DNA of 64,000 nucleotides, taken from contig JBJMJD010000087.1 in the NCBI GenBank assembly GCA_045806525.1, positions 22,814 through 86,813 of the forward strand, read 5' to 3'. How positions within the stretch are numbered: the stretch's first letter is position 1; every line of letters starts with the position of its first letter. Both the position numbers and the translations under genes were made by a program. This DNA is from Gaiellales bacterium (GTDB taxonomy: Bacteria; Actinomycetota; Thermoleophilia; Gaiellales; JAICJC01). Positions 1-64,000 of the stretch are shown piece after piece. Below the pieces are notes generated by a model that was not told the origin of the DNA, made no database searches, and was given only the letters and a program-made list of their open reading frames with translations.

Positions 1-1071
1 TCCCTCGAACCGGGCGACCGCCTGTTCGATCATGGCATCGTCACCGCGCGCCGAACCGAGCGCGCGCAGCGCGAACGGCTCGATGTACGTATCGGGAATG
101 AGCCATTCCGGAGCCAGCTTCTGGATGCGGGCGTGGTCGCCCAGTCTGACGAGCCCATCCATCACCGCGATCTGTACCCAAGCGGCCAGTAGGCCGTGGC
201 GTTGCCGTATGAGAGGCAGCGCCCCGTCCGCTGTAGCGGCTGCGGTTGCTGATCTGCCAGCCATGACCACAGCTCCCGGACGATCCGCGTCTTCCCGACC
301 CCCGGGTCGCCGGTAATCACCACCAGCTGTGGCTCACGCCGGCTGACGGTCTGCTCGTAGGCTGCGCGAAGGCCGTCCAGCTCGCGGTCGCGGCCGACGA
401 ACGCCGAGTGCAGTCCACCGACTCCGCGCGGGTGCATCAGCGAGAGGGCGCGCACGAGCCCGCGGGCGGGCAACTCCGCCGGGCTTGCCCTTGGCCTCGA
501 CGAGGATAGGGTCGTCCAGCTCGAATGCCCCTCGCACCGCCGCGGCTGTGCGTTCACCGACCAGGATCTCGCCAGCGCCGGCGGCCTGTTCCAGCCGCGC
601 ACCCACATTCACCGCGTCACCGGTGACGAACGATCCGCCCTCCCGGGCGCGGCCCACGACCACGTCTCCCGTGTTCACCCCGATGCGCAGGGCAAGGCGG
701 TCGCCGAACAGCTCATGCAGACGTTGCTGCATGGCCAGCGCTGCGTGCAGCGAGCGCTCGGCGTGATCCTCGAGGGCGAGGGGAGCGCCGAACGCCGCCA
801 TCACGGCGTCGCCGACGAACTTCTCGACCGTGCCGCCCGCGTGCTCGATCTCGGTCGCCATGGCGTCGTAGAAGGGGTCGAGCATCACGCGGATGCGCTC
901 GGGGTCCTCAGAGCCCGCCAGCGCGGTGGAGCCGACGAGGTCGGCGAACAGGACGGTCGCGACCTTCCGTTCCTCGGCGGCTTCCGCCGCGCGCTCGACC
1001 GGCGCAGCGCAGGCTGGACAGAACCGCGCTCCACTCGGGACGACAGCACCGCAGTGCGTGCACGCGGACAT
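1..1071 (-). pseudogene. Disrupted adenylate/guanylate cyclase + AAA ATPase large regulator gene (3' end leaves window)
   Basis: ORF 334..1071 has a Zn-ribbon (CTHCGAVVPSGARFCPAC) plus a class III cyclase domain (VATVLFADLVGST...GVNTGDVVVG...GDAVNVGARLE). The frame switches near 480-490 into ORF 162..608 (FVGRDRELDGL...VVITGDPGVGKTRIV...YWPLG), which stops at 162. A third frame (1..~185) reads ...EPFALRALGSARGDDAMIEQAVARFEG, which looks like the extreme C-terminus, so the AAA/TPR body appears deleted. Confidence 0.55.
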
Positions 1072-1176
1072 TGCGCGATTCTCGTCCCCCCGGGGGACGG
1101 GCGCAACCCGGGGCCCGTGGGCGCACCTCCGCGTAGACTCGTGGGGCCGGCACGATCACAACGCCAAGGAGACGAC

Positions 1177-1584
1177 ATGCAGCTGACCAGGAACAGCCTC
1201 GAGACCGCCCGCGGCCCCTCCGACTGGTTCACCGGCGCCGTCTACATCGACGCCGTGGCGGCGCCCGCCGCGGGCTCACGCCTGAGCGCGGTCAGCGTCC
1301 ACTTCACGCCCGGCGCGCGCACCGCCTGGCACACCCATCCCAACGGGCAGACCATCTACGTGACCGAGGGGGTCGGCCGGGCGCAGCATCGCGGCGGCCC
1401 GGTCGAGGAGATCCGCCCGGGCGACCGCGTCTTCTTCGAGCCGGGAGAGGAGCACTGGCACGGCGCCGCGCCCGACCGCTTCATGACGCACCTCGCGATG
1501 CTCGACGTCGACGAGGAGGGTAACAACGCCAGCTGGGGGGAGCACGTCAGCGACGCCGAATACACCGTCGCGCCCGGCTCGTAG
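1177..1584 (+). CDS. Cupin domain protein
   Basis: ATG at 1177 preceded by AAGGAG (1166-1171). Cupin metal motif region: HFTPGARTAWHTHPNGQTIYVTEG...EEHWHGA. Confidence 0.85.
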   Translation: MQLTRNSLETARGPSDWFTGAVYIDAVAAPAAGSRLSAVSVHFTPGARTAWHTHPNGQTIYVTEGVGRAQHRGGPVEEIRPGDRVFFEPGEEHWHGAAPDRFMTHLAMLDVDEEGNNASWGEHVSDAEYTVAPGS

Positions 1585-1588
1585 CTCG

Positions 1589-1972
1589 CTAGAGGCGAGC
1601 GGCCAGCACGATCAGCAGCGTGAGCATCATCGCGGCGATGAGGGCGCCGCGGGAAAGCCGCGTCAGCCAGCGCCCGGCGTGGTAGCGGGCGACCTGGCCG
1701 CCGACCGCGATCACCCGGCCGCTCGTCAGGGCCTCCAGCGGCGCGGCAGGGACGTCATGTACGGCGCGCTCCTGCCAGACGCGGATCATCTGCTCGGCCT
1801 CGCGCCGGTCGCTTCGGCGGTAGAACGGCAGTCGGCGCCGACGGTCGATCCAGTAGCCGAGTGCGTCCAGCGTCTCGGAGGGTCGCGGCCGCAGCAGTTC
1901 CGACACCTCAGGGCCCTGGTCGGCGTGCCAGGTGCGGGACTCGCGCAGCAGTGGCGCGACGACCGCTGCCAT
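1589..1972 (-). CDS. Hypothetical protein with C-terminal membrane anchor
   Basis: Lies inside ORF 1589..2152. The start cannot lie above ~2040 because of the upstream gene. I used ATG 1972; GTG 2014 is an alternative. C-terminal hydrophobic tail: GALIAAMMLTLLIVLAARL. Confidence 0.5.
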   Translation of the reverse strand: MAAVVAPLLRESRTWHADQGPEVSELLRPRPSETLDALGYWIDRRRRLPFYRRSDRREAEQMIRVWQERAVHDVPAAPLEALTSGRVIAVGGQVARYHAGRWLTRLSRGALIAAMMLTLLIVLAARL

Positions 1973-2043
1973 CCCCGCCAGGCGGTATCCGATCTTTGCG
2001 TACCTGATCACGACAGGAGGAACGGTAGCGCGTGCGGCGCTGT

Positions 2044-2523
2044 CTAGTGGTACGCGTGCATCACGGCGTGACCGCGGCCGCGGCCGATCAGCCAGCGGTT
2101 GACCGGAACGGTGAACACGAACGCCACCGCCAGCGACACCACCAGGCTCCACCAGAACAGGCCGTCGACGAGGCCGGCGGCGAGCGCGCCCGGGACGGCG
2201 ATGATGAACAGGTTATCGACGATCTCCATGGTGGTGATCGACACCGTGTCGGAGGCAAGGGCCAGGCGCGTTGCCGGGCGCAGGCTCATCACGGCCAGCA
2301 GCGGGCGAATCGTCAGCCCGTACCCGAACGCGAACGCGAGCACGATCGAGAGCACGATCGAGGCCGCGTTGCCGAGCCCGATCGCGGTCGCGATCACCAT
2401 GCCGAGCACCTCCCCGATCGCACAGCCGGTCAGGCAGTGCAGCGTCGCCGCCACAGCCAGACGCCAGGCTTCCCGCCCCTCCGTCGGGACGGGGTGTTGA
2501 GCCATTTCATGGGCCGGATCCAT
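2044..2523 (-). CDS. DUF4396-like integral membrane protein
   Basis: Inside ORF 2044..2661. ATG 2523 has GGGGAGAG upstream; ATG 2505 is an alternative. Conserved HCLTGCAIGE motif and several hydrophobic helices. Confidence 0.75.
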   Translation of the reverse strand: MDPAHEMAQHPVPTEGREAWRLAVAATLHCLTGCAIGEVLGMVIATAIGLGNAASIVLSIVLAFAFGYGLTIRPLLAVMSLRPATRLALASDTVSITTMEIVDNLFIIAVPGALAAGLVDGLFWWSLVVSLAVAFVFTVPVNRWLIGRGRGHAVMHAYH

Positions 2524-2580
2524 CCTCACATCTCTCCCCGGCGTTATACCGCAGTCGAGGTGAAGCGCCGGTGCCGTCGA

Positions 2581-2658
2581 AGTGGCCGGTTCTCCACTGC
2601 CGCATCCGGCCGAGAATGGCATCATGTATGTACCGGAGCCGGTTCTCCGGGCGTTTTT
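2581..2658 (+). promoter_or_regulatory. Candidate leader/attenuator of the FDH operon: two hairpins plus a T-run
   Basis: Hairpin 1: AGTGG(2581-2585)/CCACT(2594-2598), loop CCGGTTCT. Hairpin 2: CCGGAG(2633-2638)/CTCCGG(2645-2650), loop CCGGTT, followed by gcgTTTTT (2654-2658). There is an 11-nt direct repeat GCCGGTTCTCC at 2585-2595 and 2638-2648. Confidence 0.3.
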
Positions 2659-2684
2659 CAAGCTTTGAGAGGAGGTGATCGGTT

Positions 2685-4634
2685 ATGCGGAAGACACTGA
2701 CCCGGCTGACGCAGCCGATGGTGCGCGAGAACGGCGCGCTGCGCCCGGCCACGTGGGACGAGGCGCTCGATCGAGCCGCGAGCGGTTTCGACGCGGTGCG
2801 CGCGGCCGGCAACCCGAACGCGTTCGGGCTGTTCAGCTGCTCCAAGGCGACCAACGAGGTGAACTTCATCACCCAGAAGTTCACGCGCGTCGTCATGGGC
2901 ACCAACAACATCGACAGCTGCAACCGGACTTGACACGCACCCAGCGTCGTCGGTCTGGCGACGGTGTTCGGGGCCGGGGGCGGTACCAGCTCCTACCGGG
3001 AGGTCGAGGAGACCGATCTGATCTTCCTGTGGGGCTCGAACGCTCGTGAAACCCATCCGATCTTCTTCCATCGCGTGCTGAAGGCTGTGAACAACGGCGC
3101 GCGCCTGTTCGTCGTCGATCCGCGTCGCACCGGCTCGGCCCAGTGGGCCGACACCTGGCTCGGTCTCGACGTGGGCAGCGACGTCGCGCTCTCGAACGCG
3201 ATGGCGCGCGTGATCATCCACGCCGGCCTGCACAACCGCGAGTTCATTGACCGTGCCACCAGCGGCTTCGAGGAGTACGCGGCCAGCGTCGAGCCCTATA
3301 CGCTGGAGCGGGCTGAGCGCGACACGGGCATCCCGGCCGAGGCGATCCGCGAGTCGGCGCTCGCCTATGCCCGTGCCGACCGGGCCATGATCTGCTGGAC
3401 GCTCGGCATCACCGAGCACCACAACGCGGTTGACAACGTGTTCGCGCTGATCAACCTGGCGCTCTTGACCGGCCACGTCGGCCGCTACGGCTCGGGCCTG
3501 AACCCGCTGCGCGGCCAGAACAACGTGCAGGGCGGGGGCGACATGGGCGCGATCCCCAACAAGCTTCCCGGCTTTCAGGACGTCGAGGCGAACCACGAGG
3601 CACGGGCGCGGTTCGAGGCGGCCTGGGACACCACGATCCAGCCGAACTACGGATGGCACTTGACGCAGATGTTCGAGGCGATGGAGCGCGGTGAGCTGCG
3701 CTCGCTCTACGTCGTCGGCGAGAACCCGGCGCAGTCCGAGGCGGACGCCGCCCACACGCTGCACCTGCTCGAGAGCCTCGACCACCTGGTCGTCCAGGAC
3801 ATCTTCCTGACTCGCACGGCCGAACTGGCCGACGTCGTGCTGCCCGCGTCGGTCAGCTGGTGCGAGGCCGAGGGCACGGTCACCAACAGCGAGCGCCGCG
3901 TGCAGCGAGTGCGTAAGGCGCTCGACCCACCCGGCCAGGCCCGCGACGACATCGAGATCGTTGTCGAGATCGCTCGGCGGATGGGCCACGAGTGGAGCTA
4001 CGACGGCCCCGAGGCGGTGTGGACGGAGCTGCGGTCGCTGTCGCCGATGCATCGCGGCATGACGTACCCGCGGCTGGCCGAGCTGGGCGGCATCCAGTGG
4101 CCGTGCTGGGATGAGCAGCACGACGGCGAGCAGTTCCTGCACGCTCGCCTGTGGGACGAGCCGAAGGCAAGCGGCGATCCGGCTCCGTTCAACGTCGTGA
4201 ACAACGTGGCGCCGGTCGATGAGCTGTCGGACGAGTTCCCGATCCGGCTGACGACGGGGCGCCGCCTCGACTCCTACAACACGGGCGTCCAGAGCGGCGG
4301 CTACAGCTCGCCGCTGCGGCGGGGGGAGTCGCTCGATCTGTCGCCCGAGGACGCCGACCGCCTGGCCGTTGCCGACGGGGAGCGCGTGCGCGTCAGCTCG
4401 CGGCGGGGGTCGGTCGAAGCGCCGGTGCGGATCGATCCGACGCTGCGTCCGGGCCTGGCCTTCATGACGCTGCACTTCCCGGACCAGGTGGAGACGAACA
4501 TCCTCACCATCGACGCGACCGACCCGAAGTCGGGCACCGCCGAGTTCAAGGCCAGCGCGATCCGCGTGGACAAGCTCGACGCATCGGCCGCTGAGCAGCA
4601 GACCGCCGCCGGGGCCAACGTGGCGGCCCGCTAG
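2685..4634 (+). CDS. fdhA: Formate dehydrogenase catalytic (Mo/W-bisPGD) subunit, selenocysteine-containing (TGA 2931-2933 read as Sec)
   Basis: ORFs 2685..2933 and 2964..4634 share one frame, separated by one TGA. Context: NNIDSCNRT-TGA-HAPSVVGL. The rest reads as molybdopterin oxidoreductase and C-terminal molydopterin-binding domains. RBS GAGAGGAGG lies upstream of ATG 2685. Confidence 0.85.
2944..2966 (+). promoter_or_regulatory. SECIS-like hairpin downstream of the UGA
   Basis: GUCGUC(2946-2951)/GGCGAC(2957-2962) stem (includes one G-U pair) with apical loop GGUCU. It begins 12 nt after TGA 2931-2933. Confidence 0.55.
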
Positions 4635-4637
4635 CCG

Positions 4638-6494
<1,857 letters not shown>

Positions 6495-7433
6495 GTGAGC
6501 ACCGTACCCGTCACCATCAGCCGCACCGTCGAGCTCGAGATCGACGGCGAGAGCGTCCGCGTCCGGGAGGGCGCCACCATCCTCGACGCCTGCCGCGCGC
6601 AGGGTCGCGATCAGCCGACGCTCTGCTACGGCGACACCCTGACGCCCGTCAACGCCTGTCGTGTGTGCGTGGTCGAGGTCGAGGGCTCGCGGGTGCTGGT
6701 GCCGAGCTGTGCACGCAAGGCGGAGGACGGCATGGTGGTCAGGACCGACACCGAGCGCGTCCGCCACAGCCGCAAGATGGTGCTCGAGTTTCTGGGCTCC
6801 AGCGTCGACCTGACCACGGCGCCGGACGTGGACGGCTGGATGAACGAGTACGACGCCAGGCCCGAGCGCTACGGCCCGCCCGCGCCGCCCGCTGCCGAGG
6901 GCGCGCGCGACCGCGCCCAGGCCGGGCACCACCACGCGGGCGACGGCCAGACGGCCGCGACCGTGGCCCAGCCCGTGAAGGTGGACAACGAGAGCTACAT
7001 CCGCGACTACGCGAAGTGCATCCTCTGCTACAAGTGCGTCGAGGGTTGCGGCACCGACTGGCAGAACACCTTTGCGATCGCGGTGGCCGGACGCGGATTC
7101 GACGCGCGCATCTCCACGGAGTACGCGGCCCCGCTGCCCGACTCGGCATGCGTCTACTGCGGGAACTGCATCGCGGTCTGCCCGACCGGCGCGCTGATGT
7201 TCAAGAGCGAGCACGACATGCGCGAGGACGGCACCTGGGACGAGAGCGAGCAGACGGTGACCGAGACGATCTGCTCGTACTGCGGCGTTGGCTGCAGCCT
7301 GGAGCTGCACGTGCAGGACAACTCGATCGTGAAGGTCACCTCGCCGCTCGATCACGGGATCACGCGCGGGAACCTCTGCGTGAAGGGACGGTTCGGCTAC
7401 CAGTACGTGCAGAACCGCGCCGACGGGGAGTAG
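6495..7433 (+). CDS. Fe-S module of the FDH alpha subunit (2Fe-2S + 4Fe-4S ferredoxin + MopB N-terminal 4Fe-4S), encoded as a separate gene
   Basis: GTG 6495 abuts the stop at 6492-6494. Motifs: CYGDTLTPVNACRVC, CILCYKCVEGC, CVYCGNCIAVCP, CSYCGVGCSLE...CVKGRFGYQYV. Confidence 0.85.
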   Translation: MSTVPVTISRTVELEIDGESVRVREGATILDACRAQGRDQPTLCYGDTLTPVNACRVCVVEVEGSRVLVPSCARKAEDGMVVRTDTERVRHSRKMVLEFLGSSVDLTTAPDVDGWMNEYDARPERYGPPAPPAAEGARDRAQAGHHHAGDGQTAATVAQPVKVDNESYIRDYAKCILCYKCVEGCGTDWQNTFAIAVAGRGFDARISTEYAAPLPDSACVYCGNCIAVCPTGALMFKSEHDMREDGTWDESEQTVTETICSYCGVGCSLELHVQDNSIVKVTSPLDHGITRGNLCVKGRFGYQYVQNRADGE

Positions 7434-7585
7434 ATCCGGAGGCCAGATCGGCCTTTCCCCACGGATCCGAGGACTGCTTCCAGTTTCCTGCGAGGATCCG
7501 TACACAGATCTCAGGCCCTGTTTACACCCTCATCACAGCCGCAGCCGATGGTGAGGGCTGTACCCCGGAGCCAGCAGGAGGATCC

Positions 7586-8614
7586 ATGCCCCGACCCCGA
7601 TCGCTTACAACGCTGCTCGTCGCAGCCACCGCCCTGGCCATGTTCGCGGCCTTCACACCCGGCGCCAGCGGCCAGATCCGTGCGTCAGCCAGCGCCGTCC
7701 CGGCCGCCGTCACCAAAGCGCCGTGGCCGCGGCCGGCAGTCCCCAATGCGATCAGGATCCGGCTCCACGTCGGCACGGACACGCTGCACCTCAAGGATTC
7801 GCGCAACTACATCCTGCGCATGCCCAGGGTCAAGAAGACCGGCCCGCTGTTCATCCGCGGCGGCGGCAACGTCCGCCTGGTCGGCGGCTTCATGTCCACC
7901 AGGGTCAAGGGCCCGAACATCGTGATCATGGACGACGGCGGCACCCGCAACGGGCGCATCGTCCACATCGAGGGTCTGCTGATCAACGGGTCGAGCAGGG
8001 TGCCGTCCGACGGCATCAAGATCAAGGCTCCCCATACGATCGTGCAGCTCGAGCACGACCGCATCGTCGGCCTGCACGGCTCGCTGCGGGGCTACCACGC
8101 CGACGTTGTGCAGCCAGGAGGCGGCGTGAAGGAACTGCTGATCGACGACTTCACCGGCTCGAGCCACTACAACAACTTCTACTTCCGGCGGGAGACCAAC
8201 CCGCTGAAGCCGGCCATCGGGCGGGTCATCATCGAGAACGCCAACATGTTCGGCTACCAGAACCCCGGGACGATTCCGCGCCACACCCTGCGGGGCATCT
8301 CGATCGGCACGCAGCCGAACCCGCCGTCGAACGACAGTTCGGCGCTCAACTGCAACGTCACGAACGCGCTGTGGATGAGGAACTTCTGGGTGCGCCCGCC
8401 GCACGGCGTGCGTCCCGCGCAGTTCGTCTACCCACACGACCGCATGCGCGGCTCCGCGGCCCGCTGCGACTCCGCCTACAAGGCGAGCACGCACAGCGTC
8501 GACTGGCCCCACCTGCGGGCGTCGAACGGTGGCGTCGTGCACGGCGTCGTGCGTGTCGGCGTCCATCGCGCGTTCGTGCGAGCTCGTACCGTGGGACTCC
8601 ACTACCGCGGGTAG
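7586..8614 (+). CDS. Secreted hypothetical protein (signal peptide; possible beta-helix fold)
   Basis: ATG 7586 with AGGAGGA (7575-7582). N-terminus: MPRPRSLTTLLVAATALAMFAAFTPGASG. ORF 6665..8614 upstream of 7586 overlaps the FDH gene and is spurious. Confidence 0.75.
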   Translation: MPRPRSLTTLLVAATALAMFAAFTPGASGQIRASASAVPAAVTKAPWPRPAVPNAIRIRLHVGTDTLHLKDSRNYILRMPRVKKTGPLFIRGGGNVRLVGGFMSTRVKGPNIVIMDDGGTRNGRIVHIEGLLINGSSRVPSDGIKIKAPHTIVQLEHDRIVGLHGSLRGYHADVVQPGGGVKELLIDDFTGSSHYNNFYFRRETNPLKPAIGRVIIENANMFGYQNPGTIPRHTLRGISIGTQPNPPSNDSSALNCNVTNALWMRNFWVRPPHGVRPAQFVYPHDRMRGSAARCDSAYKASTHSVDWPHLRASNGGVVHGVVRVGVHRAFVRARTVGLHYRG

Positions 8615-8665
8615 AGTACGCCTGAGCCCCGAAGGATCGGGGGCCGGCACGTCGCGTGGAGGTTT

Positions 8666-9478
8666 GTGGTGGGGCTTCGAACTCGCCGGAGCACCGGCCG
8701 GGAGCTGCAGCTCGTCCTGGCCAGTCACGAGTGGCCGGCGGGTGGGTCGCTCAACGGCGAGGTGCGGGGCGCCGACGACGCCGTCACCATCACGATCGTG
8801 CGGCTCGAGCGCTCTCCCTCGGCCACGCTGTCGTTCGGCGTCAGCGACTGCGAAGTGGTGCCGGTCGACGGCCGCGCGGAGTTCGAGCTGCCGCTGCCCG
8901 ACGGGCTGCCACCGGGCTGGTCGGGGGAGCGGACGGGGCTCGGGTACGCGATCCGTGCCCTCAGCGGCTCGCGCCGCAACCGCCGGCACGGAGCGGTGCC
9001 GTTGGTGATCTCAGGCGGCGAGCAGGCGATCCACCAGAGCCACCATGCCGACCGCGTGATCGCGTCGCACCCGGGGCGCCGGTTTCACCTGGAGCTGTCC
9101 GACGTCCGACTGCAGGGCGGCGGCCACATCCAGTGCCGCGTGCACGCCGAGCAGGGGCTCGACGAGGGCAGCGTCGTGATCGTTGCCCGCTTCGAGGAGG
9201 CGTGGCGCACCAATCTGCGGATCCGCAACCGCAGGCATCCGCCGCTCTGGCACAGCCGGTCGCTGTGGCAGGAGCAGGCCACGGTCGAGCTGGGCGGGGA
9301 CCGGCGCTGGTATCCGTGCAGCTTCGACATCCCGGTCGGGCTGCCGCCCGCCGTCGAGGCCCGCACGCTCGCCTGGCGGTACGAGATCGACGCACGGCGG
9401 GCGCCGCGGCGGGGAGTGGCGGATCACGCCGCGCTGACGCCCCTGCGCTTCGACCTCGCTCAGCCGCCGTCCGCGTAG
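8666..9478 (+). CDS. Hypothetical two-domain protein, arrestin-N/Spo0M-like (inferred)
   Basis: GTG 8666 with GTGGAGG upstream. An internal duplication ends each half with F-[ED]-[LI]-P...GLPP...Y-x-I-x-A (AEFELPLPDGLPPGWSG...LGYAIRA and CSFDIPVGLPPAVEA...WRYEIDA). Confidence 0.65.
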   Translation: MVGLRTRRSTGRELQLVLASHEWPAGGSLNGEVRGADDAVTITIVRLERSPSATLSFGVSDCEVVPVDGRAEFELPLPDGLPPGWSGERTGLGYAIRALSGSRRNRRHGAVPLVISGGEQAIHQSHHADRVIASHPGRRFHLELSDVRLQGGGHIQCRVHAEQGLDEGSVVIVARFEEAWRTNLRIRNRRHPPLWHSRSLWQEQATVELGGDRRWYPCSFDIPVGLPPAVEARTLAWRYEIDARRAPRRGVADHAALTPLRFDLAQPPSA

Positions 9479-10935
9479 CGCACGATCAGCTGGTCGGTCA
9501 GCCATTCCACCGGCGCTCGGTCGTCGGTCAGCGGGTCGCTGGACGGCGCCTGCGGTTGCAGCCCCTCGGCGAGATCGGCAGCGGGGTCGAGCGCGGGCGC
9601 GGCGGCCGCCAGGCGGGCGCGCAGCCGGGAGGCCGAGACCGGCCGCGTGAACCCGGCCACGATCTCGTTGAAGCCACCGGCCCGCCAGCGGTAGACCCTG
9701 GGGAAGACCGTGGCCATGGTGCCCGCGATGGCGCTGGGCAGCCGCTCGTCGCCGGGGATGGTGCCGACGTTCGCCATCACCATCCCGCCCGGCCGCAGCC
9801 GCTCGTCCGCCAGCCTCCAGAACTCCTGCGTGGTCAGGTAGAACGGGATGTACGGCTGGCGGAACGCGTCCAGGAAGATGGCGTCGTAGCGAGTCGCGTG
9901 GGTGTCCAGGTAGGGTCGGCCGTCGGCCGTGGCCACGCGCACACGCGGGTTCGATGCCAGGCCGAAGTAGCGGCGCCCGATGGCGGTGACCTCGGGGTCG
10001 AGCTCGATGCCGAGCACGTTCGTGGCGGGCCAGAAGGTGCCGTAGGCGCGGCCGACGGTGCCACCCGCGTACCCGATCATCGCCAGCGACTCGAACCCGC
10101 GACCGTGCATCACGGGCGCCAGCAGGAACTGGTCCCAGTAGCCGCCGGTGAGAACGCGGTTGCGGTGCCAGACCGAGTGCTCCGCCCAGCCCTCGTTCAG
10201 GTGCAGCACGCGCCCCCCGTCGGCCGTCGACTGCACCTGGATGAACTGGTATGCGGACTCGCCCTCCCAGATCACACCCGCCCCTGGCTTCACCAGCCCG
10301 GGCGGCACCAGCGCCAGCGCCACCGCCGCGGCCGGTGCCAGCACGTATCGCCAGCCGAGCGCCGGCGTCGCCGCCAGCGCCAGCACGGCGGCCGTGGCCA
10401 GCATGGTGCGGCGAGTGCCGATCAGCGGGATCAGCAGCACCACCGGCAGGAAGGTGCCGAGGATCGACCCGGCGGTGGACAGCGCGTACAGCCGCCCGGC
10501 GATCTCGCCGGCCCGCTCGACCGAGTCAACGGCGAGTCGCACCGCGAACGGTGACACCATCCCAAGCAGCGTGATCGGTACCGAGAACAGCGCCATGGAG
10601 GCGAAGAACGAGCCCAGGAAGGCGCCCACCGACGCTTCCGCGAATGCGCCCACCGCGGCCGAGAGCAGCGGCTCGGACACGAACGGGATCACGGCGATCG
10701 CCATCGCAGCGCACACGATCAGCCGGCACATGTAGGGCAGGCTGGGGTGGCGGTCGGCCAGCCGGCCACCCCAGAAGTAGCCAACCGAGAGGTAGATCAG
10801 GATCAGGCCGATGATGTTCGCCCAGATCAGGATCGAGGCTCCGAAGAAGGGCGCCAGCAGCCGCGAGGCGCACATCTCGGTGGCCATCGTGCCTGCGCCG
10901 GCTACGAACACCAGCGGGTAGAGGAGTCGGTTCAC
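9460..10935 (-). CDS. Fused membrane domain + spermidine synthase-like protein
   Basis: 491 aa. The N-terminal ~200 aa are polytopic membrane. The C-terminal half is a spermidine-synthase/SAM-MTase fold (GYAGGTVGRAY...LGIELDPEV...YDAIFLDAF). Confidence 0.85.
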   Translation of the reverse strand: MNRLLYPLVFVAGAGTMATEMCASRLLAPFFGASILIWANIIGLILIYLSVGYFWGGRLADRHPSLPYMCRLIVCAAMAIAVIPFVSEPLLSAAVGAFAEASVGAFLGSFFASMALFSVPITLLGMVSPFAVRLAVDSVERAGEIAGRLYALSTAGSILGTFLPVVLLIPLIGTRRTMLATAAVLALAATPALGWRYVLAPAAAVALALVPPGLVKPGAGVIWEGESAYQFIQVQSTADGGRVLHLNEGWAEHSVWHRNRVLTGGYWDQFLLAPVMHGRGFESLAMIGYAGGTVGRAYGTFWPATNVLGIELDPEVTAIGRRYFGLASNPRVRVATADGRPYLDTHATRYDAIFLDAFRQPYIPFYLTTQEFWRLADERLRPGGMVMANVGTIPGDERLPSAIAGTMATVFPRVYRWRAGGFNEIVAGFTRPVSASRLRARLAAAAPALDPAADLAEGLQPQAPSSDPLTDDRAPVEWLTDQLIVRYADGG

Positions 10936-11040
10936 CTCGGCCGCAGCCTATCGGCCACCACCTCGCGGATCATAGGGTCGATCGTAGCCCGTCGTCCGTC
11001 TGGTAGAACCCGTCGAGATGGGTGACGATCGACGCGGCTG

Positions 11041-11286
11041 ATGGGCGACCGGTGGGTGCAGTCGTTCCGGTCGCTGGCCGAGCCGATCCTGGCCCGGCCC
11101 GGCGGTGCGCGGCTGGTGGCCGTCGACGGGTAGGGCGGCGCCGGCACGTCCATGTTCGCCGCCCGGCTGGCGGTCGCGTTGGGCGGTGCTGCGGTCGTGC
11201 ACACCGACGACTTCGCAGTCGACGGCAACCCGGGCATCGACCACGATCAGGAGACGGAGTTCGTGCGGATCGGGGCGGGCCTATGA
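11041..11286 (+). pseudogene. Relic of a uridine-kinase-like P-loop NTPase
   Basis: The frame reads [33 protein letters not shown](11131-11133)[27 protein letters not shown]... There is an in-frame stop inside a degenerate Walker A (GxxGAGKS becomes G*GGAGTS), and the gene is truncated after ~80 codons. Confidence 0.4.
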
Positions 11287-11294
11287 TCCCTGGC

Positions 11295-11756
11295 ATGTCA
11301 GCCGTCGAGCGCCCACCGTTTCCGCCGTTCACCGAGGAGGATGCGTGGAAGAAGGTGCTGGCGGCCGAGGCGGCGTGGAACACGCGGGATCCCGACCGCG
11401 TCGTCCTTGCCTACACCAAGGACACGCAGTGGCGGAACCGCGACGAGTTCCTGTCGGGCCGCGAGGAGGTGCACGCGTTCCTGGTGCGCAAGTGGCAGAA
11501 GGAGCTCGACTACGTGCTGCGCAAGGATCTCTGGGCGTTCGCCGGCAACCGCATCGCCGTGCGGTTCCAGTACGAGTGGCATGACGGGGACGGCCGCTGG
11601 TGGCGGTCGTACGGCAATGAGAACTGGGAGTTCGAGGACAACGGGCTGATGCGGCGGCGCGAGGCCAGCATCAACGACGTCTCGATCGAGCCTGCCGACC
11701 GCCGCATCGACGGCCCCAGGGCGGAGGGAGACAGCGCCGGCATCCCGCTGCGCTGA
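11295..11756 (+). CDS. DUF1348 (NTF2/SnoaL-like) protein
   Basis: [36 protein letters not shown]...[20 protein letters not shown] 11283 is an alternative start. Confidence 0.85.
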
Positions 11757-11763
11757 CGATGTC

Positions 11764-12426
11764 GTGACCGATCGGGCACCCGCACTGACGCTCGAGATCT
11801 GGTCGGACGTGGTCTGCTCATGGTGCTACGTGGGCAAGCGCTACCTCGAGCAGGCGCTCGAGATGGTGCCCGACCGCGAGCTCGTCGATCTGCGCTGGCG
11901 CAGCTTCGAGCTGGATCCGACGCTGCCGGCCGACGCCGGATCGGCCGACGAGGAGCTGGCCCGGCGCCGCGGCATCAGCCTCGAGGAGGCGCGCGCGATG
12001 CACGAGGAGACGGAGCGGATGGGTGCCGAGATGGGGCTCACGTTCGACTTCGCCCATGCCCGCCGCGGCAACACCTTCGACGCCCACCGGGTGCTGCACA
12101 TGGCGCACGCCGCCGGCCTGCAGAACGCCGTCCAGGATCAGCTGATGGCGGCGTACTTCGCCGAAGGCGAGCCGATCGGAGACCCGGCGGCGCTGGCGGC
12201 TGCGGCCGGCCGCGGAGGGCTCGACCCGGCGGCCGTGAGCGAGATGCTGGCGAGCGATGGCTACGTCGTGGACGTCCGCGCCGACGAGACCGACGCGCTC
12301 GAGCTGGGTATCAGCTCGGTGCCCTTCTTCGTCTTCAACCGCCGTTATGGACTGGCCGGCGCTCACCCGCCGGAGGCGATCGTCGAGACGATCGAGCGCG
12401 CGCGCCTCGGCGACGAGACGGCCTGA
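11764..12426 (+). CDS. DsbA-family oxidoreductase (FrnE-like)
   Basis: N-terminal SDVVCSWCY active-site motif. Thioredoxin fold with helical insertion. C-terminal ISSVPFFVFN. Confidence 0.85.
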   Translation: MTDRAPALTLEIWSDVVCSWCYVGKRYLEQALEMVPDRELVDLRWRSFELDPTLPADAGSADEELARRRGISLEEARAMHEETERMGAEMGLTFDFAHARRGNTFDAHRVLHMAHAAGLQNAVQDQLMAAYFAEGEPIGDPAALAAAAGRGGLDPAAVSEMLASDGYVVDVRADETDALELGISSVPFFVFNRRYGLAGAHPPEAIVETIERARLGDETA

Positions 12427-12548
12427 TCCCGGCCATTTGTCCCGAGCCGGCAACGACGGCTCACGTCGCTCACTCAGCCGTGCAACGCCCGGCGCGCTCT
12501 TAACGGAGTCAAACACCGACTCGGGCGGCGATGGCGGTCCGGCACGGG

Positions 12549-12580
12549 AACGTGACGTGTCGTGACGAGCCCGTGGTGCG
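12549..12580 (+). repeat. Copy A of a 32-nt intergenic element (27/32 identical to 30805-30836)
   Basis: aacgtgacgtgtcgtgacgagcccgtggtgcg. The core cgtgtcgtgacgag is identical in both copies. It is enclosed by stem CACGGG(12543-12548)/CCCGTG(12570-12575). Confidence 0.45.
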
Positions 12581-12746
12581 TGGCCGCGTGGCTGCGCGGG
12601 AGCCGGTCTGGGGTCGTGATGTTCGTGCCGGACCGGCCGTGTGGATCGTCACAGATCCCGACGGGGCGTTTACGGCGGCGTGAGCTTCGTTGCAGGTTTG
12701 CGTGTCACGCGCCGGTCGCGGCGCTGCAAACGCGTCGCCGCCCAGC

Positions 12747-13679
12747 TCATTCGGTCGACAGCACCAGCCGGTTGCCGGATGGGTCGGACACGGCCGGGCC
12801 GTGCTCGCCGTGTTCGGTGACGTGGCCAGCCCGCTGGAGGCGCTCGAGCACGCGGCCGCGGGCGGTGTCGTCAGGCAGGACGATGGTCGCGTGGCGTAGC
12901 GCGGCGGTGCCGGCCGGGGGCGGCTCGGCGCCGCGGCTCTCCCAGGTGTTCGCGCCCAGGTGGTGGTGGTAGCCGCCGGCCGCCAGGAAGGCGGCGCTGT
13001 CGCCCACCTGCGCCATCAGGCCGAAGCCGAGCAGGTCGCGATAGAACCCGACGGTCGAGTCGATGTCGGCCACCTGCAGGTGCACGTGCCCCATGGTGGT
13101 ACCGCCGGGCAGCCCTTCGAACGGCTCGGATCCGGGGTCGTCCAGCTCGCCCAGCAGGCTCTCGACGTCCAGCGGCTCGGTGGTCATGCGCACGTCCACC
13201 TGGTCCTGCCAGGTCTCGCGCGGGCGGTCCCAGTAGATCTCGATGCCGTGGTGGTCGGGGTCGCGCAGGTAGAGCGCCTCGCTCACGAAGTGATCCGACA
13301 GACCCACCAGCGTGACGCGGTCGCGGGCGGCATGGGCCAGCCAGCGGGCCAGGTCATCGCGCTCGGGCACCAGCAGGGCGAAGTGGTAGAGCCCGGTGTG
13401 GCCGCGTGCGGGCGGCGCACCCGGCAGCTCGGTGAGCACCAGCAGGCCGCGGCCGCCGGTGCCGAGCGTGGCCACGCCGTCGTCCTGTGCGACCACGCCG
13501 AGCCCGATCTGCTCCTGGTAGTAGCGGATCGAGCGCCCCAGGTCGGCCACGGTCAGGTGCACGGCGCCCATGTGCGTCTCCGGCGCGATCTCGGCGGTCG
13601 CGGTCGTGGCCGTGGCCTCCAGCTGCTCGGGGTCGCGGGGGCCGGTACCCTCGCCGTCGGTGATCAGCTCGTCGCTCAT
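12747..13679 (-). CDS. VOC-family (glyoxalase/extradiol dioxygenase-like) two-module protein
   Basis: Two VOC repeats (MGAVHLTVADLGRSIRYY... and MGHVHLQVADIDSTVGFY...). Confidence 0.85.
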   Translation of the reverse strand: MSDELITDGEGTGPRDPEQLEATATTATAEIAPETHMGAVHLTVADLGRSIRYYQEQIGLGVVAQDDGVATLGTGGRGLLVLTELPGAPPARGHTGLYHFALLVPERDDLARWLAHAARDRVTLVGLSDHFVSEALYLRDPDHHGIEIYWDRPRETWQDQVDVRMTTEPLDVESLLGELDDPGSEPFEGLPGGTTMGHVHLQVADIDSTVGFYRDLLGFGLMAQVGDSAAFLAAGGYHHHLGANTWESRGAEPPPAGTAALRHATIVLPDDTARGRVLERLQRAGHVTEHGEHGPAVSDPSGNRLVLSTE

Positions 13680-13688
13680 GGCCGAAGG

Positions 13689-15005
13689 CTAGCGGCGTTC
13701 CGAGTGCCGCACCGCGTCGTAGGCCGCGAGCGCCCTCGTGCGGGCGGCCGTGTGGTCGACGATCGGCGGCGGCCGGTGGCCGCCGTCCAGCCAGCGATCG
13801 CGGTAGCCGCCATCGGCGTCGTAGCGCTGCGCCTGTCGGTCGGGGCTGAAGATGCGGTGGTACGGAGCCGCGTCCGCGCCGCTGCCGGCCACCCACTGCC
13901 AGCCCAGCGTGTTGTTCGCCAGGTCGGCGTCGACCAGCGTGTCCCAGAACCAGCGGGCACCCTCGCGCCAGTCGATAAGCAGGTGCTTGGTCAGAAACGA
14001 CGCCGCCACCATCCGCGCCCGGTTGTGCATCCAGCCGGTCTGCCAGAGCTGGCGCATGCCTGCGTCCACCAGCGCGTAGCCGGTGCGACCCTGCCGCCAG
14101 GCGGCGAGCGCGGCGGGATCGTCGCGCCACGGCATGTGGCCGTATCCCGGGCGCAGCGGCTGCTCGGCGCTGGCCGGATGGTGGTAGAGCAGGTGGTGGG
14201 CGAACTCGCGCCAGGCCAGTTGCTTCAGATACGGCTCCGCGGTCGCGCCGGAAGCCAGCGTCACCGCGTGCCACACCTGGCCCGGCGAGAGCTCCCCGTG
14301 ATGCAGATGAGGCGAGAGTCGCGAGCTGGGGCGGGCCGGCAGATCGCGGTCGTCGGCATAGCGTGCGGATCGCTCAGCAAACGCATCCAGCGCCTCGCCC
14401 GCGCCGGCCTCGCCGGGGGTCCAGCAGGCAGCCAGGCCGCCGTCCCAGTCGGAGCCGGGCAGCAGGCCCAGGTCGAGTGGCCGCAGCGATCGCGGCCCAC
14501 GCGGCGGACGCGCGAGGCGGGGCGGCGGCAGCGGCGCCTGCGGCGGTTCCATGCTCCGCAGCCTGCGCCAGAACGGGGTGAACACCTGATACGGCGTCCC
14601 GGAGCCGGTCACGACCGTCCACGGCGTATGCAGCAGCGCCCCGTTGAAGCTCTGCGGCCCGGGCAGCGAGCGCTTCAGCTGAGCTTCGCGGGCGACGGCG
14701 GCCGGTTCGTAGCGGCGGTTCCAGAAGACGGCGTCCGCACCGGTCTCGTCCATCAGGCCGGCAAGTGCCTCGTCGGCCGGGCCGCGGCGGATCACCAGCG
14801 GCGAGCCCTGCCGTTCCAGCGCTCGCTCGAGCGCGGACAGCGAGTGATGGAGCCACCAGCGCGAAGCCGCCCCGGGCGGCCAGCTGTCCTCCTCATCCGG
14901 AGACCACACGTAGACGGGGATCACCGGGCCGCGCGACGCGGCGGCGGTCAGTGCGGGGTTGTCGGCCAGCCGTAGGTCGCTCCGGAACCAGACCAGCGTC
15001 GTCAC
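13689..15005 (-). CDS. phr: Deoxyribodipyrimidine photolyase / cryptochrome family
   Basis: GTG start. LVWFRSDLRLADNPAL N-terminal domain. FAD-binding C-terminal motifs: TGYALVDAGMRQLWQTGWMHNRARM, LGWQWVAG. Confidence 0.9.
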   Translation of the reverse strand: MTTLVWFRSDLRLADNPALTAAASRGPVIPVYVWSPDEEDSWPPGAASRWWLHHSLSALERALERQGSPLVIRRGPADEALAGLMDETGADAVFWNRRYEPAAVAREAQLKRSLPGPQSFNGALLHTPWTVVTGSGTPYQVFTPFWRRLRSMEPPQAPLPPPRLARPPRGPRSLRPLDLGLLPGSDWDGGLAACWTPGEAGAGEALDAFAERSARYADDRDLPARPSSRLSPHLHHGELSPGQVWHAVTLASGATAEPYLKQLAWREFAHHLLYHHPASAEQPLRPGYGHMPWRDDPAALAAWRQGRTGYALVDAGMRQLWQTGWMHNRARMVAASFLTKHLLIDWREGARWFWDTLVDADLANNTLGWQWVAGSGADAAPYHRIFSPDRQAQRYDADGGYRDRWLDGGHRPPPIVDHTAARTRALAAYDAVRHSERR

Positions 15006-15033
15006 GCACGCACCCTAGCCCTACTATGCCGGG

Positions 15034-15453
15034 ATGCGACAGACACTGCGAGCAGCGGCCGCGGGTGCCGCCGCGGCCGGCTTCTGGGCCGCGGTGGAAC
15101 CGGGCCTGCGCCGGTTCACGCACTCCCCTCACACCGAGCCGCGGCTGGTGGGGCGGATGCTGGCGCCGGAGCGCTACTGGCTGCCGGTTGGGCTGACCGT
15201 GCACGTGGTGAACGGGGCCGTGTTCGGCCTCGTGTTCAATCGCCTCGGCGGCCGCGGCATCATCCGGGCGGTGGCGGCCGCCGAGATCGAGAACCTGTGC
15301 CTGTGGCCGACGCTGCTGGTGTTCGACGCACTGCACCCCGACGTGCGCGACGGCAGCTGGCCTGAGCTGTTCGGCGACCGGCGCGCGCTGGTGCACGAGA
15401 TGGCCGGGCACGCCGTGTTCGGCGTCGCGCTGGGGGCGTTGCTCCGGGACTGA
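15034..15453 (+). CDS. Hypothetical membrane protein
   Basis: 139-aa ORF with GC-rich third codon positions (by eye) and 3-4 hydrophobic segments. I did not recognise a family. Confidence 0.6.
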   Translation: MRQTLRAAAAGAAAAGFWAAVEPGLRRFTHSPHTEPRLVGRMLAPERYWLPVGLTVHVVNGAVFGLVFNRLGGRGIIRAVAAAEIENLCLWPTLLVFDALHPDVRDGSWPELFGDRRALVHEMAGHAVFGVALGALLRD

Positions 15454-15509
15454 GCGGCGGCCGGCGCCAGGGCACCGGTACCCCGGGCCACGGTTGGTAG
15501 GCTCGCGCG

Positions 15510-16640
15510 GTGATCGAGCCCTTCCACGCCCAGCTGCCGGTGCGGATCAGGTTCGGCCCGGGCGTCGTCGGCGCGCTGGCCGAGCTGATCGGCGGCCGTC
15601 GTGCGCTGGTCGTGTCCGAGCCGCCGGTGCTCGCCATCGACGCCGTCGCCGCGGCGGTGGCGGCGCTGCCGCTCTACGAGAAGCAGCCCGGCGAGCCGAC
15701 GCCGGCGCTCGTCGCCGACGCCGCCGCCCGTGTGGCTGCTGAGCGGCCCGAGGTGCTGGTGGCGGTGGGCGGCGGCTCGGCCATCGACCTGGCCAAGGCG
15801 GCCAGACTGGTGGCCGGCCAGGGCCGGCCGATCGAGGCGTTCCTGGCGGGCGAGGCGGCGGTCACCGTCCCGGCGGTCGACCTGATCGCAGTGCCGACCA
15901 CGTCCGGCACCGGCAGCGAGGTGTCCGGCGGGTCGGTGGTGGTCGATCCCGCACAGGGGCGCAAGCTGGGGGTGGCGCATCCGCTGATGCGAGCCCAGGA
16001 TGCGCTGGTCGACCCGCTGCTGACCCTGGCGCTGCCGCCCGAGCCGACTGCCTACACCGGCGCGGACGCCCTGGCCCAGGCGATCGGCGGCGCGATCGTC
16101 TCGAACGGCAACCCGATGTCGCTGGCCCTCGGCCTGGAGGCCGGCCGCCACGTCGCGGCCGGTCTGGAGCGGTCGCTGGCCGACGGCTCCGACGTCGACG
16201 CACGCACCGAGCTGAGCCTCGGCAGCCTGATGGCCGGCCTGGCGATGAACCTGTCCGACTCCGGCGCCGACCATGCGCTCGGCCACGCGATCGGATCGAC
16301 CCTGGGGCTGCCGCACGGGCTCACGGTCGGCCTGGTGCTGGCCGAGACGCTCGATCTGAACCGCCCCGCATGCGCCGGCCGTCTGGAACGGGTCGCCGAT
16401 GCGCTGGGCGAGCCGGACGACGGCAGCGGCGACGGTTCCCGGGCGGTGCGCGCCGTGCGCCGGTTGCTGGCCGCGATCGGGCTGCCCACATTGCGCCAAG
16501 CGGGTGTCAAAGAGGGCCACATCGACCGCCTGGTCGAGCTCTCGCTGGCCGACTACTGCCTGACGGTGAACCCGCGCACCTGGACGGAGCAGGATGTCCG
16601 CGCCGCGTACGCGGCCGCGATGGCGCTCGACCGGCGCTGA
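15510..16640 (+). CDS. Iron-containing alcohol dehydrogenase family protein
   Basis: VAVGGGSAIDLAKA, PTTSGTGSEV, and His-rich metal-site region ...ADHALGHAIG...PHG. Confidence 0.85.
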   Translation: MIEPFHAQLPVRIRFGPGVVGALAELIGGRRALVVSEPPVLAIDAVAAAVAALPLYEKQPGEPTPALVADAAARVAAERPEVLVAVGGGSAIDLAKAARLVAGQGRPIEAFLAGEAAVTVPAVDLIAVPTTSGTGSEVSGGSVVVDPAQGRKLGVAHPLMRAQDALVDPLLTLALPPEPTAYTGADALAQAIGGAIVSNGNPMSLALGLEAGRHVAAGLERSLADGSDVDARTELSLGSLMAGLAMNLSDSGADHALGHAIGSTLGLPHGLTVGLVLAETLDLNRPACAGRLERVADALGEPDDGSGDGSRAVRAVRRLLAAIGLPTLRQAGVKEGHIDRLVELSLADYCLTVNPRTWTEQDVRAAYAAAMALDRR

Positions 16641-16677
16641 GCTTCCGCGCGGCTCATGGCCGGGGCGGATTCAGCCG

Positions 16678-17643
16678 ATGCAATCCTCGAGACTCTTGAG
16701 CACCGACATGGCTCCGAACCATCCCTCAGACCAGGACGCGGCTGTGGCAGCGCTGCTTCGGCGCGTGGCTGCGACCGCCGGCGTGCACATGTATGAGATG
16801 GAGCTGTTCGACGACTTCGACTACGTCTGCCACGTCTGGATCGGCCAGGCCCTGGAGAGCCTGCTGGGCGCCGTGCCGGTGGGGATGGACAAGGAAGCGG
16901 CCTGGGAGGCGTGTATCCACCCAGACGACCGCGCCGGCTACGAGGCAGCGTTGGCTCCGCTCCTGAACGGCGAACCGACCGAGACGGAGTACCGGCTGGT
17001 CGGGTTCGACGGTGTCACCCGCTGGGTCTGGGAGCGCTGCATCCCCCGGCCGCTGGTCGACGGCAGGCGGCTGGTGGACGGCATCGTCACCGACATCACC
17101 GACCGCCACCTCGTCGAGCGCGAGCTGGCCGAGGCGCACGCCCGTCTGGCGCACCTGGCCTACCACGACCACCTCACCGGGCTGCCCAACCGCGCGCAGT
17201 TCCAGGAGCATCTGGACGTTGCGCTGGCCCGCGCCGGCCGCGGCGGCTCCTTCGTGGCCGTCCTGTTCATCGACCTGGACGGGTTCAAGCAGGTGAACGA
17301 CGCCCACGGCCACGGCGCCGGAGACTCGCTGCTACGGGCGGTCGGCGAGCGGCTCTCGGCGATCTCGCGCGACGGCGACGTGGTGGCACGCCTGGGCGGC
17401 GACGAGTTCCTGATGCTGGCCTGCCTGGGCGCTGCCGACCAGGCGCAGCTGGACGGTCTCTGCGACCGCGTCTACGAGCAGCTCCTGGCCCCGTTCAACG
17501 TCGAGGGCGCCGACCTCGAGGTGTCCGGCAGCGTCGGCCTGGCGCTGTTCCCGCGCGACGCGGGCACCGGCGACGACCTGATCCGGGCGGCCGACGTGGC
17601 GATGTACAGCACCAAGCAGCACGGTCGCCGCCGCGCCGCCTGA
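16678..17643 (+). CDS. PAS + GGDEF diguanylate cyclase
   Basis: PAS-like N-terminus. Active site RLGGDEFLML with an I-site RDGD at the canonical spacing. ATG 16708 is an alternative start. Confidence 0.85.
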   Translation: MQSSRLLSTDMAPNHPSDQDAAVAALLRRVAATAGVHMYEMELFDDFDYVCHVWIGQALESLLGAVPVGMDKEAAWEACIHPDDRAGYEAALAPLLNGEPTETEYRLVGFDGVTRWVWERCIPRPLVDGRRLVDGIVTDITDRHLVERELAEAHARLAHLAYHDHLTGLPNRAQFQEHLDVALARAGRGGSFVAVLFIDLDGFKQVNDAHGHGAGDSLLRAVGERLSAISRDGDVVARLGGDEFLMLACLGAADQAQLDGLCDRVYEQLLAPFNVEGADLEVSGSVGLALFPRDAGTGDDLIRAADVAMYSTKQHGRRRAA

Positions 17644-17654
17644 GCGCCGCCGCT

Positions 17655-18041
17655 TCAGACGGGCAGGTCGACCCCGTCCCGCGCCAGATTCTCGGCGAAG
17701 GCCGTAGCCCGATCGCCGCGAGGCCTCGACAGCTCGCCGGCGCCGCGGAACTGCGGCCCGATCTGGCGGCCGCACTCGAGGTACAGGGGATAGGTCTCGT
17801 TCACCAGCTGCTCGGCCGTCTCCGGCGGCAGCGCCTCGGCGGTCACCACCAGCAGGTCGATGTCGGAGTGCATCGGCGAGCCCGCGTCCCACATGTCGCC
17901 GCGGGCGGCCGACCCGAACAGCACCAGGCGCTTCAGCGAACCGCCGAGGCGCTCGCGCAGCATCCCGCAGTACCGGAGCAGGCACTCGCGCTCGAGCGGG
18001 GACAGGTGCCGCAGCGGATCGTCGCCGTCCGCGACCGGCAT
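17655..18041 (-). CDS. Small nucleotidyltransferase-domain (MNT-like) protein
   Basis: LVLFGSAARGD...HSDIDLLVV motif. ATG 18041 shares one base with the Rieske stop (TGATG). Confidence 0.75.
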   Translation of the reverse strand: MPVADGDDPLRHLSPLERECLLRYCGMLRERLGGSLKRLVLFGSAARGDMWDAGSPMHSDIDLLVVTAEALPPETAEQLVNETYPLYLECGRQIGPQFRGAGELSRPRGDRATAFAENLARDGVDLPV

Positions 18042-18349
18042 CACATCTCGACCTGGATCTCGCCGTCCTGCTCGCGCACCGGGTAGGTCTCGAGTGAAGC
18101 CACCGCGGGGCCCACCAGGGCCTCGCCGGTGCGGATGTTGAAGACGGCGCCGTGGCAGTAGCACTCGAGCTGCTGGTCGGTGAGCGTGCCCTCCGCCAGC
18201 GGGCACTCCTCGTGCGTGCACCAGCCCTCGAACGCGTAGAGGCTGCCGCCGCTGCGGGCCACCACCACCGGCTCACCGCGGTTGTCGGCCTCGAGCATCT
18301 CGCCTTCGGGCAGGTCGCCGGCCCCCGCCACGGTCGTCCAGTCAGCCAT
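18041..18349 (-). CDS. Rieske [2Fe-2S] ferredoxin
   Basis: 102 aa. CTHEEC...CYCHGAVF (CxH...CxxH). Confidence 0.85.
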   Translation of the reverse strand: MADWTTVAGAGDLPEGEMLEADNRGEPVVVARSGGSLYAFEGWCTHEECPLAEGTLTDQQLECYCHGAVFNIRTGEALVGPAVASLETYPVREQDGEIQVEM

Positions 18350-19538
18350 GCATCACGTCCCATCTCGCGTGCAGCGCCAGCGGCGCCCTGAACTCCCAGC
18401 CCGACAGCTCCACCGGCTGCTCCGCATCCAGGCGCAGGTGCGGCAGCCGCTCGAGCAGCAGCCGCAGCGGCAGGCGCACCTCGTGGCGGGCCAGCGACGC
18501 GCCCGCGCAGTGGTGCGCGCCCAGGCCGAACGCCGCGTGCGCGCCCGTGCGGTGGATGTCGAACCGCTCCGGTTGCTGCCAGTGGCGCTCATCCTGGTTG
18601 GCCGACGCCAGCACGGCGGCGATCACCGTGCCCGGCCGAAGCGTCACGCCCGCGATCTCCGTGCGCTCGGTCACCTGCCGCGTCTGCGTGCCAACCGGCG
18701 AGTGCCAGCGAAGCGCCTCCTCGACCGCACCGTCCAGCAGCTCCGGGTGCGCCCGCACCTCGGACAGCGCTTCGGGGTGCTGCAGCAGCGCCCACAGCGC
18801 GATGCCGAGCGCGTGCCCGGGCTCCTGCATGCCGCCCAGCAGGATCAGCTTCAGATTGGCCAGCACCTCCGCCTTCGACAGCCGCTCGCCGTCCGGCGGC
18901 TGGGTGTGCAGCATGTCCGACAGAACGCTTCCGTCCGGCTTCTGCTCCAGCCGGTCGAGCAGCGGCAGCACGCGATCATCGACCTCCGCGCTCGCGGCGT
19001 CGGCGATCGCCTGCTTGCCGGGATCCGACTCGAAGTTCGAGCCGCCCAGCGCAAGCGCGCCGAACCAGCGCCTCAGCGTGTCGGCGTCGGCGTCGCCGAG
19101 GCCCATCACCGCGCCCAGGGCCAGCACCGAGACCGGTTCGCAGTAGGTCGCCATCAGCTCGCCGCCGCCGTCCGGCTCGATCGCGGCCAGGTGCCGCCCC
19201 GCGATCGGCTCGATCACGGCCGAGGCATAGCCCGCCACCACGCGCGGCCGCATCGCCGGGTCGATGGTGGCCCTGATCCGGCGCTGCTCGGCGCCGTCCA
19301 CGGTCAGCATGTTCTGTCCCAGCGTGCGGGTCAGCGGTGAGGAGCCGACGTCGGCCGTGAACAGCTCCGGGTGCCGCGCAACGTGCTGGACGTCCTCCCA
19401 CCGCGTTATCAGGGTCAACCCCACCGCCGGCACGTGGCAGACCGGTGCCTCGTCGCGCAGCCGCCGGTAGATCGGGAACGGATCCCGCTCCAGATCCGCG
19501 ACCGTGATCGACTCGGCGAACGTCTCGATCGAGCTCAT
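18342..19538 (-). CDS. Cytochrome P450
   Basis: Starts MSSIETF at ATG 19538 (ATGA overlap with the upstream stop). Heme loop FGLGAHHCAGASLA. EEALRW (ExxR). Confidence 0.9.
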   Translation of the reverse strand: MSSIETFAESITVADLERDPFPIYRRLRDEAPVCHVPAVGLTLITRWEDVQHVARHPELFTADVGSSPLTRTLGQNMLTVDGAEQRRIRATIDPAMRPRVVAGYASAVIEPIAGRHLAAIEPDGGGELMATYCEPVSVLALGAVMGLGDADADTLRRWFGALALGGSNFESDPGKQAIADAASAEVDDRVLPLLDRLEQKPDGSVLSDMLHTQPPDGERLSKAEVLANLKLILLGGMQEPGHALGIALWALLQHPEALSEVRAHPELLDGAVEEALRWHSPVGTQTRQVTERTEIAGVTLRPGTVIAAVLASANQDERHWQQPERFDIHRTGAHAAFGLGAHHCAGASLARHEVRLPLRLLLERLPHLRLDAEQPVELSGWEFRAPLALHARWDVMHG

Positions 19539-20860
19539 AGGTGGTGCGTGTACTCGGCGAACTCCCAGTCGGTCACGTACTTGCGGGCGCGGTCGAGCTC
19601 GGCGCCCTTGATCGTCAGGAACGTGCCGACCAGCTCCTCGCCCATCGCGTCCTTGATCACGGCGTCGGCGTCCAGCGCCTCCAGCGCCGCGTCGAACGTG
19701 CGCGGCAGCGGGGTGCAGTCCTCGGCGCCGGGCTGCTCGTAGATCAGGCCCTCGAACGGCTCCGGCGGCTCCAGCTGACGCTCGATGCCGTCCAGGCCCG
19801 CGAACAGTGCGGCCGCGGCTGCCAGGTAGGGGTTGGCGGCGCCGTCGCCCAGGCGCAGCTCGATGCGGGTGGCGCCGCCGCGCTCGCGTGGCACCCGCGC
19901 CAGGCACAGCCGGTTGTCGTGGCCCCAGCTGACCAGGGTCGGCACCAGCGCCTCCTCGTTGATGCGGCGGTAGGCGTTGGTGGTGGGGTTGAAGAAGGCC
20001 ATCAGCGCCGGGCCGTGGTCGAGCAGCCCGGCCAGGAAGTGGTGGGCGACGTCGGAGAGCCCCTGGTCGCGGTCGCCGTTCAGCAGGTTCGCCCCGGAGT
20101 CGTCCGACAGCGACAGGTGCAGGTGGAAGCCGGATCCCTCGTCGTCGTTCCAGGGCTTGCCGATGAACGTGGCCAGCAGCCCGTCGATCGCGGCCATCTC
20201 CTTGACCACGTTCTTGAACAGGTAGGCGCGGTCGGATGCGTCCAGCGCGTCGGAGTGGCGCAGGTTGATCTCGTACTGCGAGCGGCCGAACTCGTGGTTG
20301 GCGGCGTAGGCGCCGAGATCCATGTCGACGCACGCGTGCAGCATCCGGCGCAGCAGTCCGCGCGGGTCGGCAACCGCGCCCACCGTGTAGACGTGGCTGT
20401 CGTTGTCGACGTAGCGGCGGTAGCCGTTGGGGGCCGACGGGTCGGCCTCGCACAGGTAGAACTCCAGCTCCGGGCCCAGCACCGGCACCAGCCCACGCTC
20501 GGTGTAGCCTGCGATCGCCCGCTTGAGCACGCCGCGCGAGTCGACGCCGTAGGGCGACCCGTCCATCCGCTCCAGGTCGGCCAGGCAGAGGGCGACATCG
20601 GCATCCCAGGGCAGCCGGCGCAGCGTCGAGGGGTCGGGCCGCGCCACGATGTCCTGAAAGCCGTGCTCGAACCCGGCCACCACGTTGTGCCGCAGGTCGA
20701 CCGTCATGATCGCCTCGCAGTGGGCCGCGCCGTCGTCGGACAGGTGCTCGAAGAACGAGACCGGGAACTCCTTGCCGCGCGCGATGCCATGCAGATCCGG
20801 GTAGCTGAGCCGGACAGTGTTGACGCCGGCCTTGATCAGCTGATCGAGCGTTTCGGCCAT
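19535..20860 (-). CDS. Glutamine synthetase-like gamma-glutamyl ligase (GlnA3/PuuA/IpuC-type)
   Basis: 441 aa. GS catalytic fold motifs: GPELEFYL, NHEFGRSQYEI, GSGFHLHLSL, NAYRR, RIELRLGDGAANPY. Confidence 0.9.
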   Translation of the reverse strand: MAETLDQLIKAGVNTVRLSYPDLHGIARGKEFPVSFFEHLSDDGAAHCEAIMTVDLRHNVVAGFEHGFQDIVARPDPSTLRRLPWDADVALCLADLERMDGSPYGVDSRGVLKRAIAGYTERGLVPVLGPELEFYLCEADPSAPNGYRRYVDNDSHVYTVGAVADPRGLLRRMLHACVDMDLGAYAANHEFGRSQYEINLRHSDALDASDRAYLFKNVVKEMAAIDGLLATFIGKPWNDDEGSGFHLHLSLSDDSGANLLNGDRDQGLSDVAHHFLAGLLDHGPALMAFFNPTTNAYRRINEEALVPTLVSWGHDNRLCLARVPRERGGATRIELRLGDGAANPYLAAAAALFAGLDGIERQLEPPEPFEGLIYEQPGAEDCTPLPRTFDAALEALDADAVIKDAMGEELVGTFLTIKGAELDRARKYVTDWEFAEYTHHL

Positions 20861-20895
20861 CTACCGCCCTTTCCGAGAGGAGGGATCGAAGTGTT

Positions 20896-22143
20896 TCACG
20901 CCGGCGTGACCCGCACCGGCATGGTCTTGTAGGCGTTGGTGAAGTTCGAGTGCATGCGGCTGGCGGGCGCGGTCGGTTCGACCGCGGAGATGCGCGGCAA
21001 CAGCTCCTCGAACATGATCCGGGTCTCCAGCTTGGCCAGATGCGCGCCCAGGCAGAAGTGGGGGCCGCCGCGGCCGAACGTGACGTGGTTGTTGGGCTTG
21101 CGGGTGATGTCGAACCGCAGCGGATCGGGGAACTGCTGCTCGTCGTAGTTGGCCGACACCAGCCACGTGACGACCTTGTCGCCCTCGCGGATGCGGACGT
21201 CGTGCAGCTCGGTGTCGGCCGTTGCCGTGCGCCGGAAGTGGATCACCGGCGAGCTGTAGCGCATGATCTCCTCGGTCGCGCTGCCCATCAGGTCGGGCTG
21301 CTCCTGCAGCCGCCGCATCGCCTCCGGGTTGTCCATCAGCGCCTGCATGCCGTGGGCGATCGACTGGCGCGTGGTCTCGTTGCCGGCCACCACCAGCAGC
21401 AGGAACATCGTGTCGAACTCCTGCTCGGTCAGCCGGTTTCCGTCCTCGTCCTCCCACATCACCAGCTTCGAGACGAGGTCGTCGGTGGGATGCTCGCGGC
21501 GCTCGCGGGCGATCTGGTGCCCGTAGTTGTAGAGCTCCATCGCGTAGGGGCTGCGGAACGGGTAGAGCCGGTACTTTGCGCTCTCCGGGCTGGCCGGGTG
21601 CAGGCCGCCGAGGTCGGGATCGGTGTTGCCGATCATCTTGTCGCCCCAGGCGATCAGCCGCTCGTCGTCGGACAGCGGCACACCCAGAATCCGGCACAGC
21701 ACCTGGATCGGCAGCTGCTTGGCGACCTCCTCGACGAAGTCGAACTCGCCTCGGGGCAGCGACTCGTCCAGGATCTGGCGGGTGAGATCGCGCAGCAGCT
21801 GCTCATAGGCGGCCACCGCCCGCGGGGTGAAGCCCTTGTTCACGATCGCGCGCAGGCTCGAGTGCTTGGGCGGGTCGGTGTCCAGCATCGACTTGCGGGC
21901 CTCGATCTGGTCGGGGTCGAGGTCCTCGAGCGCCGTCGCACCGGTCTCCGACGAGAAGGTGCGCCAGTCCTTCAGCACCGCCACCACGTCGTCGTAGCGG
22001 GTGATGCACCAGAACCCCTTGCCGTACTCCCAGTCGTACCAGTGCACGGGCGCCTGGCGGCGCATCAGCGTGAACGTCTCGTGCGGGATCCGCTCCGCAA
22101 AGGCGTCGTTGTCGAGGTAGACATCGGCCAGGGTGTGGGTCAT
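20896..22143 (-). CDS. Cytochrome P450
   Basis: 415 aa. Heme loop FGRGGPHFCLGAHLA. AGNETT I-helix motif. EEIMRY (ExxR). Confidence 0.9.
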   Translation of the reverse strand: MTHTLADVYLDNDAFAERIPHETFTLMRRQAPVHWYDWEYGKGFWCITRYDDVVAVLKDWRTFSSETGATALEDLDPDQIEARKSMLDTDPPKHSSLRAIVNKGFTPRAVAAYEQLLRDLTRQILDESLPRGEFDFVEEVAKQLPIQVLCRILGVPLSDDERLIAWGDKMIGNTDPDLGGLHPASPESAKYRLYPFRSPYAMELYNYGHQIARERREHPTDDLVSKLVMWEDEDGNRLTEQEFDTMFLLLVVAGNETTRQSIAHGMQALMDNPEAMRRLQEQPDLMGSATEEIMRYSSPVIHFRRTATADTELHDVRIREGDKVVTWLVSANYDEQQFPDPLRFDITRKPNNHVTFGRGGPHFCLGAHLAKLETRIMFEELLPRISAVEPTAPASRMHSNFTNAYKTMPVRVTPA

Positions 22144-23588
22144 GCCGTGCTCCCATCCAGGATCTGCAGCGTCTTCAGGTCGGAGTAGAAGTCGAGCGCG
22201 TAGTCGCCGCCCTCGCGGCCGATGCCGCTGATGCCTACCCCGCCGAAGGGCGCCGTCAGGTCGCGCACCAGGAAGGTGTTGACCCAGACGGTGCCGGCGC
22301 GGACCGCCCGCCCCACCCGCTCGGCCCGCTCCCGCGTGCCGGTGTAGACGATCGCCGACAGGCCGTAGCGGGTGGAGTTGGCCAGCTCGACGGCCTCCCG
22401 CTCGTCGCGAAACGTCTGGAACGTCAGCACGGGGCCGAACACCTCCCGCTGCACCACCTCGGAGTCGTTGGACCGCGGCTCGATCAGCGTCGGCTCGTAC
22501 CAGAGGCCGCCCATCTCCGGCTGCCTGCCGCCGCGCACAATCCTGTCGCCGTTTGCCCGCGCCCGCTCGACGAAGCCCTCGACGCGGGCCAGGTGGTCGG
22601 GATGGATCAGCGGCGAGACGGTGGTGCGGTCGTCACGCGGGTCGCCCAGCACCTGGGCGTCGACGCCGGCGTGGAACCGCTCCAGGAAGGCGTCGCGGAC
22701 CGACTCCTCGACCAGCAGACGGGTGCCGGCCAGGCACACCTGCCCGGCGTCGTCGTACTGGCCGGCGGCCTTGGCGGCGGCCGCGTCCAGGTCGGAGTCG
22801 GCGAACACGATCAGCGGCCCCTTGCCGCCCAGCTCGGCCGTGAACGGGACGATGTTGGCTGCGGCGGCAAGGCCGATCGAGCGCCCGGTCTCGGGTGAGC
22901 CGGTGAAGCTGATGCGGCGCAGGCCGGTGCTCGAGACCAGCGCTGCGCCGGCCTCCTCACCGATGCCCTGGACGACGTTGAACACGCCGGGCGGGAATCC
23001 GGCCTCGGCCGTCAGGTCGGCCAGCAGCGAGCACGAAAGCGGCGCCCACTCCGGTGGCTTCAGGATCACCGTGCAGCCGGCGGCCAGACCCGGCGCCGTT
23101 TTCCAGGTGGACAGCATGAACGGCGCGTTCCAGGGCGTGATAACGGCGGCCGCGCCGCTGGGCATCCGGATCACGCGGTTCTGGGTCGAGTTCGAGCTCC
23201 ACACGCGCTCCTGGTAGGTGGCGGACAGGTCGGCATAGGCGCGGAAGTTGCGCGCGCCGCGGGCGATCACGCGCGCCTTCAGCGAGCGCTCCAGCATCGC
23301 CATGTCCAGGCACTCGACCGTGGCGATGCGGTCGATGTTCGCGTCGATCAGCTCGGCCAGGCGGTGCAGGTGGGCGGCGCGGCCCTCCGCCCCCAGCGCC
23401 GCCCAGTCCGGGAAGGCGGCGCGGGCCGCGTCCACGGCCTGATCGACGGCCTTCTGGTCGCCGCGGGCGACCTCGGCGATCACGCGCTGGTCGATCGGCG
23501 AGATCACCTCGAACGTGTCGTCACCGTCGACCCGCTGGCCGCCGATGAAGTGGCCCGACGGGACGGTGATGTTCGCGACCGTGCTCAC
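22140..23588 (-). CDS. NAD-dependent aldehyde dehydrogenase (HpaE / hydroxymuconic-semialdehyde dehydrogenase-like)
   Basis: GTG start with GTGA overlap. ITPWNAPFMLSTWKTAPGLAAGCTVILKPPEW, ELGGKGP, and GQVCLAGTR catalytic Cys. Confidence 0.9.
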   Translation of the reverse strand: MSTVANITVPSGHFIGGQRVDGDDTFEVISPIDQRVIAEVARGDQKAVDQAVDAARAAFPDWAALGAEGRAAHLHRLAELIDANIDRIATVECLDMAMLERSLKARVIARGARNFRAYADLSATYQERVWSSNSTQNRVIRMPSGAAAVITPWNAPFMLSTWKTAPGLAAGCTVILKPPEWAPLSCSLLADLTAEAGFPPGVFNVVQGIGEEAGAALVSSTGLRRISFTGSPETGRSIGLAAAANIVPFTAELGGKGPLIVFADSDLDAAAAKAAGQYDDAGQVCLAGTRLLVEESVRDAFLERFHAGVDAQVLGDPRDDRTTVSPLIHPDHLARVEGFVERARANGDRIVRGGRQPEMGGLWYEPTLIEPRSNDSEVVQREVFGPVLTFQTFRDEREAVELANSTRYGLSAIVYTGTRERAERVGRAVRAGTVWVNTFLVRDLTAPFGGVGISGIGREGGDYALDFYSDLKTLQILDGSTA

Positions 23589-24361
23589 GTTCGGAACTCC
23601 ATCAGGCCAAGGTCGAGCACGCTGACGCCGCCGTCGACAGGGATCACGGTGCCGTTGACGTAGGCGGCCGCCGGCGAGAGCAGCCAGGCCACCAGCCCGG
23701 CCACCTCGTCGGCCTCACCGGCGCGGGGGATGGGCATGTGGGCGTGCGCCAGCCGGTAGGCGCCCTCGCGGTCGGTGCCGCGGAGCCCGGCCAGCTCGTC
23801 CATCGCGCCGTCGGCCATGGGGGTGCGGATCCAGCCCGGGCAGACCGCGTTTGCGCGCACACCGCGCGGGCCAAAGTCGACGGCGATCGACTGCACGAGC
23901 ATGTTCAGGCCGGCTTTGGACGTGCAGTAGGCCGATGAGTCGGGCCCGGCTCGCAGGCCGGCCAGCGAGGAGACCGCGACCAGGGAGCCGCCGCGCCGCT
24001 CGAGGTGGGGGAGGGCCGCGCGTGCGGTCAGGAAGGCGCCGGTGAGGTTGCTGCGCAGCACCGCGTCCCAGCTCTCCGGCGTCTGGTCGACGACGCTGCC
24101 CGAGTGCGACACGCCCGCGCAGTAGACCAATGCGTCGAGGCCGCCCAGCTCCTCGACGGCCGTGCGGACGGCGGTCTCGGCGCCGGCAGGGTCGCCGCAG
24201 TCGCCCGCCACCGCGATGCCGCCGATCTCGGCCGCCACCTGCGCCAGCGGATCCAGCCGGCGCCCGGTCACGACCACCCCGTAGCCGTCGGCCGCGAGCC
24301 GCCGCGCGACGGCCGCACCGATGCCGGTGCCGCCACCGCTGACCAGCGCCGCCGCGCTCAT
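23585..24361 (-). CDS. Short-chain dehydrogenase/reductase
   Basis: ATG 24361 (ATGA overlap). VSGGGTGIG cofactor loop. Catalytic YCTSK. Confidence 0.85.
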   Translation of the reverse strand: MSAAALVSGGGTGIGAAVARRLAADGYGVVVTGRRLDPLAQVAAEIGGIAVAGDCGDPAGAETAVRTAVEELGGLDALVYCAGVSHSGSVVDQTPESWDAVLRSNLTGAFLTARAALPHLERRGGSLVAVSSLAGLRAGPDSSAYCTSKAGLNMLVQSIAVDFGPRGVRANAVCPGWIRTPMADGAMDELAGLRGTDREGAYRLAHAHMPIPRAGEADEVAGLVAWLLSPAAAYVNGTVIPVDGGVSVLDLGLMEFRT

Positions 24362-25146
24362 TCCGGAATCGTCTCGAGGTCGTCGACGGTATAGGCGAAC
24401 TGGAATCGGAAGCCCTTGCCGACCCTCAGCGGCGCCAGCGTGTCGTGCTCCTCGCCCGGCGCGGGGTACAGCGCCAGCGTGGCCGCTCCCTCGTGAATCT
24501 GGGAGGCCGAGCGGTTGCTGGAGCGGGCCCGCACCAGCTCGTCGACCGCCGGGTCGCCCCACCGGCCCGCCGCCAGGCGCGGGAAGTGGCGGTGGTTGAC
24601 CAGGGGCGGGTCGTTGTGCGTGGGGCCGGCTTCGCTCAGCCGGTCGGGACTGACCGTGCCCTCGGCCAGCAGCCGGCCGTTGGCGGTGAGCGTGCCGGCG
24701 AAGATACGGCCCTCGGCCCGGCAGTCAAGGCCAAAGCTGCGCGTCATGTGCACCTCGCCAAGCTTCTTTGGGAACCCCTGGATCCAGCCCCGGATCAGGG
24801 CGAAGTCGCGGTCGACCCAGATGTAGGGACAGGTGGTGACGTGCTCGTCTCCCAGCATCGCGTTGGCGACGATGAAGAACTCCTTGTACTGGCTGCGCAC
24901 CGGGTCGAGCAGCTCCTCGCCCGAGTCGGAGCAGGACTGCCAGTCGACGAACAGGGCGGCGCAGCGGCCGGGGTCGTCGGCGAAGGCGGTCAGCCGCGCG
25001 GGCAGCACGGCGGCCACCGCGTCCGGGTCGGCCCAGAACTCGATCACCAGGAAGTCGCCGACGTAGTGCCATGGCGGCGATGGGATGATGGACGCGCCGC
25101 CGTGCGGGGAGAGCGGCAGCGAGTATCCGCGCGGCCCGTCGCTCAT
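24358..25146 (-). CDS. Acetoacetate decarboxylase (ADC)-family protein
   Basis: ATG 25146 (ATGA overlap). 262 aa: PPWHYVGDFLVIEFWADP...YKEFFIVANA...IWVDRDFALIRGWIQGFPKKLG, typical of the ADC beta-cone family. Confidence 0.8.
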   Translation of the reverse strand: MSDGPRGYSLPLSPHGGASIIPSPPWHYVGDFLVIEFWADPDAVAAVLPARLTAFADDPGRCAALFVDWQSCSDSGEELLDPVRSQYKEFFIVANAMLGDEHVTTCPYIWVDRDFALIRGWIQGFPKKLGEVHMTRSFGLDCRAEGRIFAGTLTANGRLLAEGTVSPDRLSEAGPTHNDPPLVNHRHFPRLAAGRWGDPAVDELVRARSSNRSASQIHEGAATLALYPAPGEEHDTLAPLRVGKGFRFQFAYTVDDLETIPE

Positions 25147-25427
25147 GGCCGCTCCAGGGAGCCGACCACCTCGTACATGACCGCGTCGTCGGCCGGCGAC
25201 ACCTCGATGCCGAGCCGCTCGCGCGCCTCCTCGATCTTCGCCATCGCGGCGTCCGCGGCATCGGCGTCCTGGAACACGGTCACCGACACCGCCGAGCCGT
25301 CCTCGGCCAGGCAGTGGTAGAGAGCGGTCACACCCTCCACGCCGCGCAACGCCTCGATCACCCACTCGGAGCGGTCGAGACCGAGGTCACCGCGTCCCGC
25401 CTCGAAGCGGGCGACGCGGACGATCAC
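25143..25427 (-). CDS. Small ABM/dimeric alpha-beta-barrel-like protein
   Basis: GTG 25427 (GTGA overlap with the hpaB stop). 94 aa: VIVRVARFEA...VSVTVFQDADAADAAMAKIEEA. The family assignment is tentative. Confidence 0.55.
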   Translation of the reverse strand: MIVRVARFEAGRGDLGLDRSEWVIEALRGVEGVTALYHCLAEDGSAVSVTVFQDADAADAAMAKIEEARERLGIEVSPADDAVMYEVVGSLERP

Positions 25428-26893
25428 GAGGGCTCCTCCAGGAACTGCTCGACCAGCGACTCCGGGAACGACTTGTCGGCGATCTTGTAGGCCAGCGCCG
25501 TCATGCGGTAGGAGTCGGACAGGTAGAACCGCTCGTAGAGCTCGCCGCGACCGCCCAGGTCGCTGCCGATGTAGTCCCAGGCCAGGCGGAACAGGCGGAT
25601 GCGGCGCTCGGCGTCGGCACCGGCTGCCTGGTAGTACTTCGCGATCTCGTCGGCCAGCGGGCCGTCCATGTCGGCCCGCGAGGGCGTGGCCATGAAGCCA
25701 CCGCCGCCGATCAGCTGCAGCAGCTCGTTCACATAGGGCAGCCATTTCGGCATCTCGCCGCGCAGCGCCAGGAACGGGCGGTCGTCCGGATACCAGACGC
25801 CGCCCTCGTCCAGGGCCGAGCCGGCCTCCGCCGAGATCAGGCCGGAGCGGGTCAGCTCGGCCATGTTCCAGACCTGGCCGAGCTTCTCCTGGATGTGGTC
25901 GAAGCGCACCACGCCGGTGGTGTTGGCAAGCATGTGGCCGAGCCCGAGCGCGAACGACAGCTTCACGTAGGCACGCGTGAAGGCCTGGTGCATGATGTGT
26001 CCGCGCCAGCCGGTGTCGGTGATCACCTCCGAGTAGGCCTCGGTGTCACCGCACAGGAACAGCCTGTCCTTCGGCACCTCGACGTTGTCGAAGATGACGA
26101 CGGCGTCCATCTCGTCGAAGCGCGACGACAGCGGGTAGTCAAACGCCGAACGCTGCTTCGAGTAGCTGTCGCGGCAGATGAAGCGCAGGCCGGGCGTGCC
26201 CATCGGCAGCGCGAAGGCCAGCGCGTAGTCGCCGTCCTGGGGGCGGATGTCGGAGCCGGGGTAGATGGTCAGCTCGTCGGCGTAGGGGGCCAGCGTGGCC
26301 AGCATGCGCGCCCCGCGCACGGTGATGTGGTTCTCGGTCTCACCCACCTTGTGCAGGGCGACCTCGCCCGCCGCCTGCTCGGCCTCCGGCTTGCTGCGGT
26401 CGACCTGCGGGTTCATGATCGAGTGGGTGGTGGAGAGGTCGCGGTCGCGCATAAGCTTCTGGTAGGCGACCAGATTGGCGGCCCCCTGCTCGTTGCCGCG
26501 GCGCGCCCAGACGTCGGCGCGGCCGGCGAAGCAGGCGAAGGTGACGTTCAGGTAGTCGGGGGTGCGGCCCATCATGCCGGCGGTGAGGGCGGCGGTCAGC
26601 TCGATGGCGCGGCGGCGGCGCTCGAGGTCTTCGCGGCTGCGCGGGATCAGGTGGGTGACGTTGACCAGGCGCCCGTCGTCGGGCGAGGCCGCCAGCATCT
26701 CGTCGGCGTGCTGGTGTTGCAGGTCGTAGACGCGGGCCATGGTGCGCGCCGCCTCGGCCAGCTGCGGGTGCTCGAGCGGGTGGGTGATCTTCTCGCCGTT
26801 CAGCCAGATCTCGCGGGCGTCGCCGCGCAGGCCGTCCAGGAACTGCTGGCCGGTGCGGGCGGCTGTCGGCGTCTGCTGCTGCGCGGTTGCCAT
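25424..26893 (-). CDS. hpaB: 4-hydroxyphenylacetate 3-monooxygenase, oxygenase component family
   Basis: 489 aa with HpaB-family hallmarks along its length (GRTPDYLN, THSIMNPQVDRSK, RFDEMDAVVIFDNVEVP, ERFYLSDSYRM). Confidence 0.9.
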   Translation of the reverse strand: MATAQQQTPTAARTGQQFLDGLRGDAREIWLNGEKITHPLEHPQLAEAARTMARVYDLQHQHADEMLAASPDDGRLVNVTHLIPRSREDLERRRRAIELTAALTAGMMGRTPDYLNVTFACFAGRADVWARRGNEQGAANLVAYQKLMRDRDLSTTHSIMNPQVDRSKPEAEQAAGEVALHKVGETENHITVRGARMLATLAPYADELTIYPGSDIRPQDGDYALAFALPMGTPGLRFICRDSYSKQRSAFDYPLSSRFDEMDAVVIFDNVEVPKDRLFLCGDTEAYSEVITDTGWRGHIMHQAFTRAYVKLSFALGLGHMLANTTGVVRFDHIQEKLGQVWNMAELTRSGLISAEAGSALDEGGVWYPDDRPFLALRGEMPKWLPYVNELLQLIGGGGFMATPSRADMDGPLADEIAKYYQAAGADAERRIRLFRLAWDYIGSDLGGRGELYERFYLSDSYRMTALAYKIADKSFPESLVEQFLEEPS

Positions 26894-27822
26894 CAGGCCT
26901 CCTGGTGTGTCAGCGGGGGAAGCTGCTCTCCCTTCGCGAGCAGGCCGTCGCGCTCGTAGCGGACGGCCTCCTCGTCGAATCGGAAGTATGACCGTGGCGG
27001 CAGGATGCCCCAGACGTTGCTCGAGTGGGGGGTGTCGTCCCAGTCACGCGGCTCGTGATCGGGCTCGAGTTGCTCCATGTCGCAGTAGCACTCCACGATC
27101 AGCTGCTCGTCGGGGACGCGAACGTACCCGCACAGGTTCTGGGCCAGCGCGTGGCGCAGGGGGCCCCAGACCAGCCAGCGGCCGTGCTGGCCGAGGTGGT
27201 CGAACACCACCCGCAGCTCGCCCCAGTCGACGTACTCGAACGCGAAATGGTGGAAGTGGGCTACGTCGTGCTGCACGAGCGCCATAGAGTGGTGGTCGGA
27301 GTTGATCGAGAGCCAGTTGCCGGCGCCCAGCAGGCGGTCGGATATGCGCATGCCCAGCACGTCGGTGTAGAAGGAGGTGGCGCGGTCGAGGTCGGTGGTG
27401 AGCACGTTCACGTGGCCGAGCTTGCGCGGGTGCAGCCCCGGCAGCGTCTCGGTCGACCGTGCCACCGGCGGCCGGCGGTCGTCCTCCTCGCGGAACGGCA
27501 TCAGCTCGATGCCATAGCCGTCGGGGTCTGCGAAGTGGAGGCCCCCGTCGTGGTGCTCGTAGTCGACGCCGTGGTGCTCGAGCTGGGCGGCCGCGTGCGC
27601 CAGCGTGCAGCTGCGGCGAAGCTCCCAGCCGGTGTGGTCGTGGCCGGGAGGTTCGGCGCCGACCAGCTGGAGCGAGTAGGGCTCGTAGGCGCAGCGCAGG
27701 AAGGCGTGGTGGCCGACCCGCTCCACCTCGGTCAGGCCGAACTGGATCGCCCAGCGGTGCTCGGCCTCGTCCAGGTTGGCGACCCGCAGCGCCACGTGAT
27801 CGATGCGGCGGATCTCGATCAT
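26893..27822 (-). CDS. Type I extradiol ring-cleavage dioxygenase (catechol/homoprotocatechuate 2,3-dioxygenase-like)
   Basis: Two VOC modules. IDHVALRV..., LGHVNVLT..., HHFAFEY metal-ligand region. Confidence 0.85.
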   Translation of the reverse strand: MIEIRRIDHVALRVANLDEAEHRWAIQFGLTEVERVGHHAFLRCAYEPYSLQLVGAEPPGHDHTGWELRRSCTLAHAAAQLEHHGVDYEHHDGGLHFADPDGYGIELMPFREEDDRRPPVARSTETLPGLHPRKLGHVNVLTTDLDRATSFYTDVLGMRISDRLLGAGNWLSINSDHHSMALVQHDVAHFHHFAFEYVDWGELRVVFDHLGQHGRWLVWGPLRHALAQNLCGYVRVPDEQLIVECYCDMEQLEPDHEPRDWDDTPHSSNVWGILPPRSYFRFDEEAVRYERDGLLAKGEQLPPLTHQEA

Positions 27823-28694
27823 GATCGCGTCACTCCCTCCTGTGCCGCTCGCTCCGCCTCGTCCTCGGGCATGGCCAGCGCGACGTGCAGCGTGTTGGCC
27901 GAGACCTGCAGCTGGTCGCCCGGCCCGGACAGGTCGACGTCCCAGTCCACCACCGTGTTCGAGAGCCGGCCGAGGCCCGTCACCTCGACCTCGACCACGT
28001 CGCCCGGCTCCATCGGCCGCGAGTGGGCGGGGGTGCCCGAGAGCAGGACGTCGCCGGGCATCAGGGTGATCACACGGCAGAGGTCGGCCAGCAGGTAGGA
28101 GACGGGCCAGATCAGGTCGGCCGCTGAGCCCTGCTGTGCTACCTCGCCGTTCAGATAGGTGCGGATCTCGAAGTCGGTGGGGTCGAACTGGTCGGCGGGC
28201 ACCAGCTCGGGGCCGATCGGGCAGAACCCGTCCTGGCCCTTGACCCGCAGCATCGAGCCGCGGTCGGCGTGGCGGAAGTCGTGCAGGCCGACGTCGTTCG
28301 CGCAGGCATAGCCGGCGACGTGGTCGAGCGCGTCCGCCTCGGGCACGCCCTGCATGGCGCGTCCGATCACGACGGCCAGCTCGCCCTCGTAGTTGAGGAA
28401 GCGGGCGCCCCGCGGGCGGCGCAGCTCGCCGCGGTGGCCGTTCAGGGTGGTGGGCGGCTTCATGAAGTAGGAGGGCTCTGGCGGCGTGCGAGCGGCGTAC
28501 TCCTCGACGCGGCTACGGTAGGTGAGGTGGGTGGCGATGATCTTGGTCGGCTCGACCGGCGCCAGGAAGTGCGCGGTCGCCTCGTCCAGGCGGTCGCCGG
28601 AGGCGAGGACGACGCTGCCGCCGTCCAGCCGGCCCCAGCTGGGAGACCCCTCGACCAGCACCCGAACCCGTCGCTCAGACACGATTGGATACAA
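27819..28694 (-). CDS. Fumarylacetoacetate hydrolase family protein (HpaG-like isomerase/decarboxylase)
   Basis: YEGELAVVIG, VKGQDGFCPIGP, GDVLLSGTP. The ORF-track start 28694 is TTG. GTG 28682 (VSERRVRVLV) is an alternative and could be leaderless. Confidence 0.85.
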   Translation of the reverse strand: MYPIVSERRVRVLVEGSPSWGRLDGGSVVLASGDRLDEATAHFLAPVEPTKIIATHLTYRSRVEEYAARTPPEPSYFMKPPTTLNGHRGELRRPRGARFLNYEGELAVVIGRAMQGVPEADALDHVAGYACANDVGLHDFRHADRGSMLRVKGQDGFCPIGPELVPADQFDPTDFEIRTYLNGEVAQQGSAADLIWPVSYLLADLCRVITLMPGDVLLSGTPAHSRPMEPGDVVEVEVTGLGRLSNTVVDWDVDLSGPGDQLQVSANTLHVALAMPEDEAERAAQEGVTRS

Positions 28695-28719
28695 TATGCG
28701 CTTTGCTGCTGGACGGCAA
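28691..28719 (-). promoter_or_regulatory. Candidate sigma70-type promoter of the 12-gene operon
   Basis: The minus strand reads TTGCCG(28719-28714)-17 nt-TATTGT(28696-28691). GTG 28682 lies 8 nt after the -10 element. Confidence 0.35.
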
Positions 28720-28761
28720 GCCCGGCTCCCCGGTCTGGTGGACGCGGCTACCTGACCGAGT

Positions 28762-29367
28762 CTATCCCTGCGTCGGGGCGAGCTCGTCGCGCCAGTGGCG
28801 CAGGGCGGCGACGCCGGTTTCGACCTGGTCGCGGGTGAGGTCGTGGCGGGTGACGTTGGGAATGCGCTGCAGCGGGCCGGTCAGCGGGTCCTCGCCCGCG
28901 GCGGCGTTCAGCAGCATGCGCAGCGGCAGGTTGTGGCTGACCACCAGCACCACCGGCCCTGGCAGCCTCAGCACGCGGCGCCACCCCGCCAGGAAACGGG
29001 TGGTGGCGTCGAGTGCGCTCTCGCCTCCGGGGGGTGCCGCGGTCAGTGGGTTGTCGCGAAGCCAGGTCGTGTAGGCGGATACGGGGCCGTCCTCGAACGG
29101 GCCGACGACGATCTCGGCGAGCTGGTCGACGACGTGGGTCGAAACGTGGCGGTCAGCCACGAGCGCCGCCGCGGTCAGGCGTGTTCGCAGGGACGGCGCG
29201 ACGACGAGCGCGTCGATCTGCTCCGACGCGAGTTCGCGGCCAAGGCCGCGGGCGGCGCGCTCACCGGGGGCGGTCAGGCCCACCTCGACGGTCGAGTCGG
29301 GGTTCATACGGCCCTGAGCGCTGTACGGCGTCTCGGCGTGGCGGACGAGGATGAAGCTGTTGACCAT
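28762..29367 (-). CDS. Histidine phosphatase (phosphoglycerate mutase-like) family protein
   Basis: MVNSFILVRHAETPYS (RHxxT motif) ...VVSHNLPLR. ATG 29385 is an alternative start. Confidence 0.75.
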   Translation of the reverse strand: MVNSFILVRHAETPYSAQGRMNPDSTVEVGLTAPGERAARGLGRELASEQIDALVVAPSLRTRLTAAALVADRHVSTHVVDQLAEIVVGPFEDGPVSAYTTWLRDNPLTAAPPGGESALDATTRFLAGWRRVLRLPGPVVLVVSHNLPLRMLLNAAAGEDPLTGPLQRIPNVTRHDLTRDQVETGVAALRHWRDELAPTQG

Positions 29368-29462
29368 GCACTCATCGTGTCGCATGGGTCGGCTGTCCGT
29401 CCAGCGGGGCGTGGCCGGCGCGTGCTGGATATGGTTGGGCGGTGACCGAGCAGGAGGACGAA

Positions 29463-29828
29463 ATGGACCAGGCGACGCGGCACGAGCGCGGCCTCGCGCG
29501 GCTGAAGGAGCTGGGCGACGAGCCCGGCGGGGACGCCTTCATCGAGCGGATGGGCAGCCCGATGGGCGACTGGCTGGTGGACTGGGTGTTCGGCGAGGTG
29601 CATACACGCGACGGGCTGACGGCGCGCGAGCGGGAGCTGATCATCGTGGCGGTGCTGACGGCGATCGGCAGCTCGGACCCCCAGGTCGCAGCGCACATCC
29701 GGGCGCTGCGGGCGATCGACGTGCCCTGGCAGGAGATCGAGGAGACGATCTTGCAGACGGCGCCCTACGCGGGCATCCCGCGGGCGATCAACGCGCTCAA
29801 GGTGCTGCGGACGGAGCAGGGACGATGA
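29463..29828 (+). CDS. Carboxymuconolactone decarboxylase (CMD) family protein
   Basis: ATG 29463 with AGGAGG (29452-29457) 5 nt upstream. LTARERELIIVAVLTAIG...ETILQTAPYAGIPRAINAL. GTG 29442 is an alternative start. Confidence 0.8.
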   Translation: MDQATRHERGLARLKELGDEPGGDAFIERMGSPMGDWLVDWVFGEVHTRDGLTARERELIIVAVLTAIGSSDPQVAAHIRALRAIDVPWQEIEETILQTAPYAGIPRAINALKVLRTEQGR

Positions 29829-30655
29829 GAGCCGTGCGGTTCCTGGATCCGTCGGGCGACGTCAAGCTGGGTCGGCTCGACGGCGAGGTGATCTTCGATG
29901 CGGGGCCGGCCGGGCCGCGCGGGTTCGTGCCCAGCGAGGAGGGGTGGCGGAGGATCGCGGATGCCTCCGGGCTGGCGCATCCGATCGAAGACGTGCGGCT
30001 GCTGCACCCGACCGAGCCGGTGAAGCTGCTGGCGATCGGCCTCAACTACCGCGACCACGCGGAGGAGTCGGAGCTCGAGATCCCGGACGTGCCGGTCGTG
30101 TTTGCCAAGTGGACAACATGCCTGATCGGACACCGCCAGACGATCGTGGTGCCGCTCGAGGAGACGCGGCCGGACTACGAGGGAGAGGTGGCGGTGGTGC
30201 TGGGGCGCGACGTTTACCGGGCCGACGAGGCGACGGCGCGGGCGGCGGTGGGCGGCATCACGGCCTTCCACGACGTGTCCGGTCGGCGCGCACAGCTGGA
30301 GACGCCGCTGCGGCAGTTCACACTGGGCAAGAGCTTCGACACGTTCGGGCCGATGGGGCCGTGCGTGGCGTCGGCCGAGGGCCTCGACCTGGCCGATATC
30401 GACGTCTCGACGAAGGTGAACGGTGAGCAGCGGCAGTCGTCCAACACGCGCAACCTGATCTTCTCGGTGGTGGAGCTGATCGTCTACCTGTCGCGGGGCA
30501 TGGCGCTGCAGGCAGGCGACGTGCTGGTCACGGGCACGCCGGCCGGGGTCGGCGACTCGAGGGTGCCGCCGGTGTACCTGCAGGAGGGCGACGTGGTCGA
30601 CGTCACCGTGGACGGGGTGGGGACGCTCTCGAACCCGGTCACGCTCGAGCGCTGA
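29825..30655 (+). CDS. Fumarylacetoacetate hydrolase family protein
   Basis: ATG 29825 (ATGA overlap with the CMD stop). YEGEVAVVLG, LGKSFDTFGPMGP, GDVLVTGTPAGVG. Confidence 0.85.
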   Translation: MRAVRFLDPSGDVKLGRLDGEVIFDAGPAGPRGFVPSEEGWRRIADASGLAHPIEDVRLLHPTEPVKLLAIGLNYRDHAEESELEIPDVPVVFAKWTTCLIGHRQTIVVPLEETRPDYEGEVAVVLGRDVYRADEATARAAVGGITAFHDVSGRRAQLETPLRQFTLGKSFDTFGPMGPCVASAEGLDLADIDVSTKVNGEQRQSSNTRNLIFSVVELIVYLSRGMALQAGDVLVTGTPAGVGDSRVPPVYLQEGDVVDVTVDGVGTLSNPVTLER

Positions 30656-30804
30656 GCTCAGGGGTCAGAGCACGCGTTGCCACTTCAGGACACTGTCTCG
30701 ACAGGTGTCACAGCCACCGTAACCATGATCTGTGGGGAACAGCCAGTTCGGCTTCGAACCGGGCTCAGAGCCCGATCGGGCCCCCGGCAGCGGTTCGGCG
30801 CAGC

Positions 30805-30836
30805 ATCGTCGCGTGTCGTGACGAGGCCGTGATGCG
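30805..30836 (+). repeat. Copy B of the 32-nt intergenic element
   Basis: atcgtcgcgtgtcgtgacgaggccgtgatgcg, flanked by CGGC(30796-30799)/GCCG(30826-30829). It lies in a convergent intergenic region, as copy A does. Confidence 0.45.
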
Positions 30837-30848
30837 GCCCGGCGGCCT

Positions 30849-32447
30849 TCAGGCGCGGAAGACGGGACGGCCGTCGACCACCGTCAGTAGCACCGGCAGG
30901 TCGACCAGGTCGTCCGCGTCGCAGTCGACCGGGTCGCCCGCGAAGCCCGTCAGGTCGCCGCGGAAGCCCGGCATGATCCGCCCGGCGACCGCCGTGTCGT
31001 TGACCGCCAGCGCGGCCTGGGTCGTGTAGCCCTCGAGCGCCTCCAGAGCGGACAGCCGCTGGTGCTCGCCGTAGCCGTCGGCGCCGCGGTTGCCCGGGCG
31101 CCGTCGCAGCCGCGCCCAGGCCATGCACTCGCGCGGGTCAAAGCCCGCCACCGGCCAGTCGGAGCCCAACGCCAGCACCGCGCCCGATCGCCGTAACTCG
31201 GCCGTCCGGAAGCCGCGGCCCGCGCGCTCCCGCCCCAGCGACCGGCTCCACGGATCGCTCAGATCCGGATTCATCCACTGCAGGTGGCTCACCTGCTGCG
31301 AAGCCACGACCCGCTCCGGTGCGAACCGCGGCAGCTGGTCGTCCTGCAGCGTCTCGATGTGCTCGACGCGGTGCGGCCCGCGCACGACCGGCCCGGCCCG
31401 CCGGTAGGCGTCGAGGGCGCAGCGCACGCTGCGATCGCCGATGGCGTGCGTGATCGACGGCATCCCAGCCTCGGCGAAGCGCGCGATCACGGCGGCGTAG
31501 CGCTCAGGATCCGGCCAGTTCGGCTCCCTGCCGCGTCCCTCGCTGTCAGGCTCTTCGAGCCACGCGGTGCCAGACTCGACAACGCCGTCGATGAAGAACT
31601 TCGCCCAGCCCGACCGCCACAGCCGCCCCGACTGCGCGCCGGCCGCGATGGCCGCGCCGATCTCGTCGTCGCCGAACGTCGGCTGCACCGTGAACGGCAC
31701 GACCTGCCGCACCGTCAGCCGGCCGCTCTGCTCCAGCGCCCGGCAGTCGTCGGGCGTGGCCAGCGTGCCGTCCATCATGTGCGAGGCTGTGAGGCCGACC
31801 GTGTTCATCGCCGCCAGCCCCTCCGCGATGTAGGCCAGCCGCTGCTCGTCGCCCGGCACCGGCATCGCCTCCACCACCAGCCCGATCGCCTCCTCGCGCA
31901 GCTCGCCCGTGGGCCGGCCGTCCGGGCGGCACACGATCTCGGACGCGTCATCGAAGCTGCGCGCGCCCGTGATGCCGGCCGCGGCCAGAGCAGGCGGCGT
32001 CGCCAGCGCGGTATGGAAATCGAAGAACGTGAGCAGCGCCGGGTTACCGCCGACCGCCTCCTCGAACAGCTCACCGCTGGCCTCGATCCCGTCGAACACC
32101 CGGTACTCGAGCGAGAACCCGGTCACCCAGTCGCCATCGCCGCAGTGGCGCCGCTCGGCCGCCAGCCGCTCGCGCACCTCGTCCACCGTGGCCGCGCCGG
32201 CCAGGTCGGCCCCGCGCGTCTCCAGCGCGCCCATGAACGGATGCATGTGGCTGTCCGTCAGCCCCGGCACCAGCACCATCTGCGCGCCGTCGATCAGCTC
32301 CGCGCCCGGCCCGCTCGCGCTGCGCACCTCGTCATCGTCGCCGACCGCGACGATCACGCCGTCCCGGATCGCCACCGCGCTCGCCCACGGCTGGTCGGGA
32401 TCGAGCGTGCGGATCCGTGCACCGAGGATCGCGACCGATCCCATCAC
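30849..32447 (-). CDS. Amidohydrolase-3 (YtcJ-like) metal-dependent hydrolase
   Basis: 532 aa. PGLTDSHMHP metal motif, ITHAIGD, LGSDWPV. Confidence 0.85.
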   Translation of the reverse strand: MMGSVAILGARIRTLDPDQPWASAVAIRDGVIVAVGDDDEVRSASGPGAELIDGAQMVLVPGLTDSHMHPFMGALETRGADLAGAATVDEVRERLAAERRHCGDGDWVTGFSLEYRVFDGIEASGELFEEAVGGNPALLTFFDFHTALATPPALAAAGITGARSFDDASEIVCRPDGRPTGELREEAIGLVVEAMPVPGDEQRLAYIAEGLAAMNTVGLTASHMMDGTLATPDDCRALEQSGRLTVRQVVPFTVQPTFGDDEIGAAIAAGAQSGRLWRSGWAKFFIDGVVESGTAWLEEPDSEGRGREPNWPDPERYAAVIARFAEAGMPSITHAIGDRSVRCALDAYRRAGPVVRGPHRVEHIETLQDDQLPRFAPERVVASQQVSHLQWMNPDLSDPWSRSLGRERAGRGFRTAELRRSGAVLALGSDWPVAGFDPRECMAWARLRRRPGNRGADGYGEHQRLSALEALEGYTTQAALAVNDTAVAGRIMPGFRGDLTGFAGDPVDCDADDLVDLPVLLTVVDGRPVFRA

Positions 32448-33127
32448 TGGGCCGGACCCACCGGCGGATGAGCGGCCACGTGCGTGCGGGTGAGGTGCTC
32501 CGCCAGGCCCGCGTCACCCGCGGCGACCGCATCGGTGATGCGCTCGTGCTCCTCTGCCCAGGCCAGGGTCCCGGCAGGCTCCTCCGCCTGCGCCTCATAG
32601 ATCGGTACGCCGATGCGCGGCACCCAAAGCATCTCGGCGAACCGCGTCAGGTGGGGGTTGCCGGACGCCGCGGCCAGGGCCAGATGGAACTCGCGGTTGG
32701 CCGCGTAGCCGGCCTCCCGGTCGTCTTGGGAAGCGCGCTGGGCCGCGATCGCCCGGCGCAGCCGCGCGATCGCATCCGCATCCCGGCGCTCTGCCGCCAG
32801 CCGCGCGGCGCCGGGCTCCAGCGCGACTCTCGCCGCCCACGCGTGACGCATGTCGCCGAAGTCGAGCTCCGACACGGTGGCGCCGCGGTTGGGGGAGAAC
32901 TCGACCAGCCCTTCCGTTGAGAGTCGGCGCAGCGCCTCCCGCAGCGGCGTACGTGACACGCCAAGTTCCTCGGCCAGCGAGGCCTGCCGCAAACGCGTTC
33001 CGCGAGGGAGATCTCCAGCAAGAATGCGCTCCCGCAGGGCGGCATAGACGTGGTCGACCACACTCTCGATGAGCAGCGGGACAACGTTGGCAGGCGACTC
33101 CGGTACGGCCATGGTCTTTGCATACAT
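32444..33127 (-). CDS. GntR-family (FadR/FCD-type) transcriptional regulator
   Basis: Winged HTH LRQASLAEELGVSRTPLREALRRLSTEGLVE plus a helical FCD domain. ATGA overlap with the amidohydrolase start. ATG 33112 is an alternative start. Confidence 0.8.
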   Translation of the reverse strand: MYAKTMAVPESPANVVPLLIESVVDHVYAALRERILAGDLPRGTRLRQASLAEELGVSRTPLREALRRLSTEGLVEFSPNRGATVSELDFGDMRHAWAARVALEPGAARLAAERRDADAIARLRRAIAAQRASQDDREAGYAANREFHLALAAASGNPHLTRFAEMLWVPRIGVPIYEAQAEEPAGTLAWAEEHERITDAVAAGDAGLAEHLTRTHVAAHPPVGPAQ

Positions 33128-33136
33128 TACGCCGTC

Positions 33137-33150
33137 TGATTCGCGAATCA
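33137..33150. promoter_or_regulatory. Perfect 14-bp palindrome TGATTCGCGAATCA (candidate GntR operator)
   Basis: Self-complementary over all 14 nt. Located in the 100-bp divergent region between the GntR gene and the APC permease gene. Confidence 0.4.
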
Positions 33151-33227
33151 AAGCGAGGTTTCCGCGCTTGACGGCGGCAGAGTACCGTGCGAATGTATCC
33201 AAGTTGTCTTCAACCGAGGAGGGAGTC

Positions 33228-34736
33228 ATGTCACAGGCCGCACCTGCGCCGGCCACGGGAGGCGAACTCGGTGAGCGACGCTTGGGCACCATCCACGCCG
33301 TTGCACAGGCCCTCGCAATCGGGCCGATGTTCTCGACGGCGGTCGTCCTGGGCTTCGTGTCTGCTCCGGTCACGGGCGCTGGGTTTAACACGGCACTCGC
33401 CGTGCTGGTCGCCGGTCTCGGCGTGCTCGCGATCGCATATGCGATCTCGCTGTTCGCCCGCCAGTACCAGGGCGCCGGGGCCGTGTACGAGTACCTGGTA
33501 CGGGGCGCACATCCGGCGATCGGCATCCTCACCGCGGGCGTTTTCTTCATGGGCACGCTGTTCCTGGGCGGCGGCGGCATCTACCTGGGACTTGGCATCC
33601 TCACCAACCAGTTCTGGACAGAGCACATCACGACCTCGACCGTGCCGGCGTGGTGGCTGCTGTCGCTGCTGTTCCTGGCGCTGGTCGTCGCGCTGAACTA
33701 CATCGGCGTGCGGATCGCGATCGGGGCGATGCTCACGTTCGCAGCCCTCTCGTTCACGCCGATGCTGATCCTGGCGGTTGCGATCATCGTCCAGGCCGAC
33801 AACACGCTTTCGGTCTTCAACCCCAGCACCACGTCGGTGCACACCGTGTTCAACGGCGTAATGCTGGGCATCCTGCTGTTCGTCGGCTTCGAGGCGGCGG
33901 CATCGTTGGGCGAGGAGAGCCACGATCCCGCCAGGTCGATCCCGCGCGCGCTGATCGGAACGGTCGCCGCCTCCGCGGCCTTCTACGTCGTGATGTCCTA
34001 CGCGATCTCGATCGGGCTGGGCAAGGCGGCGGTCGACAAGGGCGCCTGGCTCGATCCGACGGCGCTGGACAGCCTCGCCACCCAGTACATCGGAAAGTGG
34101 TTCGCCACCATCATCGACCTGGTCGTGATCCTGGATGCCACCGCCCTGGCGCTGGCCATCTGCGTCACCATCGGCCGCGGCTACTTCGCACTGGGCCGCG
34201 ACGGCCTGCTGCCGTCGTTCTTCGCGAAGACGTCGCGTCACAACACCCCATGGGTGGGGAACCTGGTGGTCGTGTTCGGCGCCGGCCTCCTGATCCTGGT
34301 CGGCCTCTACAGCCACACGCTCGACCGGTTCGGCCTGCCCCGCAATTTCGCGGCCTTCTTCGTGGCCGCGACCGCCGGTTCGTTTGCGGTCGAGCTCGTT
34401 TACCTGATCCTGGCGGTGGCGGCGATCGGGCTGCTGGTGCGAACGAAGGCGCTCTGGTGGCAGTATCTGATCGTGCTGGTCGCCGTCGCCACGCCGGTGC
34501 TCGGCTTCTACGGGGCGCTCAACCCCGATCCGCACAGCACGCTGAACCTGAACTGGTTGGCGCTGTACTGGGCACTGGGAGTGGTGGTGGTGGCAGTGGT
34601 CTGGTTCGGGGCGGTTCGCATCATGCGCCCCACACAGGTGGCCAACGCGGCCTCCTACGCCGCGCAACACCACGGGGTCGCGCCGCTGGACGAGAACCTC
34701 GACTTCACTCCGGCTCCCCCGGACACGACCATCTGA
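33228..34736 (+). CDS. APC-family amino acid/amine permease
   Basis: ATG 33228 with GAGGAGGGAG upstream. About 12 hydrophobic helices. APC-type N-terminal region: LGTIHAVAQALAIGPMFS. Confidence 0.85.
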   Translation: MSQAAPAPATGGELGERRLGTIHAVAQALAIGPMFSTAVVLGFVSAPVTGAGFNTALAVLVAGLGVLAIAYAISLFARQYQGAGAVYEYLVRGAHPAIGILTAGVFFMGTLFLGGGGIYLGLGILTNQFWTEHITTSTVPAWWLLSLLFLALVVALNYIGVRIAIGAMLTFAALSFTPMLILAVAIIVQADNTLSVFNPSTTSVHTVFNGVMLGILLFVGFEAAASLGEESHDPARSIPRALIGTVAASAAFYVVMSYAISIGLGKAAVDKGAWLDPTALDSLATQYIGKWFATIIDLVVILDATALALAICVTIGRGYFALGRDGLLPSFFAKTSRHNTPWVGNLVVVFGAGLLILVGLYSHTLDRFGLPRNFAAFFVAATAGSFAVELVYLILAVAAIGLLVRTKALWWQYLIVLVAVATPVLGFYGALNPDPHSTLNLNWLALYWALGVVVVAVVWFGAVRIMRPTQVANAASYAAQHHGVAPLDENLDFTPAPPDTTI

Positions 34737-34747
34737 TCCACCGTATC

Positions 34748-34781
34748 GCGTCGCCCGCCGAAACACCTCGGCGGGCGACGC
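34748..34781. terminator. Bidirectional GC-rich hairpin between convergent genes
   Basis: GCGTCGCCCGCCGA(34748-34761)-aacacc-TCGGCGGGCGACGC(34768-34781). Perfect 14-bp stem with no clear U-tract. Confidence 0.55.
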
Positions 34782-34799
34782 TGTGCTACAGCCGACCGG

Positions 34800-36062
34800 C
34801 TACACGCCGGTAGCCACCGACACGCCTGACAGCGTCTCGGCGAACACCTCGGCGATGCGGCCGATCTCGGCCTCGTCGATCACGAACGCGGGCGACACCT
34901 GCAGCGAATGCCCGGCCAGGCCGCGTGTCAGCACGCCCCGCTCGCGGCAGCCCTTCACGATGCGGTCGACAAGCCCGGGTTCGGCAGCGCGCGCCTCCGG
35001 CGCGATCTCGACGGCGGCCAGCAAGCCGACGCCGCTTCGCACCTCACCCACCTGCGGCAGCTCCGCGAGCGGCCGCATGGCCGCGTCGAGCACCTGCTCC
35101 AGCCGCGAGACGCGCTCCAGCAGCCCCTCGCGCTCGAGCAGGTCGAGGTTGGCGAGCCCGGCCGCGCACACGCTGGGATGGCCCGAGTACGTGTAGCCGT
35201 GGCGGAACAGGGCCGCCCCAGGCGTCGTCCAGAACGGCTCCTGCAGGCGCGGCGAGGCGATCACAGCGCCCAGCGGAAGGTAGCCGGACGTGATGCCCTT
35301 GGCGCAGGTGATCATGTCGGGCGTGATGCCGAAGCGGTGGCAGCCGAACCAGGTGCCGAGCCGGCCGAACCCGCAGATCACCTCGTCGGCGATCAGCAGC
35401 ACGTCGTGGGCACGGCACAGCTCCTGTACCCGTTGCCAGTAGCCGGGCGACGGTGCGTAGATGCCGCCCGCCCCGATCACCGGCTCGCCGATGAAGGCCG
35501 CGATCTGGTCGCCCCGCTCGCGGAACAGGCGCTCCAGCGCGTCGGTGTCGTCGCTGCCGACTGACGCCGTGTCGGGGATCAGTGCGCCGATGCCCTCGCG
35601 GTTGGCGGCGATTCCGGCCAGGCTCGTGCCGTACGCGTTCATGCCGTGGTAGCTGCGCTCGCGGTGCACGATGGTGCGCTTGTCCGGCCTGCCGAGCGCG
35701 TGCCAGTAGCGCAGCGCCAGCTTGCCGGCCGTGTCGACCGCGTCCGAGCCGCCGCTGGTGAAGAACACGGCTCCGTCCGCGAATGGGGCCAGGGCCGCCA
35801 CGCGCTCGGCCAGCTCGATCGCCGGGCGGTTGGCGGTGCTGGCGAAGATGTCGTACACCGCCAGTTCGCGCATCTGTGCCGAGACGGCATCGGCGATCTC
35901 ACCGCGGCCATGGCCGATCGAGCAGTACCAGAGGCCACCCTTGGCGTCGATGTACTCGCGCCCGGCCTCGTCCCAAACGCGGGCACCGCTGCCCCGGCTG
36001 ACCACGAACTCATCGTCCTTAACGCTCGCCATGTCGGCGAACGGGTGCCAGAGGCTGCTCAT
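34800..36062 (-). CDS. Class III (omega) aminotransferase
   Basis: 420 aa. FTSGGSDAVDTAGK, DEVICGFGRLG, TCAKGITSGYLPLG (PLP Lys). Confidence 0.9.
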   Translation of the reverse strand: MSSLWHPFADMASVKDDEFVVSRGSGARVWDEAGREYIDAKGGLWYCSIGHGRGEIADAVSAQMRELAVYDIFASTANRPAIELAERVAALAPFADGAVFFTSGGSDAVDTAGKLALRYWHALGRPDKRTIVHRERSYHGMNAYGTSLAGIAANREGIGALIPDTASVGSDDTDALERLFRERGDQIAAFIGEPVIGAGGIYAPSPGYWQRVQELCRAHDVLLIADEVICGFGRLGTWFGCHRFGITPDMITCAKGITSGYLPLGAVIASPRLQEPFWTTPGAALFRHGYTYSGHPSVCAAGLANLDLLEREGLLERVSRLEQVLDAAMRPLAELPQVGEVRSGVGLLAAVEIAPEARAAEPGLVDRIVKGCRERGVLTRGLAGHSLQVSPAFVIDEAEIGRIAEVFAETLSGVSVATGV

Positions 36063-36772
36063 GACGTGGACGATACCAACGCCTGGAACAGGCTCGCGCC
36101 GGTGCCCTCGGCGTCGGCGTCGGGGTGCCAGAGCACGCCCACGCAGAAGCGGCGACCGGGGTCCTCGAGGCCCTCCACGGTGCCGTCCGGGTCGGCCTGA
36201 GCGGCCGCGACCAGGCCCTCCCCGATGCGGTCGATGCCCTGGTGGTGGTGCGAGTGCACGGTGGCCCGCTCGCCCACGATCTCCCGAAGCCTGCTGCCCG
36301 GCAGGGTGACCACGTCGTGCACGCCGTAAGTGGAGTCGTCCTTGCGGTGGGGCCGCTGGTCGATATGGTCGGCCAGGTGCTGGATCAGCGTGCCGCCGCG
36401 GGCCACGTTCAGCACCTGGATACCGCGGCAGATGGCGAGCACCGGCAGGTCGCGGTCGAGCGCCCGCCGCATCAGCGACAGCTCGACCGCGTCACGGCGC
36501 TCGTTGCGGGGGCCGGTGCGGGGGTCGCGCTCGGCGCCGTACAGCTCCGGGGCGACGTCGTCGCCGCCGACGAACACGATGCCGTCCAGCAGGTCGAGCA
36601 CGTCATCGGGGTCGTCCGCCAGGTACGGGTCGGCCGGGATCACCAGCGGGCGGCCGCCGGCCAGGCGCGTGCCCTCGACGTAGCCGTGGAACGTGACCGT
36701 CGCCCGGCCCGACCACTTGCCCAGCTGGACCGGCGCCCAGTAGCTCGTGATGCCGATGGTGGGGCGGCTCAA
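36059..36772 (-). CDS. Gamma-glutamyl-amide hydrolase, PuuD-like (peptidase C26 / class I GATase)
   Basis: LAICRGIQVLNVARGG (nucleophile Cys), HSHHHQG, VLWHPD. ATGA overlaps on both sides. Confidence 0.85.
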   Translation of the reverse strand: MSRPTIGITSYWAPVQLGKWSGRATVTFHGYVEGTRLAGGRPLVIPADPYLADDPDDVLDLLDGIVFVGGDDVAPELYGAERDPRTGPRNERRDAVELSLMRRALDRDLPVLAICRGIQVLNVARGGTLIQHLADHIDQRPHRKDDSTYGVHDVVTLPGSRLREIVGERATVHSHHHQGIDRIGEGLVAAAQADPDGTVEGLEDPGRRFCVGVLWHPDADAEGTGASLFQALVSSTS

Positions 36773-38298
36773 TCTCCCCCCGCCGGCGCCGGCGTCGCCG
36801 CCAGCGGGACGTCGACCACCTGCTCGCGCACCGACTTACCGGCCAGGTAGCCCACAACGGCGAACGCGATCACCACGGCCAGCGTGCCCAGCGTGAACAC
36901 CTCGAAGCGCAGCCGCGAGACGCCCCAACTGTCGACGAAGTTGTAGTCGGCCCCGAACACGTATTCGAGCGTGTCGGGGAAGATCGCGACCCACGATCCC
37001 ATCAGCACCCACGCCGTGCACAGCACGCCGATGGTCCAGAGGCCGCCCTTGCCGCCGGGCACGCTGAAGACGCGCGGCACGCTGGCATGGCTGTAGCGCA
37101 GCCTGATCAGCGCAGGGAAGATCAGGATGTAGGACACGAGCGTGGTCGAGATGGCCATGTACAGCACCACCGCGAAGGTGTCGGCCTCGCTGCTCGACAG
37201 CAGCCGTACCGCGGCCACCATGAAGATGGTGGATGTCACGCCGGAGAGCACGTTCACCCGCACCGGCGTGCCCAGCCTCTCGTTGAACACGCCGAACCAG
37301 GGGAAGAAGGCGCCGTCGTAGGCAGCCACGGCCTGGATCCGGTCGGAGCCCATCATCCAGACCGCGCCGGAGGTGACCAGCGCGAAGATGAAGCCCAGCG
37401 CCATCAGATCGGTGAGGAAGTTCTGGGCACCGCCGTAGACGCCGAACATCTGGTGGACGGCGTCCATGAAGCCGCCGATGCCGGTGATCTTCGACGACGG
37501 CAGCACCGCCACGATGCCGAAGATCGGGATGGCGTATGCGATCGACGAGATGACGGCGCTCTTGGCGACGGATCGGGGCACGTCGCGCTGCGGGTCCTCC
37601 ATCTCCTCGGCCGCGCCGTTCTGCAGCTCGAAGCCCACGAACCCGAAGATCAGGAGCGGCACCAGGCCGATGAAGATCCCGGCCGTTGGCGAGAAGTCGC
37701 CAATGCCATAGCCGTGCACGCCGTGCTTGATCGCGAAGACGACCACCGTCAGCGAGAAGAACCCGAGCACCAGGAACCGCACGATCGCGCCGGCGTTCGG
37801 GATCCACTTGCCGTGCTTCAACGACACGATCGCCACGCCGATGCTGATCCAGATGAAGATGAACTTGAACGCGTAATCGCCGAACGTGCCGCTCCCGACG
37901 CCGTGGATGTTTGAGCTCCAGGCGTCGGTGGCGACGAAGCAGAGCGATCCGCCCACCCAGAAGGGGTTCGTCACCCAGTACAGGACGGCGCCGATGCCGG
38001 CCGCCAGCCGGCCCCAGGTCAACTTCATCCACTCGTACGGCCCGCCCTCCTGCGGGAAGGCGGTGCCCAGCTCCGCCATCAGCAGGGCGTAGGGGAACAT
38101 GAACAGCACGACCAGGACGACGACCCACGTGAACGCCTGCGCGCCATAGCTGGCGGCCTGTCCCAGCAGGTCGAGGCCGACGATCGCGCAGACGGTGAAG
38201 AAGACCATGTCGAGCTGGCCAAGGCTCTTGACCAGCTTGCGCTTCTCGGAGAGGGCAAGCTCGGTGGTGTGCTCTACGGGTGCTGCTGGCGTGGCCAT
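36769..38298 (-). CDS. APC-family permease
   Basis: 509 aa, polytopic. GPYEWMKLTWG and FVGFELQNGAAEEMEDPQRDVP motifs of amino acid/polyamine transporters. Confidence 0.85.
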   Translation of the reverse strand: MATPAAPVEHTTELALSEKRKLVKSLGQLDMVFFTVCAIVGLDLLGQAASYGAQAFTWVVVLVVLFMFPYALLMAELGTAFPQEGGPYEWMKLTWGRLAAGIGAVLYWVTNPFWVGGSLCFVATDAWSSNIHGVGSGTFGDYAFKFIFIWISIGVAIVSLKHGKWIPNAGAIVRFLVLGFFSLTVVVFAIKHGVHGYGIGDFSPTAGIFIGLVPLLIFGFVGFELQNGAAEEMEDPQRDVPRSVAKSAVISSIAYAIPIFGIVAVLPSSKITGIGGFMDAVHQMFGVYGGAQNFLTDLMALGFIFALVTSGAVWMMGSDRIQAVAAYDGAFFPWFGVFNERLGTPVRVNVLSGVTSTIFMVAAVRLLSSSEADTFAVVLYMAISTTLVSYILIFPALIRLRYSHASVPRVFSVPGGKGGLWTIGVLCTAWVLMGSWVAIFPDTLEYVFGADYNFVDSWGVSRLRFEVFTLGTLAVVIAFAVVGYLAGKSVREQVVDVPLAATPAPAGGD

Positions 38299-38358
38299 GG
38301 GGGTCCTCCGGATCGGGCGCGGAACACCCTTGACGCTACGCCCTGCGCCGCTCGCTGT

Positions 38359-38847
38359 CTAGATGAAGCGTTCCTCGCCGACGAGCGCGTTCAGCGAGGC
38401 CGCGCCGCGCTCGACGACGGCCGGGTCCAGGCGCCGCAGCCGCCGGGCGACCTTGCGCTCGAGCCGCTGGCCCGCTGCGGTGGCCAGGTCGCGGCCGGAC
38501 TCGGTCAGCAGCGTGCTGCCGTGTGCGCCGCTTCGCTTCACGTACCCGCGAGTTGCCAGCCGCAGTGCGATCTGCTTTGCCTGGCTTGTGCTGGCGGCGA
38601 GCAGCTCGGAGAGTGCACGGGTGGTGACCGCCTCACCCTCCGGGGCCTCGCTCAGGAGCAGCAGCGCGTAGAGCTCCATGGGACGCAGGTCGACGTCGCG
38701 CGCCGTCTCCAGCACGGAGCGGTCGAGCGAGCGAAGAAGCCGCAACCCCGCAGGTACACCGGTGGGTGCCGCCGGCGGAGCGTCGTGGGGGGAAGTGACA
38801 AGCGCGAGCCTGACGGCGCTGCGGCTGGTGGAGTGGGGCGCACCCAT
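38359..38847 (-). CDS. MarR-family transcriptional regulator
   Basis: Winged HTH region LRPMELYALLLLSEAPEGEAVTTRALSELLAASTSQAKQIALRLATRGYV. Confidence 0.8.
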   Translation of the reverse strand: MGAPHSTSRSAVRLALVTSPHDAPPAAPTGVPAGLRLLRSLDRSVLETARDVDLRPMELYALLLLSEAPEGEAVTTRALSELLAASTSQAKQIALRLATRGYVKRSGAHGSTLLTESGRDLATAAGQRLERKVARRLRRLDPAVVERGAASLNALVGEERFI

Positions 38848-38928
38848 GTCGCTGCATCTTCACCCACCGACCGGTTTCGCGCACTCGCCGTTTTGTGGTA
38901 ATTGTCTGGCAGATTTTGGAAGGTTGCA

Positions 38929-39060
38929 TCAGGCTGGTCCCTGGGCGCAGGGATCCACGGCCCAGAAGAAGAATGCCAGCACCGCCACGAAAGCAACCGC
39001 CAGCAGCACCGTCAGCAGCACCCGCCGGGACGCCGACATGGCGGTCGAGCGTCGCGCCAT
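38929..39060 (-). CDS. Possible 43-aa single-pass membrane peptide
   Basis: MARRSTAMSASRRVLLTVLLAVAFVAVLAFFFWAVDPCAQGPA. Strong G/C bias at third codon positions. No convincing RBS. Lies directly 3' of tRNA-Leu. Confidence 0.3.
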   Translation of the reverse strand: MARRSTAMSASRRVLLTVLLAVAFVAVLAFFFWAVDPCAQGPA

Positions 39061-39167
39061 CGAGGTTGAGACGACTCCGATGCCGGTTACCCCGGCGACC
39101 GCTGCCGAGATGAAGCACTGGGTCTCCCAGGTGGAGGCGGCGGGCAGCGAGGCAATCACGGGCTACA

Positions 39168-39251
39168 TGCGGATGAGAGGACTTGAACCTCCACGACCTT
39201 ACGGCCACACGGACCTGAACCGTGCGCGTCTACCAATTCCGCCACATCCGC
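39168..39251 (-). tRNA. tRNA-Leu (anticodon CAG)
   Basis: The reverse complement is GCGGATGTGGCGGAATTGGTAGACGCGCACGGTTCAGGTCCGTGTGGCCGTAAGGTCGTGGAGGTTCAAGTCCTCTCATCCGCA. Acceptor stem GCGGATG/CATCCGC; anticodon stem CACGG/CCGTG with loop TTCAGGT; long variable arm; TTCAAGT T-loop. CCA is not encoded. Confidence 0.9.
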
Positions 39252-39267
39252 GCGGGGAGAGCTGATT

Positions 39268-40407
39268 CTAGCGAGGGTTGCAGGCCCCCGTCAGCAGCGC
39301 GGCGATCTCGGCCTCGCCGTAGCCCAGATCGGCCAGCACCTCGGCGGCGTGCTCGCCCAGCCGCGGCGGCGGCAGCCGGCTGCCCGGCCGGTCACCGTCG
39401 TAACGGATCGGCGAGCGCACCAGCCCGATCTCGCCCGCCGCCGGATGCTGCACCCGCTCCACCATGTGCGCCGCCGGCCCCGCAAACGTCTCCGGGATCG
39501 ACAGCACCGGACCGCCGGGCACGTGCGCGCGCTCCAGCACCTCACTCCACTCAGCCACCGTGCGTTCTGCCAGCAGCTCCTGCAGCTGGGGCACCAGCAC
39601 GTCGCGGCCCTCCACCCGACCCGCGTTGGTCTGCCAGCGCGGATCCGTCGCAAGGTCGCCGCGGCCGGCCTCGGCGCAGAAGCGGCGGAAGTGGTCATCC
39701 GTGCCGACCGCCAGGTTCACGTACCCGTCGGCCGCCCTGAAGGTCTCGTAGGGCACGATCGACGGGTGCGCGTTTCCCAGCCGCTTCGGCTCGATGCCGC
39801 TGATCAGCCAGTCGCCGGCCCGGTTCGCCAGCCACGCCACCTGCGCATCCAGCAGCGACACCTCGCAGCTCCGCCCCTGCCCGCTGTGCTCGCGCTCATG
39901 CAGCGCCGCCAGCACCGCCGAGCTCGCGAACAGCCCGGCCACGATGTCTGAGATGGCAACGGAGACCTTCATCGGCTCGCCGTCGGGCTCACCGGTGATG
40001 CTCATGATCCCACCCAGCCCCTGCATCAGGAAGTCGTACCCCGGCCGCTCCGCGTCCGGCCCGTCGGACGGGTACCCCGCGATCGTGCAGTGCACGGCCA
40101 TCGGGTTCACGGTCCGCACCGCCTCCCAGTCAACCTCGTAGCGCAGCGCCGCCGCCGGCAGGAAGTTGTGCAGCAGCACGTCGCAGCGGCCGATCAGCCG
40201 TCGCACCACCTCACGGCCCGCGTCGTCGCGCAGGTCGATCGCGATCGACCGCTTGTTGCGGTTGACCTGCATGAAGTACGCGCTCTCGCCGCCCTCGAAC
40301 GGCGGCCCCCAGCGGCGGCTGCCGTCGCCCTCGCCGGGGCGCTCGACCTTGACCACGTCGGCGCCAAGGTCGCCCAGCATCATCGTGCAGTAGGGGCCCG
40401 CCAGCAC
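39268..40407 (-). CDS. Family III CoA-transferase (CaiB/BaiF-like); true N-terminus probably upstream of 40407
   Basis: AGPYCTMMLGDLGADVVKVE, NRNKRS, and the GxxGxxD region. The first canonical start is GTG 40407, but the conserved LAGLRVLDLTQ strand is encoded in frame just upstream (see findings). Confidence 0.8.
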   Translation of the reverse strand: MLAGPYCTMMLGDLGADVVKVERPGEGDGSRRWGPPFEGGESAYFMQVNRNKRSIAIDLRDDAGREVVRRLIGRCDVLLHNFLPAAALRYEVDWEAVRTVNPMAVHCTIAGYPSDGPDAERPGYDFLMQGLGGIMSITGEPDGEPMKVSVAISDIVAGLFASSAVLAALHEREHSGQGRSCEVSLLDAQVAWLANRAGDWLISGIEPKRLGNAHPSIVPYETFRAADGYVNLAVGTDDHFRRFCAEAGRGDLATDPRWQTNAGRVEGRDVLVPQLQELLAERTVAEWSEVLERAHVPGGPVLSIPETFAGPAAHMVERVQHPAAGEIGLVRSPIRYDGDRPGSRLPPPRLGEHAAEVLADLGYGEAEIAALLTGACNPR

Positions 40408-40454
40408 CTGCGTCAGGTCGAGGACGCGCAGGCCCGCCAGCGGGAGCGCGCCGC

Positions 40455-40934
40455 TCAGCTGGTCGCCCCGGCCGTCAGCTTCTCCACCTCGGCCAGCGCC
40501 CAGGCGGTGTGCTCATCCGGCTTCACCCGGCGCTTGATCGCGGCCAAGTTGCCGTCGGCGTCGATCACGAAGGTCGAGCGCTCGATCCCCATCGACGTCC
40601 TGCCATAGTTCTTCTTCTCGACCCAGACGCCGTAGTCCTCGGCCATCGTGTGCTCGGTGTCGGCCAGCAGTGGGAACGGCAGCCCGTACTTCTCCTTGAA
40701 CCTGCGGTGCGACTCCGGGGACTGTGGGCTGACGCCGATCACCCTCGCGCCGATCCGCCCGAACTCCGCCCAGCTATCGCGGATGCTGCAGGCCTGGCGC
40801 GTGCAGCCGGGCGTGTCGTCCTTGGGATAGAAGTAGACGACCACCGGCCGGCCCTTGAGATCGCCGAGCGACACCGTCTCATCGGTGTCTGACTGCAGTG
40901 AGAACGGCGGAGCCGGCCGGCCAACCTCGAGCAT
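40455..40934 (-). CDS. bcp: Thiol peroxidase Bcp (peroxiredoxin)
   Basis: ATG 40934 with AAGGAG upstream. VVYFYPKDDTPGCTRQAC peroxidatic Cys motif. Confidence 0.9.
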   Translation of the reverse strand: MLEVGRPAPPFSLQSDTDETVSLGDLKGRPVVVYFYPKDDTPGCTRQACSIRDSWAEFGRIGARVIGVSPQSPESHRRFKEKYGLPFPLLADTEHTMAEDYGVWVEKKNYGRTSMGIERSTFVIDADGNLAAIKRRVKPDEHTAWALAEVEKLTAGATS

Positions 40935-41016
40935 CGTTACTCCTTGGAACGGGTGCGTTTGCTGGGCCGTACTGTAGTCGGGGGTGGGGGGCAAATCCGC
41001 CTGATAGCGTGGCGCC

Positions 41017-41376
41017 ATGCCCGAGGTGCACATGGTGGTGGGGACGCTCCTGATCGTGACCAACGCGATCGTGGGCATCTGGGGGTTGATCGCCTACCGC
41101 CGCGACCGGCCCCCCGCCGGCATCTACATGCAGCTGCTGGCGCTCTCGCAGACGATGGTGATCGCGCAGGCAACGCTTGGCCTGATCCTGCTCTCCGACG
41201 GCTACCGCCCCGGCGACAAGCTGCACTTCGCCTACGGGTTGCTACCGCTGCTCGCGATCGCCTACCCCTATGCTTTGCGGGGTGAGGACGGACGCAAGAA
41301 CCTGCTCTACTTCGCGGCCGGCGCCACCGTGGTGGCGGCGCTGGGAGTGCGCGCCTACATGACGGGGCCGTCCTGA
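41017..41376 (+). CDS. Hypothetical integral membrane protein (about 4 TM)
   Basis: 119-aa hydrophobic ORF with coding-like third-position GC. I did not recognise a family. Confidence 0.6.
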   Translation: MPEVHMVVGTLLIVTNAIVGIWGLIAYRRDRPPAGIYMQLLALSQTMVIAQATLGLILLSDGYRPGDKLHFAYGLLPLLAIAYPYALRGEDGRKNLLYFAAGATVVAALGVRAYMTGPS

Positions 41377-41753
41377 TGGATCGCGACAACCTGCGCGGGT
41401 TTGCCATCGTAATCGCGATCGCGGTGGTGGCAACGGTGTTCTTTCAGGTGTCGTCGGCCATCTTCAGCGCGATCCTGGGCGCGATCAGCCTGATCTTCAT
41501 CTGCCTCCTGTGGTACTTCGGCTACGGCTGGTACCACCGCAACCGGATGGCGATCTCGTTGATGCCCGACCGCCAGCGCAACATCCTCTACCTCGGGCTG
41601 GGCGCGGTCACCGTGTCGGCCGCGCTCTACTCGCTGGCGCAGTTCCAGCTGATCGACCTGGGCGCATTCTCGGTGCCGGTGCTGGCGGCGTTCTTCGGCG
41701 GGCTGTTCGCCATGTACTACGCCTGGAACGAGTCGAAGCGCTACTACCTGTAA
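41376..41753 (+). CDS. Hypothetical integral membrane protein
   Basis: 125 aa. The start overlaps the upstream stop (TGATG). About 4 TM segments. C-terminus YYAWNESKRYYL. Confidence 0.6.
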   Translation: MDRDNLRGFAIVIAIAVVATVFFQVSSAIFSAILGAISLIFICLLWYFGYGWYHRNRMAISLMPDRQRNILYLGLGAVTVSAALYSLAQFQLIDLGAFSVPVLAAFFGGLFAMYYAWNESKRYYL

Positions 41754-41909
41754 GGCGTCAATCCCCGCCCCTGGGCCTGGGACATCGCGCATGCGGCCGG
41801 GGACGTGCTGCCCTCGCCGTCGAGATCGTTGAGCGCGGCGAGCCCGACGCACTGGTACGGCTACGACCACGGCTACTGCCTCCTGTTCTGCCTCCAAAGG
41901 CGGCCGCGC

Positions 41910-41938
41910 TTGCCACAGCGTTCCACTGGATATATCAT
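41910..41938 (+). promoter_or_regulatory. Candidate promoter giving a leaderless mRNA for the 41946 CDS
   Basis: TTGCCA(41910-41915)-17 nt-TATCAT(41933-41938). ATG 41946 lies 7 nt after the -10 element. Confidence 0.3.
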
Positions 41939-41945
41939 ACGCGCT

Positions 41946-42299
41946 ATGAGCCGCGTCAATGCGACCGCCGATCTGGTCTGGGCAATCTCGCTCGTCACCG
42001 CGGTTGTGGGAGGAGCGGTGCTCGGGTTCGTCCGTGCCTGGTGGTGCGCGCTACTCGGTGCCCTGCTTCCGGTCATCCTGGTTGTGGTCGCGCAGTTCGT
42101 TTCAAACGACACGCTTCCCGGCACAGAGGATCTGTCGTGGCGGATCGTTCTCGTAGTGATCGCCGTGGAGGCGGCGGTGCTCTTCTTCGGCTTCTTCGCC
42201 ATCGGGGCGGTGCTACGCGTGCTGGTCGACTTCGTGCGTCGCCGGATCCCTCGCAAGCCCTCCATCAACAGCCGACGCACCTTGACTCCACGGCGCTGA
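41946..42299 (+). CDS. Hypothetical membrane protein (3 TM, basic C-tail)
   Basis: MSRVNATADLVWAISLVTAVVGGAVLGF..., inside ORF 41805..42299. Confidence 0.55.
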   Translation: MSRVNATADLVWAISLVTAVVGGAVLGFVRAWWCALLGALLPVILVVVAQFVSNDTLPGTEDLSWRIVLVVIAVEAAVLFFGFFAIGAVLRVLVDFVRRRIPRKPSINSRRTLTPRR

Positions 42300-42350
42300 C
42301 CTGCGAGCCCAGTCCCGGCAGCGTGCCCCCTGGTCCGGGCACAATGCGGC

Positions 42351-44249
42351 ATGGCCACCGACGCGTCCGACGGCACCAGACCGTTCTCGGGCAAGACCGC
42401 CTGGGCGCGCAACCTGGAGACGCCGCTTCGTGAGTTCATAGGCACCGAGACCGGCAGCGCCGGCGTGCTGCTGGCGGCCACGATCGCAGCGCTGCTCTGG
42501 ATCAACGTCGACTCGTCGTCGTACCGAAGCGTCTGGGAGACAGACCTGGCCGTGCGGCTGGGCGACCACTCGATCAACCTCGACCTGCGCGGATGGTTGA
42601 ACAGCGGGCTGATGACTTTGTTCTTCTTCGTGGTCGGCCTGGAGGCCCGCCGCGAGTTCGACATGGGGGAGCTGCGGCAACGGCGGAGGGTGGCGCTGCC
42701 CGTGCTGGCAGGCATCGGCGGCATGGTCGTGCCGGTGCTGATCTACCTGGCCTTCAACGCCGGGTCATCGACCGCCCACGGCTGGGGGACGGCGATGTCG
42801 ACGGACACGGCGTTCGCCCTGGGACTGCTGGCGCTGGTCGGGCCGCGCTTTCCCGACCGTCTGCGGGTCTTTCTGCTGACTGTGGCGATCATCGATGACG
42901 TGATCGCGCTGACCGTGATCGCCCTCGTGTACAGCGGCCACATCGTCGTCGGCCCGCTGCTCGTCGCACTGGCGGTGCTCACCCTGGTTCTGGTGATGCG
43001 CTCCCTCGGGGTGCGTTACGGCCTGCCCTACGCCCTGCTCGGAGTGGCGGCCTGGCTTGCGGTCGAGAGCTCGGGAATCGACCCGATCGTGGTCGGGTTG
43101 GTGCTGGGCCTGCTGGTGTACGCGTCACCCGCCGCGCGCGGCGACCTGGAGCGCGCCACCGACCTGTTTCGCGCCTTCCGCGAGCAGCCCACGCCCGAGC
43201 TGGCGCGGACCGCCCAGTCGGGCGTCCGCACGGCCATCTCCCCCAACGTGCGGCTGCAGGGCGTGTTTCACCCCTGGACGAGCTACGTGATAGTGCCGCT
43301 GTTCGCCCTGGCGAACGCCGGGATCGAGATCAACGGCCCGTTCCTCTCGCGTGCGTTCACCTCGACCGTCACGCTCGGCATCCTGATCGGATATGTGGTG
43401 GGCAAGCCGATCGGCGTCGCCGGCACCGCGTGGCTGGTCACCGTTTTCAGCCGCGGCCGGCTGCGTCCGCCGGTCGGATGGGCGGCCGTCGTTGGCGGGG
43501 GCGCGATCGCCGGCATTGGATTCACCGTGTCGATCCTGATCGCCACCCTGGCGTTCAGCGGCGACCGGCTGGAGGAGGCCAAGCTGGGTGTGCTCAGCGC
43601 TGCGGTTGTGTCCTCGCTGTTCGCGTGGGTGCTGTTTCGCGCTACCGCGCGGCTCCCCTTGGGCCTGCGTGTGCAGGCGTTGCTAGGATCGTCGGAGGCG
43701 ATCGTCGACCTGGCAGCCCCCGTGGACGACGAGCGCGACCACATCCGCGGGCCCGCCGACGCGCCTGTCACCGTCGTTGAGTACGGCGACTTCGAGTGCC
43801 CGTACTGCGGCCAGGCGGAGGCGGTGATGCGCGATCTGCTCGCGGACCACGGCGACGTGCGCTACGTCTGGCGGCACCTGCCCCTGAACGACGTCCACCC
43901 GAACGCCCAGCTCGCGGCCGAGGCGGCGGAGGCGGCGGGCGACCAGGGCTCGTTCTGGGAGATGCACGACCTGCTGCTGTCCAATCAGGGCGCTCAGCGG
44001 CCGGGCGACCTGGTGGGCTATGCCGAGCAGCTCGGTCTCGACGTCGACCGCTTCCGCGACCACATGCGCCGCGGCGCCGGCGTGGAGCGGATCGATCAGG
44101 ACGTCGACTCGGCGGACATGAGCGGCGTGTCCGGCACGCCGACGTTCTTCATCAACGGCCGCCGCCACAACGGTGCCTACGATCTGCCAACGCTGTCCGC
44201 AGAAGTCAGGGTCGCCCGCGCGCGGACGCTGGTGGCGCCGGCCCGCTAG
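42351..44249 (+). CDS. nhaA: NhaA Na+/H+ antiporter fused to a C-terminal DsbA-like thioredoxin domain
   Basis: NhaA motifs (LMTLFFFVVGLEARRE, AMSTDTAFALG, IIDDVIA). The C-terminal ~200 aa carry YGDFECPYCGQ and GVSGTPTFFING. Confidence 0.85.
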   Translation: MATDASDGTRPFSGKTAWARNLETPLREFIGTETGSAGVLLAATIAALLWINVDSSSYRSVWETDLAVRLGDHSINLDLRGWLNSGLMTLFFFVVGLEARREFDMGELRQRRRVALPVLAGIGGMVVPVLIYLAFNAGSSTAHGWGTAMSTDTAFALGLLALVGPRFPDRLRVFLLTVAIIDDVIALTVIALVYSGHIVVGPLLVALAVLTLVLVMRSLGVRYGLPYALLGVAAWLAVESSGIDPIVVGLVLGLLVYASPAARGDLERATDLFRAFREQPTPELARTAQSGVRTAISPNVRLQGVFHPWTSYVIVPLFALANAGIEINGPFLSRAFTSTVTLGILIGYVVGKPIGVAGTAWLVTVFSRGRLRPPVGWAAVVGGGAIAGIGFTVSILIATLAFSGDRLEEAKLGVLSAAVVSSLFAWVLFRATARLPLGLRVQALLGSSEAIVDLAAPVDDERDHIRGPADAPVTVVEYGDFECPYCGQAEAVMRDLLADHGDVRYVWRHLPLNDVHPNAQLAAEAAEAAGDQGSFWEMHDLLLSNQGAQRPGDLVGYAEQLGLDVDRFRDHMRRGAGVERIDQDVDSADMSGVSGTPTFFINGRRHNGAYDLPTLSAEVRVARARTLVAPAR

Positions 44250-44265
44250 TCGTTGACCCGCATGC

Positions 44266-45018
44266 TCAGGCGTCGACCGGCGTCGCAGCAGCGGCCGCAC
44301 CGAGCGTGGCCAGCACCTCGCGGACGTCGCCAGAGCGACACGTGAAGATGGGCGTGTCGCGCTCCGTGTAGCGGCTGGCCTCGGTCTCGCGCAGCGTCAT
44401 CATCAGATCCAGGAAGTCGCCCACGAAGTCGGTCTCGAACGCCACCACGAACTCCTGGTCGTCGATCCCGAACGAGTAGGTGGTGTTGATCTTCACGGTC
44501 GGGAACTTGTGACCGGTCGCGATGTGCTCGTTCATGATCCCCTGCCGCGTCGGCTTCGACAGCTGGTACCAGGCCCGCGTCTTCACCATCGGGTAGATCA
44601 GGAGGTACCTGGAGTCGGGGTTCCACATGATCCGCCCGCGCTTGTGCATGGAGCGGCCCTCGCCCTTCACGTACTGCGAGCGGCGCGTCATCGACAGGTA
44701 GGCATACGGCGTCTCGAGGTGAGCGCCCAGCGCCGTTCCGAGCAGAGCGGTGCCCAGCTCCTGGAAGTCCTCGAGCCGCTCGGACACCTTCCACAGCATC
44801 ACGTCGGCGTCGGCGCGCAGGCCGACCATCGTGTAGGCCCGGATCGGAAACCGCTCGCCGTACTCCTCGACCACCGCCGCGAACTCGCCCAGCGCCGCCT
44901 CGCGCTCGGCCGCGGGCAGCAGCCGGAAGCCGCGATCGAGCTTGTAGAACGAGAAGTGCACGAACTGCCGGTCCTCACCGGACGAGTTGTTCGGAGCCTC
45001 TCCATTGGCCTCGCTCAT
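44266..45018 (-). CDS. hemQ: Chlorite-dismutase-family coproheme decarboxylase (HemQ/ChdC)
   Basis: ATG 45018. FVHFSFYKLD..., YLLIYPMVKTRAWYQLS, IMNEHIATGHKF. Confidence 0.85.
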   Translation of the reverse strand: MSEANGEAPNNSSGEDRQFVHFSFYKLDRGFRLLPAAEREAALGEFAAVVEEYGERFPIRAYTMVGLRADADVMLWKVSERLEDFQELGTALLGTALGAHLETPYAYLSMTRRSQYVKGEGRSMHKRGRIMWNPDSRYLLIYPMVKTRAWYQLSKPTRQGIMNEHIATGHKFPTVKINTTYSFGIDDQEFVVAFETDFVGDFLDLMMTLRETEASRYTERDTPIFTCRSGDVREVLATLGAAAAATPVDA

Positions 45019-45116
45019 GGTTCGATGGTAGCAGTGGGATGCCGTTGCCAGGCCGTCACAGCTTCGGCACGGGAGCGGTCTGGTTCCGTGACGGCCACCC
45101 CGCCTAGCGTGGGCGC

Positions 45117-45440
45117 ATGGATCGCTCCCGAGGCCAGGCAAGCATCGAGACGGCGCTGCTGCTGCCGGCGCTGCTGGCCCTGACGCTGGCCTGCTGGCAG
45201 GCGCTGCTGGTGGGCTGGACGGCGATCTCGGCCGAGCACGCGGCCCGTGCCGCCGCCCGCGCCCGACTGGTCGGGGCGGCGATACAGCCGGCTGCCGAGG
45301 GCGCGCTGCCCGGCGCAATGCGCGGCGGCCTGCAGGTGAGCACCTCCGATGGCACCATCTCGGTGCGCGTGGCCGTGCCGCGCGTGATCCCGGGCTTCTC
45401 GCTGTGGCTCACGGCCGGCGCGCCTGCGGTCGACCAGTGA
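45117..45440 (+). CDS. TadE-like pseudopilin
   Basis: N-terminus RGQASIETALLLPALLALTLACW (TadE signature G-Q-A-x-[VI]-E plus a hydrophobic helix). Confidence 0.75.
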   Translation: MDRSRGQASIETALLLPALLALTLACWQALLVGWTAISAEHAARAAARARLVGAAIQPAAEGALPGAMRGGLQVSTSDGTISVRVAVPRVIPGFSLWLTAGAPAVDQ

Positions 45441-45733
45441 GACGGCGGTCAGGACAGGCCAGCGTGGAGATGATCGGCTGCGCCGTGCTGCTGGCGGTGG
45501 CGACTGTCGCGGTGCTGGAGGCGCTCACGATCGTACGCGCTCGCATAACCGCCGAGCGCGTCGCCGACCAGGCGGCTGTGCTGGTGGGCGAGGGCCGTCC
45601 GCTGCCGGCGTCATTGCGCGCCGCTGCCCGAATCGAGCGGCGCGGCGACCGCGTGGTGGTGACGGTGCCGCTGCCGGTTCGCCTGCCGGCGTTGCCCGCC
45701 GCGGCCGTGGTGACCACAACGGTGCCCCGGTGA
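45437..45733 (+). CDS. TadE-like pseudopilin
   Basis: GTG 45437 (GTGA overlap). RRRSGQASVEMIGCAVLLAVATVAVL. Confidence 0.7.
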   Translation: MRRRSGQASVEMIGCAVLLAVATVAVLEALTIVRARITAERVADQAAVLVGEGRPLPASLRAAARIERRGDRVVVTVPLPVRLPALPAAAVVTTTVPR

Positions 45734-47556
45734 GCGAGCGCGGCCAGGTCTCGGTGATGGCCTGTGCGCTGGTGCTGCTGTTGGTCGTGGCAGGGTTTCT
45801 GCTCGGCACCCTCGGCGGCATCGACAGCGCCGGAGCGAACGCCCAGCGCGCGGCCGACATGGCCGCTCTCGCCGCCGGTAGGGAGCTGTCCGGCGATCCG
45901 GCCCTGACGGCCGACGGCCTGCGGGCCGGCGCCGACGATGCCGCCCGTGAAAACGGCGGACGGCTGCTCTCGCTGACCCGGCTGACCGACGACGGGCTGC
46001 CCAGCGGCGTCGAGGTGTCGGTCGCCGTGGACGGCGAGCACACCGTGCGGGCGCAGTCGCGCGTCCGAGTCGAGTTCACGGCGACCGAGCCGACCGGCTC
46101 GTTCCGGCCGGTCGACCTGCACGGCCTGGTCGGCCGCGCGGCCGTGGTGGCGGCGGCCGCTGCTCAGGTCGGATGGCCCTACGTCTGGGGCGGCGAGAGC
46201 CGTGCCGAGGGCGGCTTTGACTGCAGCGGCCTGGTCGATTACGCCTTCACCGCGGCCGGTGCATCGCTGCCGGGGCGGCCCACGGCCGCCGACCTGTGGC
46301 GGATGGGCCGGCCGGTCTCCGCTACAGCGCTTGAGCCCGGCGACCTGGTGTTCGTCGGCACGGCCGACGGCGCTCCGCACCACGTCGGCATCTACGTGGG
46401 CAACGGCACCGTGCTCTCGGCTCCGCACACCGGCGCGCGGGTCGGCTACTCGCCGCTCGCCTACGGCGGTTGGGATGGCTACGCGAGCCTGATGCCGGCC
46501 GGGCCGGCGCCGCTCGACGATCCCGTCTCGGCTGCCGCGCGCCGCGGCGGCGTCCCCGGTCACGTGCTTGCAGCGGAGCTGCGCATGGGCCTGGCGAGCG
46601 ACCCGGACGAGGCCGCCGCTGCGCTGGCTCGCGCCCAGGCGGCGCACCCCGGCTCGCTCCAGGAGGCGCTGGCAGCGCAGCTGGGAAGCGCATCCGCGGC
46701 GGCGCTCGTTCTGCGCGACGGCGGTGGTGCCGGCGTCGGCCTGTCCGGTGCCGTGAGGCTGGTGCCGGTGCGGGGCGGCGCGGAGGCTGAAGGCGGCGAT
46801 GCGCCGCTTCCCGCAGCGCCCGCGCAGTCGCCGGGCGGCCGGGGCGCCGGCCCGCCGGGGGCCGGTTCGTCCTGGAGCGACCTCGGTACCGCGCTCGACG
46901 CCGGCGGCCACACTGCCGAGCAGCTGGGCGAGCGCGGCCGCGCGGTGCCGCTGCAGGCGGCGGCAGCGCTCCAGCACCTGTCCCGTTTCGGGCTCACCGC
47001 ACTGGGCGGACTGCTGCCCGATCCGGACTGGCGCGACGCCGTCAACCTGGCCGGTTCTAGCTGGGACACGTACAGCGCCGTCCGCGACGCGACGGCAACG
47101 GCTGCCGCCGGCGGCCTCGAGCTGAGCGGGGTCGGCCTCTGGGCGGCGCGGTTCAGCGTGCTGGGCGGCGCGCTCTCGACGGGGCTGTTCGCGGCCCAGG
47201 CGTACTCCGCGCGCCGCCGCCGTGACCGCGTCGGGTACGGGCTGATGGCGGTCGGTAGTGCCGCGACCACCGTTGGGCTGATCACGGCGGGCGGATCGCT
47301 GCTGGCGATCGGTGCGACCACCTCCGTGGTGCCGCCGGTGGGGCTGACGCTGATCGCGCTGGGCGCGGGCATCTGCGTCACGGGCTACCTCGTGCGCCAT
47401 CCGGAGTGGTGCCGCAGCGCGGTGCGGATCGGCGCGAGGGGGCTGGATCTTGCCTGGCGGGCGCAGACCGCCCAGGTGCGGGCGATCGCCTCCGTGGCCT
47501 CGGGCGCGGCCGACCGGGCGCGATCGCTGGCGGGCTCGATCCCGACCCCCTGGTAG
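45730..47556 (+). CDS. TadE-like (Rv3654c-type) N-terminus fused to an NlpC/P60 peptidase and a C-terminal multi-TM region
   Basis: GTG 45730 (GTGA overlap). ERGQVSVMACALVLLLVV...AQRAADMAALAAG; NlpC/P60 GWPYVWGGES...GFDCSGLVDYAF...HHVGIYVGNG; Ala/Gly-rich linker; 3-4 hydrophobic helices near the C-terminus. Confidence 0.8.
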   Translation: MSERGQVSVMACALVLLLVVAGFLLGTLGGIDSAGANAQRAADMAALAAGRELSGDPALTADGLRAGADDAARENGGRLLSLTRLTDDGLPSGVEVSVAVDGEHTVRAQSRVRVEFTATEPTGSFRPVDLHGLVGRAAVVAAAAAQVGWPYVWGGESRAEGGFDCSGLVDYAFTAAGASLPGRPTAADLWRMGRPVSATALEPGDLVFVGTADGAPHHVGIYVGNGTVLSAPHTGARVGYSPLAYGGWDGYASLMPAGPAPLDDPVSAAARRGGVPGHVLAAELRMGLASDPDEAAAALARAQAAHPGSLQEALAAQLGSASAAALVLRDGGGAGVGLSGAVRLVPVRGGAEAEGGDAPLPAAPAQSPGGRGAGPPGAGSSWSDLGTALDAGGHTAEQLGERGRAVPLQAAAALQHLSRFGLTALGGLLPDPDWRDAVNLAGSSWDTYSAVRDATATAAAGGLELSGVGLWAARFSVLGGALSTGLFAAQAYSARRRRDRVGYGLMAVGSAATTVGLITAGGSLLAIGATTSVVPPVGLTLIALGAGICVTGYLVRHPEWCRSAVRIGARGLDLAWRAQTAQVRAIASVASGAADRARSLAGSIPTPW

Positions 47557-47599
47557 CGGGCACGATGGCGTTGATGGGCACGGCTACGATCAGGGCAGG

Positions 47600-49459
47600 A
47601 TGCCCACTATCGCCCGCAACGAGAGGCTTGACGCACAGCTGAAGGCGCTGCCTGACAGCCCCGGCGTGTACCTGTTCCACGACCGCGACGGCGTCGTGCT
47701 GTACGTGGGCAAGGCCAAGTCGCTGCGAAAGCGCGTGCAGTCATACTTCCGGCGCGAGGCCTACGCCACGCTCAAGACCGCCGAGCTGGTCGATCGGATC
47801 GAGGAGATCGAGTTCCTGGGGGCCGGCAGCGAGCACGAGGCGCTGCTGCTGGAGCAGAACCTGATCAAGCGGCACCGGCCGCCGTTCAACATCCGGCTTC
47901 GCGACGACAAGTCCTATCCCTACATCGCGGTCACGACCTCCGACGAGTACCCGCGGGTGATGTTCACGCGCGAGCGGCACCGCCGCGGCGTCCTCTACTT
48001 CGGTCCCTACTCCAGCGCGAAGAAGGTGCGCGAGACGCTGGACGTGCTCAACCGCGTGTTCCCCTACCGGCCCTGTGAAGGCCCGCAGCCCGGCCGCCGC
48101 TCCGGCGTCCCCTGCCTCGACCACCACATCGGCCGCTGCGCGGCTCCCTGCGTGGGGCTGATCTCGAAGGAGGATTACGGGGCCGTGATCGACAGCGTGG
48201 TCGAGTTCCTGTCCGGCCGGGTGCGCCCGCTGGAGCGGCGGCTGGAGCAGCAGATGAGGGATGCCGCCGCCCGCCATGAGTTCGAAGAGGCGGCCCGCTA
48301 CCGCAACCGGCTGACCGCCGTCCGCCACCTGTCCCAGCGGCAGGTTGCCGACCACGTCGGCTCGCAGACCGGCGACGTGCTGGCGGCAGCCGTCTCAGAC
48401 ACCGCCGCCAACGTGCAGCTGTTCCAGCTGCGCGACGGCCGCCTCGCCGACCGACGCAGCTTCTACCTGGACAACGCCGGCGGCGAGCGGGAGTCCGAGG
48501 TGCTGTGGGGGTTCGCGCTCGAGTACTACGGCGGCCAGGTGGCGATCCCGCCGTCGGTGATCGTGCCCAAGGGGTTCGAGGACGCCGACCTGCTGGCCAT
48601 GTTCCTGTCGGATCGCCGCGGCAGCGCCGTCGAGGTGCGAGTCGCCCAGCGGGGGGAGAAGCGGCGCCTGGTTGAGCTGGCCGCCGGCAACGCCGAGATG
48701 GCGCTCGAGCACGACCGGCTGGTGGCGCTGCGCACCCGCGCACGCCGGGTGGAGGCGCTGGAGGAGCTGCGCGAGCAGCTCAACCTGGAGTCGCTGCCCG
48801 TGCGGATCGAGTGCTTCGACATCTCCAACCTGGGCGAGTCGAACACGGTCGCCTCGATGGTGGTGTTCGAGGACGCCGTCGCCAAGCGCGCCGACTACCG
48901 CAAGTTCACGATCCGCCATGGCGGCGGACAGGACGACTTCGCCAGCATGGCCGAGGTGGTCGGCCGCCGGTTCGCGCGCATGGCCCGGGTGACGGCCGAC
49001 GAGTTCGATGCCAGCTTCTCGTCGCCGCCGAACCTGGTCGTGATCGACGGCGGCAAGGGACAGCTGGCCGCGGCGCTGAAGGCGATGGCGGAGCACGACC
49101 TGCCGCGGGTGGCCGTGATCGCACTGGCCAAGCGCGAGGAAGAGGTATTCGTGCCGGGACGACCGGATCCGATCGTGCTCGAGCGCGGCTCGGCCGGCCT
49201 GCAGCTGCTGCAGCGGATCCGCGACGAGGCGCACCGCTTCGCGCTGGGCTTCCACCGTCAGCGCCGCGCACGCTCGTCGGTCGACACGATCTTCGCGGGG
49301 CTGCCCGGCGTGGGGCCGGCCCGGCGCCGCGTCCTTTTGCGCCACTTCAAGACCGCCGACGCGCTGACCGGCGCCAGCCGCGAGCAGCTCGAGGCCGTCC
49401 CCGGCCTGCCACCGAAGGTGGGGCGCCGCATCCACGAGGCGCTGCACAAGACCGGCTGA
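47600..49459 (+). CDS. uvrC: Excinuclease ABC subunit C
   Basis: GIY-YIG (PGVYLFHDRDGVVLYVGKAKSLRKRV), UVR domain, endonuclease V-like domain and C-terminal HhH2 region. Confidence 0.95.
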   Translation: MPTIARNERLDAQLKALPDSPGVYLFHDRDGVVLYVGKAKSLRKRVQSYFRREAYATLKTAELVDRIEEIEFLGAGSEHEALLLEQNLIKRHRPPFNIRLRDDKSYPYIAVTTSDEYPRVMFTRERHRRGVLYFGPYSSAKKVRETLDVLNRVFPYRPCEGPQPGRRSGVPCLDHHIGRCAAPCVGLISKEDYGAVIDSVVEFLSGRVRPLERRLEQQMRDAAARHEFEEAARYRNRLTAVRHLSQRQVADHVGSQTGDVLAAAVSDTAANVQLFQLRDGRLADRRSFYLDNAGGERESEVLWGFALEYYGGQVAIPPSVIVPKGFEDADLLAMFLSDRRGSAVEVRVAQRGEKRRLVELAAGNAEMALEHDRLVALRTRARRVEALEELREQLNLESLPVRIECFDISNLGESNTVASMVVFEDAVAKRADYRKFTIRHGGGQDDFASMAEVVGRRFARMARVTADEFDASFSSPPNLVVIDGGKGQLAAALKAMAEHDLPRVAVIALAKREEEVFVPGRPDPIVLERGSAGLQLLQRIRDEAHRFALGFHRQRRARSSVDTIFAGLPGVGPARRRVLLRHFKTADALTGASREQLEAVPGLPPKVGRRIHEALHKTG

Positions 49460-49460
49460 G

Positions 49461-50111
49461 TCAGCCCGTCGCGACCGGCGTGGCGATCACCCACTGGAAC
49501 GTGACCGTGCCCTCCGGCTCGTGCAGCGGCACCACCTCATCGACGTCGATGCGGAAGCCGGCATCACGCAGCAGCTCGCGGTTGCGGTCGGGGCCGTAGC
49601 CGCTGAAGTGCATCTGCACTCCCAGCCACTCGCCGCTCGCGCCGGCCTGGTCGCCGCAGGCGAGCGTGGTCAGGAGCCATCCGCCCGGCCGCAGCCAGCG
49701 TCGCACCGACCGGAACACGCCGCCCAGCTGCTCGCGCGGCAGGTGGCCGAGCGCGTAGAAGCTGGTGACGCCGTCGAAGCTGGCATCGGGGAACGCGACC
49801 GACGCCAGGTCGGCGTGGACCAGCTCGGCGCCCGGCAACCGCTCGCGGGCCAGCCTCAGCTGCTCCTGCGAGATGTCCACGCCGGTCACCCGGTGGCGCT
49901 CGGCCAGCCGCGCCGTAGAGGGCACGCCCGCGCCACAGCCGAGGTCGAGCACGTCGCCGCCCGGCGGCAGCCGCTCCAGCAGCAGATCCAGCATGCGGGC
50001 GCGGCCGGGATCGTCGATGCCGCCGGCCCAGCTCAGGTAGCGCTCCGCGATCCGGTCGTAGCCGGACTCGACCAGCTGCTTGCGCGGGTCGCTCGAGGCC
50101 GGCTGCCGCAT
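49461..50111 (-). CDS. Class I SAM-dependent methyltransferase
   Basis: ATG 50111. VLDLGCGAGV motif I. FDGVTSFYALGHL. Confidence 0.8.
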   Translation of the reverse strand: MRQPASSDPRKQLVESGYDRIAERYLSWAGGIDDPGRARMLDLLLERLPPGGDVLDLGCGAGVPSTARLAERHRVTGVDISQEQLRLARERLPGAELVHADLASVAFPDASFDGVTSFYALGHLPREQLGGVFRSVRRWLRPGGWLLTTLACGDQAGASGEWLGVQMHFSGYGPDRNRELLRDAGFRIDVDEVVPLHEPEGTVTFQWVIATPVATG

Positions 50112-50174
50112 GGCCGTCAGCCTACCGTGGCCCGCGGGCCCGCCCACCACGCACACGCTAACCTCGACCGTGGA

Positions 50175-51152
50175 ATGCCCCTGATCCCCGACCAGCCGCC
50201 GCAGTTTGAATTGGTGCCCACCTCGCGTGCGCGAAACCGCGTGCGCGTCGTCTGTCTGGGCGGCGGCACCGGCCTGTCGATGATCCTGCGCGGGGTCAAG
50301 CGCATCTCGAACGTGACCGCGGTCGTCACCACCACGGACGACGGCGGCAGCTCCGGGCGGCTGCGCCGCGACTTCGGCATGCCCGCCCCGGGCGACGTGC
50401 GCCACTGCCTGTCGGCGCTGGCCGAGGACGAGTCGCTCGTGAACCAGCTGTTCGAGCACCGCTTCACCGACGGCGAGCTGGCCGGCCACAGCTTCGGCAA
50501 CCTGTTCCTGGCCGGGCTCACCGACCTGCTGGGCAGCTTCGACCAGGCCGTGTCCGAGTCGGCGCGCGTGCTGGCGGTGGTGGGGCGGGTCGTGCCCAGC
50601 ACCACCGACATGGTCGAGCTGGTTGCCGAGATGGAGGACGGGCGCACCGTTCGCGGCGAGACCGCGATCGCGGCCGACGGCTCCTCGATCGAGACGGTGC
50701 GGCTGGACCCTCCCGGCCCCGCCGCCCACCCGCGGGCGCTGCAGGCGATCGAGCGGGCCGAGCTGATCGTGATGGGCCCCGGCAGCCTGTTCACGAGCAC
50801 CTTGCCGCCGCTGCTGGTGCCGGGCATCCGCGAGGCGGTGCAGGCGGCGAAAGTGCCGCGCATCTACGTCTGCAACCTGCTGCAGCAGCCGGGCGAGACC
50901 GAGGGCTACCGCGCCTCCGACCACATCGCGCGAATCTACGAGCACGTCGGCGACGACCTCGTGGACGCGGTCCTGGTCAGCCGCAACCGGGCGGAGCACG
51001 GTGTGCCGGTACCGGTCGACCGCGGCGGCCTGCGCCGCCAGGGCGTGCGTGTGTTCGGCGCCCGGCTGGCCGGTGAGTGGCAGCACGACGCCGACAAGCT
51101 GGGCCGCACGCTGGTGCGGCTGTCGCGCTGGAACCGCGATGAGCTTCAGTGA
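50175..51152 (+). CDS. yvcK: YvcK/CuvA family (CofD-like, gluconeogenesis/cell-shape factor)
   Basis: VVCLGGGTGLSMILRGVK, TTTDDGGSSGRLR, GPGSLFTS. Confidence 0.85.
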   Translation: MPLIPDQPPQFELVPTSRARNRVRVVCLGGGTGLSMILRGVKRISNVTAVVTTTDDGGSSGRLRRDFGMPAPGDVRHCLSALAEDESLVNQLFEHRFTDGELAGHSFGNLFLAGLTDLLGSFDQAVSESARVLAVVGRVVPSTTDMVELVAEMEDGRTVRGETAIAADGSSIETVRLDPPGPAAHPRALQAIERAELIVMGPGSLFTSTLPPLLVPGIREAVQAAKVPRIYVCNLLQQPGETEGYRASDHIARIYEHVGDDLVDAVLVSRNRAEHGVPVPVDRGGLRRQGVRVFGARLAGEWQHDADKLGRTLVRLSRWNRDELQ

Positions 51153-52047
51153 GGACGTCCGGCACGAGCTGGTCGAGCGGCCGCCGGCGAAGAGCTGCTG
51201 CCGGCTGGCATTCCTGTCCGGCCTGATCCGTCACGGCGGCAGCTTGCAGGTGCGGAGCGGGGGAGAGCTGGCGGCGGTCGCCGAGCTGGCCGATCCGGCG
51301 GCCGCCCGCCTGGCCTTCACGCTGCTGCGCGAGCGGGGCGCCGACTGCGAGATCCTGTCGTTCCGTGAGCACCGGTTCCATCGCCGCAACCGCGTGCTGC
51401 TGCGGATCGCGGGCGGCACCAGCATCCAGCTGCTGCACGAGGCGGGTGTGCTGTCGGAGACGCTGACGCCGCTGGAGCGGCCGCCACGGCGGCTGCTGAA
51501 CCGCGCCTGTTGCCGCGGCGCCTACCTGCGCGGCGCGCTGGTGGCGGCCGGCTCCGTGTCAGCGCCGCGGCAGCCGGCCCACCTGGAGGTGCGCACGGCC
51601 GAGCTGGAAGCGGCCGAGGCCCTGGCCGAGGTGGCCGCGGCGGAGGAGATCCCGATGCGCACCGCCTCACGGCGCGGCCACGCCATCGCCTACCTGAAGT
51701 CGCGCGACGCGATCCGCGACCTGCTGGCGCTGGTCGGTGCCCACGACGCGGTGCTATCGCTCCAGGAGGCCGAGGTGATCAGCTCCACCCGCGAGGCCGC
51801 CAACAGGCTGACCAACTGCGACCGCGCCAACCTGGGCCGCACGAGCGCCGCCGCCCACCGCCAGAGCGAGGCGATCGCCCTGCTCGACGTGGAGCTGCTC
51901 GACCCAAAGCTGCGCCGCGTGGCGGAGCTGAGAATGGCCAATCCATCCAGTTCGCTGGCCGAACTGGGCGAGCGCGCGCGCCCGCCGATGACCAAGTCCG
52001 CCGTCGCCCGTTCCATGAAAACTCTTATTTCCCTTACAAAAACCTAA
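51139..52047 (+). CDS. whiA: Sporulation/cell-division transcription regulator WhiA
   Basis: MSFSEDVRHELV...KSCCRLAFLSGLIRHGGSL (LAGLIDADG-like domain) and a C-terminal HTH (LAELGERARPPMTKSAVARSMKTL). The last ~10 codons are conspicuously AT-rich. Confidence 0.9.
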   Translation: MSFSEDVRHELVERPPAKSCCRLAFLSGLIRHGGSLQVRSGGELAAVAELADPAAARLAFTLLRERGADCEILSFREHRFHRRNRVLLRIAGGTSIQLLHEAGVLSETLTPLERPPRRLLNRACCRGAYLRGALVAAGSVSAPRQPAHLEVRTAELEAAEALAEVAAAEEIPMRTASRRGHAIAYLKSRDAIRDLLALVGAHDAVLSLQEAEVISSTREAANRLTNCDRANLGRTSAAAHRQSEAIALLDVELLDPKLRRVAELRMANPSSSLAELGERARPPMTKSAVARSMKTLISLTKT

Positions 52048-52056
52048 AATATCCCC

Positions 52057-52246
52057 CAACTGGGTGTTACCCGGAAAACGGGTGCCAGCGATCATAGGTA
52101 GACAAGGCTTGTGGGTGACCTGGCATCCCTTGCGCGACAGACCTTAGACCCCATCTGACGCTGCCCGATCTTGCCGGTCACCCACAAGCTGAGGGCTCCA
52201 ATCCCGACCCCCACGGCCGCCAAGTGGATACACTGGCGGCCGTTTT
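52057..52246 (+). promoter_or_regulatory. Structured leader upstream of gap (three hairpins; the last is terminator-like)
   Basis: H1 is 52060-52088 (CTGG..TACCCG-gaaaa-CGGGTG..CCAG). H2 has a perfect 14-bp stem GCTTGTGGGTGACC(52107-52120)/GGTCACCCACAAGC(52176-52189) plus 4 more bp. H3 is ACGGCCGCCA(52213-52222)/TGGCGGCCGT(52234-52243), running into TTTT(52243-52246), 25 nt before the gap ATG. A possible -10 TAAAAT lies at 52045-52050. Confidence 0.4.
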
Positions 52247-52270
52247 CCATTGCGATTTGGGGGTTGTCGA

Positions 52271-53269
52271 ATGAGTGCACGTGTGGCGATCAACGGGTTC
52301 GGCCGTATCGGCCGAAACGTGTTCCGGGCGGCCAGGGACCGGGGGGCCGGCTTCGAGATCGTGGCCGTGAACGACATCACGAACGCGCCCACGCTGGCCC
52401 ACCTGCTCAAGTACGACAGCATCCACGGCGCCTACCCCGATGACGTCGCCGTCGACGGTGACGGCCTGTCGGTGGGTGGCTCACGCGTCGCCGTCGTCGC
52501 CGAGCGCGACCCGGCCGCACTGCCCTGGGGCGACCTCGGCGTCGACGTGGTGGTCGAGTCGACCGGCTTCTTCACCAAGCGCGAGGGCGCGGCCAAGCAC
52601 CTCGAGGCAGGCGCCCGCAAGGTGATCATCAGCGCTCCTGCGACCGACCCCGACATCACGGTCTGCATCGGCGTCAACGACGACCTCTACGACGCCGACA
52701 GCCACCACATCATCTCCAACGCGTCGTGCACGACCAACTGCCTGGCGCCGCTGGCCAAGGTGCTGCTCGACCGCTTCGGTATCCAGCGCGGTTTCATGAC
52801 CACGACCCACGCCTACACCGGCGACCAGGCGCTGCTCGACGCCCCGCACGCGGACCTGCGCCGCGCCCGCGCCGCAGCCCTGAACGTGATCCCGACCACG
52901 ACCGGCGCCGCCAAGGCGATCGGGCTCGTGATTCCGGAGCTGCTGGGCAAGCTCGACGGCCTGTCGCTGCGCGTGCCGGTGCCCTGCGGATCGGCCACCG
53001 ACCTGGTCGCGGTGCTCGACAGCGAGGTCACGCGCGACGAGGTCAACGACGCGTTCTCGGCGGCCGCGGACACCGGTGCGATGACCGGCATCCTCCAGTA
53101 CACCGACGATCCGATCGTGTCCACCGACGTGGTCGGCAACTCGTTCAGCTCGATCTTCGACTCCAAGCTGACCATGGCCAACGGCAACCTGGTCAAGGTG
53201 CTCTCCTGGTATGACAACGAGTGGGGCTACTCCTGCCGGGTGGTGGATCTCATCTACAAGATCGCGTGA
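52271..53269 (+). CDS. gap: Glyceraldehyde-3-phosphate dehydrogenase
   Basis: [20 protein letters not shown]. Active site [12 protein letters not shown]. Confidence 0.95.
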
Positions 53270-54408
53270 GAGGCGTCCGCGACCTGTCCGTCGCCGGGCG
53301 GCGTGTGCTGGTTCGCTCTGATCTGAACGTGCCGCTGGACGCCGGCCATGTGGCCGACGACACCCGCATCCGCGCAGCCGTGCCGACCATCGAGCTGCTG
53401 CTGGACGAGGGCGCGCGGGTGGTGGTGTGCTCGCATCTGGGCCGGCCCAAGGGCGAGCCAAAGCCGGAGCTGTCGCTGCGGCCGGTGGCGGACCGGCTGT
53501 CGGAGCTGCTCGGGCGCGAGGTCGCCTTCGGCGACGAGCAGGGCGAGCTGCGGATGCTCGAGAACCTGCGTTTCGACGCCCGCGAGGAGGCCAACGATCC
53601 CGGCTTCGCGGCCGAGCTGGCCGCCAACGCCGACCTGTTCGTGCAGGACGCCTTCGGGGCGGTGCACCGCGCGCACGCGTCCACGGTCGGCGTTGCGCAG
53701 CAGCTGCCTTCGGCGGCGGGGCTGCTGCTGGTGGCGGAGCTGGACGCGTTCACGAGCTTGCTGGACAGTCCGGCTCGTCCGTTCGTGGTCGTGATCGGCG
53801 GCGTCAAGGTGGCTGACAAGATCGGGGTCATCGACCGGCTCACCCAGCTGGCCGACTCGATCCTGATCGGAGGCGCCATGGCCTTCACCTTTCTGGTCGC
53901 GGACGGCCTCTCGGTGGGCGCGTCGCGGCACGAGGACGAGGGCGGCCAGGCGATCGCGCGGACGGCGATGGGCGACGCCCGCGAGCGGGGCTGCCGGCTG
54001 CTGCTGCCCACCGACGTGGTGGTGGCGGATCGCTTCGCTGCCGACGCGGTGACCCGGGTGGCGCCGGTCAGCGACATTCCGGACGGCTGGATGGGGCTCG
54101 ACATCGGCCCGGCCACCGCCGAGATGTACGCGTCCCGCCTGGCCTCGGCCGAGACGATCTTCTGGAACGGGCCGATGGGGGTGTTCGAGCTGGAGCCGTT
54201 CGCGCACGGCACGCTCGCGGTGGCCCGCGCGGTGGCCGGCTCGAACGCCGCCTCGGTGGTGGGCGGCGGCGACTCGGTTGCCGCCGTCAACGCGGCCGGC
54301 GTGGCCGGCGACATCACCCACGTCTCGACGGGAGGCGGCGCCGCGCTCGAGCTGATCGAGGGCAAGCCGCTGCCCGGCGTGGTCGCGCTCCAGGGATCGC
54401 CGGCGTGA
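53266..54408 (+). CDS. pgk: Phosphoglycerate kinase
   Basis: GTG 53266 (GTGA overlap). [39 protein letters not shown]. Confidence 0.95.
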
Positions 54409-55139
54409 GCGCGCGGCGGCCGTTCGTGGCCGGCAACTGGAAGATGCACAAGACCGCCAGCGAGACCGGCCCGTTCGTAGCCGAACTGGCCGCGCGGCTG
54501 CCGGATGGGCCGGAGGTGGCCGTGTGCGTGCCCTTCACCTCGCTGGCCGAGGCGGTGCGGGCGGCCACCGGGTCGCAGCTGCGCGTCTACGCCCAGAACA
54601 TGCATCAGGCGGCGCAGGGCGCCTTCACCGGCGAGATCTCCACGGGCATGCTGCTCGACCTGGGCGTGCACGGCGTGCTGCTGGGGCACTCGGAGCGGAG
54701 GCAGTACTTCGGCGAGACCGACGAGGCGCTGGCAGAGAAGCTGGCAGCGGCCGACGCCGCCGGCCTGGACGTGATCCTGGCCGTGGGCGAAACAGAGCAG
54801 CAGCGCGAGGCCGGCGAGACCGAGCAGGTGCTGGCCCGCCAGATCGCCGCCTCGGGCGCCGCCTCCCACGCCGCCCGGCTGGCCATCGCCTACGAGCCGA
54901 TCTGGGCGATAGGCACCGGCCGCACGGCCACGCCCGAGCTGGCCGAGGAGGCGCACCGCTTCATCCGCGGGCTGCTTCCGGACGAGGTCGGGGGGCGGAT
55001 CCGGATCCAGTACGGCGGCAGCATGAAGCCCGACAACGCGCCCGAGCTGCTGGCGCAGCCGGACATCGACGGGGGCCTGATCGGGGGCGCCAGCCTGGAG
55101 GCCGACGCCTTCCTGGCGATCGTGGCCGCGGCGACGTGA
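54405..55139 (+). CDS. tpiA: Triosephosphate isomerase
   Basis: GTG 54405 (GTGA overlap). FVAGNWKMHKT, LLGHSERR, AYEPIWAIGTG, YGGS. Confidence 0.95.
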   Translation: MSARRPFVAGNWKMHKTASETGPFVAELAARLPDGPEVAVCVPFTSLAEAVRAATGSQLRVYAQNMHQAAQGAFTGEISTGMLLDLGVHGVLLGHSERRQYFGETDEALAEKLAAADAAGLDVILAVGETEQQREAGETEQVLARQIAASGAASHAARLAIAYEPIWAIGTGRTATPELAEEAHRFIRGLLPDEVGGRIRIQYGGSMKPDNAPELLAQPDIDGGLIGGASLEADAFLAIVAAAT

Positions 55140-56632
55140 GCGGGCCGGCCTGCCTGGTGGTGCTGGACGGCTGGGGCCTGGCCCCGCCGGGGCCGGGCAA
55201 CGCGGTCGACCTTGCCGACACGCCGGTCTTCGACCGCCTCTGGGCGGCCGGGCCGCGCACCACGCTGGCGGCGTCGGGGCGAGCCGTCGGCCTGCCCGAT
55301 GGGCAGATGGGCAACTCGGAGGTGGGCCACCTCAACCTCGGTGCTGGTCGCGTCGTGCTGCAGGACCTCGTGCGCATCGACGAGGACGTCGCCTCCGGTG
55401 GCATCTATCGTAACCAGGCGCTGCTGGACGCCGGCGCGCACGGCCGCGGCGCGGCACTGCACCTGGTCGGGCTGGTGTCGGACGGCGGTGTGCACAGCCA
55501 CATCCGCCACCTGCACGCGCTGATCGAGCTGGCCGCCCGGCAAGGAGTCGAGCGGGTGCACGTTCACGCGTTCACGGACGGGCGCGACGTCTCGCCGACC
55601 AGTGGCGCGGGGTTCCTGGAGACGGTGCCTTATCTGGCAACGGTGTGCGGGCGCTACTTCGGCATGGACCGAGATCGCCGCTGGGATCGCACGAAGCGCG
55701 CCTACGATGCGATGGTGCACGGCGTCGGAGACGTAACCGACGATCCGGTGGCCGCCGTGCGGGCCGCCTATGAGCGCGGCATCACCGACGAGTTCATCGA
55801 GCCGATCGTGGTCGGCGACCCGGCGCAGGGGCGGGTGCGCGGCGACGACGCCGTGGTGTTCTTCAACTTCCGGCCGGATCGCTGCCGGCAGCTGTTCCGG
55901 TCGCTGCTCGAGCCGGGTTTCGACGAGTTCGACCGCGGAGCCGACCCGCCGCTGCCCGCCCTGGTGCAGATGACCGAGTACTCGGACGAATTCCACGCGC
56001 CGGTCGCCTACCCGTCGCAGCCGGTGACCTCGGTGCTGGCGCAGGTGCTGGCGTCACGCCGCGTGTCCCAGCTGCACGTGGCCGAGACCGAGAAGTACCC
56101 GCACGTCACCTACTTCTTCGACGGCGGCAGCGAGCACCGCAGCGAGGGCGAGCGCTGGTCGCTTGTCGACTCGCCGCGAGACGTCGCCACCTACGACCTG
56201 AAGCCGGCCATGAGCGCCGAGGGCGTCTGCGAGCTGTTCTGCGACGGCATCGCCACGGGCGGATACGGGTTCGGCCTGGTCAACTTCGCCAACGCCGACA
56301 TGGTCGGCCACAGCGGGGTGATCCCGGCTGTGGTGGAAGCGGTGGAGACCGTCGACCGCTGCCTGGGGCGCGTGACGGCCGTGGTCGAGCGAGCCGGCGG
56401 CATCTGCCTAGTCACCGCCGACCACGGAAACGCCGAGCAGATGCTGGAGCCGAACGGCAGCCCGCACACCGCGCACACCACCAACCCGGTGCCGCTGATC
56501 GCCGTCGGGTACCCCGGTTCGCTGCGCGAGGGCGGCAGGCTGGCCGACATCGCGCCGACCGTCCTGGAGCTACTGGGGCTGGCTCAGCCCGAGGAGATGG
56601 ACGGCCGCAGCCTGCTGGCCGGTGTCCTGTGA
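55136..56632 (+). CDS. gpmI: 2,3-bisphosphoglycerate-independent phosphoglycerate mutase
   Basis: GTG 55136 (GTGA overlap). LVVLDGWG, GQMGNSEVGHLNLGAGR, SDGGVHSH, AETEKYPHVTYFFDGG, ADHGNAE. Confidence 0.9.
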   Translation: MSGPACLVVLDGWGLAPPGPGNAVDLADTPVFDRLWAAGPRTTLAASGRAVGLPDGQMGNSEVGHLNLGAGRVVLQDLVRIDEDVASGGIYRNQALLDAGAHGRGAALHLVGLVSDGGVHSHIRHLHALIELAARQGVERVHVHAFTDGRDVSPTSGAGFLETVPYLATVCGRYFGMDRDRRWDRTKRAYDAMVHGVGDVTDDPVAAVRAAYERGITDEFIEPIVVGDPAQGRVRGDDAVVFFNFRPDRCRQLFRSLLEPGFDEFDRGADPPLPALVQMTEYSDEFHAPVAYPSQPVTSVLAQVLASRRVSQLHVAETEKYPHVTYFFDGGSEHRSEGERWSLVDSPRDVATYDLKPAMSAEGVCELFCDGIATGGYGFGLVNFANADMVGHSGVIPAVVEAVETVDRCLGRVTAVVERAGGICLVTADHGNAEQMLEPNGSPHTAHTTNPVPLIAVGYPGSLREGGRLADIAPTVLELLGLAQPEEMDGRSLLAGVL

Positions 56633-56702
56633 GGAAGGCTTTGCCCGCCCGGCATGTACCTGGTGTACAGTTCCCGCGGTTTCGTAACCATCCCGACACA
56701 AC

Positions 56703-57284
56703 TTGGCACTCCAGCAGCCAGACCCCGACGTCCTGAGGCTCGCACGGCACGGAGACGAGCGTGCGTTTGCCGTGATCGTGCGCCAGTACCAGGTGCCGTT
56801 GCTGAACTACATCACCCGCGTGCTGGCGGGTGACCAGGCGCTCGCCGAGGACATGTGCCAGGAGGTGTTTCTGCGGGTCTATCAGGCGCTTCCCGGCTTC
56901 GACGCGCGCTGCCAGTTCACGACCTGGATGTTCCAGGTGGCGAAGCACCGCGTGGTGGACGAGCTGCGCGCGCGCGAGCGGCGCGGCCGTCCGGCGGTCG
57001 AGCTGGACGTGGTCGCGCACCTGCACCCGGTGCGGATCGAGACCGAGGCGATCGAGGAGATGGACACGGTCTGGCGGGCGATCGGCGCGCTTCCGATCGA
57101 CCTGAAGATGGCACTGCTGCTGCGCGACGTGGTCGGCCTCAGCTACGCCGAGATCGCAGACACGCTGGACACCACGCTGGCCACGGTCAAGTGGCGGATC
57201 TACAAGGCGCGTGAGACGGTCGCCGCCGAGCTGCAGCTGCAGGGCTACGGCCACTCGCCGCGCGGTTCCAAGCGCACCGCCTGA
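56703..57284 (+). CDS. ECF (group 4) sigma-70 family sigma factor
   Basis: TTG start. Region 2: DMCQEVFLRVYQALPGFD...FTTWMFQVAKHRVVDELR. Region 4: SYAEIADTLDTTLATVKWRIYKARE. Confidence 0.85.
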   Translation: MALQQPDPDVLRLARHGDERAFAVIVRQYQVPLLNYITRVLAGDQALAEDMCQEVFLRVYQALPGFDARCQFTTWMFQVAKHRVVDELRARERRGRPAVELDVVAHLHPVRIETEAIEEMDTVWRAIGALPIDLKMALLLRDVVGLSYAEIADTLDTTLATVKWRIYKARETVAAELQLQGYGHSPRGSKRTA

Positions 57285-57290
57285 CTTCGG

Positions 57291-58019
57291 CTACCGACCT
57301 TCGCCCAGCCTCCACGCGAGGCTCGCCGGCAGGCCGGCGTCGGTGATCGCCCGCTGCGCGCGCTCGATGTCGTAGTCCACCCGCCGCCAGGTCGCGGTGG
57401 CCGCATCCAGGTCGAGAACCATGTACGCGGCGCGCGGATCGCTGTCTCGTGGCTGGCCGACCGAGCCGGGGTTCAGCAGCCAGCGGTCGCCGTCCAGCGC
57501 GCGCGTGCCGGGCTCCGAGTAGCCGCCGTTGGCCCGGCCGCCGCCACCGGGCGAGTAGGCCAGCGGCACGTGGCTGTGGCCGATCAGGCAGATGTCCCGG
57601 GTCATCACCTCCAGGCAGCTCTGCGCCGTGCGCTGGTCGATCACGTACTCCCAGACGGGATCCCGCGGGCTCGCGTGGTGCAGCTCGACGCCGCCCCGCT
57701 CGCCGCTCGGCTGCAGCGCCCGCAGCTGCTCCAGCGCCTCGGCGCTGAGCGTCTCCTTGGCCCAGCGGGCGGCCACCGCGGCATCGTGCGCGAACACGCT
57801 GATATCGACGGTGCCGTTCACGACCAGGTCATGGTTGCCGGCCAGGCAGATGTCGGACACCTCGATCACCGCGCGTGTGCATGCCTCGGGGTCGGCGTTG
57901 TAGCCGACCAGATCGCCCAGGCACCACAGCTCCTCGGCGCCCTCCTGCTCGACAGCCTCCAGCACCGCCTCGAGCGCCGGCAGGTTGCCGTGGACGTCAG
58001 AGAGAATGACCGCTTTCAT
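57291..58019 (-). CDS. Metallophosphoesterase (YfcE/MJ0936-like)
   Basis: MKAVILSDVHGN, CLGDLVGY, LAGNHD, GHSH. Confidence 0.85.
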   Translation of the reverse strand: MKAVILSDVHGNLPALEAVLEAVEQEGAEELWCLGDLVGYNADPEACTRAVIEVSDICLAGNHDLVVNGTVDISVFAHDAAVAARWAKETLSAEALEQLRALQPSGERGGVELHHASPRDPVWEYVIDQRTAQSCLEVMTRDICLIGHSHVPLAYSPGGGGRANGGYSEPGTRALDGDRWLLNPGSVGQPRDSDPRAAYMVLDLDAATATWRRVDYDIERAQRAITDAGLPASLAWRLGEGR

Positions 58020-58058
58020 GGAACCGGGTGCCGCGTCGCGCAGAGAGGGTCGACCGGC

Positions 58059-59258
58059 ATGCGTCGGTACTCTACCGACGCCGTGCGCCGCATCCTTCTG
58101 CCCGCCATGCTGCTGATCGCGCTGAGCGTGTGGCTGTGGACATCGGCGGTGCTGCCCGGCCCCTCACCGGTGCCGCCGGCCACGTCGGTCTTCAGCTCGT
58201 CGCAGATCCACCGCGCCCAGGACTACCGCAATCTCGGCTACGCGATCACGCTGGCGGCGCTGGCCGCGCAGCTGCTGGCGGCCTGGCTGCTGGCGCTGTG
58301 GGCGCGCCCGCTGGCGGCCCGCATGCCGGCGATCGTGGCGGCTGCGGCGGGCGCGTTTGCGATCTCGGCTGCGGCGCTGCCGTTCGGCTTCTGGGCGCAC
58401 CGCCGTGCCGCTGACGTCGGCCTCGACCTGCAGAGCACGGCCGCCTGGGTGCGCGACGCGCTGCTGGCCTGTGCCGTCCAGGCGGTGGCCGTGGCGGCGG
58501 TGTACGGGCTGGGTCGGATCGCGTACCGGCGGTTCGGGCCGGTCGGCGTCGCCGTCGCGGCCTGGATCGCGGTCGCGGTCTTCACCCTGGTGCAGCCGGT
58601 GCTGATCGACCCGCTGTTCATGTCGACGAGGCCGCTGCCGGCGGCGGCCGCCCTGCAGGCCGCGGCGCTCGAGCACACGATGGGCGCGCACCCCTCCTCG
58701 ATCCGGGTGGCCGACGCGTCGTCGCGCACCACCGGCGAGAACGCCGAGGTGGACGGGCTGGGGCCGACCGTGCGGATGGTGGTCGACGACACCGCCCTGC
58801 GTGCCCCGCCGGACCAGCTGCGGGCGCTGCTGGCGCACGAGCTCGGCCACGTGCAGCGCATGCACACGCTGAGGGGCGTGCTCTGGTTCGGAGTGATCGG
58901 CGTGCCCGCGATCCTGCTGGTACTGGCGGCGGCCTCCCGGCTCTGCCGGGGACGGTTGCTCGAGCCGTCGTCGGTGCCGGTGATCCTGGCCTGCGCCATG
59001 ACCGCGGCGATCGTGCTGCTGCCGGTCGAGAACCTGATCTCACGCCGAATCGAGGCCGAGGCCGATTGGGCAGGCCTGCGGGCCACCCGTGATCCGGCCG
59101 GGATGGAGGCGCTGCAGCGGCGGCTGGCCATCACCAACCTCTCCAACCCGGCGCCGCCGCGCTGGATCGTGTGGGCGCTGTTCGACCATCCGCCGGTGAT
59201 GGACCGGATCGCGGTCGCCCGCGGCTACTCCTCGCCGTCCTCTTCCTCGGCGCCGTAG
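58059..59258 (+). CDS. M48-family (Ste24/HtpX-like) membrane zinc metalloprotease
   Basis: ATG 58059. Multiple TM helices. HELGH zinc motif (LLAHELGHVQRMH). Downstream EAEADWAG. Confidence 0.8.
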   Translation: MRRYSTDAVRRILLPAMLLIALSVWLWTSAVLPGPSPVPPATSVFSSSQIHRAQDYRNLGYAITLAALAAQLLAAWLLALWARPLAARMPAIVAAAAGAFAISAAALPFGFWAHRRAADVGLDLQSTAAWVRDALLACAVQAVAVAAVYGLGRIAYRRFGPVGVAVAAWIAVAVFTLVQPVLIDPLFMSTRPLPAAAALQAAALEHTMGAHPSSIRVADASSRTTGENAEVDGLGPTVRMVVDDTALRAPPDQLRALLAHELGHVQRMHTLRGVLWFGVIGVPAILLVLAAASRLCRGRLLEPSSVPVILACAMTAAIVLLPVENLISRRIEAEADWAGLRATRDPAGMEALQRRLAITNLSNPAPPRWIVWALFDHPPVMDRIAVARGYSSPSSSSAP

Positions 59259-59557
59259 TCGTCATCGCTCTCGCCGTCGAACTCGGGCAGGTTCTTGATG
59301 CCCTCGCGGGTGCGCCACTTGGAGTAGTTGTCCTCCATGGCCTCGATCAGCTCCTGCATGAAGCGCGGTGACAGGTTGACGCGGGCGACGACGACGCCCG
59401 GCACCTCCTCCTCTTCGACCTCGTGGTCGACCCGCGCAAAGGTGATCGTGAACTCGTAGGGCGAGTGGCTGACGTTGGCGAAGTTGGCGTAGACGCCGGC
59501 CATGATTTCCGGTGTGAAGTGGATGTTCAGGTGTCGTTCGCCTGGGGCGTCTTCCAT
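59225..59557 (-). CDS. DUF3467 domain protein with acidic C-tail
   Basis: GVYANFANVSHSPYEFTITFARVD...VVARVNLSPRFMQELIEAM. Confidence 0.75.
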   Translation of the reverse strand: MEDAPGERHLNIHFTPEIMAGVYANFANVSHSPYEFTITFARVDHEVEEEEVPGVVVARVNLSPRFMQELIEAMEDNYSKWRTREGIKNLPEFDGESDDDYGAEEEDGEE

Positions 59558-59582
59558 CGCGCCACCCTACTACGATGGTTCC

Positions 59583-61166
59583 ATGAGCGGTAGCGTTCTC
59601 AGCGAGCTGGCCGAGCCCCTGCGGGCGGCCGTCAGCGCGGCCGGCGGCGACGGCGAGCCGGTGCGGCTCGACCGCCCGGCCGACGCCGCGCACGGCGACT
59701 ACGCGAGCGCGGTGGCGCTGGCGCTGGCGAAACCGATGAAGGCGGCGCCCCGCCAGATCGCCCAGCGGATCGTCGAGCAGCTGCAGTCGCCGTGGATCGA
59801 GGGTACCGACATCGCCGGGCCGGGATTCATCAACCTGCGGCTGCGGCCGGGCTGGTACGGCCACGTCGTGGGGCGCGTGCTGGACGAGGGCGCGCGCTTC
59901 GGCGCCGGCGCGGCGGCGCGTCCGCAGCGCCTGCAGGTCGAGTTCGTGAGCGGCAACCCGACCGGCCCCGTGACCGTTGGCAGCGCGCGCAACGCCGCCT
60001 ACGGCGACTCGCTGGCGCGGCTGTTCGCGTTCGCCGGCCACGACGTCGAGCGCGAGTACTACTTCAACGACGCCGGCCGCCAGGTCGATCTGTTCGGCGA
60101 GTCGCTGCGCGCCCGCGGCCGCGGCGAGCAGGTGCCCGAGGACGGCTACCACGGCGACTACGTGGCCGGGATCGCGGCGGAGTTGGGGCTCGACCCGGAT
60201 GCGCCGCTGGAGGAGTGGACGCGGGCCGGGAGCGAGCTGATGATGGCGCAGATCCGGGCCACGCTGGAGCGGTTTCGCGTGCACTTCGACTCCTGGTTCC
60301 TGGAGCGGTCGTTGTACGAGGACGGGTCGGTCGAGCGCGCCATCGAGCGGGTGCGGGCGGCCGGACACACGTATGAGAAGGACGGCGCACTCTGGCTGCG
60401 CTCGTCGGAGCTGGGCGACGACAAGGACCGCGTGATCGTCCGCTCCAACGGCGAGCCCGGCTACCTGGCCGGCGACATCGCCTACATCGTGTCCAAGATG
60501 GAGCGTGGCTTCGACATCGCCGTCTACGTGCTGGGCGCGGATCACCACGGCTACATGCGGCGCCTGAAGGCGGCGGCCGCGGCGCTCGGATACGACCCCG
60601 ATCGCATCGACGTGCAGCTCTACCAGCTGGTGCACCTGACCGGGGGCCGGATGTCGAAGCGGGCGGGGCTGGTGGTGACCCTGGACGACCTGATGGACGC
60701 GGTCGGCGTCGATGCCGCCCGGTTCGTGCTGGTGCAGCGATCCCACGACCAGACGATCGACCTCGATCTCGACCTGCTGGTCCAGCAGAACGCCGAGAAC
60801 CCGGTCTACTACTGCCAGTACGCGCACGCCCGGATCGCGGCGGTGCTGCGGAACGCCGGTGACGCTGCACAGGGGGCGCGCCCGGCGGCTTCCTGGGTGC
60901 CCGAGCCGGCCGAAGCGGCGCTGGTCAAGTCGCTGGCCGAGTTCCCGGACATGGTGGCCGAGGCGGCCGAGTGGCGCGGGCCGCATCGCGTGGTCAGCTA
61001 CATGCAGGACACCGCCAAGGAGTTCCACCAGTTCTACGGCCAGTGCCGCGTGATCGGCGAGGCGCCGGACATCCAGGCCAGCCGGCTGGCGCTGTGCATG
61101 GCCACCAAGCAGGTGCTGGCGACGGCCCTCGATCTGATCGGCGTGGACGCGCCGGAGCACATGTAG
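59583..61166 (+). CDS. argS: Arginine--tRNA ligase
   Basis: FVSGNPTGPVTVGSARNAAYGD (HIGH-like region), GADHHGY, RMSKRAG (KMSK-like), DALR anticodon-binding C-terminus. Confidence 0.95.
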   Translation: MSGSVLSELAEPLRAAVSAAGGDGEPVRLDRPADAAHGDYASAVALALAKPMKAAPRQIAQRIVEQLQSPWIEGTDIAGPGFINLRLRPGWYGHVVGRVLDEGARFGAGAAARPQRLQVEFVSGNPTGPVTVGSARNAAYGDSLARLFAFAGHDVEREYYFNDAGRQVDLFGESLRARGRGEQVPEDGYHGDYVAGIAAELGLDPDAPLEEWTRAGSELMMAQIRATLERFRVHFDSWFLERSLYEDGSVERAIERVRAAGHTYEKDGALWLRSSELGDDKDRVIVRSNGEPGYLAGDIAYIVSKMERGFDIAVYVLGADHHGYMRRLKAAAAALGYDPDRIDVQLYQLVHLTGGRMSKRAGLVVTLDDLMDAVGVDAARFVLVQRSHDQTIDLDLDLLVQQNAENPVYYCQYAHARIAAVLRNAGDAAQGARPAASWVPEPAEAALVKSLAEFPDMVAEAAEWRGPHRVVSYMQDTAKEFHQFYGQCRVIGEAPDIQASRLALCMATKQVLATALDLIGVDAPEHM

Positions 61167-61198
61167 AGGCCCGCGGGCACGCTGCTACCCTGACGCCC

Positions 61199-61528
61199 AT
61201 GAGCGTTCCCGAAGCTCCCAGCGTCTACGAGGTCGACGAGCTCGCCGACCTGCTTTCAGGCGATCACGCCGACACCGGTGACGGCGAGTGGTACGCGATC
61301 CGCACCGATCCCTGGCCATGCCCTGCGTGCGGAGACGTGTTCGACTACATCACGGCCTGCCACCACGTGGTGGTCACGCCGGAGCGCGACGACCTGATCG
61401 ACCACGCTGCGCGTGCCGCGCAGGTCGGCCGCAATCCCAAGATCGTGCGCTATGAGGACTCGCTGCCCACGATCACCCTGTGGCAGTGGCGAGCGCTGGG
61501 CCGGCCGGTGCACGGCATCAAAGCCTGA
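61199..61528 (+). CDS. Hypothetical small protein with a CPAC...CHH cluster
   Basis: 109 aa. WPCPACGDVFDYITACHH could be a metal site. I did not recognise a family. Confidence 0.55.
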   Translation: MSVPEAPSVYEVDELADLLSGDHADTGDGEWYAIRTDPWPCPACGDVFDYITACHHVVVTPERDDLIDHAARAAQVGRNPKIVRYEDSLPTITLWQWRALGRPVHGIKA

Positions 61529-61534
61529 TCGGCG

Positions 61535-62068
61535 ATGATTGGACGCCGTGCCCAGGGCCTGGTGGCGGTGACCGTCGCTCTGGCGGGCATGGCGGTGCTG
61601 CTGGCGGCGGGCGGTGCACCGGCGCAGGTCGACCAGCCGCTGCAGCCGACCGATCCCGGCGAGTTCGTGCCGTCCAGCCTCAGCCACCACGCCTTCGCGC
61701 TGTGGGCGCGGGCTGACGGGAATGCTGAGCAGGCGGCGGAAACGTTCGGCGGCCGCATCGACCGCTGCCGGCGAACGGTCAAGGATCCGAATCGCCTGGG
61801 CGGCTGCATCGGCCGGGTCGTGAACGGCCTGCATGTGAGCGCCGACGCCGCCGTGTCGAATGCCCGCATCCTGTTCCCGGCAGGCGGCGCCTGCGAGCGC
61901 GCGCTTCGCATCTACGTCCACAGCCTGTCCGCCTACACGGCCGCCCTGACCTGGTTCGACCAGGGCGTCGGCCAGCGGCCCTACAGCCGGGTCGGCCTGA
62001 TCGGATTGCGCCAGGACACGCATGGTGCGGCCGGCACCGTGTTCAGCGCATGCGGTTCGTTCCTGTGA
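61535..62068 (+). CDS. Secreted hypothetical protein
   Basis: Signal-like N-terminus MIGRRAQGLVAVTVALAGMAVLLAAGGAPAQ. Five Cys in the mature part. Confidence 0.6.
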   Translation: MIGRRAQGLVAVTVALAGMAVLLAAGGAPAQVDQPLQPTDPGEFVPSSLSHHAFALWARADGNAEQAAETFGGRIDRCRRTVKDPNRLGGCIGRVVNGLHVSADAAVSNARILFPAGGACERALRIYVHSLSAYTAALTWFDQGVGQRPYSRVGLIGLRQDTHGAAGTVFSACGSFL

Positions 62069-62135
62069 GGATTGAAGCACCCTCGCAGGTGGAAGGGTTC
62101 TCAGGACCGGCCGCGAATCGGTCGATGATCTTCTC

Positions 62136-62576
62136 ATGCTCGAGCACGTTGACAGCACCTCGATCGCCGCTTCGCCCGACACCGTCTACGACGCCGCGTG
62201 CGCGCTTGACTGGCTCGACCCGGGGATCGTCGTCACCCGTATCAGCGATGACGGTGACGGCGTCAGCGGCAGCTACCGCCTGCGCATGCACGTGCTCGGC
62301 TCCGAGCACACGGCGGTGCTCGAAGTCGAGGCAGGTGCGGACGGCCGGCGGGTCGGGTTCAGCAGCGTCGATTGCAAGGAGTGCACGATCGATGGCATGT
62401 ACCTGCTGGAGGCGTCGGGGTCGGGCACGCGGGTGAGCCTGCGGTTGCAGGCCCAACCGCACGGGCGTTACCGGTTCATGAAGCCGCTGATCATCCCGGT
62501 CTTGCACACCTCGGTGGCAGACGCGCTGGCACGGCTGAAGGCGCACGTCGAGGAGCGTCTGGCCGAAGCCGCCTGA
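62136..62576 (+). CDS. SRPBCC (START/polyketide cyclase-like) family protein
   Basis: 146 aa. The N-terminal HVDSTSIAASPDTVYDA pattern and C-terminal amphipathic helix are typical of SRPBCC. The assignment is tentative. Confidence 0.7.
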   Translation: MLEHVDSTSIAASPDTVYDAACALDWLDPGIVVTRISDDGDGVSGSYRLRMHVLGSEHTAVLEVEAGADGRRVGFSSVDCKECTIDGMYLLEASGSGTRVSLRLQAQPHGRYRFMKPLIIPVLHTSVADALARLKAHVEERLAEAA

Positions 62577-62604
62577 TCGTCGCTCGACCGCGTAGCATGC
62601 GGCG

Positions 62605-64000
62605 ATGAGCGGCGGCGGCGAAGGGGAGCGGCCGGCAAGTTTCCAGCATCTGGTCGACACGATGCCGGGGGCGGTCTTCCTGCGCGACCAGGCGGCCGTG
62701 GCCGAGCGGCGGATGAGCTACGTCAGCCCGCAGGCCGAGCGGGTGACGGGCGTTTCGGCGTGGCGCTGGCTGGCGCCGGATGCGCTGGACGTGCTGGGTG
62801 AGTTCCTGGACGAGCCGACGCTGGCGGAGCACCGCGCCCGGGCGGACGCGGCCGCCGAGCGGGATGAGTTGTTCGACGCCGTCTACCGGATCCGCGGCGA
62901 CGACGACCGCATCCGCTGGGTGCGGCACCACAGCGTGGTGCTGCCGGACACGCCCCACACGCGGATCGGGTTCTGGCTGGACGTGACCGAGAACCGCTAT
63001 CACGACATGGTGGAGGGGCTGCCGGCGATCGTGGCCGTGCTGGATATGCATACCGACGAGGCGCTGTTTGTGAACCCGCAGGTGGAGCGGATCACGGGCA
63101 TGCCGCCCGCCTACTGGACGCGCCCGGGCGGCCTGGACGAGTTCCGCAGGCGTGTGCATCCCGACGACTACCCGCAGCAGGGCGGCCTGCCGCGGTTCGG
63201 GCGAACCCGGTCGGCCGAGTTCCGCTGGATCCGGCCGGACGGCCGAACGCGCTGGCTGCGAACAGTCTCGGCGATGCTGCCCGGCACCGACGGTCTGGTG
63301 CAGGCGCTGGCGTTCGACGTGACCGCCGAGATGCGGGCGGCGGAGGGGCTGGCCCAGCAGCGACACCGCTACCAGACGCTGGTCGAGCAGCTGCCCGTGG
63401 CCACCTTTGTGACCGACGCGGAGGGCGTGCTGACCTACATCAGCCCGCAGATCGAGCCGATCCTGGGCCTGACGCCGGAGCAGCTGATCGGCATGAGCGC
63501 CGAGGCGCGCCAGAGCTTTGTGGTCGAGGAGGACCGGCCGCTGATGGAGCGGGCCGGCGGGCGGCTGTACCGGGGCGAGACCGACCGCTATGACATCCAG
63601 CTGCGGATGCGAAACGCCGACGGGCGCACCCGGCATGTGCACATGATCGCGCGCGATCTGCGCGACGGTGAGGGGGCACGCTTGGCGCTGCAGGGGGTGA
63701 TCGTTGATGTGACCGACCAGCGGGTGGCGGAGCAGCGGCGTCGCGAGGCGCTGGAGGCGCTGGTGACGGCGGCGGAAGCCGAGCAGACGCGGATCTCGGC
63801 CGAGCTGCACGACGACACGGTGCAGGTGATGACGGCGATGCTGATGCAGATCCGCCGGCTGGGCGGCGACGACCCGAGGTTGGCAGAGTTGGAGACGATG
63901 CTGGCTGCCGCGCTCGACCGCACGCGGCGGCTGATGTTCGAGCTGCGGCCGCAGGTGCTGCAGCGGGCGGGGCTGGCGGCGGCGATCCAGGAGCTGGCTG
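62605..64000 (+). CDS. Sensor histidine kinase with three PAS-like modules and a HisKA_3 dimerisation domain (3' end truncated by window)
   Basis: The frame is open from ATG 62605 to the window end; I translated it by hand because it is not in the ORF track (it has no stop). Repeated PAS endings (WLDVTE, AFDVTA, IVDVTD). H-box EQTRISAELHDDTVQ. Confidence 0.8.
   Translation, partial: MSGGGEGERPASFQHLVDTMPGAVFLRDQAAVAERRMSYVSPQAERVTGVSAWRWLAPDALDVLGEFLDEPTLAEHRARADAAAERDELFDAVYRIRGDDDRIRWVRHHSVVLPDTPHTRIGFWLDVTENRYHDMVEGLPAIVAVLDMHTDEALFVNPQVERITGMPPAYWTRPGGLDEFRRRVHPDDYPQQGGLPRFGRTRSAEFRWIRPDGRTRWLRTVSAMLPGTDGLVQALAFDVTAEMRAAEGLAQQRHRYQTLVEQLPVATFVTDAEGVLTYISPQIEPILGLTPEQLIGMSAEARQSFVVEEDRPLMERAGGRLYRGETDRYDIQLRMRNADGRTRHVHMIARDLRDGEGARLALQGVIVDVTDQRVAEQRRREALEALVTAAEAEQTRISAELHDDTVQVMTAMLMQIRRLGGDDPRLAELETMLAAALDRTRRLMFELRPQVLQRAGLAAAIQELA

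Follow-up and report, generated by a model that had tools for sequence, protein, structure and literature searches.

The in-frame UGA of a Gaiellales formate dehydrogenase gene is a probable selenocysteine codon in an FDH3-type locus

We analyzed a 64 kb stretch of DNA from a Gaiellales bacterium, referred to here as the window. Two open reading frames on its forward strand (2685-2933 and 2964-4634) share one frame and are separated by a TGA at 2931-2933, exactly as a sequence-only reading had described. The upstream frame opens with an ATG at 2685, and a Shine-Dalgarno sequence, GGAGG (2671-2675), lies 9 nt 5' of it. The next possible start after the TGA is a GTG at 2964, and the stop is a TAG at 4632-4634. 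Read through, 2685-4634 comprises 650 codons with the stop. It is therefore a 649-codon gene, fdhA, whose product reads ...SCNRT-[TGA]-HAPSVVGLATVFG..., with the TGA at residue 83. GC3 is 0.93 in the first frame and 0.92 in the second, indicating that both have coding composition. Two genes follow on the same strand, fdhB (4638-6494) and fdhC (6495-7433).

FdhA has the features of a Mo/W-bisPGD catalytic subunit. Pfam identifies a Molybdopterin domain (PF00384, 2.5e-73) and a Molydop_binding domain (PF01568, 6.2e-26), and nothing else. A phmmer search of the PDB returned FdhF and FdsA entries at 1e-150 to 1e-126, and FdhA residues 7-645 match residues 308-948 of Rhodobacter capsulatus FdsA. 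The TGA codon aligns with a cysteine in 7qv7_S and with X (selenocysteine) in 9t1s_L. It thus occupies the position of the metal ligand, Sec or Cys, in FdhF-type formate dehydrogenases. The catalytic His84 is next to it, and the catalytic arginine is located in LRGQNNVQG (residues 275-283). In Escherichia coli FdhF the active-site trio is Sec140, His141 and Arg333. FdhA therefore combines the molybdopterin oxidoreductase and dinucleotide-binding domains of the FdhF/FdsA type with its ligand, histidine and arginine. Homologues containing cysteine are found in Streptomyces. In relatives the two ORFs carry the JGI name 'YjgC-like molybdopterin oxidoreductase'.

Neither Pfam nor TIGR01591 detects an N-terminal Fe4S4 (FS0) domain within the FdhA polypeptide. 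FdhA scores 658.3 bits over TIGR01591 profile positions 52-672, short of the equivalog cut-off of 666.25. The domain missing from FdhA is encoded two genes downstream. The first partner, FdhB (618 aa), is a NuoE-NuoF fusion with a 2Fe-2S thioredoxin-like domain, an FMN/NAD(H)-binding 51K domain and a 4Fe-4S domain, identified by Pfam, PDB and the NCBIfam NuoF and NuoE models. Its gene keeps this place in nearly all orthologous loci. The second, FdhC (312 aa), is a NuoG-like Fe-S subunit with a 2Fe-2S domain, a 4Fe-4S dicluster and a C-terminal Molybdop_Fe4S4 'FS0' motif, CxxCxxxC...C. Its residues 9-308 align with residues 22-306 of R. capsulatus FdsA, contiguous with the 308-948 match of FdhA, and residues 258-307 carry TIGR01591 profile positions 1-50 (52.2 bits). 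FdhC is the counterpart of the N-terminal third of a conventional FdsA, detached from the rest, and the FS0 function is kept, divided over 2685-4634 and 6495-7433. Together, the three genes are predicted to form a complete NAD-linked formate dehydrogenase.

The α subunit is truly split, with the Mo/W domain, the NuoE-NuoF fusion and the Fe-S domain encoded by three separate genes. Long open frames 5' of some orthologues were considered as a hidden, unsplit α, but they have a non-coding composition (GC3 does not exceed GC2 in most) and no Fe-S homology. FdsABG of R. capsulatus and Cupriavidus necator and Fdh1AB of Methylorubrum extorquens contain the same modules, namely NuoG-like Fe-S, Mo/W, NuoE and NuoF, and NuoE and NuoF are fused in M. 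extorquens as they are here (7e5z_B). However, those enzymes have cysteine in place of selenocysteine, and their α subunit is one polypeptide of about 960-995 aa. In the present locus α is split at about FdsA residue 307, the Mo half comes first, and the order is Mo, EF, FeS. E. coli FDH-H (FdhF; PDB 1aa6, 2e-140) has the U-H-x-P-S-V active site in common with FdhA. Its Fe4S4 domain is in the same chain and it lacks a NuoEF partner, whereas here Fe4S4 is on a separate protein.

An enzyme with this split and permuted architecture has been described before, in the supplement of a study of Actinomycetospora chiangmaiensis DSM 45062 (Rohwerder et al., 2020; PMC7176365, Table 1, Supplementary Figures S2 and S4), and the architecture is not novel. 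Judged by described lengths, domains and Sec position, and not by alignment, its FDH3 (FdhA3/FdhB3/FdhC3) closely resembles the present locus. The α subunit consists of the metallopterin domain only, with an N-proximal Sec (640 aa and U80, versus 649 aa and U83 here). The NuoE-NuoF fusion has 614 aa versus 618 aa, and the separately encoded Fe-S protein, a homologue of the N-terminal FdsA domain, has 316 aa versus 312 aa. As in that description, the three subunits are encoded together. In that study FDH3 is assigned by prediction to the cytoplasm, with NAD+ as the electron acceptor; proteomics detected its subunits, and the removal of formate depended on selenium (PMC7176365). The two loci differ in lineage, the FDH3 host belonging to Pseudonocardiales and the present locus to Gaiellales. 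A three-gene Sec enzyme of this type is thus already known from another actinobacterium, and the present locus involves no new mechanism. We conclude that the product of 2685-4634 is very probably one selenoprotein, which serves as the catalytic, metallopterin-binding subunit of an FDH3-type formate dehydrogenase that is cytoplasmic and linked to NAD+.

Conservation of the TGA was analyzed in 80 orthologous loci from as many species, with 70-96% protein identity. The TGA is present at the Sec position in 80 of 80. Gene callers split the gene, and the best 120 database matches are all truncated proteins of 545-558 aa, as might be expected of a pseudogene, of a mis-assembled gene or of a sequencing error for TGC or TGT. 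Neither a sequencing error nor a gene in decay would show such conservation, and the occurrence of the same TGA in 80 independently assembled genomes effectively refutes this explanation, which we regard as next to impossible. Coding composition and amino-acid conservation on either side of the TGA also argue against it. The reading frames are intact on both sides in 79 of the 80 loci. In a second Gaiellales MAG the gene is 96% identical, and the gene in the window has no lesions.

If the UGA were a real stop, the locus would yield two polypeptides, an N-terminal peptide of 82 aa and a protein of 556 aa initiated anew at the GTG at 2964, 30 nt downstream, which gene callers do use. However, the ten codons between the TGA and this GTG (codons 84-93, HAPSVVGLAT) keep their amino acids through synonymous changes, and Ser87 alternates between AGC and TCN codons among orthologues. 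This indicates that the stretch must be translated. It contains the catalytic histidine, and a restart would lose the metal ligand itself. There is also no conserved ribosome-binding requirement near the GTG. Termination and restart are therefore extremely unlikely, and translation through the UGA is the preferred reading.

A hairpin begins 12 nt past the TGA, with arms GUCGUC (2946-2951) and GGCGAC (2957-2962) and the apical loop GGUCU (2952-2956), confirming the coordinates given by the sequence-only reading. Together with the UGA and the 12-nt spacer, it forms a putative minimal SECIS at 2931-2962. The 6-bp helix is the MFE and centroid structure, but its folding energy equals that of dinucleotide shuffles (z = +0.12 and -0.19). 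The single-sequence fold is not significant, so the hairpin alone is no evidence, and the weight comes from the family comparison. Across the family, the loop codons 90 and 91 are frozen, as GGT in 81/81 and CTG in 81/81, although GGT makes up just 11% of Gly codons in the family. Among 162 invariant columns of four-fold or higher degeneracy, only these two have near-zero synonymous entropy. A restart at 2964 would leave this freezing unexplained.

The helix is conserved by compensatory change. The pair 2948/2960, formed by the third positions of codons 88 and 92, is CG in 70 sequences (GTC/GCG) and GC in 11 (GTG/GCC) and is never broken, a perfect compensatory swap that was gained or lost about six times on a neighbour-joining tree. 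Wobble-compatible one-sided changes are found at 2950/2958 (UG 54, CG 27) and 2947/2961 (UA 73, UG 7). Across the family 91.8% of helix cells are paired, and none of 500 shuffles reached the paired fraction, the count of cells with two-sided change or the covariation score of the helix. A seventh pair, 2945/2963, was dropped, as 42 of 77 distinct sequences cannot form it, and lower-stem pairs from RNAalifold were set aside as uninformative, being invariant. These observations show that the structure is under RNA-level selection and that the hairpin behaves like a SECIS across the family.

The bSECISearch description of bacterial elements is a stem-loop just 3' of the UGA, with an apical loop that lies about 16-37 nt away and has a G among its first positions. 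The GGUCU loop of the present hairpin starts 18 nt after the UGA and agrees with it. The sequence-only reading compared the hairpin with the E. coli fdhF SECIS, which has a GGUC-type loop at similar spacing, and the likeness holds: GGUCUG is located at +21 to +26 from the U of the UGA in fdhA and E. coli fdhF alike. The E. coli sequence compared is present at 100% in fdhF of 5419 of 5426 E. coli genomes. In the E. coli fdhF hairpin the loop is GGUC, of 4 nt, and E. coli SelB uses a bulged U. Unlike it, the present hairpin has a 5-nt loop on a continuous 6-bp helix with no bulged U. Covariance models for bacterial SECIS, also proposed as a check, all scored below threshold: at the gathering score, Rfam identified no SECIS in the window or in four orthologous loci. 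At E<=10 the best and sole match is SECIS_3 (RF01989), with E = 7.3 and 11.4 bits against a gathering score of 63; its register agrees, with UGAC placed 5' and GUCU in the loop.

No selA, selB, selD or tRNA-Sec was found within the 64 kb window with ARAGORN, Rfam, tblastn with SelA and SelB of relatives, and Pfam on all substantial ORFs; these searches also found no molybdenum-cofactor genes in the window. In 9 to 10 orthologous loci, depending on the gene, tRNA-Sec, selA and selB are located within 10 kb upstream of the orthologue. The relatives concerned include a Solirubrobacterales MAG, of the same class as the window organism. selC, selA and selB all adjoin the orthologue in loci L017, L019, L039, L040, L050-52 and L066, and selC is immediately 5' of selA-selB in L017, L019 and L050. 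L058 has selA-selB only, and L070 and L073 have tRNA-Sec only, near the locus end. A. chiangmaiensis differs in that its selA and selB are located in another FDH cluster than FDH3 (PMC7176365). The impression that Sec use is uncommon in high-GC actinobacteria is outdated. Sec-containing formate dehydrogenases are the most widespread bacterial selenoproteins (PMC5029168); A. chiangmaiensis has three (PMC7176365), and Sec machinery with a Sec-FDH occurs in about 40% of 244 Mycobacterium genomes (PMC13449736). These Mycobacterium genomes are likewise high-GC and actinobacterial, use UGA-Sec in a single FDH and have selC right before selA-selB as in L017, L019 and L050. Their FDH genes are labelled FDH-N/O-type (fdoG) in the synteny figure of that study.

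The absence of sel genes from the window might suggest that the UGA is read through without Sec, by near-cognate suppression or a reassigned code, or that the Sec machinery was lost and the gene is a recent relic. Some database entries give W at the codon (P0121, P0124), but these most likely result from a wrong translation table. A reassigned code is ruled out, since TGA is the stop of 27 of 37 confident genes in the window, the adjacent gene included. The high identity to the second Gaiellales MAG and the lack of lesions argue against a relic, and the conserved SECIS and the adjoining selC, selA and selB in relatives point specifically to Sec. This alternative is improbable, though less so than a pseudogene or a real stop. 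Two further same-frame ORF pairs in the window are split by a TGA. The TGA at 6492 is an ordinary stop, its in-frame arrangement not being kept in orthologues, and so is that at 61526, where the downstream ORF opens with its own signal peptide.

The evidence supports the TGA at 2931-2933 as a genuine selenocysteine codon. The claim of the sequence-only reading that this is a UGA-Sec recoding site within one 649-codon CDS and no pseudogene is upheld by the ligand alignment, the invariant TGA, the intact flanks, the RNA constraint, the Cys homologues and the neighboring selC-selA-selB in relatives. It implies that the host would carry sel genes elsewhere in its genome.

By analogy to E. coli, SelB-GTP with Sec-tRNA(Sec) would dock on the mRNA hairpin at 2946-2962, and the UGA would be decoded as selenocysteine during translation. 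The apical GGUCU would offer a G and a U at the distance from the UGA seen in the E. coli fdhF SECIS. Based on homology to the solved FdsABG and Fdh1AB, Sec83 is expected to ligate the Mo or W of a bis-guanine-dinucleotide cofactor, and His84 and the arginine of LRGQNNVQG would complete the active site. Electrons from formate would then cross the subunit interface to the FS0 [4Fe-4S] cluster on the separate polypeptide FdhC, and follow the Fe-S clusters of FdhC to the FMN in the NuoE-NuoF fusion, where NAD+ would be reduced.

The annotation of this genome should be corrected, with the two ORFs joined into one selenoprotein. The same split is seen elsewhere. The best 120 full-length matches in a catalogue of 5.8 billion proteins are all cut at the TGA codon, and in a search with the N-terminal part the majority of the best 120 matches stop at this codon, as fragments with a length of about 82-85 aa. 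In a collection of species-representative genomes, a relative is encoded in at least 595 of 600 scanned stretches. We tentatively propose, as a reading that is somewhat more doubtful than not, that the FDH3-type enzyme, with its split α, Mo-EF-FeS order and obligate Sec, may serve aerobic soil Actinomycetota, Chloroflexota, Dormibacterota and Acidobacteriota as their main soluble formate dehydrogenase. Nearly all of these enzymes would have been missed by gene catalogues, because callers cut at the UGA and the split keeps the score below that of curated Fdh-alpha. Their SECIS may be a distinct, highly uniform class outside current Rfam models. The selenoprotein assignment implies that the present organism would need selenium for formate oxidation. 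If the broader proposal is true, formate oxidation in soil would be broadly selenium dependent.

The catalytic gene of the formate dehydrogenase (FDH) operon (2685-4634, forward strand) runs from ATG 2685 through TGA 2931-2933 to TAG 4632-4634. The ORFs, the TGA and the hairpin lie where the sequence-only reading had placed them, and one frame continues across the TGA without a shift. A GGAGG in Shine-Dalgarno position (2671-2675) can be read upstream of the ATG. The gene has 649 sense codons, and its product is ...NNIDSCNRT-[TGA]-HAPSVVGLATVFG.... GC3 is 0.93 and 0.92 for the two ORFs flanking the TGA (window GC 71%), a bias as strong as in real genes. In Pfam, the read-through protein contains Molybdopterin oxidoreductase and molybdopterin-dinucleotide-binding domains and no other. 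Its matches among solved structures include the FdhF subunit of the hydrogen-dependent CO2 reductase (1e-150), F420-dependent FDH (1.6e-150), E. coli FDH-H (2e-140) and the NAD-linked FdsA/Fdh1A enzymes (~1e-127 to 1e-129). The TGA had been proposed to encode the FDH metal ligand. Indeed, it aligns with the catalytic Cys in 7qv7_S and, in 9t1s_L, with the X that stands for selenocysteine, and in these alignments the catalytic His follows directly. Residues 275-283 form the LRGQNNVQG motif, which contains the catalytic Arg.

The TGA is strongly conserved. All 120 best matches in a protein catalogue are 545-558 aa long, cover ~83-86% of the query and share the same cut point. A query of the first 150 residues retrieved many complementary fragments of ~82-85 aa. 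It also matched Cys-containing homologues, for example from Streptomyces (...SCNRTCHAPSVAGL...). Catalogue entries P0121, P0124 and P0128-P0130 include Cys homologues (...CNRTCHAPSVAGL...), one labelled Streptomyces, and two entries that show W in place of Sec, probably because their translation table reads TGA as Trp. Scanning a single genome for each species gave at least 595 relatives, of which the best 80, with 70-96% identity, were retained. By record title these are Gaiellales/Gaiella (7 loci), other Thermoleophilia (13), other Actinomycetota (24), Chloroflexota (18), Acidobacteriota (5), Dormibacterota (4) and other labels (9), counts that rest on MAG labels, some of them unreliable. 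At the codon corresponding to 2931-2933, 80/80 of these best-matching loci have TGA.

A pseudogene would be expected to show independent decay of the two halves in orthologues. This was not seen, and both flanks are open in 79/80. The sole exception, L047, has a shortened downstream ORF (from L047:2043; 432 vs ~558 codons) on a 6.6 kb contig, which could be a frameshift or assembly error. Codons 84-93, which separate the TGA from the earliest possible restart, are conserved as amino acids, with Ser87 encoded by both AGC and TCN. It follows that these codons are translated in the frame of the gene. A pseudogene, assembly error or reading as two separate polypeptides is thereby excluded.

The hairpin begins 12 nt past the TGA (2946-2962, forward strand) and consists of GUCGUC (2946-2951), the loop GGUCU (2952-2956) and GGCGAC (2957-2962). 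As a single sequence, its folding is on a par with that of shuffled versions (z ~0), and none of the Rfam SECIS models came near threshold. Synonymous entropy was calculated for 162 codon columns with an invariant amino acid of at least four-fold degeneracy. The median is 1.35 bits, and only codons 90 and 91, which make up the apical loop, fall below 0.2 bits. Codon 90 is GGT in 81/81, even though no more than 11% of the glycines in these genes are encoded by GGT. Codon 91 is CTG in 81/81. The helix is similarly constrained. Pair 2948/2960 is C-G in 70, G-C in 11 and broken in none, and the changes fall on synonymous third positions of Val88 and Ala92. This compensatory swap corresponds to ~6 changes on a neighbour-joining tree, one of them recent (L064 vs L043, orthologous loci 93% identical in protein). 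At 2950/2958, 54 sequences have U-G and 27 have C-G; at 2947/2961, 73 have U-A and 7 have U-G. The 6-bp helix is broken in one sequence only, L079. None of 500 shuffles matched the observed paired fraction, count of cells with both sides changed or covariation score. Most slid registers fall to 16-34% paired, with 67% and 80% for the -3 and +3 slides, compared to the observed 91.8%. The hairpin would thus not qualify as a SECIS on single-sequence evidence, but conservation across the family argues that it is one.

The proposed likeness to the E. coli fdhF SECIS is borne out. GGUCUG is located at +21 to +26 from the U of the UGA in both mRNAs, and the E. coli SECIS sequence used for this comparison is present at 100% in fdhF of 5419/5426 genomes. 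E. coli SelB contacts the G and U of the SECIS loop. Given the identical offset, these are at the same place in the window hairpin. Unlike the E. coli element, the window hairpin has no counterpart of the bulged U.

The genetic code is standard, since TGA is the stop of 27 of the window's 37 confident genes, the next operon gene among them. The 64-kb window contains a single tRNA, tRNA-Leu(CAG) at 39168-39251, and no tRNA-Sec. Queries from relatives gave no tblastn match to SelA or SelB in it, and Pfam found no SelA, SelB, SelD/AIRS or molybdenum-cofactor genes among all its substantial ORFs. The sel gene set predicted from the Sec site would thus lie elsewhere in the genome. In relatives, the link between the Sec machinery and the FDH gene is direct. 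In 10 loci, ARAGORN placed a tRNA-Sec upstream of the FDH gene at a distance of up to 10 kb, confirmed by Rfam in the three analyzed (~71-72 bits vs a gathering score of 47), and selA and selB are beside the FDH gene in nine. One of the nine, L017, is a Solirubrobacterales MAG of Thermoleophilia, the same class as the window's closest relatives. In the MAGs L017 (6186-8816), L019 (411-3864) and L050 (1671-5274), tRNA-Sec, selA and selB are directly upstream of the orthologous FDH gene on the opposite strand. There selC immediately precedes selA, an arrangement also reported for mycobacteria.

The operon also revealed a divided alpha subunit. The catalytic gene is followed by a NuoE-NuoF fusion (4638-6494, forward strand) and an Fe-S protein gene (6495-7433, forward strand), in which Pfam identifies 2Fe-2S, 4Fe-4S dicluster and C-terminal Molybdop_Fe4S4 domains, the last with four Cys. 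This gene thus supplies the NuoG-like Fe-S part and the FS0 domain of the alpha subunit. The catalytic protein begins exactly at the end point of the Fe4S4 domain in other FDHs. R. capsulatus FdsA is matched by the Fe-S protein over residues 22-306 and by the catalytic protein over 308-948. TIGR01591, the curated model for Fdh-alpha, is likewise divided, with positions 1-50 in the third gene (52.2 bits) and 52-672 in the first (658.3 bits). Because of this division, the catalytic ORF scores just below the cut-off of 666.25. The order Mo, EF, FeS is kept in nearly all loci of sufficient extent. A fused upstream form in some orthologues was rejected, as the long open frames are non-coding by composition and lack Fe-S homology. 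The gene has undergone a clean fission, and its Mo half comes first in the operon.

At 6492-6497, the NuoE-NuoF stop TGA is followed at once, and in frame, by the start codon GTG of the Fe-S gene, and read-through would fuse both. The shared frame is not conserved. In the orthologous locus L002 the genes are in different frames, suggesting a stop/start overlap, and the junction looks like ordinary translational coupling. No fdhD or molybdenum-cofactor genes accompany the operon. Directly downstream, within 7586-10935, are a gene for a 342-aa protein predicted to be secreted and an ORF of 270 aa without a Pfam or NCBIfam match, followed by a fused MFS/spermidine-synthase-like gene (9460-10935, reverse strand).

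Elsewhere in the window, a second same-frame ORF pair (61200-62068) is separated only by TGA 61526-61528. It was rejected as a selenoprotein and assigned to two genes, as the downstream ORF has a start of its own, ATG 61535, and an N-terminus resembling a signal peptide (MIGRRAQGLVAVTVALAGMAVLLAAG). A cluster at 20896-30655 resembles aromatic-compound catabolism, with a cytochrome P450, an aldehyde dehydrogenase, a short-chain dehydrogenase, an acetoacetate-decarboxylase-like protein, an HpaB-type hydroxylase, a glyoxalase/dioxygenase and two FAA-hydrolase-family genes. At 47450-56632, uvrC, a gene with a CofD domain, whiA, gap, pgk and a phosphoglycerate mutase gene of the iPGM type form a conserved housekeeping block, consistent with a chromosome of Actinomycetota.

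The split alpha subunit is already described, as FDH3 of Actinomycetospora chiangmaiensis DSM 45062 (Rohwerder et al. 2020, PMC7176365). FDH3 comprises a 640-aa alpha subunit with Sec U80 and homology to the metallopterin C-terminal domain only, a 614-aa NuoE/NuoF fusion and, as a distinct subunit, a 316-aa Fe-S protein with homology to the FdsA N-terminal domain (PMC7176365). Its subunits were found by proteomics, ~two- to three-fold up on 2-hydroxyisobutyrate, and selenium is needed for formate removal (PMC7176365). Compared by the published lengths, domains and Sec position, the window set (649/618/312 aa, U83) fits point for point. The locus is a further case of the FDH3-type enzyme and no new system. 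Sec-FDH is the most widespread bacterial selenoprotein (822 organisms; PMC5029168). An earlier impression that Sec is uncommon in high-GC actinobacteria does not hold. Sec machinery and one Sec-FDH are present in ~40% of 244 Mycobacterium genomes (PMC13449736), and five selenoproteins are listed for the deep-branching actinobacterium Rubrobacter xylanophilus (PMC1794560). Finding Sec in a lineage of high-GC actinobacteria is therefore unsurprising.

The invariant TGA, its alignment to the metal ligand and the family-wide constraint on the hairpin support the main proposal of the sequence-only reading, a UGA-Sec site within a single CDS. We are highly confident that the finding is real and this proposal right. 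Beyond it, the alpha subunit is genuinely split over two genes, and together with the UGA this makes automatic annotation fail. The enzyme family is large and occurs across soil phyla, and public protein catalogues systematically truncate it. In the 80 closest species, it is apparently always Sec-dependent.

Follow-up and report, generated by a model that had tools for sequence, protein, structure and literature searches.

Loss of the ammonium-binding site with retention of the catalytic residues has been described as the hallmark of glutamyl-organic-amide synthetases (PMC11335346), and PA5508, a glutamine synthetase (GS) homologue, is known to prefer catecholamines (cited in PMC6478659). For the ring hydroxylase HpaB, the S197-T198 positions have been shown to set tail specificity, with mutation or an introduced Asp resulting in tyramine activity (PMC6710988, PMC10537072). 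ADC-like proteins have been proposed as the meta-pathway aldolases of S. solfataricus (PMC7820114), and a P450 served by a Rieske-type ferredoxin has been described before (PMC12979805). Genes for relatives of these proteins lie together in the 64-kb stretch of DNA analysed here (the window), whose source is an uncultured soil actinobacterium (Gaiellales).

Gene content and junctions of the core locus

The original prediction described twelve minus-strand genes, and all of them were exactly re-found in the ORF listing and by an independent GC3-based gene call. Their family assignments were upheld by Pfam and NCBIfam, with the exception of the 94-aa ORF, and the genes are as follows:

17655..18044, minus: small nucleotidyltransferase (129 aa; weak Polbeta and NTP_transf_2 Pfam matches)
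18041..18349, minus: Rieske-type soluble [2Fe-2S] ferredoxin (102 aa; Pfam Rieske)
18342..19538, minus: P450b, GcoA-like, CYP255-type (top PDB matches GcoA)
19535..20860, minus: GS-like protein, predicted gamma-glutamyl-amine ligase of the GoaS type (441 aa; Gln-synt_C domain)
20896..22143, minus: P450a, CYP125/CYP124-like (scores to CYP125 and CYP124)
22140..23588, minus: HpaE-like ring-fission semialdehyde dehydrogenase, ALDH (482 aa; NCBIfam HpaE)
23585..24361, minus: short-chain dehydrogenase/reductase, SDR (258 aa; Pfam adh_short)
24358..25146, minus: ADC-superfamily MppR/Sbi00515-like enzyme (262 aa; PDB 4ZBO match)
25143..25427, minus: ABM (ferredoxin-like) fold protein (94 aa; AlphaFold model)
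25424..26893, minus: HpaB-family FADH2-dependent phenol ortho-hydroxylase (489 aa; HpaB_N and HpaB domains)
26893..27822, minus: type I (vicinal-oxygen-chelate) extradiol dioxygenase (309 aa; two Glyoxalase domains)
27819..28694, minus: FAH1, HpcE/HpaG-like decarboxylase/isomerase (HpcE and HpaG-C-term scores)

A base-by-base check confirmed the junctions as described, with ATGA or GTGA overlaps at 27819-22, 25424-27, 25143-46, 24358-61, 23585-88, 22140-43 and 19535-38 and a TGATG overlap at 26893, between the HpaB and extradiol dioxygenase genes. The Rieske and P450b genes overlap by 8 nt (18342-49), and a 35-nt gap (20861-20895) separates the GS-like gene from that of P450a. The 1-nt TGATG overlap claimed at 18041, between the Rieske and nucleotidyltransferase genes, is one possible reading, a 4-nt GTGA overlap being equally in frame. 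The start of FAH1 is also ambiguous (TTG 28694, GTG 28682 or GTG 28661). A promoter/terminator scan revealed no terminator-like sites and a single promoter-like match (24728-24701), located inside the ADC gene and within the number expected by chance. The gene overlaps suggest translational coupling and a single operon, as had been proposed.

The SDR gene occurs in about 37% of related loci. The nucleotidyltransferase gene, which has no adjoining HEPN partner, was found in just 6-7 of the closest relatives and is probably a lineage-specific passenger co-transcribed by virtue of its overlap. The 94-aa ORF, likewise lineage-specific (7-9 close relatives only), gave zero Pfam matches; the "ABM-like" label it had received is backed at the level of fold, since its single-sequence AlphaFold model (pLDDT 74) matched Rv0793, IsdI and ActVA-Orf6 at a TM of about 0.6.

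Extent and conservation of the proposed catabolic island

The boundaries originally drawn (17655-28694) were too narrow, as a CMD-FAH2 pair, an Amidohydro_3 gene, two APC permeases and a permease/C26/aminotransferase operon are co-conserved with the twelve genes. The system thus extends over roughly 17.6-38.9 kb, a catabolic island of roughly 21 kb that also includes or adjoins the following genes:

28762..29367, minus: histidine phosphatase family protein (Pfam His_Phos_1)
29442..29828, plus: carboxymuconolactone-decarboxylase-family (CMD) protein, divergently transcribed (Pfam)
29834..30655, plus: FAH2, second HpaG-like FAH-family enzyme (FAA_hydrolase domain)
30849..32375, minus: Amidohydro_3 metal-dependent hydrolase (508 aa; Pfam)
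33402..34736, plus: APC-family permease 1 (AA_permease_2; start codon uncertain)
34800..36062, minus: class-III omega-aminotransferase (420 aa; Aminotran_3)
36059..36772, minus: PuuD-like gamma-glutamyl amide hydrolase (237 aa; Peptidase_C26 domain)
36769..38298, minus: APC-family permease 2, GadC/TyrP-like (AA_permease_2)
38359..38859, minus: MarR-family regulator (weak MarR_2 match)

The stop codon of permease 2 and the start of the C26 gene overlap as TTGA (junction checked), and the C26 stop overlaps the aminotransferase start as ATGA.

Conservation was quantified in 60 species-level genomes with sufficient flanking sequence. The ADC-like, ALDH, P450a and HpaB genes adjoin the GS-like gene in 51-52 of them (52 for ADC, 51 for P450a), and CMD, FAH2 and FAH1 lie near the ligase in 46-49 (CMD in 49, invariably paired with FAH2, which is present in 48); only 2 genomes lacked every one of these genes. 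This linkage rules out a chance juxtaposition. Gene order and content are kept even in relatives whose proteins share no more than about 50-60% identity, in line with the prediction of one catabolic unit. In the lineage of the window, synteny with the FAH2/CMD/FAH1/extradiol dioxygenase/HpaB genes holds down to 66% identity for the C26-aminotransferase operon, for Amidohydro_3 and for a permease. The Amidohydro_3 gene is syntenic among type-A relatives, permease 1 lies inside the cluster in several relatives, and synteny in metagenome relatives extends to the MarR-family gene, whose product may regulate the island. The histidine phosphatase gene, found in 5/60 genomes, all closest relatives, is probably outside the pathway.

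Rearranged versions of the cluster were found in Solirubrobacterales, Chloroflexota, a Bacillaceae MAG, Streptomyces/Embleya and Novosphingobium. Solirubrobacterales carry C26-ADC-FAH1-aminotransferase as a single gene string, together with a PLP decarboxylase, and Embleya combines P450a, Fdx and FdR with LigB, ALDH, FAH, ADC and a PuuC-like ALDH-C26 pair. LigB-type dioxygenases replace the type I enzyme in the Streptomyces, Embleya and Novosphingobium clusters. Across the variants the number of hydroxylases ranges from 0 to 3, with ligase, dioxygenase, ALDH, FAH and ADC constant.

Predicted functions of the encoded enzymes

The GS-like protein scores under every NCBIfam equivalog cut-off. All residues for metal, ATP and glutamate are retained in 65/65 orthologues, and its ammonium site is changed, as in PuuA, at S53V, Y179V, E327L (flap) and N264E. 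The replacement of S53, Y179 and the E327 flap rules out a true glutamine synthetase, and loss of this site with the other residues kept argues for a gamma-glutamyl-amine ligase. The protein groups with the Streptomyces and Embleya cluster ligases and is separate from the GlnA and PuuA of E. coli.

P450a scored 261-274 bits against CYP124 and CYP125 and 406 bits against a reconstructed CYP125 ancestor. GS-like genes have a P450a homologue (42-52% identity) as a neighbour in S. canus, Embleya, Novosphingobium, Ruegeria and Mesorhizobium, and the P450a clade recurs next to gamma-glutamyl ligase/hydrolase genes in Ipu-like modules, which bears out the postulated link between ligase and P450. P450a, the ligase's conserved partner, is presumed to hydroxylate the gamma-glutamyl amide. 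P450b, whose best PDB matches are GcoA aromatic O-demethylase structures (about 265 bits), occurs in about 35% of related loci, always with the Rieske gene, and is a probable aromatic O-demethylase forming an accessory module. The Rieske protein best matches the TodB, BphF, NdoA and CarAc ferredoxins in the PDB and probably passes electrons to the P450s; its gene follows P450b in 24 loci and GS directly in 7, and classical ferredoxins fill its slot in the S. canus, Novosphingobium and Mesorhizobium clusters.

All five Hpa-like enzymes score under NCBIfam equivalog cut-offs. The HpaB protein (428.8 bits to HpaB-1, cut-off 480; 347 bits to T. thermophilus HpaB) retains the phenol-binding triad R100, Y104 and H142, and its carboxylate (tail)-binding S197-T198-L is replaced by G-S-D in 45/45 orthologues. 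The extradiol dioxygenase belongs to a divergent subfamily (118 bits to catechol 2,3-dioxygenase and 110 to HpaD, with cut-offs of about 320 each; top PDB match merely 69 bits). The top NCBIfam match of the ALDH, which is 71% identical to the Novosphingobium cluster ALDH, is HpaE (499.5 bits vs a cut-off of 638). FAH1 (248 bits to E. coli HpcE, 1GTT; 204 to HpaG-C-term, cut-off 276) and FAH2 (156 bits to HpaG-C-term) would provide the HpaG-type steps, and the CMD protein (63 bits to PcaC, under threshold) may be a stand-in for an isomerase or decarboxylase step. The sub-threshold scores, together with the G-S-D replacement, indicate that the substrate is probably not free 4-HPA or homoprotocatechuate, although the scores could merely reflect phylogenetic distance.

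HpaH and HpaI had been listed as missing. The ADC-family protein has 46% identity (229.6 bits) to Sbi00515 (PDB 4ZBO), a pyruvate aldolase-dehydratase, and retains the GFPKKLG lysine motif; it is probably a 2-oxo-3-enoate hydratase-aldolase that replaces both enzymes.

Among the flanking genes, the C26 hydrolase is 30% identical to PuuD, its top NCBIfam match being gamma-glutamyl-GABA hydrolase (89 bits, under threshold). The aminotransferase matches omega-aminotransferase subfamilies and shares 31% identity with E. coli PuuE, and permease 2 has weak GadC and tyrosine-tyramine antiporter matches. The Amidohydro_3 protein, with uncharacterised proteins as its only PDB matches, may release an amine from an amide.

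A possible route for a protected arylalkylamine

A nitrogen-containing aromatic substrate, as first claimed, is the most sensible reading. We propose, with a rough probability of 0.45, that the island degrades an arylalkylamine of the phenylethylamine/tyramine/dopamine type, possibly O-methylated, with gamma-glutamyl protection through ring cleavage; every step is drawn from sequence and gene context. The amine would be imported by an APC permease and converted by the GS-like ligase, with ATP and glutamate, to the gamma-glutamyl amide. P450a, P450b (through O-demethylation), both supplied with electrons by the Rieske ferredoxin, and the HpaB-family hydroxylase would form a catechol on the protected amine, which the extradiol dioxygenase would open. 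The HpaE-like ALDH, HpcE-like FAH1, FAH2 (with or without CMD) and the ADC hydratase-aldolase would act as a homoprotocatechuate-type lower pathway, giving by carbon bookkeeping pyruvate, CO2 and gamma-glutamyl-4-aminobutyraldehyde. The last steps would fall to an aldehyde dehydrogenase, the C26 hydrolase (PuuD-like) and the omega-aminotransferase, releasing glutamate and GABA and subsequently succinic semialdehyde. In seco-DOPA the free amine cyclises onto the ring-fission carbonyl, and protection would block such a closure onto the aldehyde or ketone formed by ring fission.

The original prediction, in which a P450 strips the nitrogen before the classical HPA pathway takes over, is a live rival. 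An arylacetate product would suit Ruegeria, where a P450a-GS-C26-aminotransferase set adjoins paaABCD, and the Novosphingobium cluster, with two ALDHs and no C26 hydrolase, also fits. Against it stand the Streptomyces clusters (L077, L078, pSLUN1), which lack P450 and HpaB and contain a group-II PLP decarboxylase, ligase, LigB-type dioxygenase, HpaE-like ALDH, FAH and ADC, plus two overlapping genes, one for an ALDH with 49-51% identity to PuuC of E. coli and one for a member of the gamma-glutamyl-GABA hydrolase family. Each of these genes would be used by the protected-amine route and none could remove nitrogen before cleavage, which speaks for retention of the gamma-glutamyl group during this step. 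The aminotransferase gene fits either model, since omega-aminotransferases can act on arylalkylamines directly.

The protected-amine route has its own difficulties. It needs two aldehyde oxidations, but no second ALDH was found in the 64-kb window; nor was a flavin or ferredoxin reductase, as already noted in the original prediction, and an extradiol dioxygenase is absent within 10 kb in the type-B Gaiellales loci. The earlier interpretation is partly supported: the conserved unit, the non-GS ligase, glutamylation and the P450 partnership are retained, the boundaries are widened, and the absence of HpaH/HpaI functions, a free-HPA route and nitrogen removal by P450 before cleavage are less probable than the alternatives given above.

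As stated before, no pathway of this design was found described in the literature. The proposed tail resembles the Puu pathway, and the homoprotocatechuate pathway yields succinic semialdehyde at the point where the proposed route would yield gamma-glutamyl-4-aminobutyraldehyde.

Gene content of the cluster and the surrounding island

Twelve minus-strand genes were recovered in the core of the cluster both from the ORF list and from a gene call based on codon-position GC, and this set coincided in its coordinates with the one originally predicted. The features on which the analysis relies are listed here.

17655-28694, minus strand: core of twelve genes, from FAH1 (5′) to the nucleotidyltransferase (3′)
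27819-28694, minus strand: FAH1, FAH-family protein
26893-27822, minus strand: extradiol dioxygenase
25424-26893, minus strand: HpaB-family monooxygenase
24358-25146, minus strand: ADC-family protein
22140-23588, minus strand: aldehyde dehydrogenase (ALDH)
20896-22143, minus strand: first cytochrome P450 (P450a)
19535-20860, minus strand: GS-like protein of 441 aa (the ligase)
18342-19538, minus strand: second cytochrome P450 (P450b)
18041-18349, minus strand: Rieske-type ferredoxin
17655-18044, minus strand: small nucleotidyltransferase
29442-30655, plus strand: CMD protein (29442-29828) and second FAH-family protein, FAH2 (29834-30655), a divergently transcribed pair, 5 nt apart, in ~80% of related genomes
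30849-32375, minus strand: Amidohydro_3 hydrolase of 508 aa, conserved beside the cluster in the lineage of the window, with only uncharacterised relatives in the PDB
34800-38859, minus strand: second overlapping operon, in the order MarR, APC permease, PuuD-like Peptidase_C26 hydrolase (C26) and omega-aminotransferase

The family assignments of the core (FAH, extradiol dioxygenase, HpaB, ADC, SDR, ALDH, two P450s, GS-like, Rieske and nucleotidyltransferase) were backed by Pfam and NCBIfam, which placed the dioxygenase in the two-domain vicinal-oxygen-chelate extradiol type. As to the 94-aa ORF proposed to be ABM-like, its predicted fold agreed with this description, but it gave no Pfam match. 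A base-level check revealed that all the junction coordinates in the original prediction were right to the base; at the junction between the Rieske and nucleotidyltransferase genes, two in-frame start choices exist, hence an overlap of 1-4 nt. A possible −35/−10 pair (TTGCCG, 17 nt, TATTGT) was found at 28692-28720, directly 5′ of FAH1. Since this pair overlaps the TTG at 28694, the start of FAH1 is uncertain, and GTG 28682 or GTG 28661 may be the true start, possibly on a leaderless transcript. Consensus scanning for promoters and terminators yielded no terminators and a sole promoter-like match inside the ADC gene, and was uninformative at 71% GC (68-75% over the window). For this reason, we infer the single operon and the translational coupling of the twelve genes from their arrangement.

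The last gene of the core encodes a minimal nucleotidyltransferase. Such proteins usually come with a HEPN toxin, but no HEPN partner was found here, and the gene is probably a remnant or a passenger joined to the operon by its short overlap. This protein and a histidine phosphatase are unlikely to be members of the pathway because both are confined to the closest relatives. A plus-strand gene for a PAS-GGDEF diguanylate cyclase converges on the nucleotidyltransferase gene (17643-17655), the stop codons lying 11 nt apart, and no terminator-like hairpin was detected between them. Beyond it, the region 12747-16640, downstream of the cluster and syntenic in many Gaiellales, contains an iron-type alcohol dehydrogenase (4-hydroxybutyrate-DH/ErcA-like, sub-threshold), a small ORF, a photolyase and a second two-domain VOC protein; from its sequence, the dehydrogenase could handle succinic semialdehyde. 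A formate-dehydrogenase-like set was also observed at 2934-7433, in which a molybdopterin domain gene (2934-4634) precedes a NuoE/NuoF-like fusion gene and the 2Fe-2S/4Fe-4S N-terminal part follows it at 6495-7433. According to this domain order, the catalytic subunit appears to be split and permuted.

The twelve genes of the original prediction thus stood as a set, but not as the boundary of the system: the divergent CMD-FAH2 pair, the hydrolase, the permeases and the second operon belong to the same island (~17.6-38.9 kb). In the second operon, the APC permease gene (38298-36769) is joined by a TTGA overlap to C26 (36772-36059), and this by an ATGA overlap to a class-III omega-aminotransferase gene (36062-34800), whose full-length ORF of 420 aa overlaps the C26 stop. 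An APC permease also lies further upstream, with Amidohydro_3. The CMD protein may stand in for HpaF, and Amidohydro_3 might free the amine from a natural amide, e.g. N-acyl-tyramine. A C26-seeded scan of metagenomes revealed that the order MarR, C26, aminotransferase, permease, Amidohydro_3, FAH2, CMD, FAH1, dioxygenase and HpaB is kept down to 66% C26 identity; more distant C26 homologues were paired with other GS-like genes.

Assignment of the ligase, the oxidative enzymes and the lower pathway

The ligase was aligned with 65 orthologues and with GlnA and PuuA from E. coli. The residues for metal, ATP and glutamate (E129, E131, E212, E220, H269, H271, R321, R339, R344, E357 and R359) were invariant in all 65 orthologues. 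On the contrary, the ammonium site was changed as in PuuA: S53 and Y179 are both replaced by V, the flap residue E327 by L (Y in PuuA), and N264 corresponds to E, while the D50 region fails to align with GlnA. Loss of the ammonium site is considered the signature of glutamyl-organic-amide synthetases unable to use ammonium (PMC11335346; PMC6478659). The kept catalytic core and the lost acidic and flap residues of the ammonium site place the protein, as judged from its residues, within the pattern of the gamma-glutamyl organic-amine ligases (GoaS). A true glutamine synthetase (GlnA, GSI) was ruled out by these active-site residues, in agreement with the original view of the protein as something other than bona fide GlnA. 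The ligase scored under every NCBIfam equivalog cut-off, with 295.7 bits against TIGR00653 (cut-off 429) and 283.5 bits against gamma-glutamylputrescine synthetase (cut-off 650); from the latter values, it is no PuuA orthologue. Apart from members of its own cluster type, no plasmid-borne GS or GS-like gene exceeded 36% identity to it, and in a rough NJ tree it joined the Streptomyces-cluster ligases rather than GlnA or PuuA. Counterparts of the ligase in two MAGs were 97% identical. Soil metagenome contigs with 94-96% identity were also found; judged by its nearest relatives, the window derives from an uncultured soil bacterium of the Gaiellales/Thermoleophilia. Among GS homologues, PA5508 is cited in PMC6478659 as preferring catecholamines (Ladner et al. 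2012).

P450a is CYP125/124-like and is the most constant neighbour of the ligase. Enzymes of the CYP124/125 type are typically terminal hydroxylases. Homologues of P450a (42-52% identity) adjoin GS-like ligases and gamma-glutamyl hydrolases in Ipu-like modules of Ruegeria and Mesorhizobium, an association that makes the gamma-glutamyl amide its probable substrate. P450b is similar to GcoA (~265 bits to the structures of that enzyme), with a Rieske ferredoxin gene instead of GcoB; by similarity it is classed as an aromatic O-demethylase type, and as an accessory module, being present in ~35% of the loci, where the Rieske gene invariably accompanies it. The Rieske protein itself is a soluble ferredoxin of the TodB/BphF type, and no large subunit of a Rieske oxygenase was found in the region. 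Its gene directly follows that of the ligase in seven loci devoid of P450b (among them L006, L034, L056, L069, L072 and L075), and ordinary ferredoxins stand in for it in clusters of Streptomyces, Novosphingobium and Mesorhizobium. These observations suggest that the Rieske protein probably donates electrons to the P450s. It would be an unusual type of partner, for which a recent precedent exists in the pair SpFdx4 and DoxA (PMC12979805).

All five Hpa-like enzymes of the island scored below their equivalog cut-offs. The HpaB protein contains the wider family domains (Pfam HpaB_N and HpaB), and its score against the HpaB equivalog was 428.8 bits for a cut-off of 480.2. In enzymes of this family, R100, Y104 and H142 bind the phenol, and S197 and T198 bind the carboxylate of 4-hydroxyphenylacetate (4-HPA). 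The phenol triad was present, whereas S197-T198-L199 was replaced by G-S-D in 45 of 45 orthologues. According to its sequence, then, the protein falls outside 4-hydroxyphenylacetate 3-monooxygenases in the strict sense. It has been shown that the S197-T198 positions govern the tail specificity of HpaB, and that mutations there or an added Asp give tyramine activity (PMC6710988; PMC10537072). As originally proposed, the 64-kb window lacks a flavin reductase (HpaC), which may be encoded elsewhere in the genome, and a ferredoxin reductase.

The dioxygenase gave 110 bits to type I HpaD (TIGR02295, cut-off 321), 118 bits to catechol 2,3-dioxygenase and 30-39 bits to the HPCD entries in the PDB, and the LigB-type enzymes of the variant clusters gave 124-130 bits against TIGR02298 (cut-off 316). 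Judged by these scores, neither type reaches the level of a homoprotocatechuate 2,3-dioxygenase (HpaD/HPCD) equivalog. For ALDH, HpaE was the best-matching family (499.5 bits), yet the cut-off of 638 was not reached. The two separate FAH genes gave 204 (FAH1) and 156 bits (FAH2) against HpaG (cut-off 276). FAH1 also gave 248 bits to HpcE from E. coli (1GTT), so that by sequence it appears clearly HpcE-like, with FAH2 as a second HpaG-like protein. An HpcE-like FAH implies a side chain on the ring-fission product. From their families, FAH1, FAH2 and the CMD protein could together cover the decarboxylase and isomerase steps.

Neither an MhpD-type hydratase nor a class II HpaI aldolase was found in the window, which bears out the predicted absence of HpaH and HpaI. 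The ADC-family protein shares 46% identity with Sbi00515 (PDB 4ZBO) and retains the lysine motif; among PDB entries, Sbi00515 (229.6 bits) scored higher than MppR (172.9 bits). MppR was also its only NCBIfam match, with 205 bits against TIGR04460 (cut-off 380 bits). MppR works in enduracididine biosynthesis. Sbi00515 reportedly condenses pyruvate with aldehydes and then dehydrates the adduct, and its relative Swit_4259 is said to hydrate 2-oxo-hex-3-enedioate; we know of no biological role for Sbi00515. In the catabolic direction, this chemistry equals that of HpaH plus HpaI, from which we infer that the ADC-family protein would functionally replace both enzymes. In S. solfataricus, phenol-induced ADC-like proteins have been proposed as meta-pathway aldolases (PMC7820114). 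The ADC-like enzyme had >2,000 close homologues in public metagenomes, and the best 120 matches of the ADC-seeded protein search were close soil relatives only, Sbi00515 not being among them.

Conservation of the neighbourhood and proposed order of the reactions

A scan with one genome per species identified 78 loci with a relative of the GS-like protein, on which the proteins of the window were mapped by tblastn and gene-family clustering. Neighbours were counted over those 60 loci in which 8 kb or more of sequence lay upstream of the ligase.

Genes beside the ligase in the 60 loci
ADC-like: 52/60
ALDH: 52/60
P450a: 51/60
HpaB: 51/60
CMD: 49/60
FAH2: 48/60
FAH1: 46/60
Dioxygenase: 43/60
HpaB, ADC, ALDH, P450a and an FAH all together: 40/60
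None of HpaB, ADC, ALDH, P450a and FAH: 2/60

Across these loci the identity of the ligase falls to ~50-60%, and the gene orders are rearranged in hosts that include Gaiellales, Solirubrobacterales, Thermoleophilaceae, Chloroflexota, Thermomicrobium and a Bacillaceae MAG. When plasmid and chromid records were searched with P450a and the ligase, the same gene set was found rebuilt in Streptomyces canus, Embleya, S. lunaelactis and Novosphingobium. A chance juxtaposition, which the original prediction had linked to a neighbourhood conserved in no relative, is clearly at odds with this conservation. When the 11-kb region was compared with plasmids by megablast, no close relative was found and only an ALDH segment matched. 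The ALDH of the plasmid of Novosphingobium sp. EMRT-2 (L082, 14593-16050) shares 71% protein and 76% DNA identity with that of the window, in contrast with 35% for the adjoining ligase, which at the sequence level suggests horizontal transfer or an unusually strong constraint on ALDH.

The variant clusters differ in their oxidative genes. Those of Streptomyces (L077, L078 and pSLUN1) lack P450, HpaB and amine oxidase genes alike. Besides the ligase, an FAH and an ADC, they encode a group-II PLP decarboxylase, a dioxygenase of the LigB type and an HpaE-like ALDH, together with an overlapping pair formed by an ALDH that shares 49-51% identity with PuuC of E. coli and a protein of the gamma-glutamyl-GABA-hydrolase family. 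In Solirubrobacterales, C26, ADC, FAH1 and the aminotransferase are strung together, and a PLP decarboxylase is also carried. Embleya has P450a with Fdx and FdR, plus a pair of PuuC-like ALDH and C26. The LigB-type dioxygenase takes the place of type I in S. canus, Embleya, S. lunaelactis and Novosphingobium, and ferredoxins, with or without a reductase, that of the Rieske protein; the Novosphingobium cluster has two ALDHs and no C26 hydrolase. Gaiellales loci of the type-B layout (L025-L042, L070, L073 and L074) keep FAH2, CMD, FAH1, HpaB, ADC, ALDH, P450a and GS, but the nearest 10 kb contain no extradiol dioxygenase gene. In these loci, an IclR regulator and a sarcosine-oxidase-like DAO flavoprotein (only 23% identical to PuuB) separate the ligase from C26; an M14 peptidase and an EamA transporter come after. 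On the megaplasmid of Ruegeria sp. TM1040 (L083, 6499-17095), paaABCD and a PaaE-like gene directly adjoin a module with a GS-like ligase, a homologue of P450a, a class-III aminotransferase and a hydrolase of the glutamine amidotransferase type, an arrangement that hints that the module feeds phenylacetate catabolism in this bacterium.

We consider most probable, at about 0.45, a protected-amine model, built on gene content and sequence, in which the gamma-glutamyl group is kept on the amine through ring cleavage. Glutamate would be joined to an arylalkylamine or catecholamine ahead of ring hydroxylation and carried through extradiol cleavage. With a side chain -CH2CH2NH-gamma-Glu instead of -CH2COOH, the carbon bookkeeping of the homoprotocatechuate pathway would make pyruvate and gamma-glutamyl-4-aminobutyraldehyde the products of the aldol step. 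The latter compound is the substrate of PuuC, with PuuD and GABA aminotransferase next, and the homoprotocatechuate-like lower pathway would thus feed a Puu-type tail directly. By our reasoning, protection would prevent the cyclisation that a free amine would undergo with the carbonyls formed on ring fission. From the gene set of the Streptomyces clusters, the protected route would use every gene, without a nitrogen-removing step before ring cleavage. The number of hydroxylases, 0-3 around a constant core, fits this route, and the below-cut-off scores of all five Hpa-like enzymes and the invariant G-S-D of HpaB were also counted as fitting it. A fuller proposal, with glutamate as removable protecting group on an arylalkylamine or catecholamine, the ADC/Sbi00515 family as hydratase-aldolase, the Rieske protein as P450 partner and a wide distribution in soil bacteria, is tentative and somewhat short of even odds.

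In the order of the original prediction, the P450 would take the nitrogen off first: an arylethylamine would be gamma-glutamylated, P450a would hydroxylate the carbon next to the amide nitrogen, and the carbinolamide would give an arylacetaldehyde plus glutamine. ALDH would then yield 4-hydroxyphenylacetate, or homoprotocatechuate from dopamine, and HpaB, dioxygenase, HpaE-like ALDH, HpcE-like FAH and ADC (for HpaH/HpaI) would lead to pyruvate and succinic semialdehyde, C26 being merely a safety valve like AtdA2/TdnT in the aniline pathway. The constancy of P450a beside the ligase and the recurrence of its clade in Ipu-like GS-P450-hydrolase modules speak for this order, as do the P450a-GS set of Ruegeria next to the phenylacetyl-CoA epoxidase genes (paaABCD), the two ALDHs of Novosphingobium in a cluster without hydrolase, and the closeness of the back-end enzymes to HpaB, HpaE and HpcE. 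However, these enzymes are the very ones that remain under their cut-offs, and the carboxylate-binding residues of HpaB are replaced in every orthologue. The Streptomyces clusters, with the same ligase clade and the same dioxygenase, ALDH, FAH and ADC functions, have neither P450 nor oxidase, and hold a PuuC-like ALDH overlapping a PuuD-like hydrolase; in Solirubrobacterales, C26 and the aminotransferase lie inside the lower-pathway string, and the usual terminal hydroxylation by CYP124/125-type enzymes also fits poorly. Altogether, we regard this order as less likely than the protected-amine model, but as its main rival. Among the weak points that it shares with that model are the single ALDH in the window and the type-B loci, where IclR and DAO genes are found instead of a nearby dioxygenase.

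The remaining explanations are improbable to differing degrees. Two independent pathways might be adjacent, one of homoprotocatechuate type for an aromatic acid and the other Puu/Ipu-like for an aliphatic amine (ligase, P450, hydrolase, aminotransferase and permease), brought together by their common end in succinic semialdehyde or GABA. The convergence of both routes on succinic semialdehyde, the free-standing GS-P450-C26 modules without ring-cleavage genes in Mesorhizobium and Ruegeria, and the pairing of distant C26 homologues with other GS-like genes agree with such a layout. We hold it to be improbable in view of the 4-nt overlaps that embed the ligase and P450a between ALDH and P450b within the aromatic string, an embedding repeated in >50 genomes and rebuilt in other orders with non-orthologous dioxygenases in several phyla, and of the Streptomyces clusters devoid of an aliphatic-amine oxidase. 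About as improbable is a ring-amine substrate, with an aminophenol or aminophenylacetate being gamma-glutamylated and the P450, by ipso attack, putting OH in place of the amide to give glutamine and a catechol or 4-HPA for meta-cleavage. GS-like ligases do open the degradation of aniline, chloroaniline and 1-naphthylamine (PMC11335346), and the Rieske protein is similar to the ferredoxins of aromatic dioxygenases. Against this substrate stand the lack of a Rieske oxygenase large subunit in the region, the low identity (≤36%) of the ligase to anything beyond its cluster type and the side chain implied by the HpcE-like FAH; PLP amino-acid decarboxylases, PuuC-like ALDH and omega-aminotransferases point to an alkylamine nitrogen instead. 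The least probable reading, to which we give very little weight, is a biosynthetic one, in which a modified amino acid or heterocycle would be made from DOPA or tyrosine, as in lincomycin and pyrrolobenzodiazepine (extradiol cleavage) or enduracididine (MppR). It could draw on MppR as the only NCBIfam match of the ADC protein, a match of 205 bits for a cut-off of 380, on Streptomyces copies of which some lie on plasmids and one ~12 kb from an NRPS gene, and on the PhzF-like and F420/LLM genes near some variants. The ALDH, HpcE-like FAH, hydratase-aldolase, gamma-glutamyl hydrolase, aminotransferase and permeases are, on the other hand, typical catabolic content; the cluster is surrounded by housekeeping genes in Gaiellales genomes and vertically conserved in many soil MAGs, and the window has no NRPS, PKS or tailoring genes.

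Significance and comparison with known systems

Gaiellales and related Thermoleophilia are abundant in soil, nearly all of them are uncultured, and their diet is little known; the island is one of their conserved catabolic traits. The enzyme families involved are all known, and so is amine catabolism initiated by gamma-glutamylation (Puu, Ipu, Atd/Tdn and Npa). As read from the genes, what is new is the apparent fusion of a gamma-glutamylation start with an HpcE-type meta-cleavage pathway and the putative hydratase-aldolase of the ADC superfamily; the proposed carrying of the glutamyl group through ring cleavage is probably new as well. A full-text literature search found no description of this gene combination and no bacterial pathway via gamma-glutamyl-tyramine or gamma-glutamyl-dopamine, these compounds appearing only as animal metabolites and in methanofuran contexts. 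If true, the protected-amine model would represent a new design principle in aromatic catabolism, in which the amine is protected first and the ring cleaved after, linking Hpa and Puu. It would account for the co-occurrence of GS-like ligases, P450s, extradiol dioxygenases, FAH and ADC-like enzymes in Streptomyces, Embleya and Novosphingobium, and would give the orphan Sbi00515-type enzymes a physiological role as pathway hydratase-aldolases. The model predicts the formation of gamma-glutamyl-tyramine or gamma-glutamyl-dopamine, with gamma-glutamyl-GABA as end product. Catechol formation on protected amines and the P450/Rieske-ferredoxin pair might be of use in biocatalysis.

Among the known systems, the Hpa/Hpc pathway of E. 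coli and Thermus thermophilus shares with the island an HpaB-family hydroxylase (347 bits to TtHpaB), an extradiol dioxygenase, an HpaE-like ALDH and an HpcE-like FAH, and also the logic of a dehydrogenative meta-pathway leading to pyruvate and a C4 aldehyde. The window differs in the absence of HpaC, HpaF, HpaH and HpaI, with an ADC-superfamily enzyme at the place of hydratase and aldolase, in the changed tail-binding residues of HpaB, and in the gamma-glutamyl ligase and P450s inside the string. In the tyramine/dopamine catabolon of Pseudomonas putida U and in the TynA-FeaB-Hpa route of E. coli, the amine is removed first by an amine oxidase or dehydrogenase. These routes share with the island the presumed nutrients and the homoprotocatechuate-type meta-cleavage end, whereas here a gamma-glutamyl ligase stands at the place of the oxidase or dehydrogenase, neither of which is present. 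P450b resembles GcoA (~265 bits) of the guaiacol O-demethylase GcoAB, but instead of the three-domain reductase of the GcoB type the window has a Rieske ferredoxin gene that overlaps P450b. The ADC protein shares with the Sbi00515 (4ZBO)/MppR-like family the Schiff-base lysine motif and 46% identity to Sbi00515, and differs from MppR in missing its equivalog cut-off (205 vs 380 bits).

Closer to the first step, the Ipu pathway for isopropylamine (Pseudomonas KIE171 and Arthrobacter aurescens TC1) relies on a GS-like ligase and on a P450 whose substrate is the gamma-glutamyl amide, together with a ferredoxin, a permease and a hydrolase of the glutamine-amidotransferase type (PMC6776027). By gene content the window has candidate counterparts in the adjacent ligase, P450 and (Rieske-type) ferredoxin, and in C26, which lies ~15 kb off in the same island; unlike the island, Ipu has no aromatic hydroxylation or cleavage, and the Rieske-type ferredoxin of the window has no adjacent reductase. 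The pathways for aniline, chloroaniline and 1-naphthylamine (AtdA1/TdnQ/NpaA1) have gamma-glutamylation first, a C26-type hydrolase as companion and meta-cleavage later (PMC11335346). These traits (the aromatic-amine gamma-glutamylation start, the C26-type companion and the subsequent meta-cleavage) would be shared with the island. In those systems, a two-subunit Rieske dioxygenase takes the nitrogen off the ring, whereas the window encodes P450s and HpaB but lacks oxygenase subunits, and its linked tail enzymes are of the alkylamine type. With the Puu pathway of E. coli (PuuA, PuuB, PuuC, PuuD, PuuE and PuuP) the island has in common the ammonium-site loss pattern of the ligase, a PuuD-like hydrolase, a PuuE-like aminotransferase and an APC permease. 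The identities were 32% for the ligase with PuuA, 30% for C26 with PuuD, 31% for the aminotransferase with PuuE and 39% for ALDH with PuuC; a clear PuuC-like ALDH (49-51%) was found only in the Streptomyces and Embleya variants, and no PuuB-type oxidase in the window. The main difference lies in the origin of gamma-glutamyl-aminobutyraldehyde, which here would come from the aldol cleavage of a ring-fission product and not from the oxidation of gamma-glutamylputrescine.
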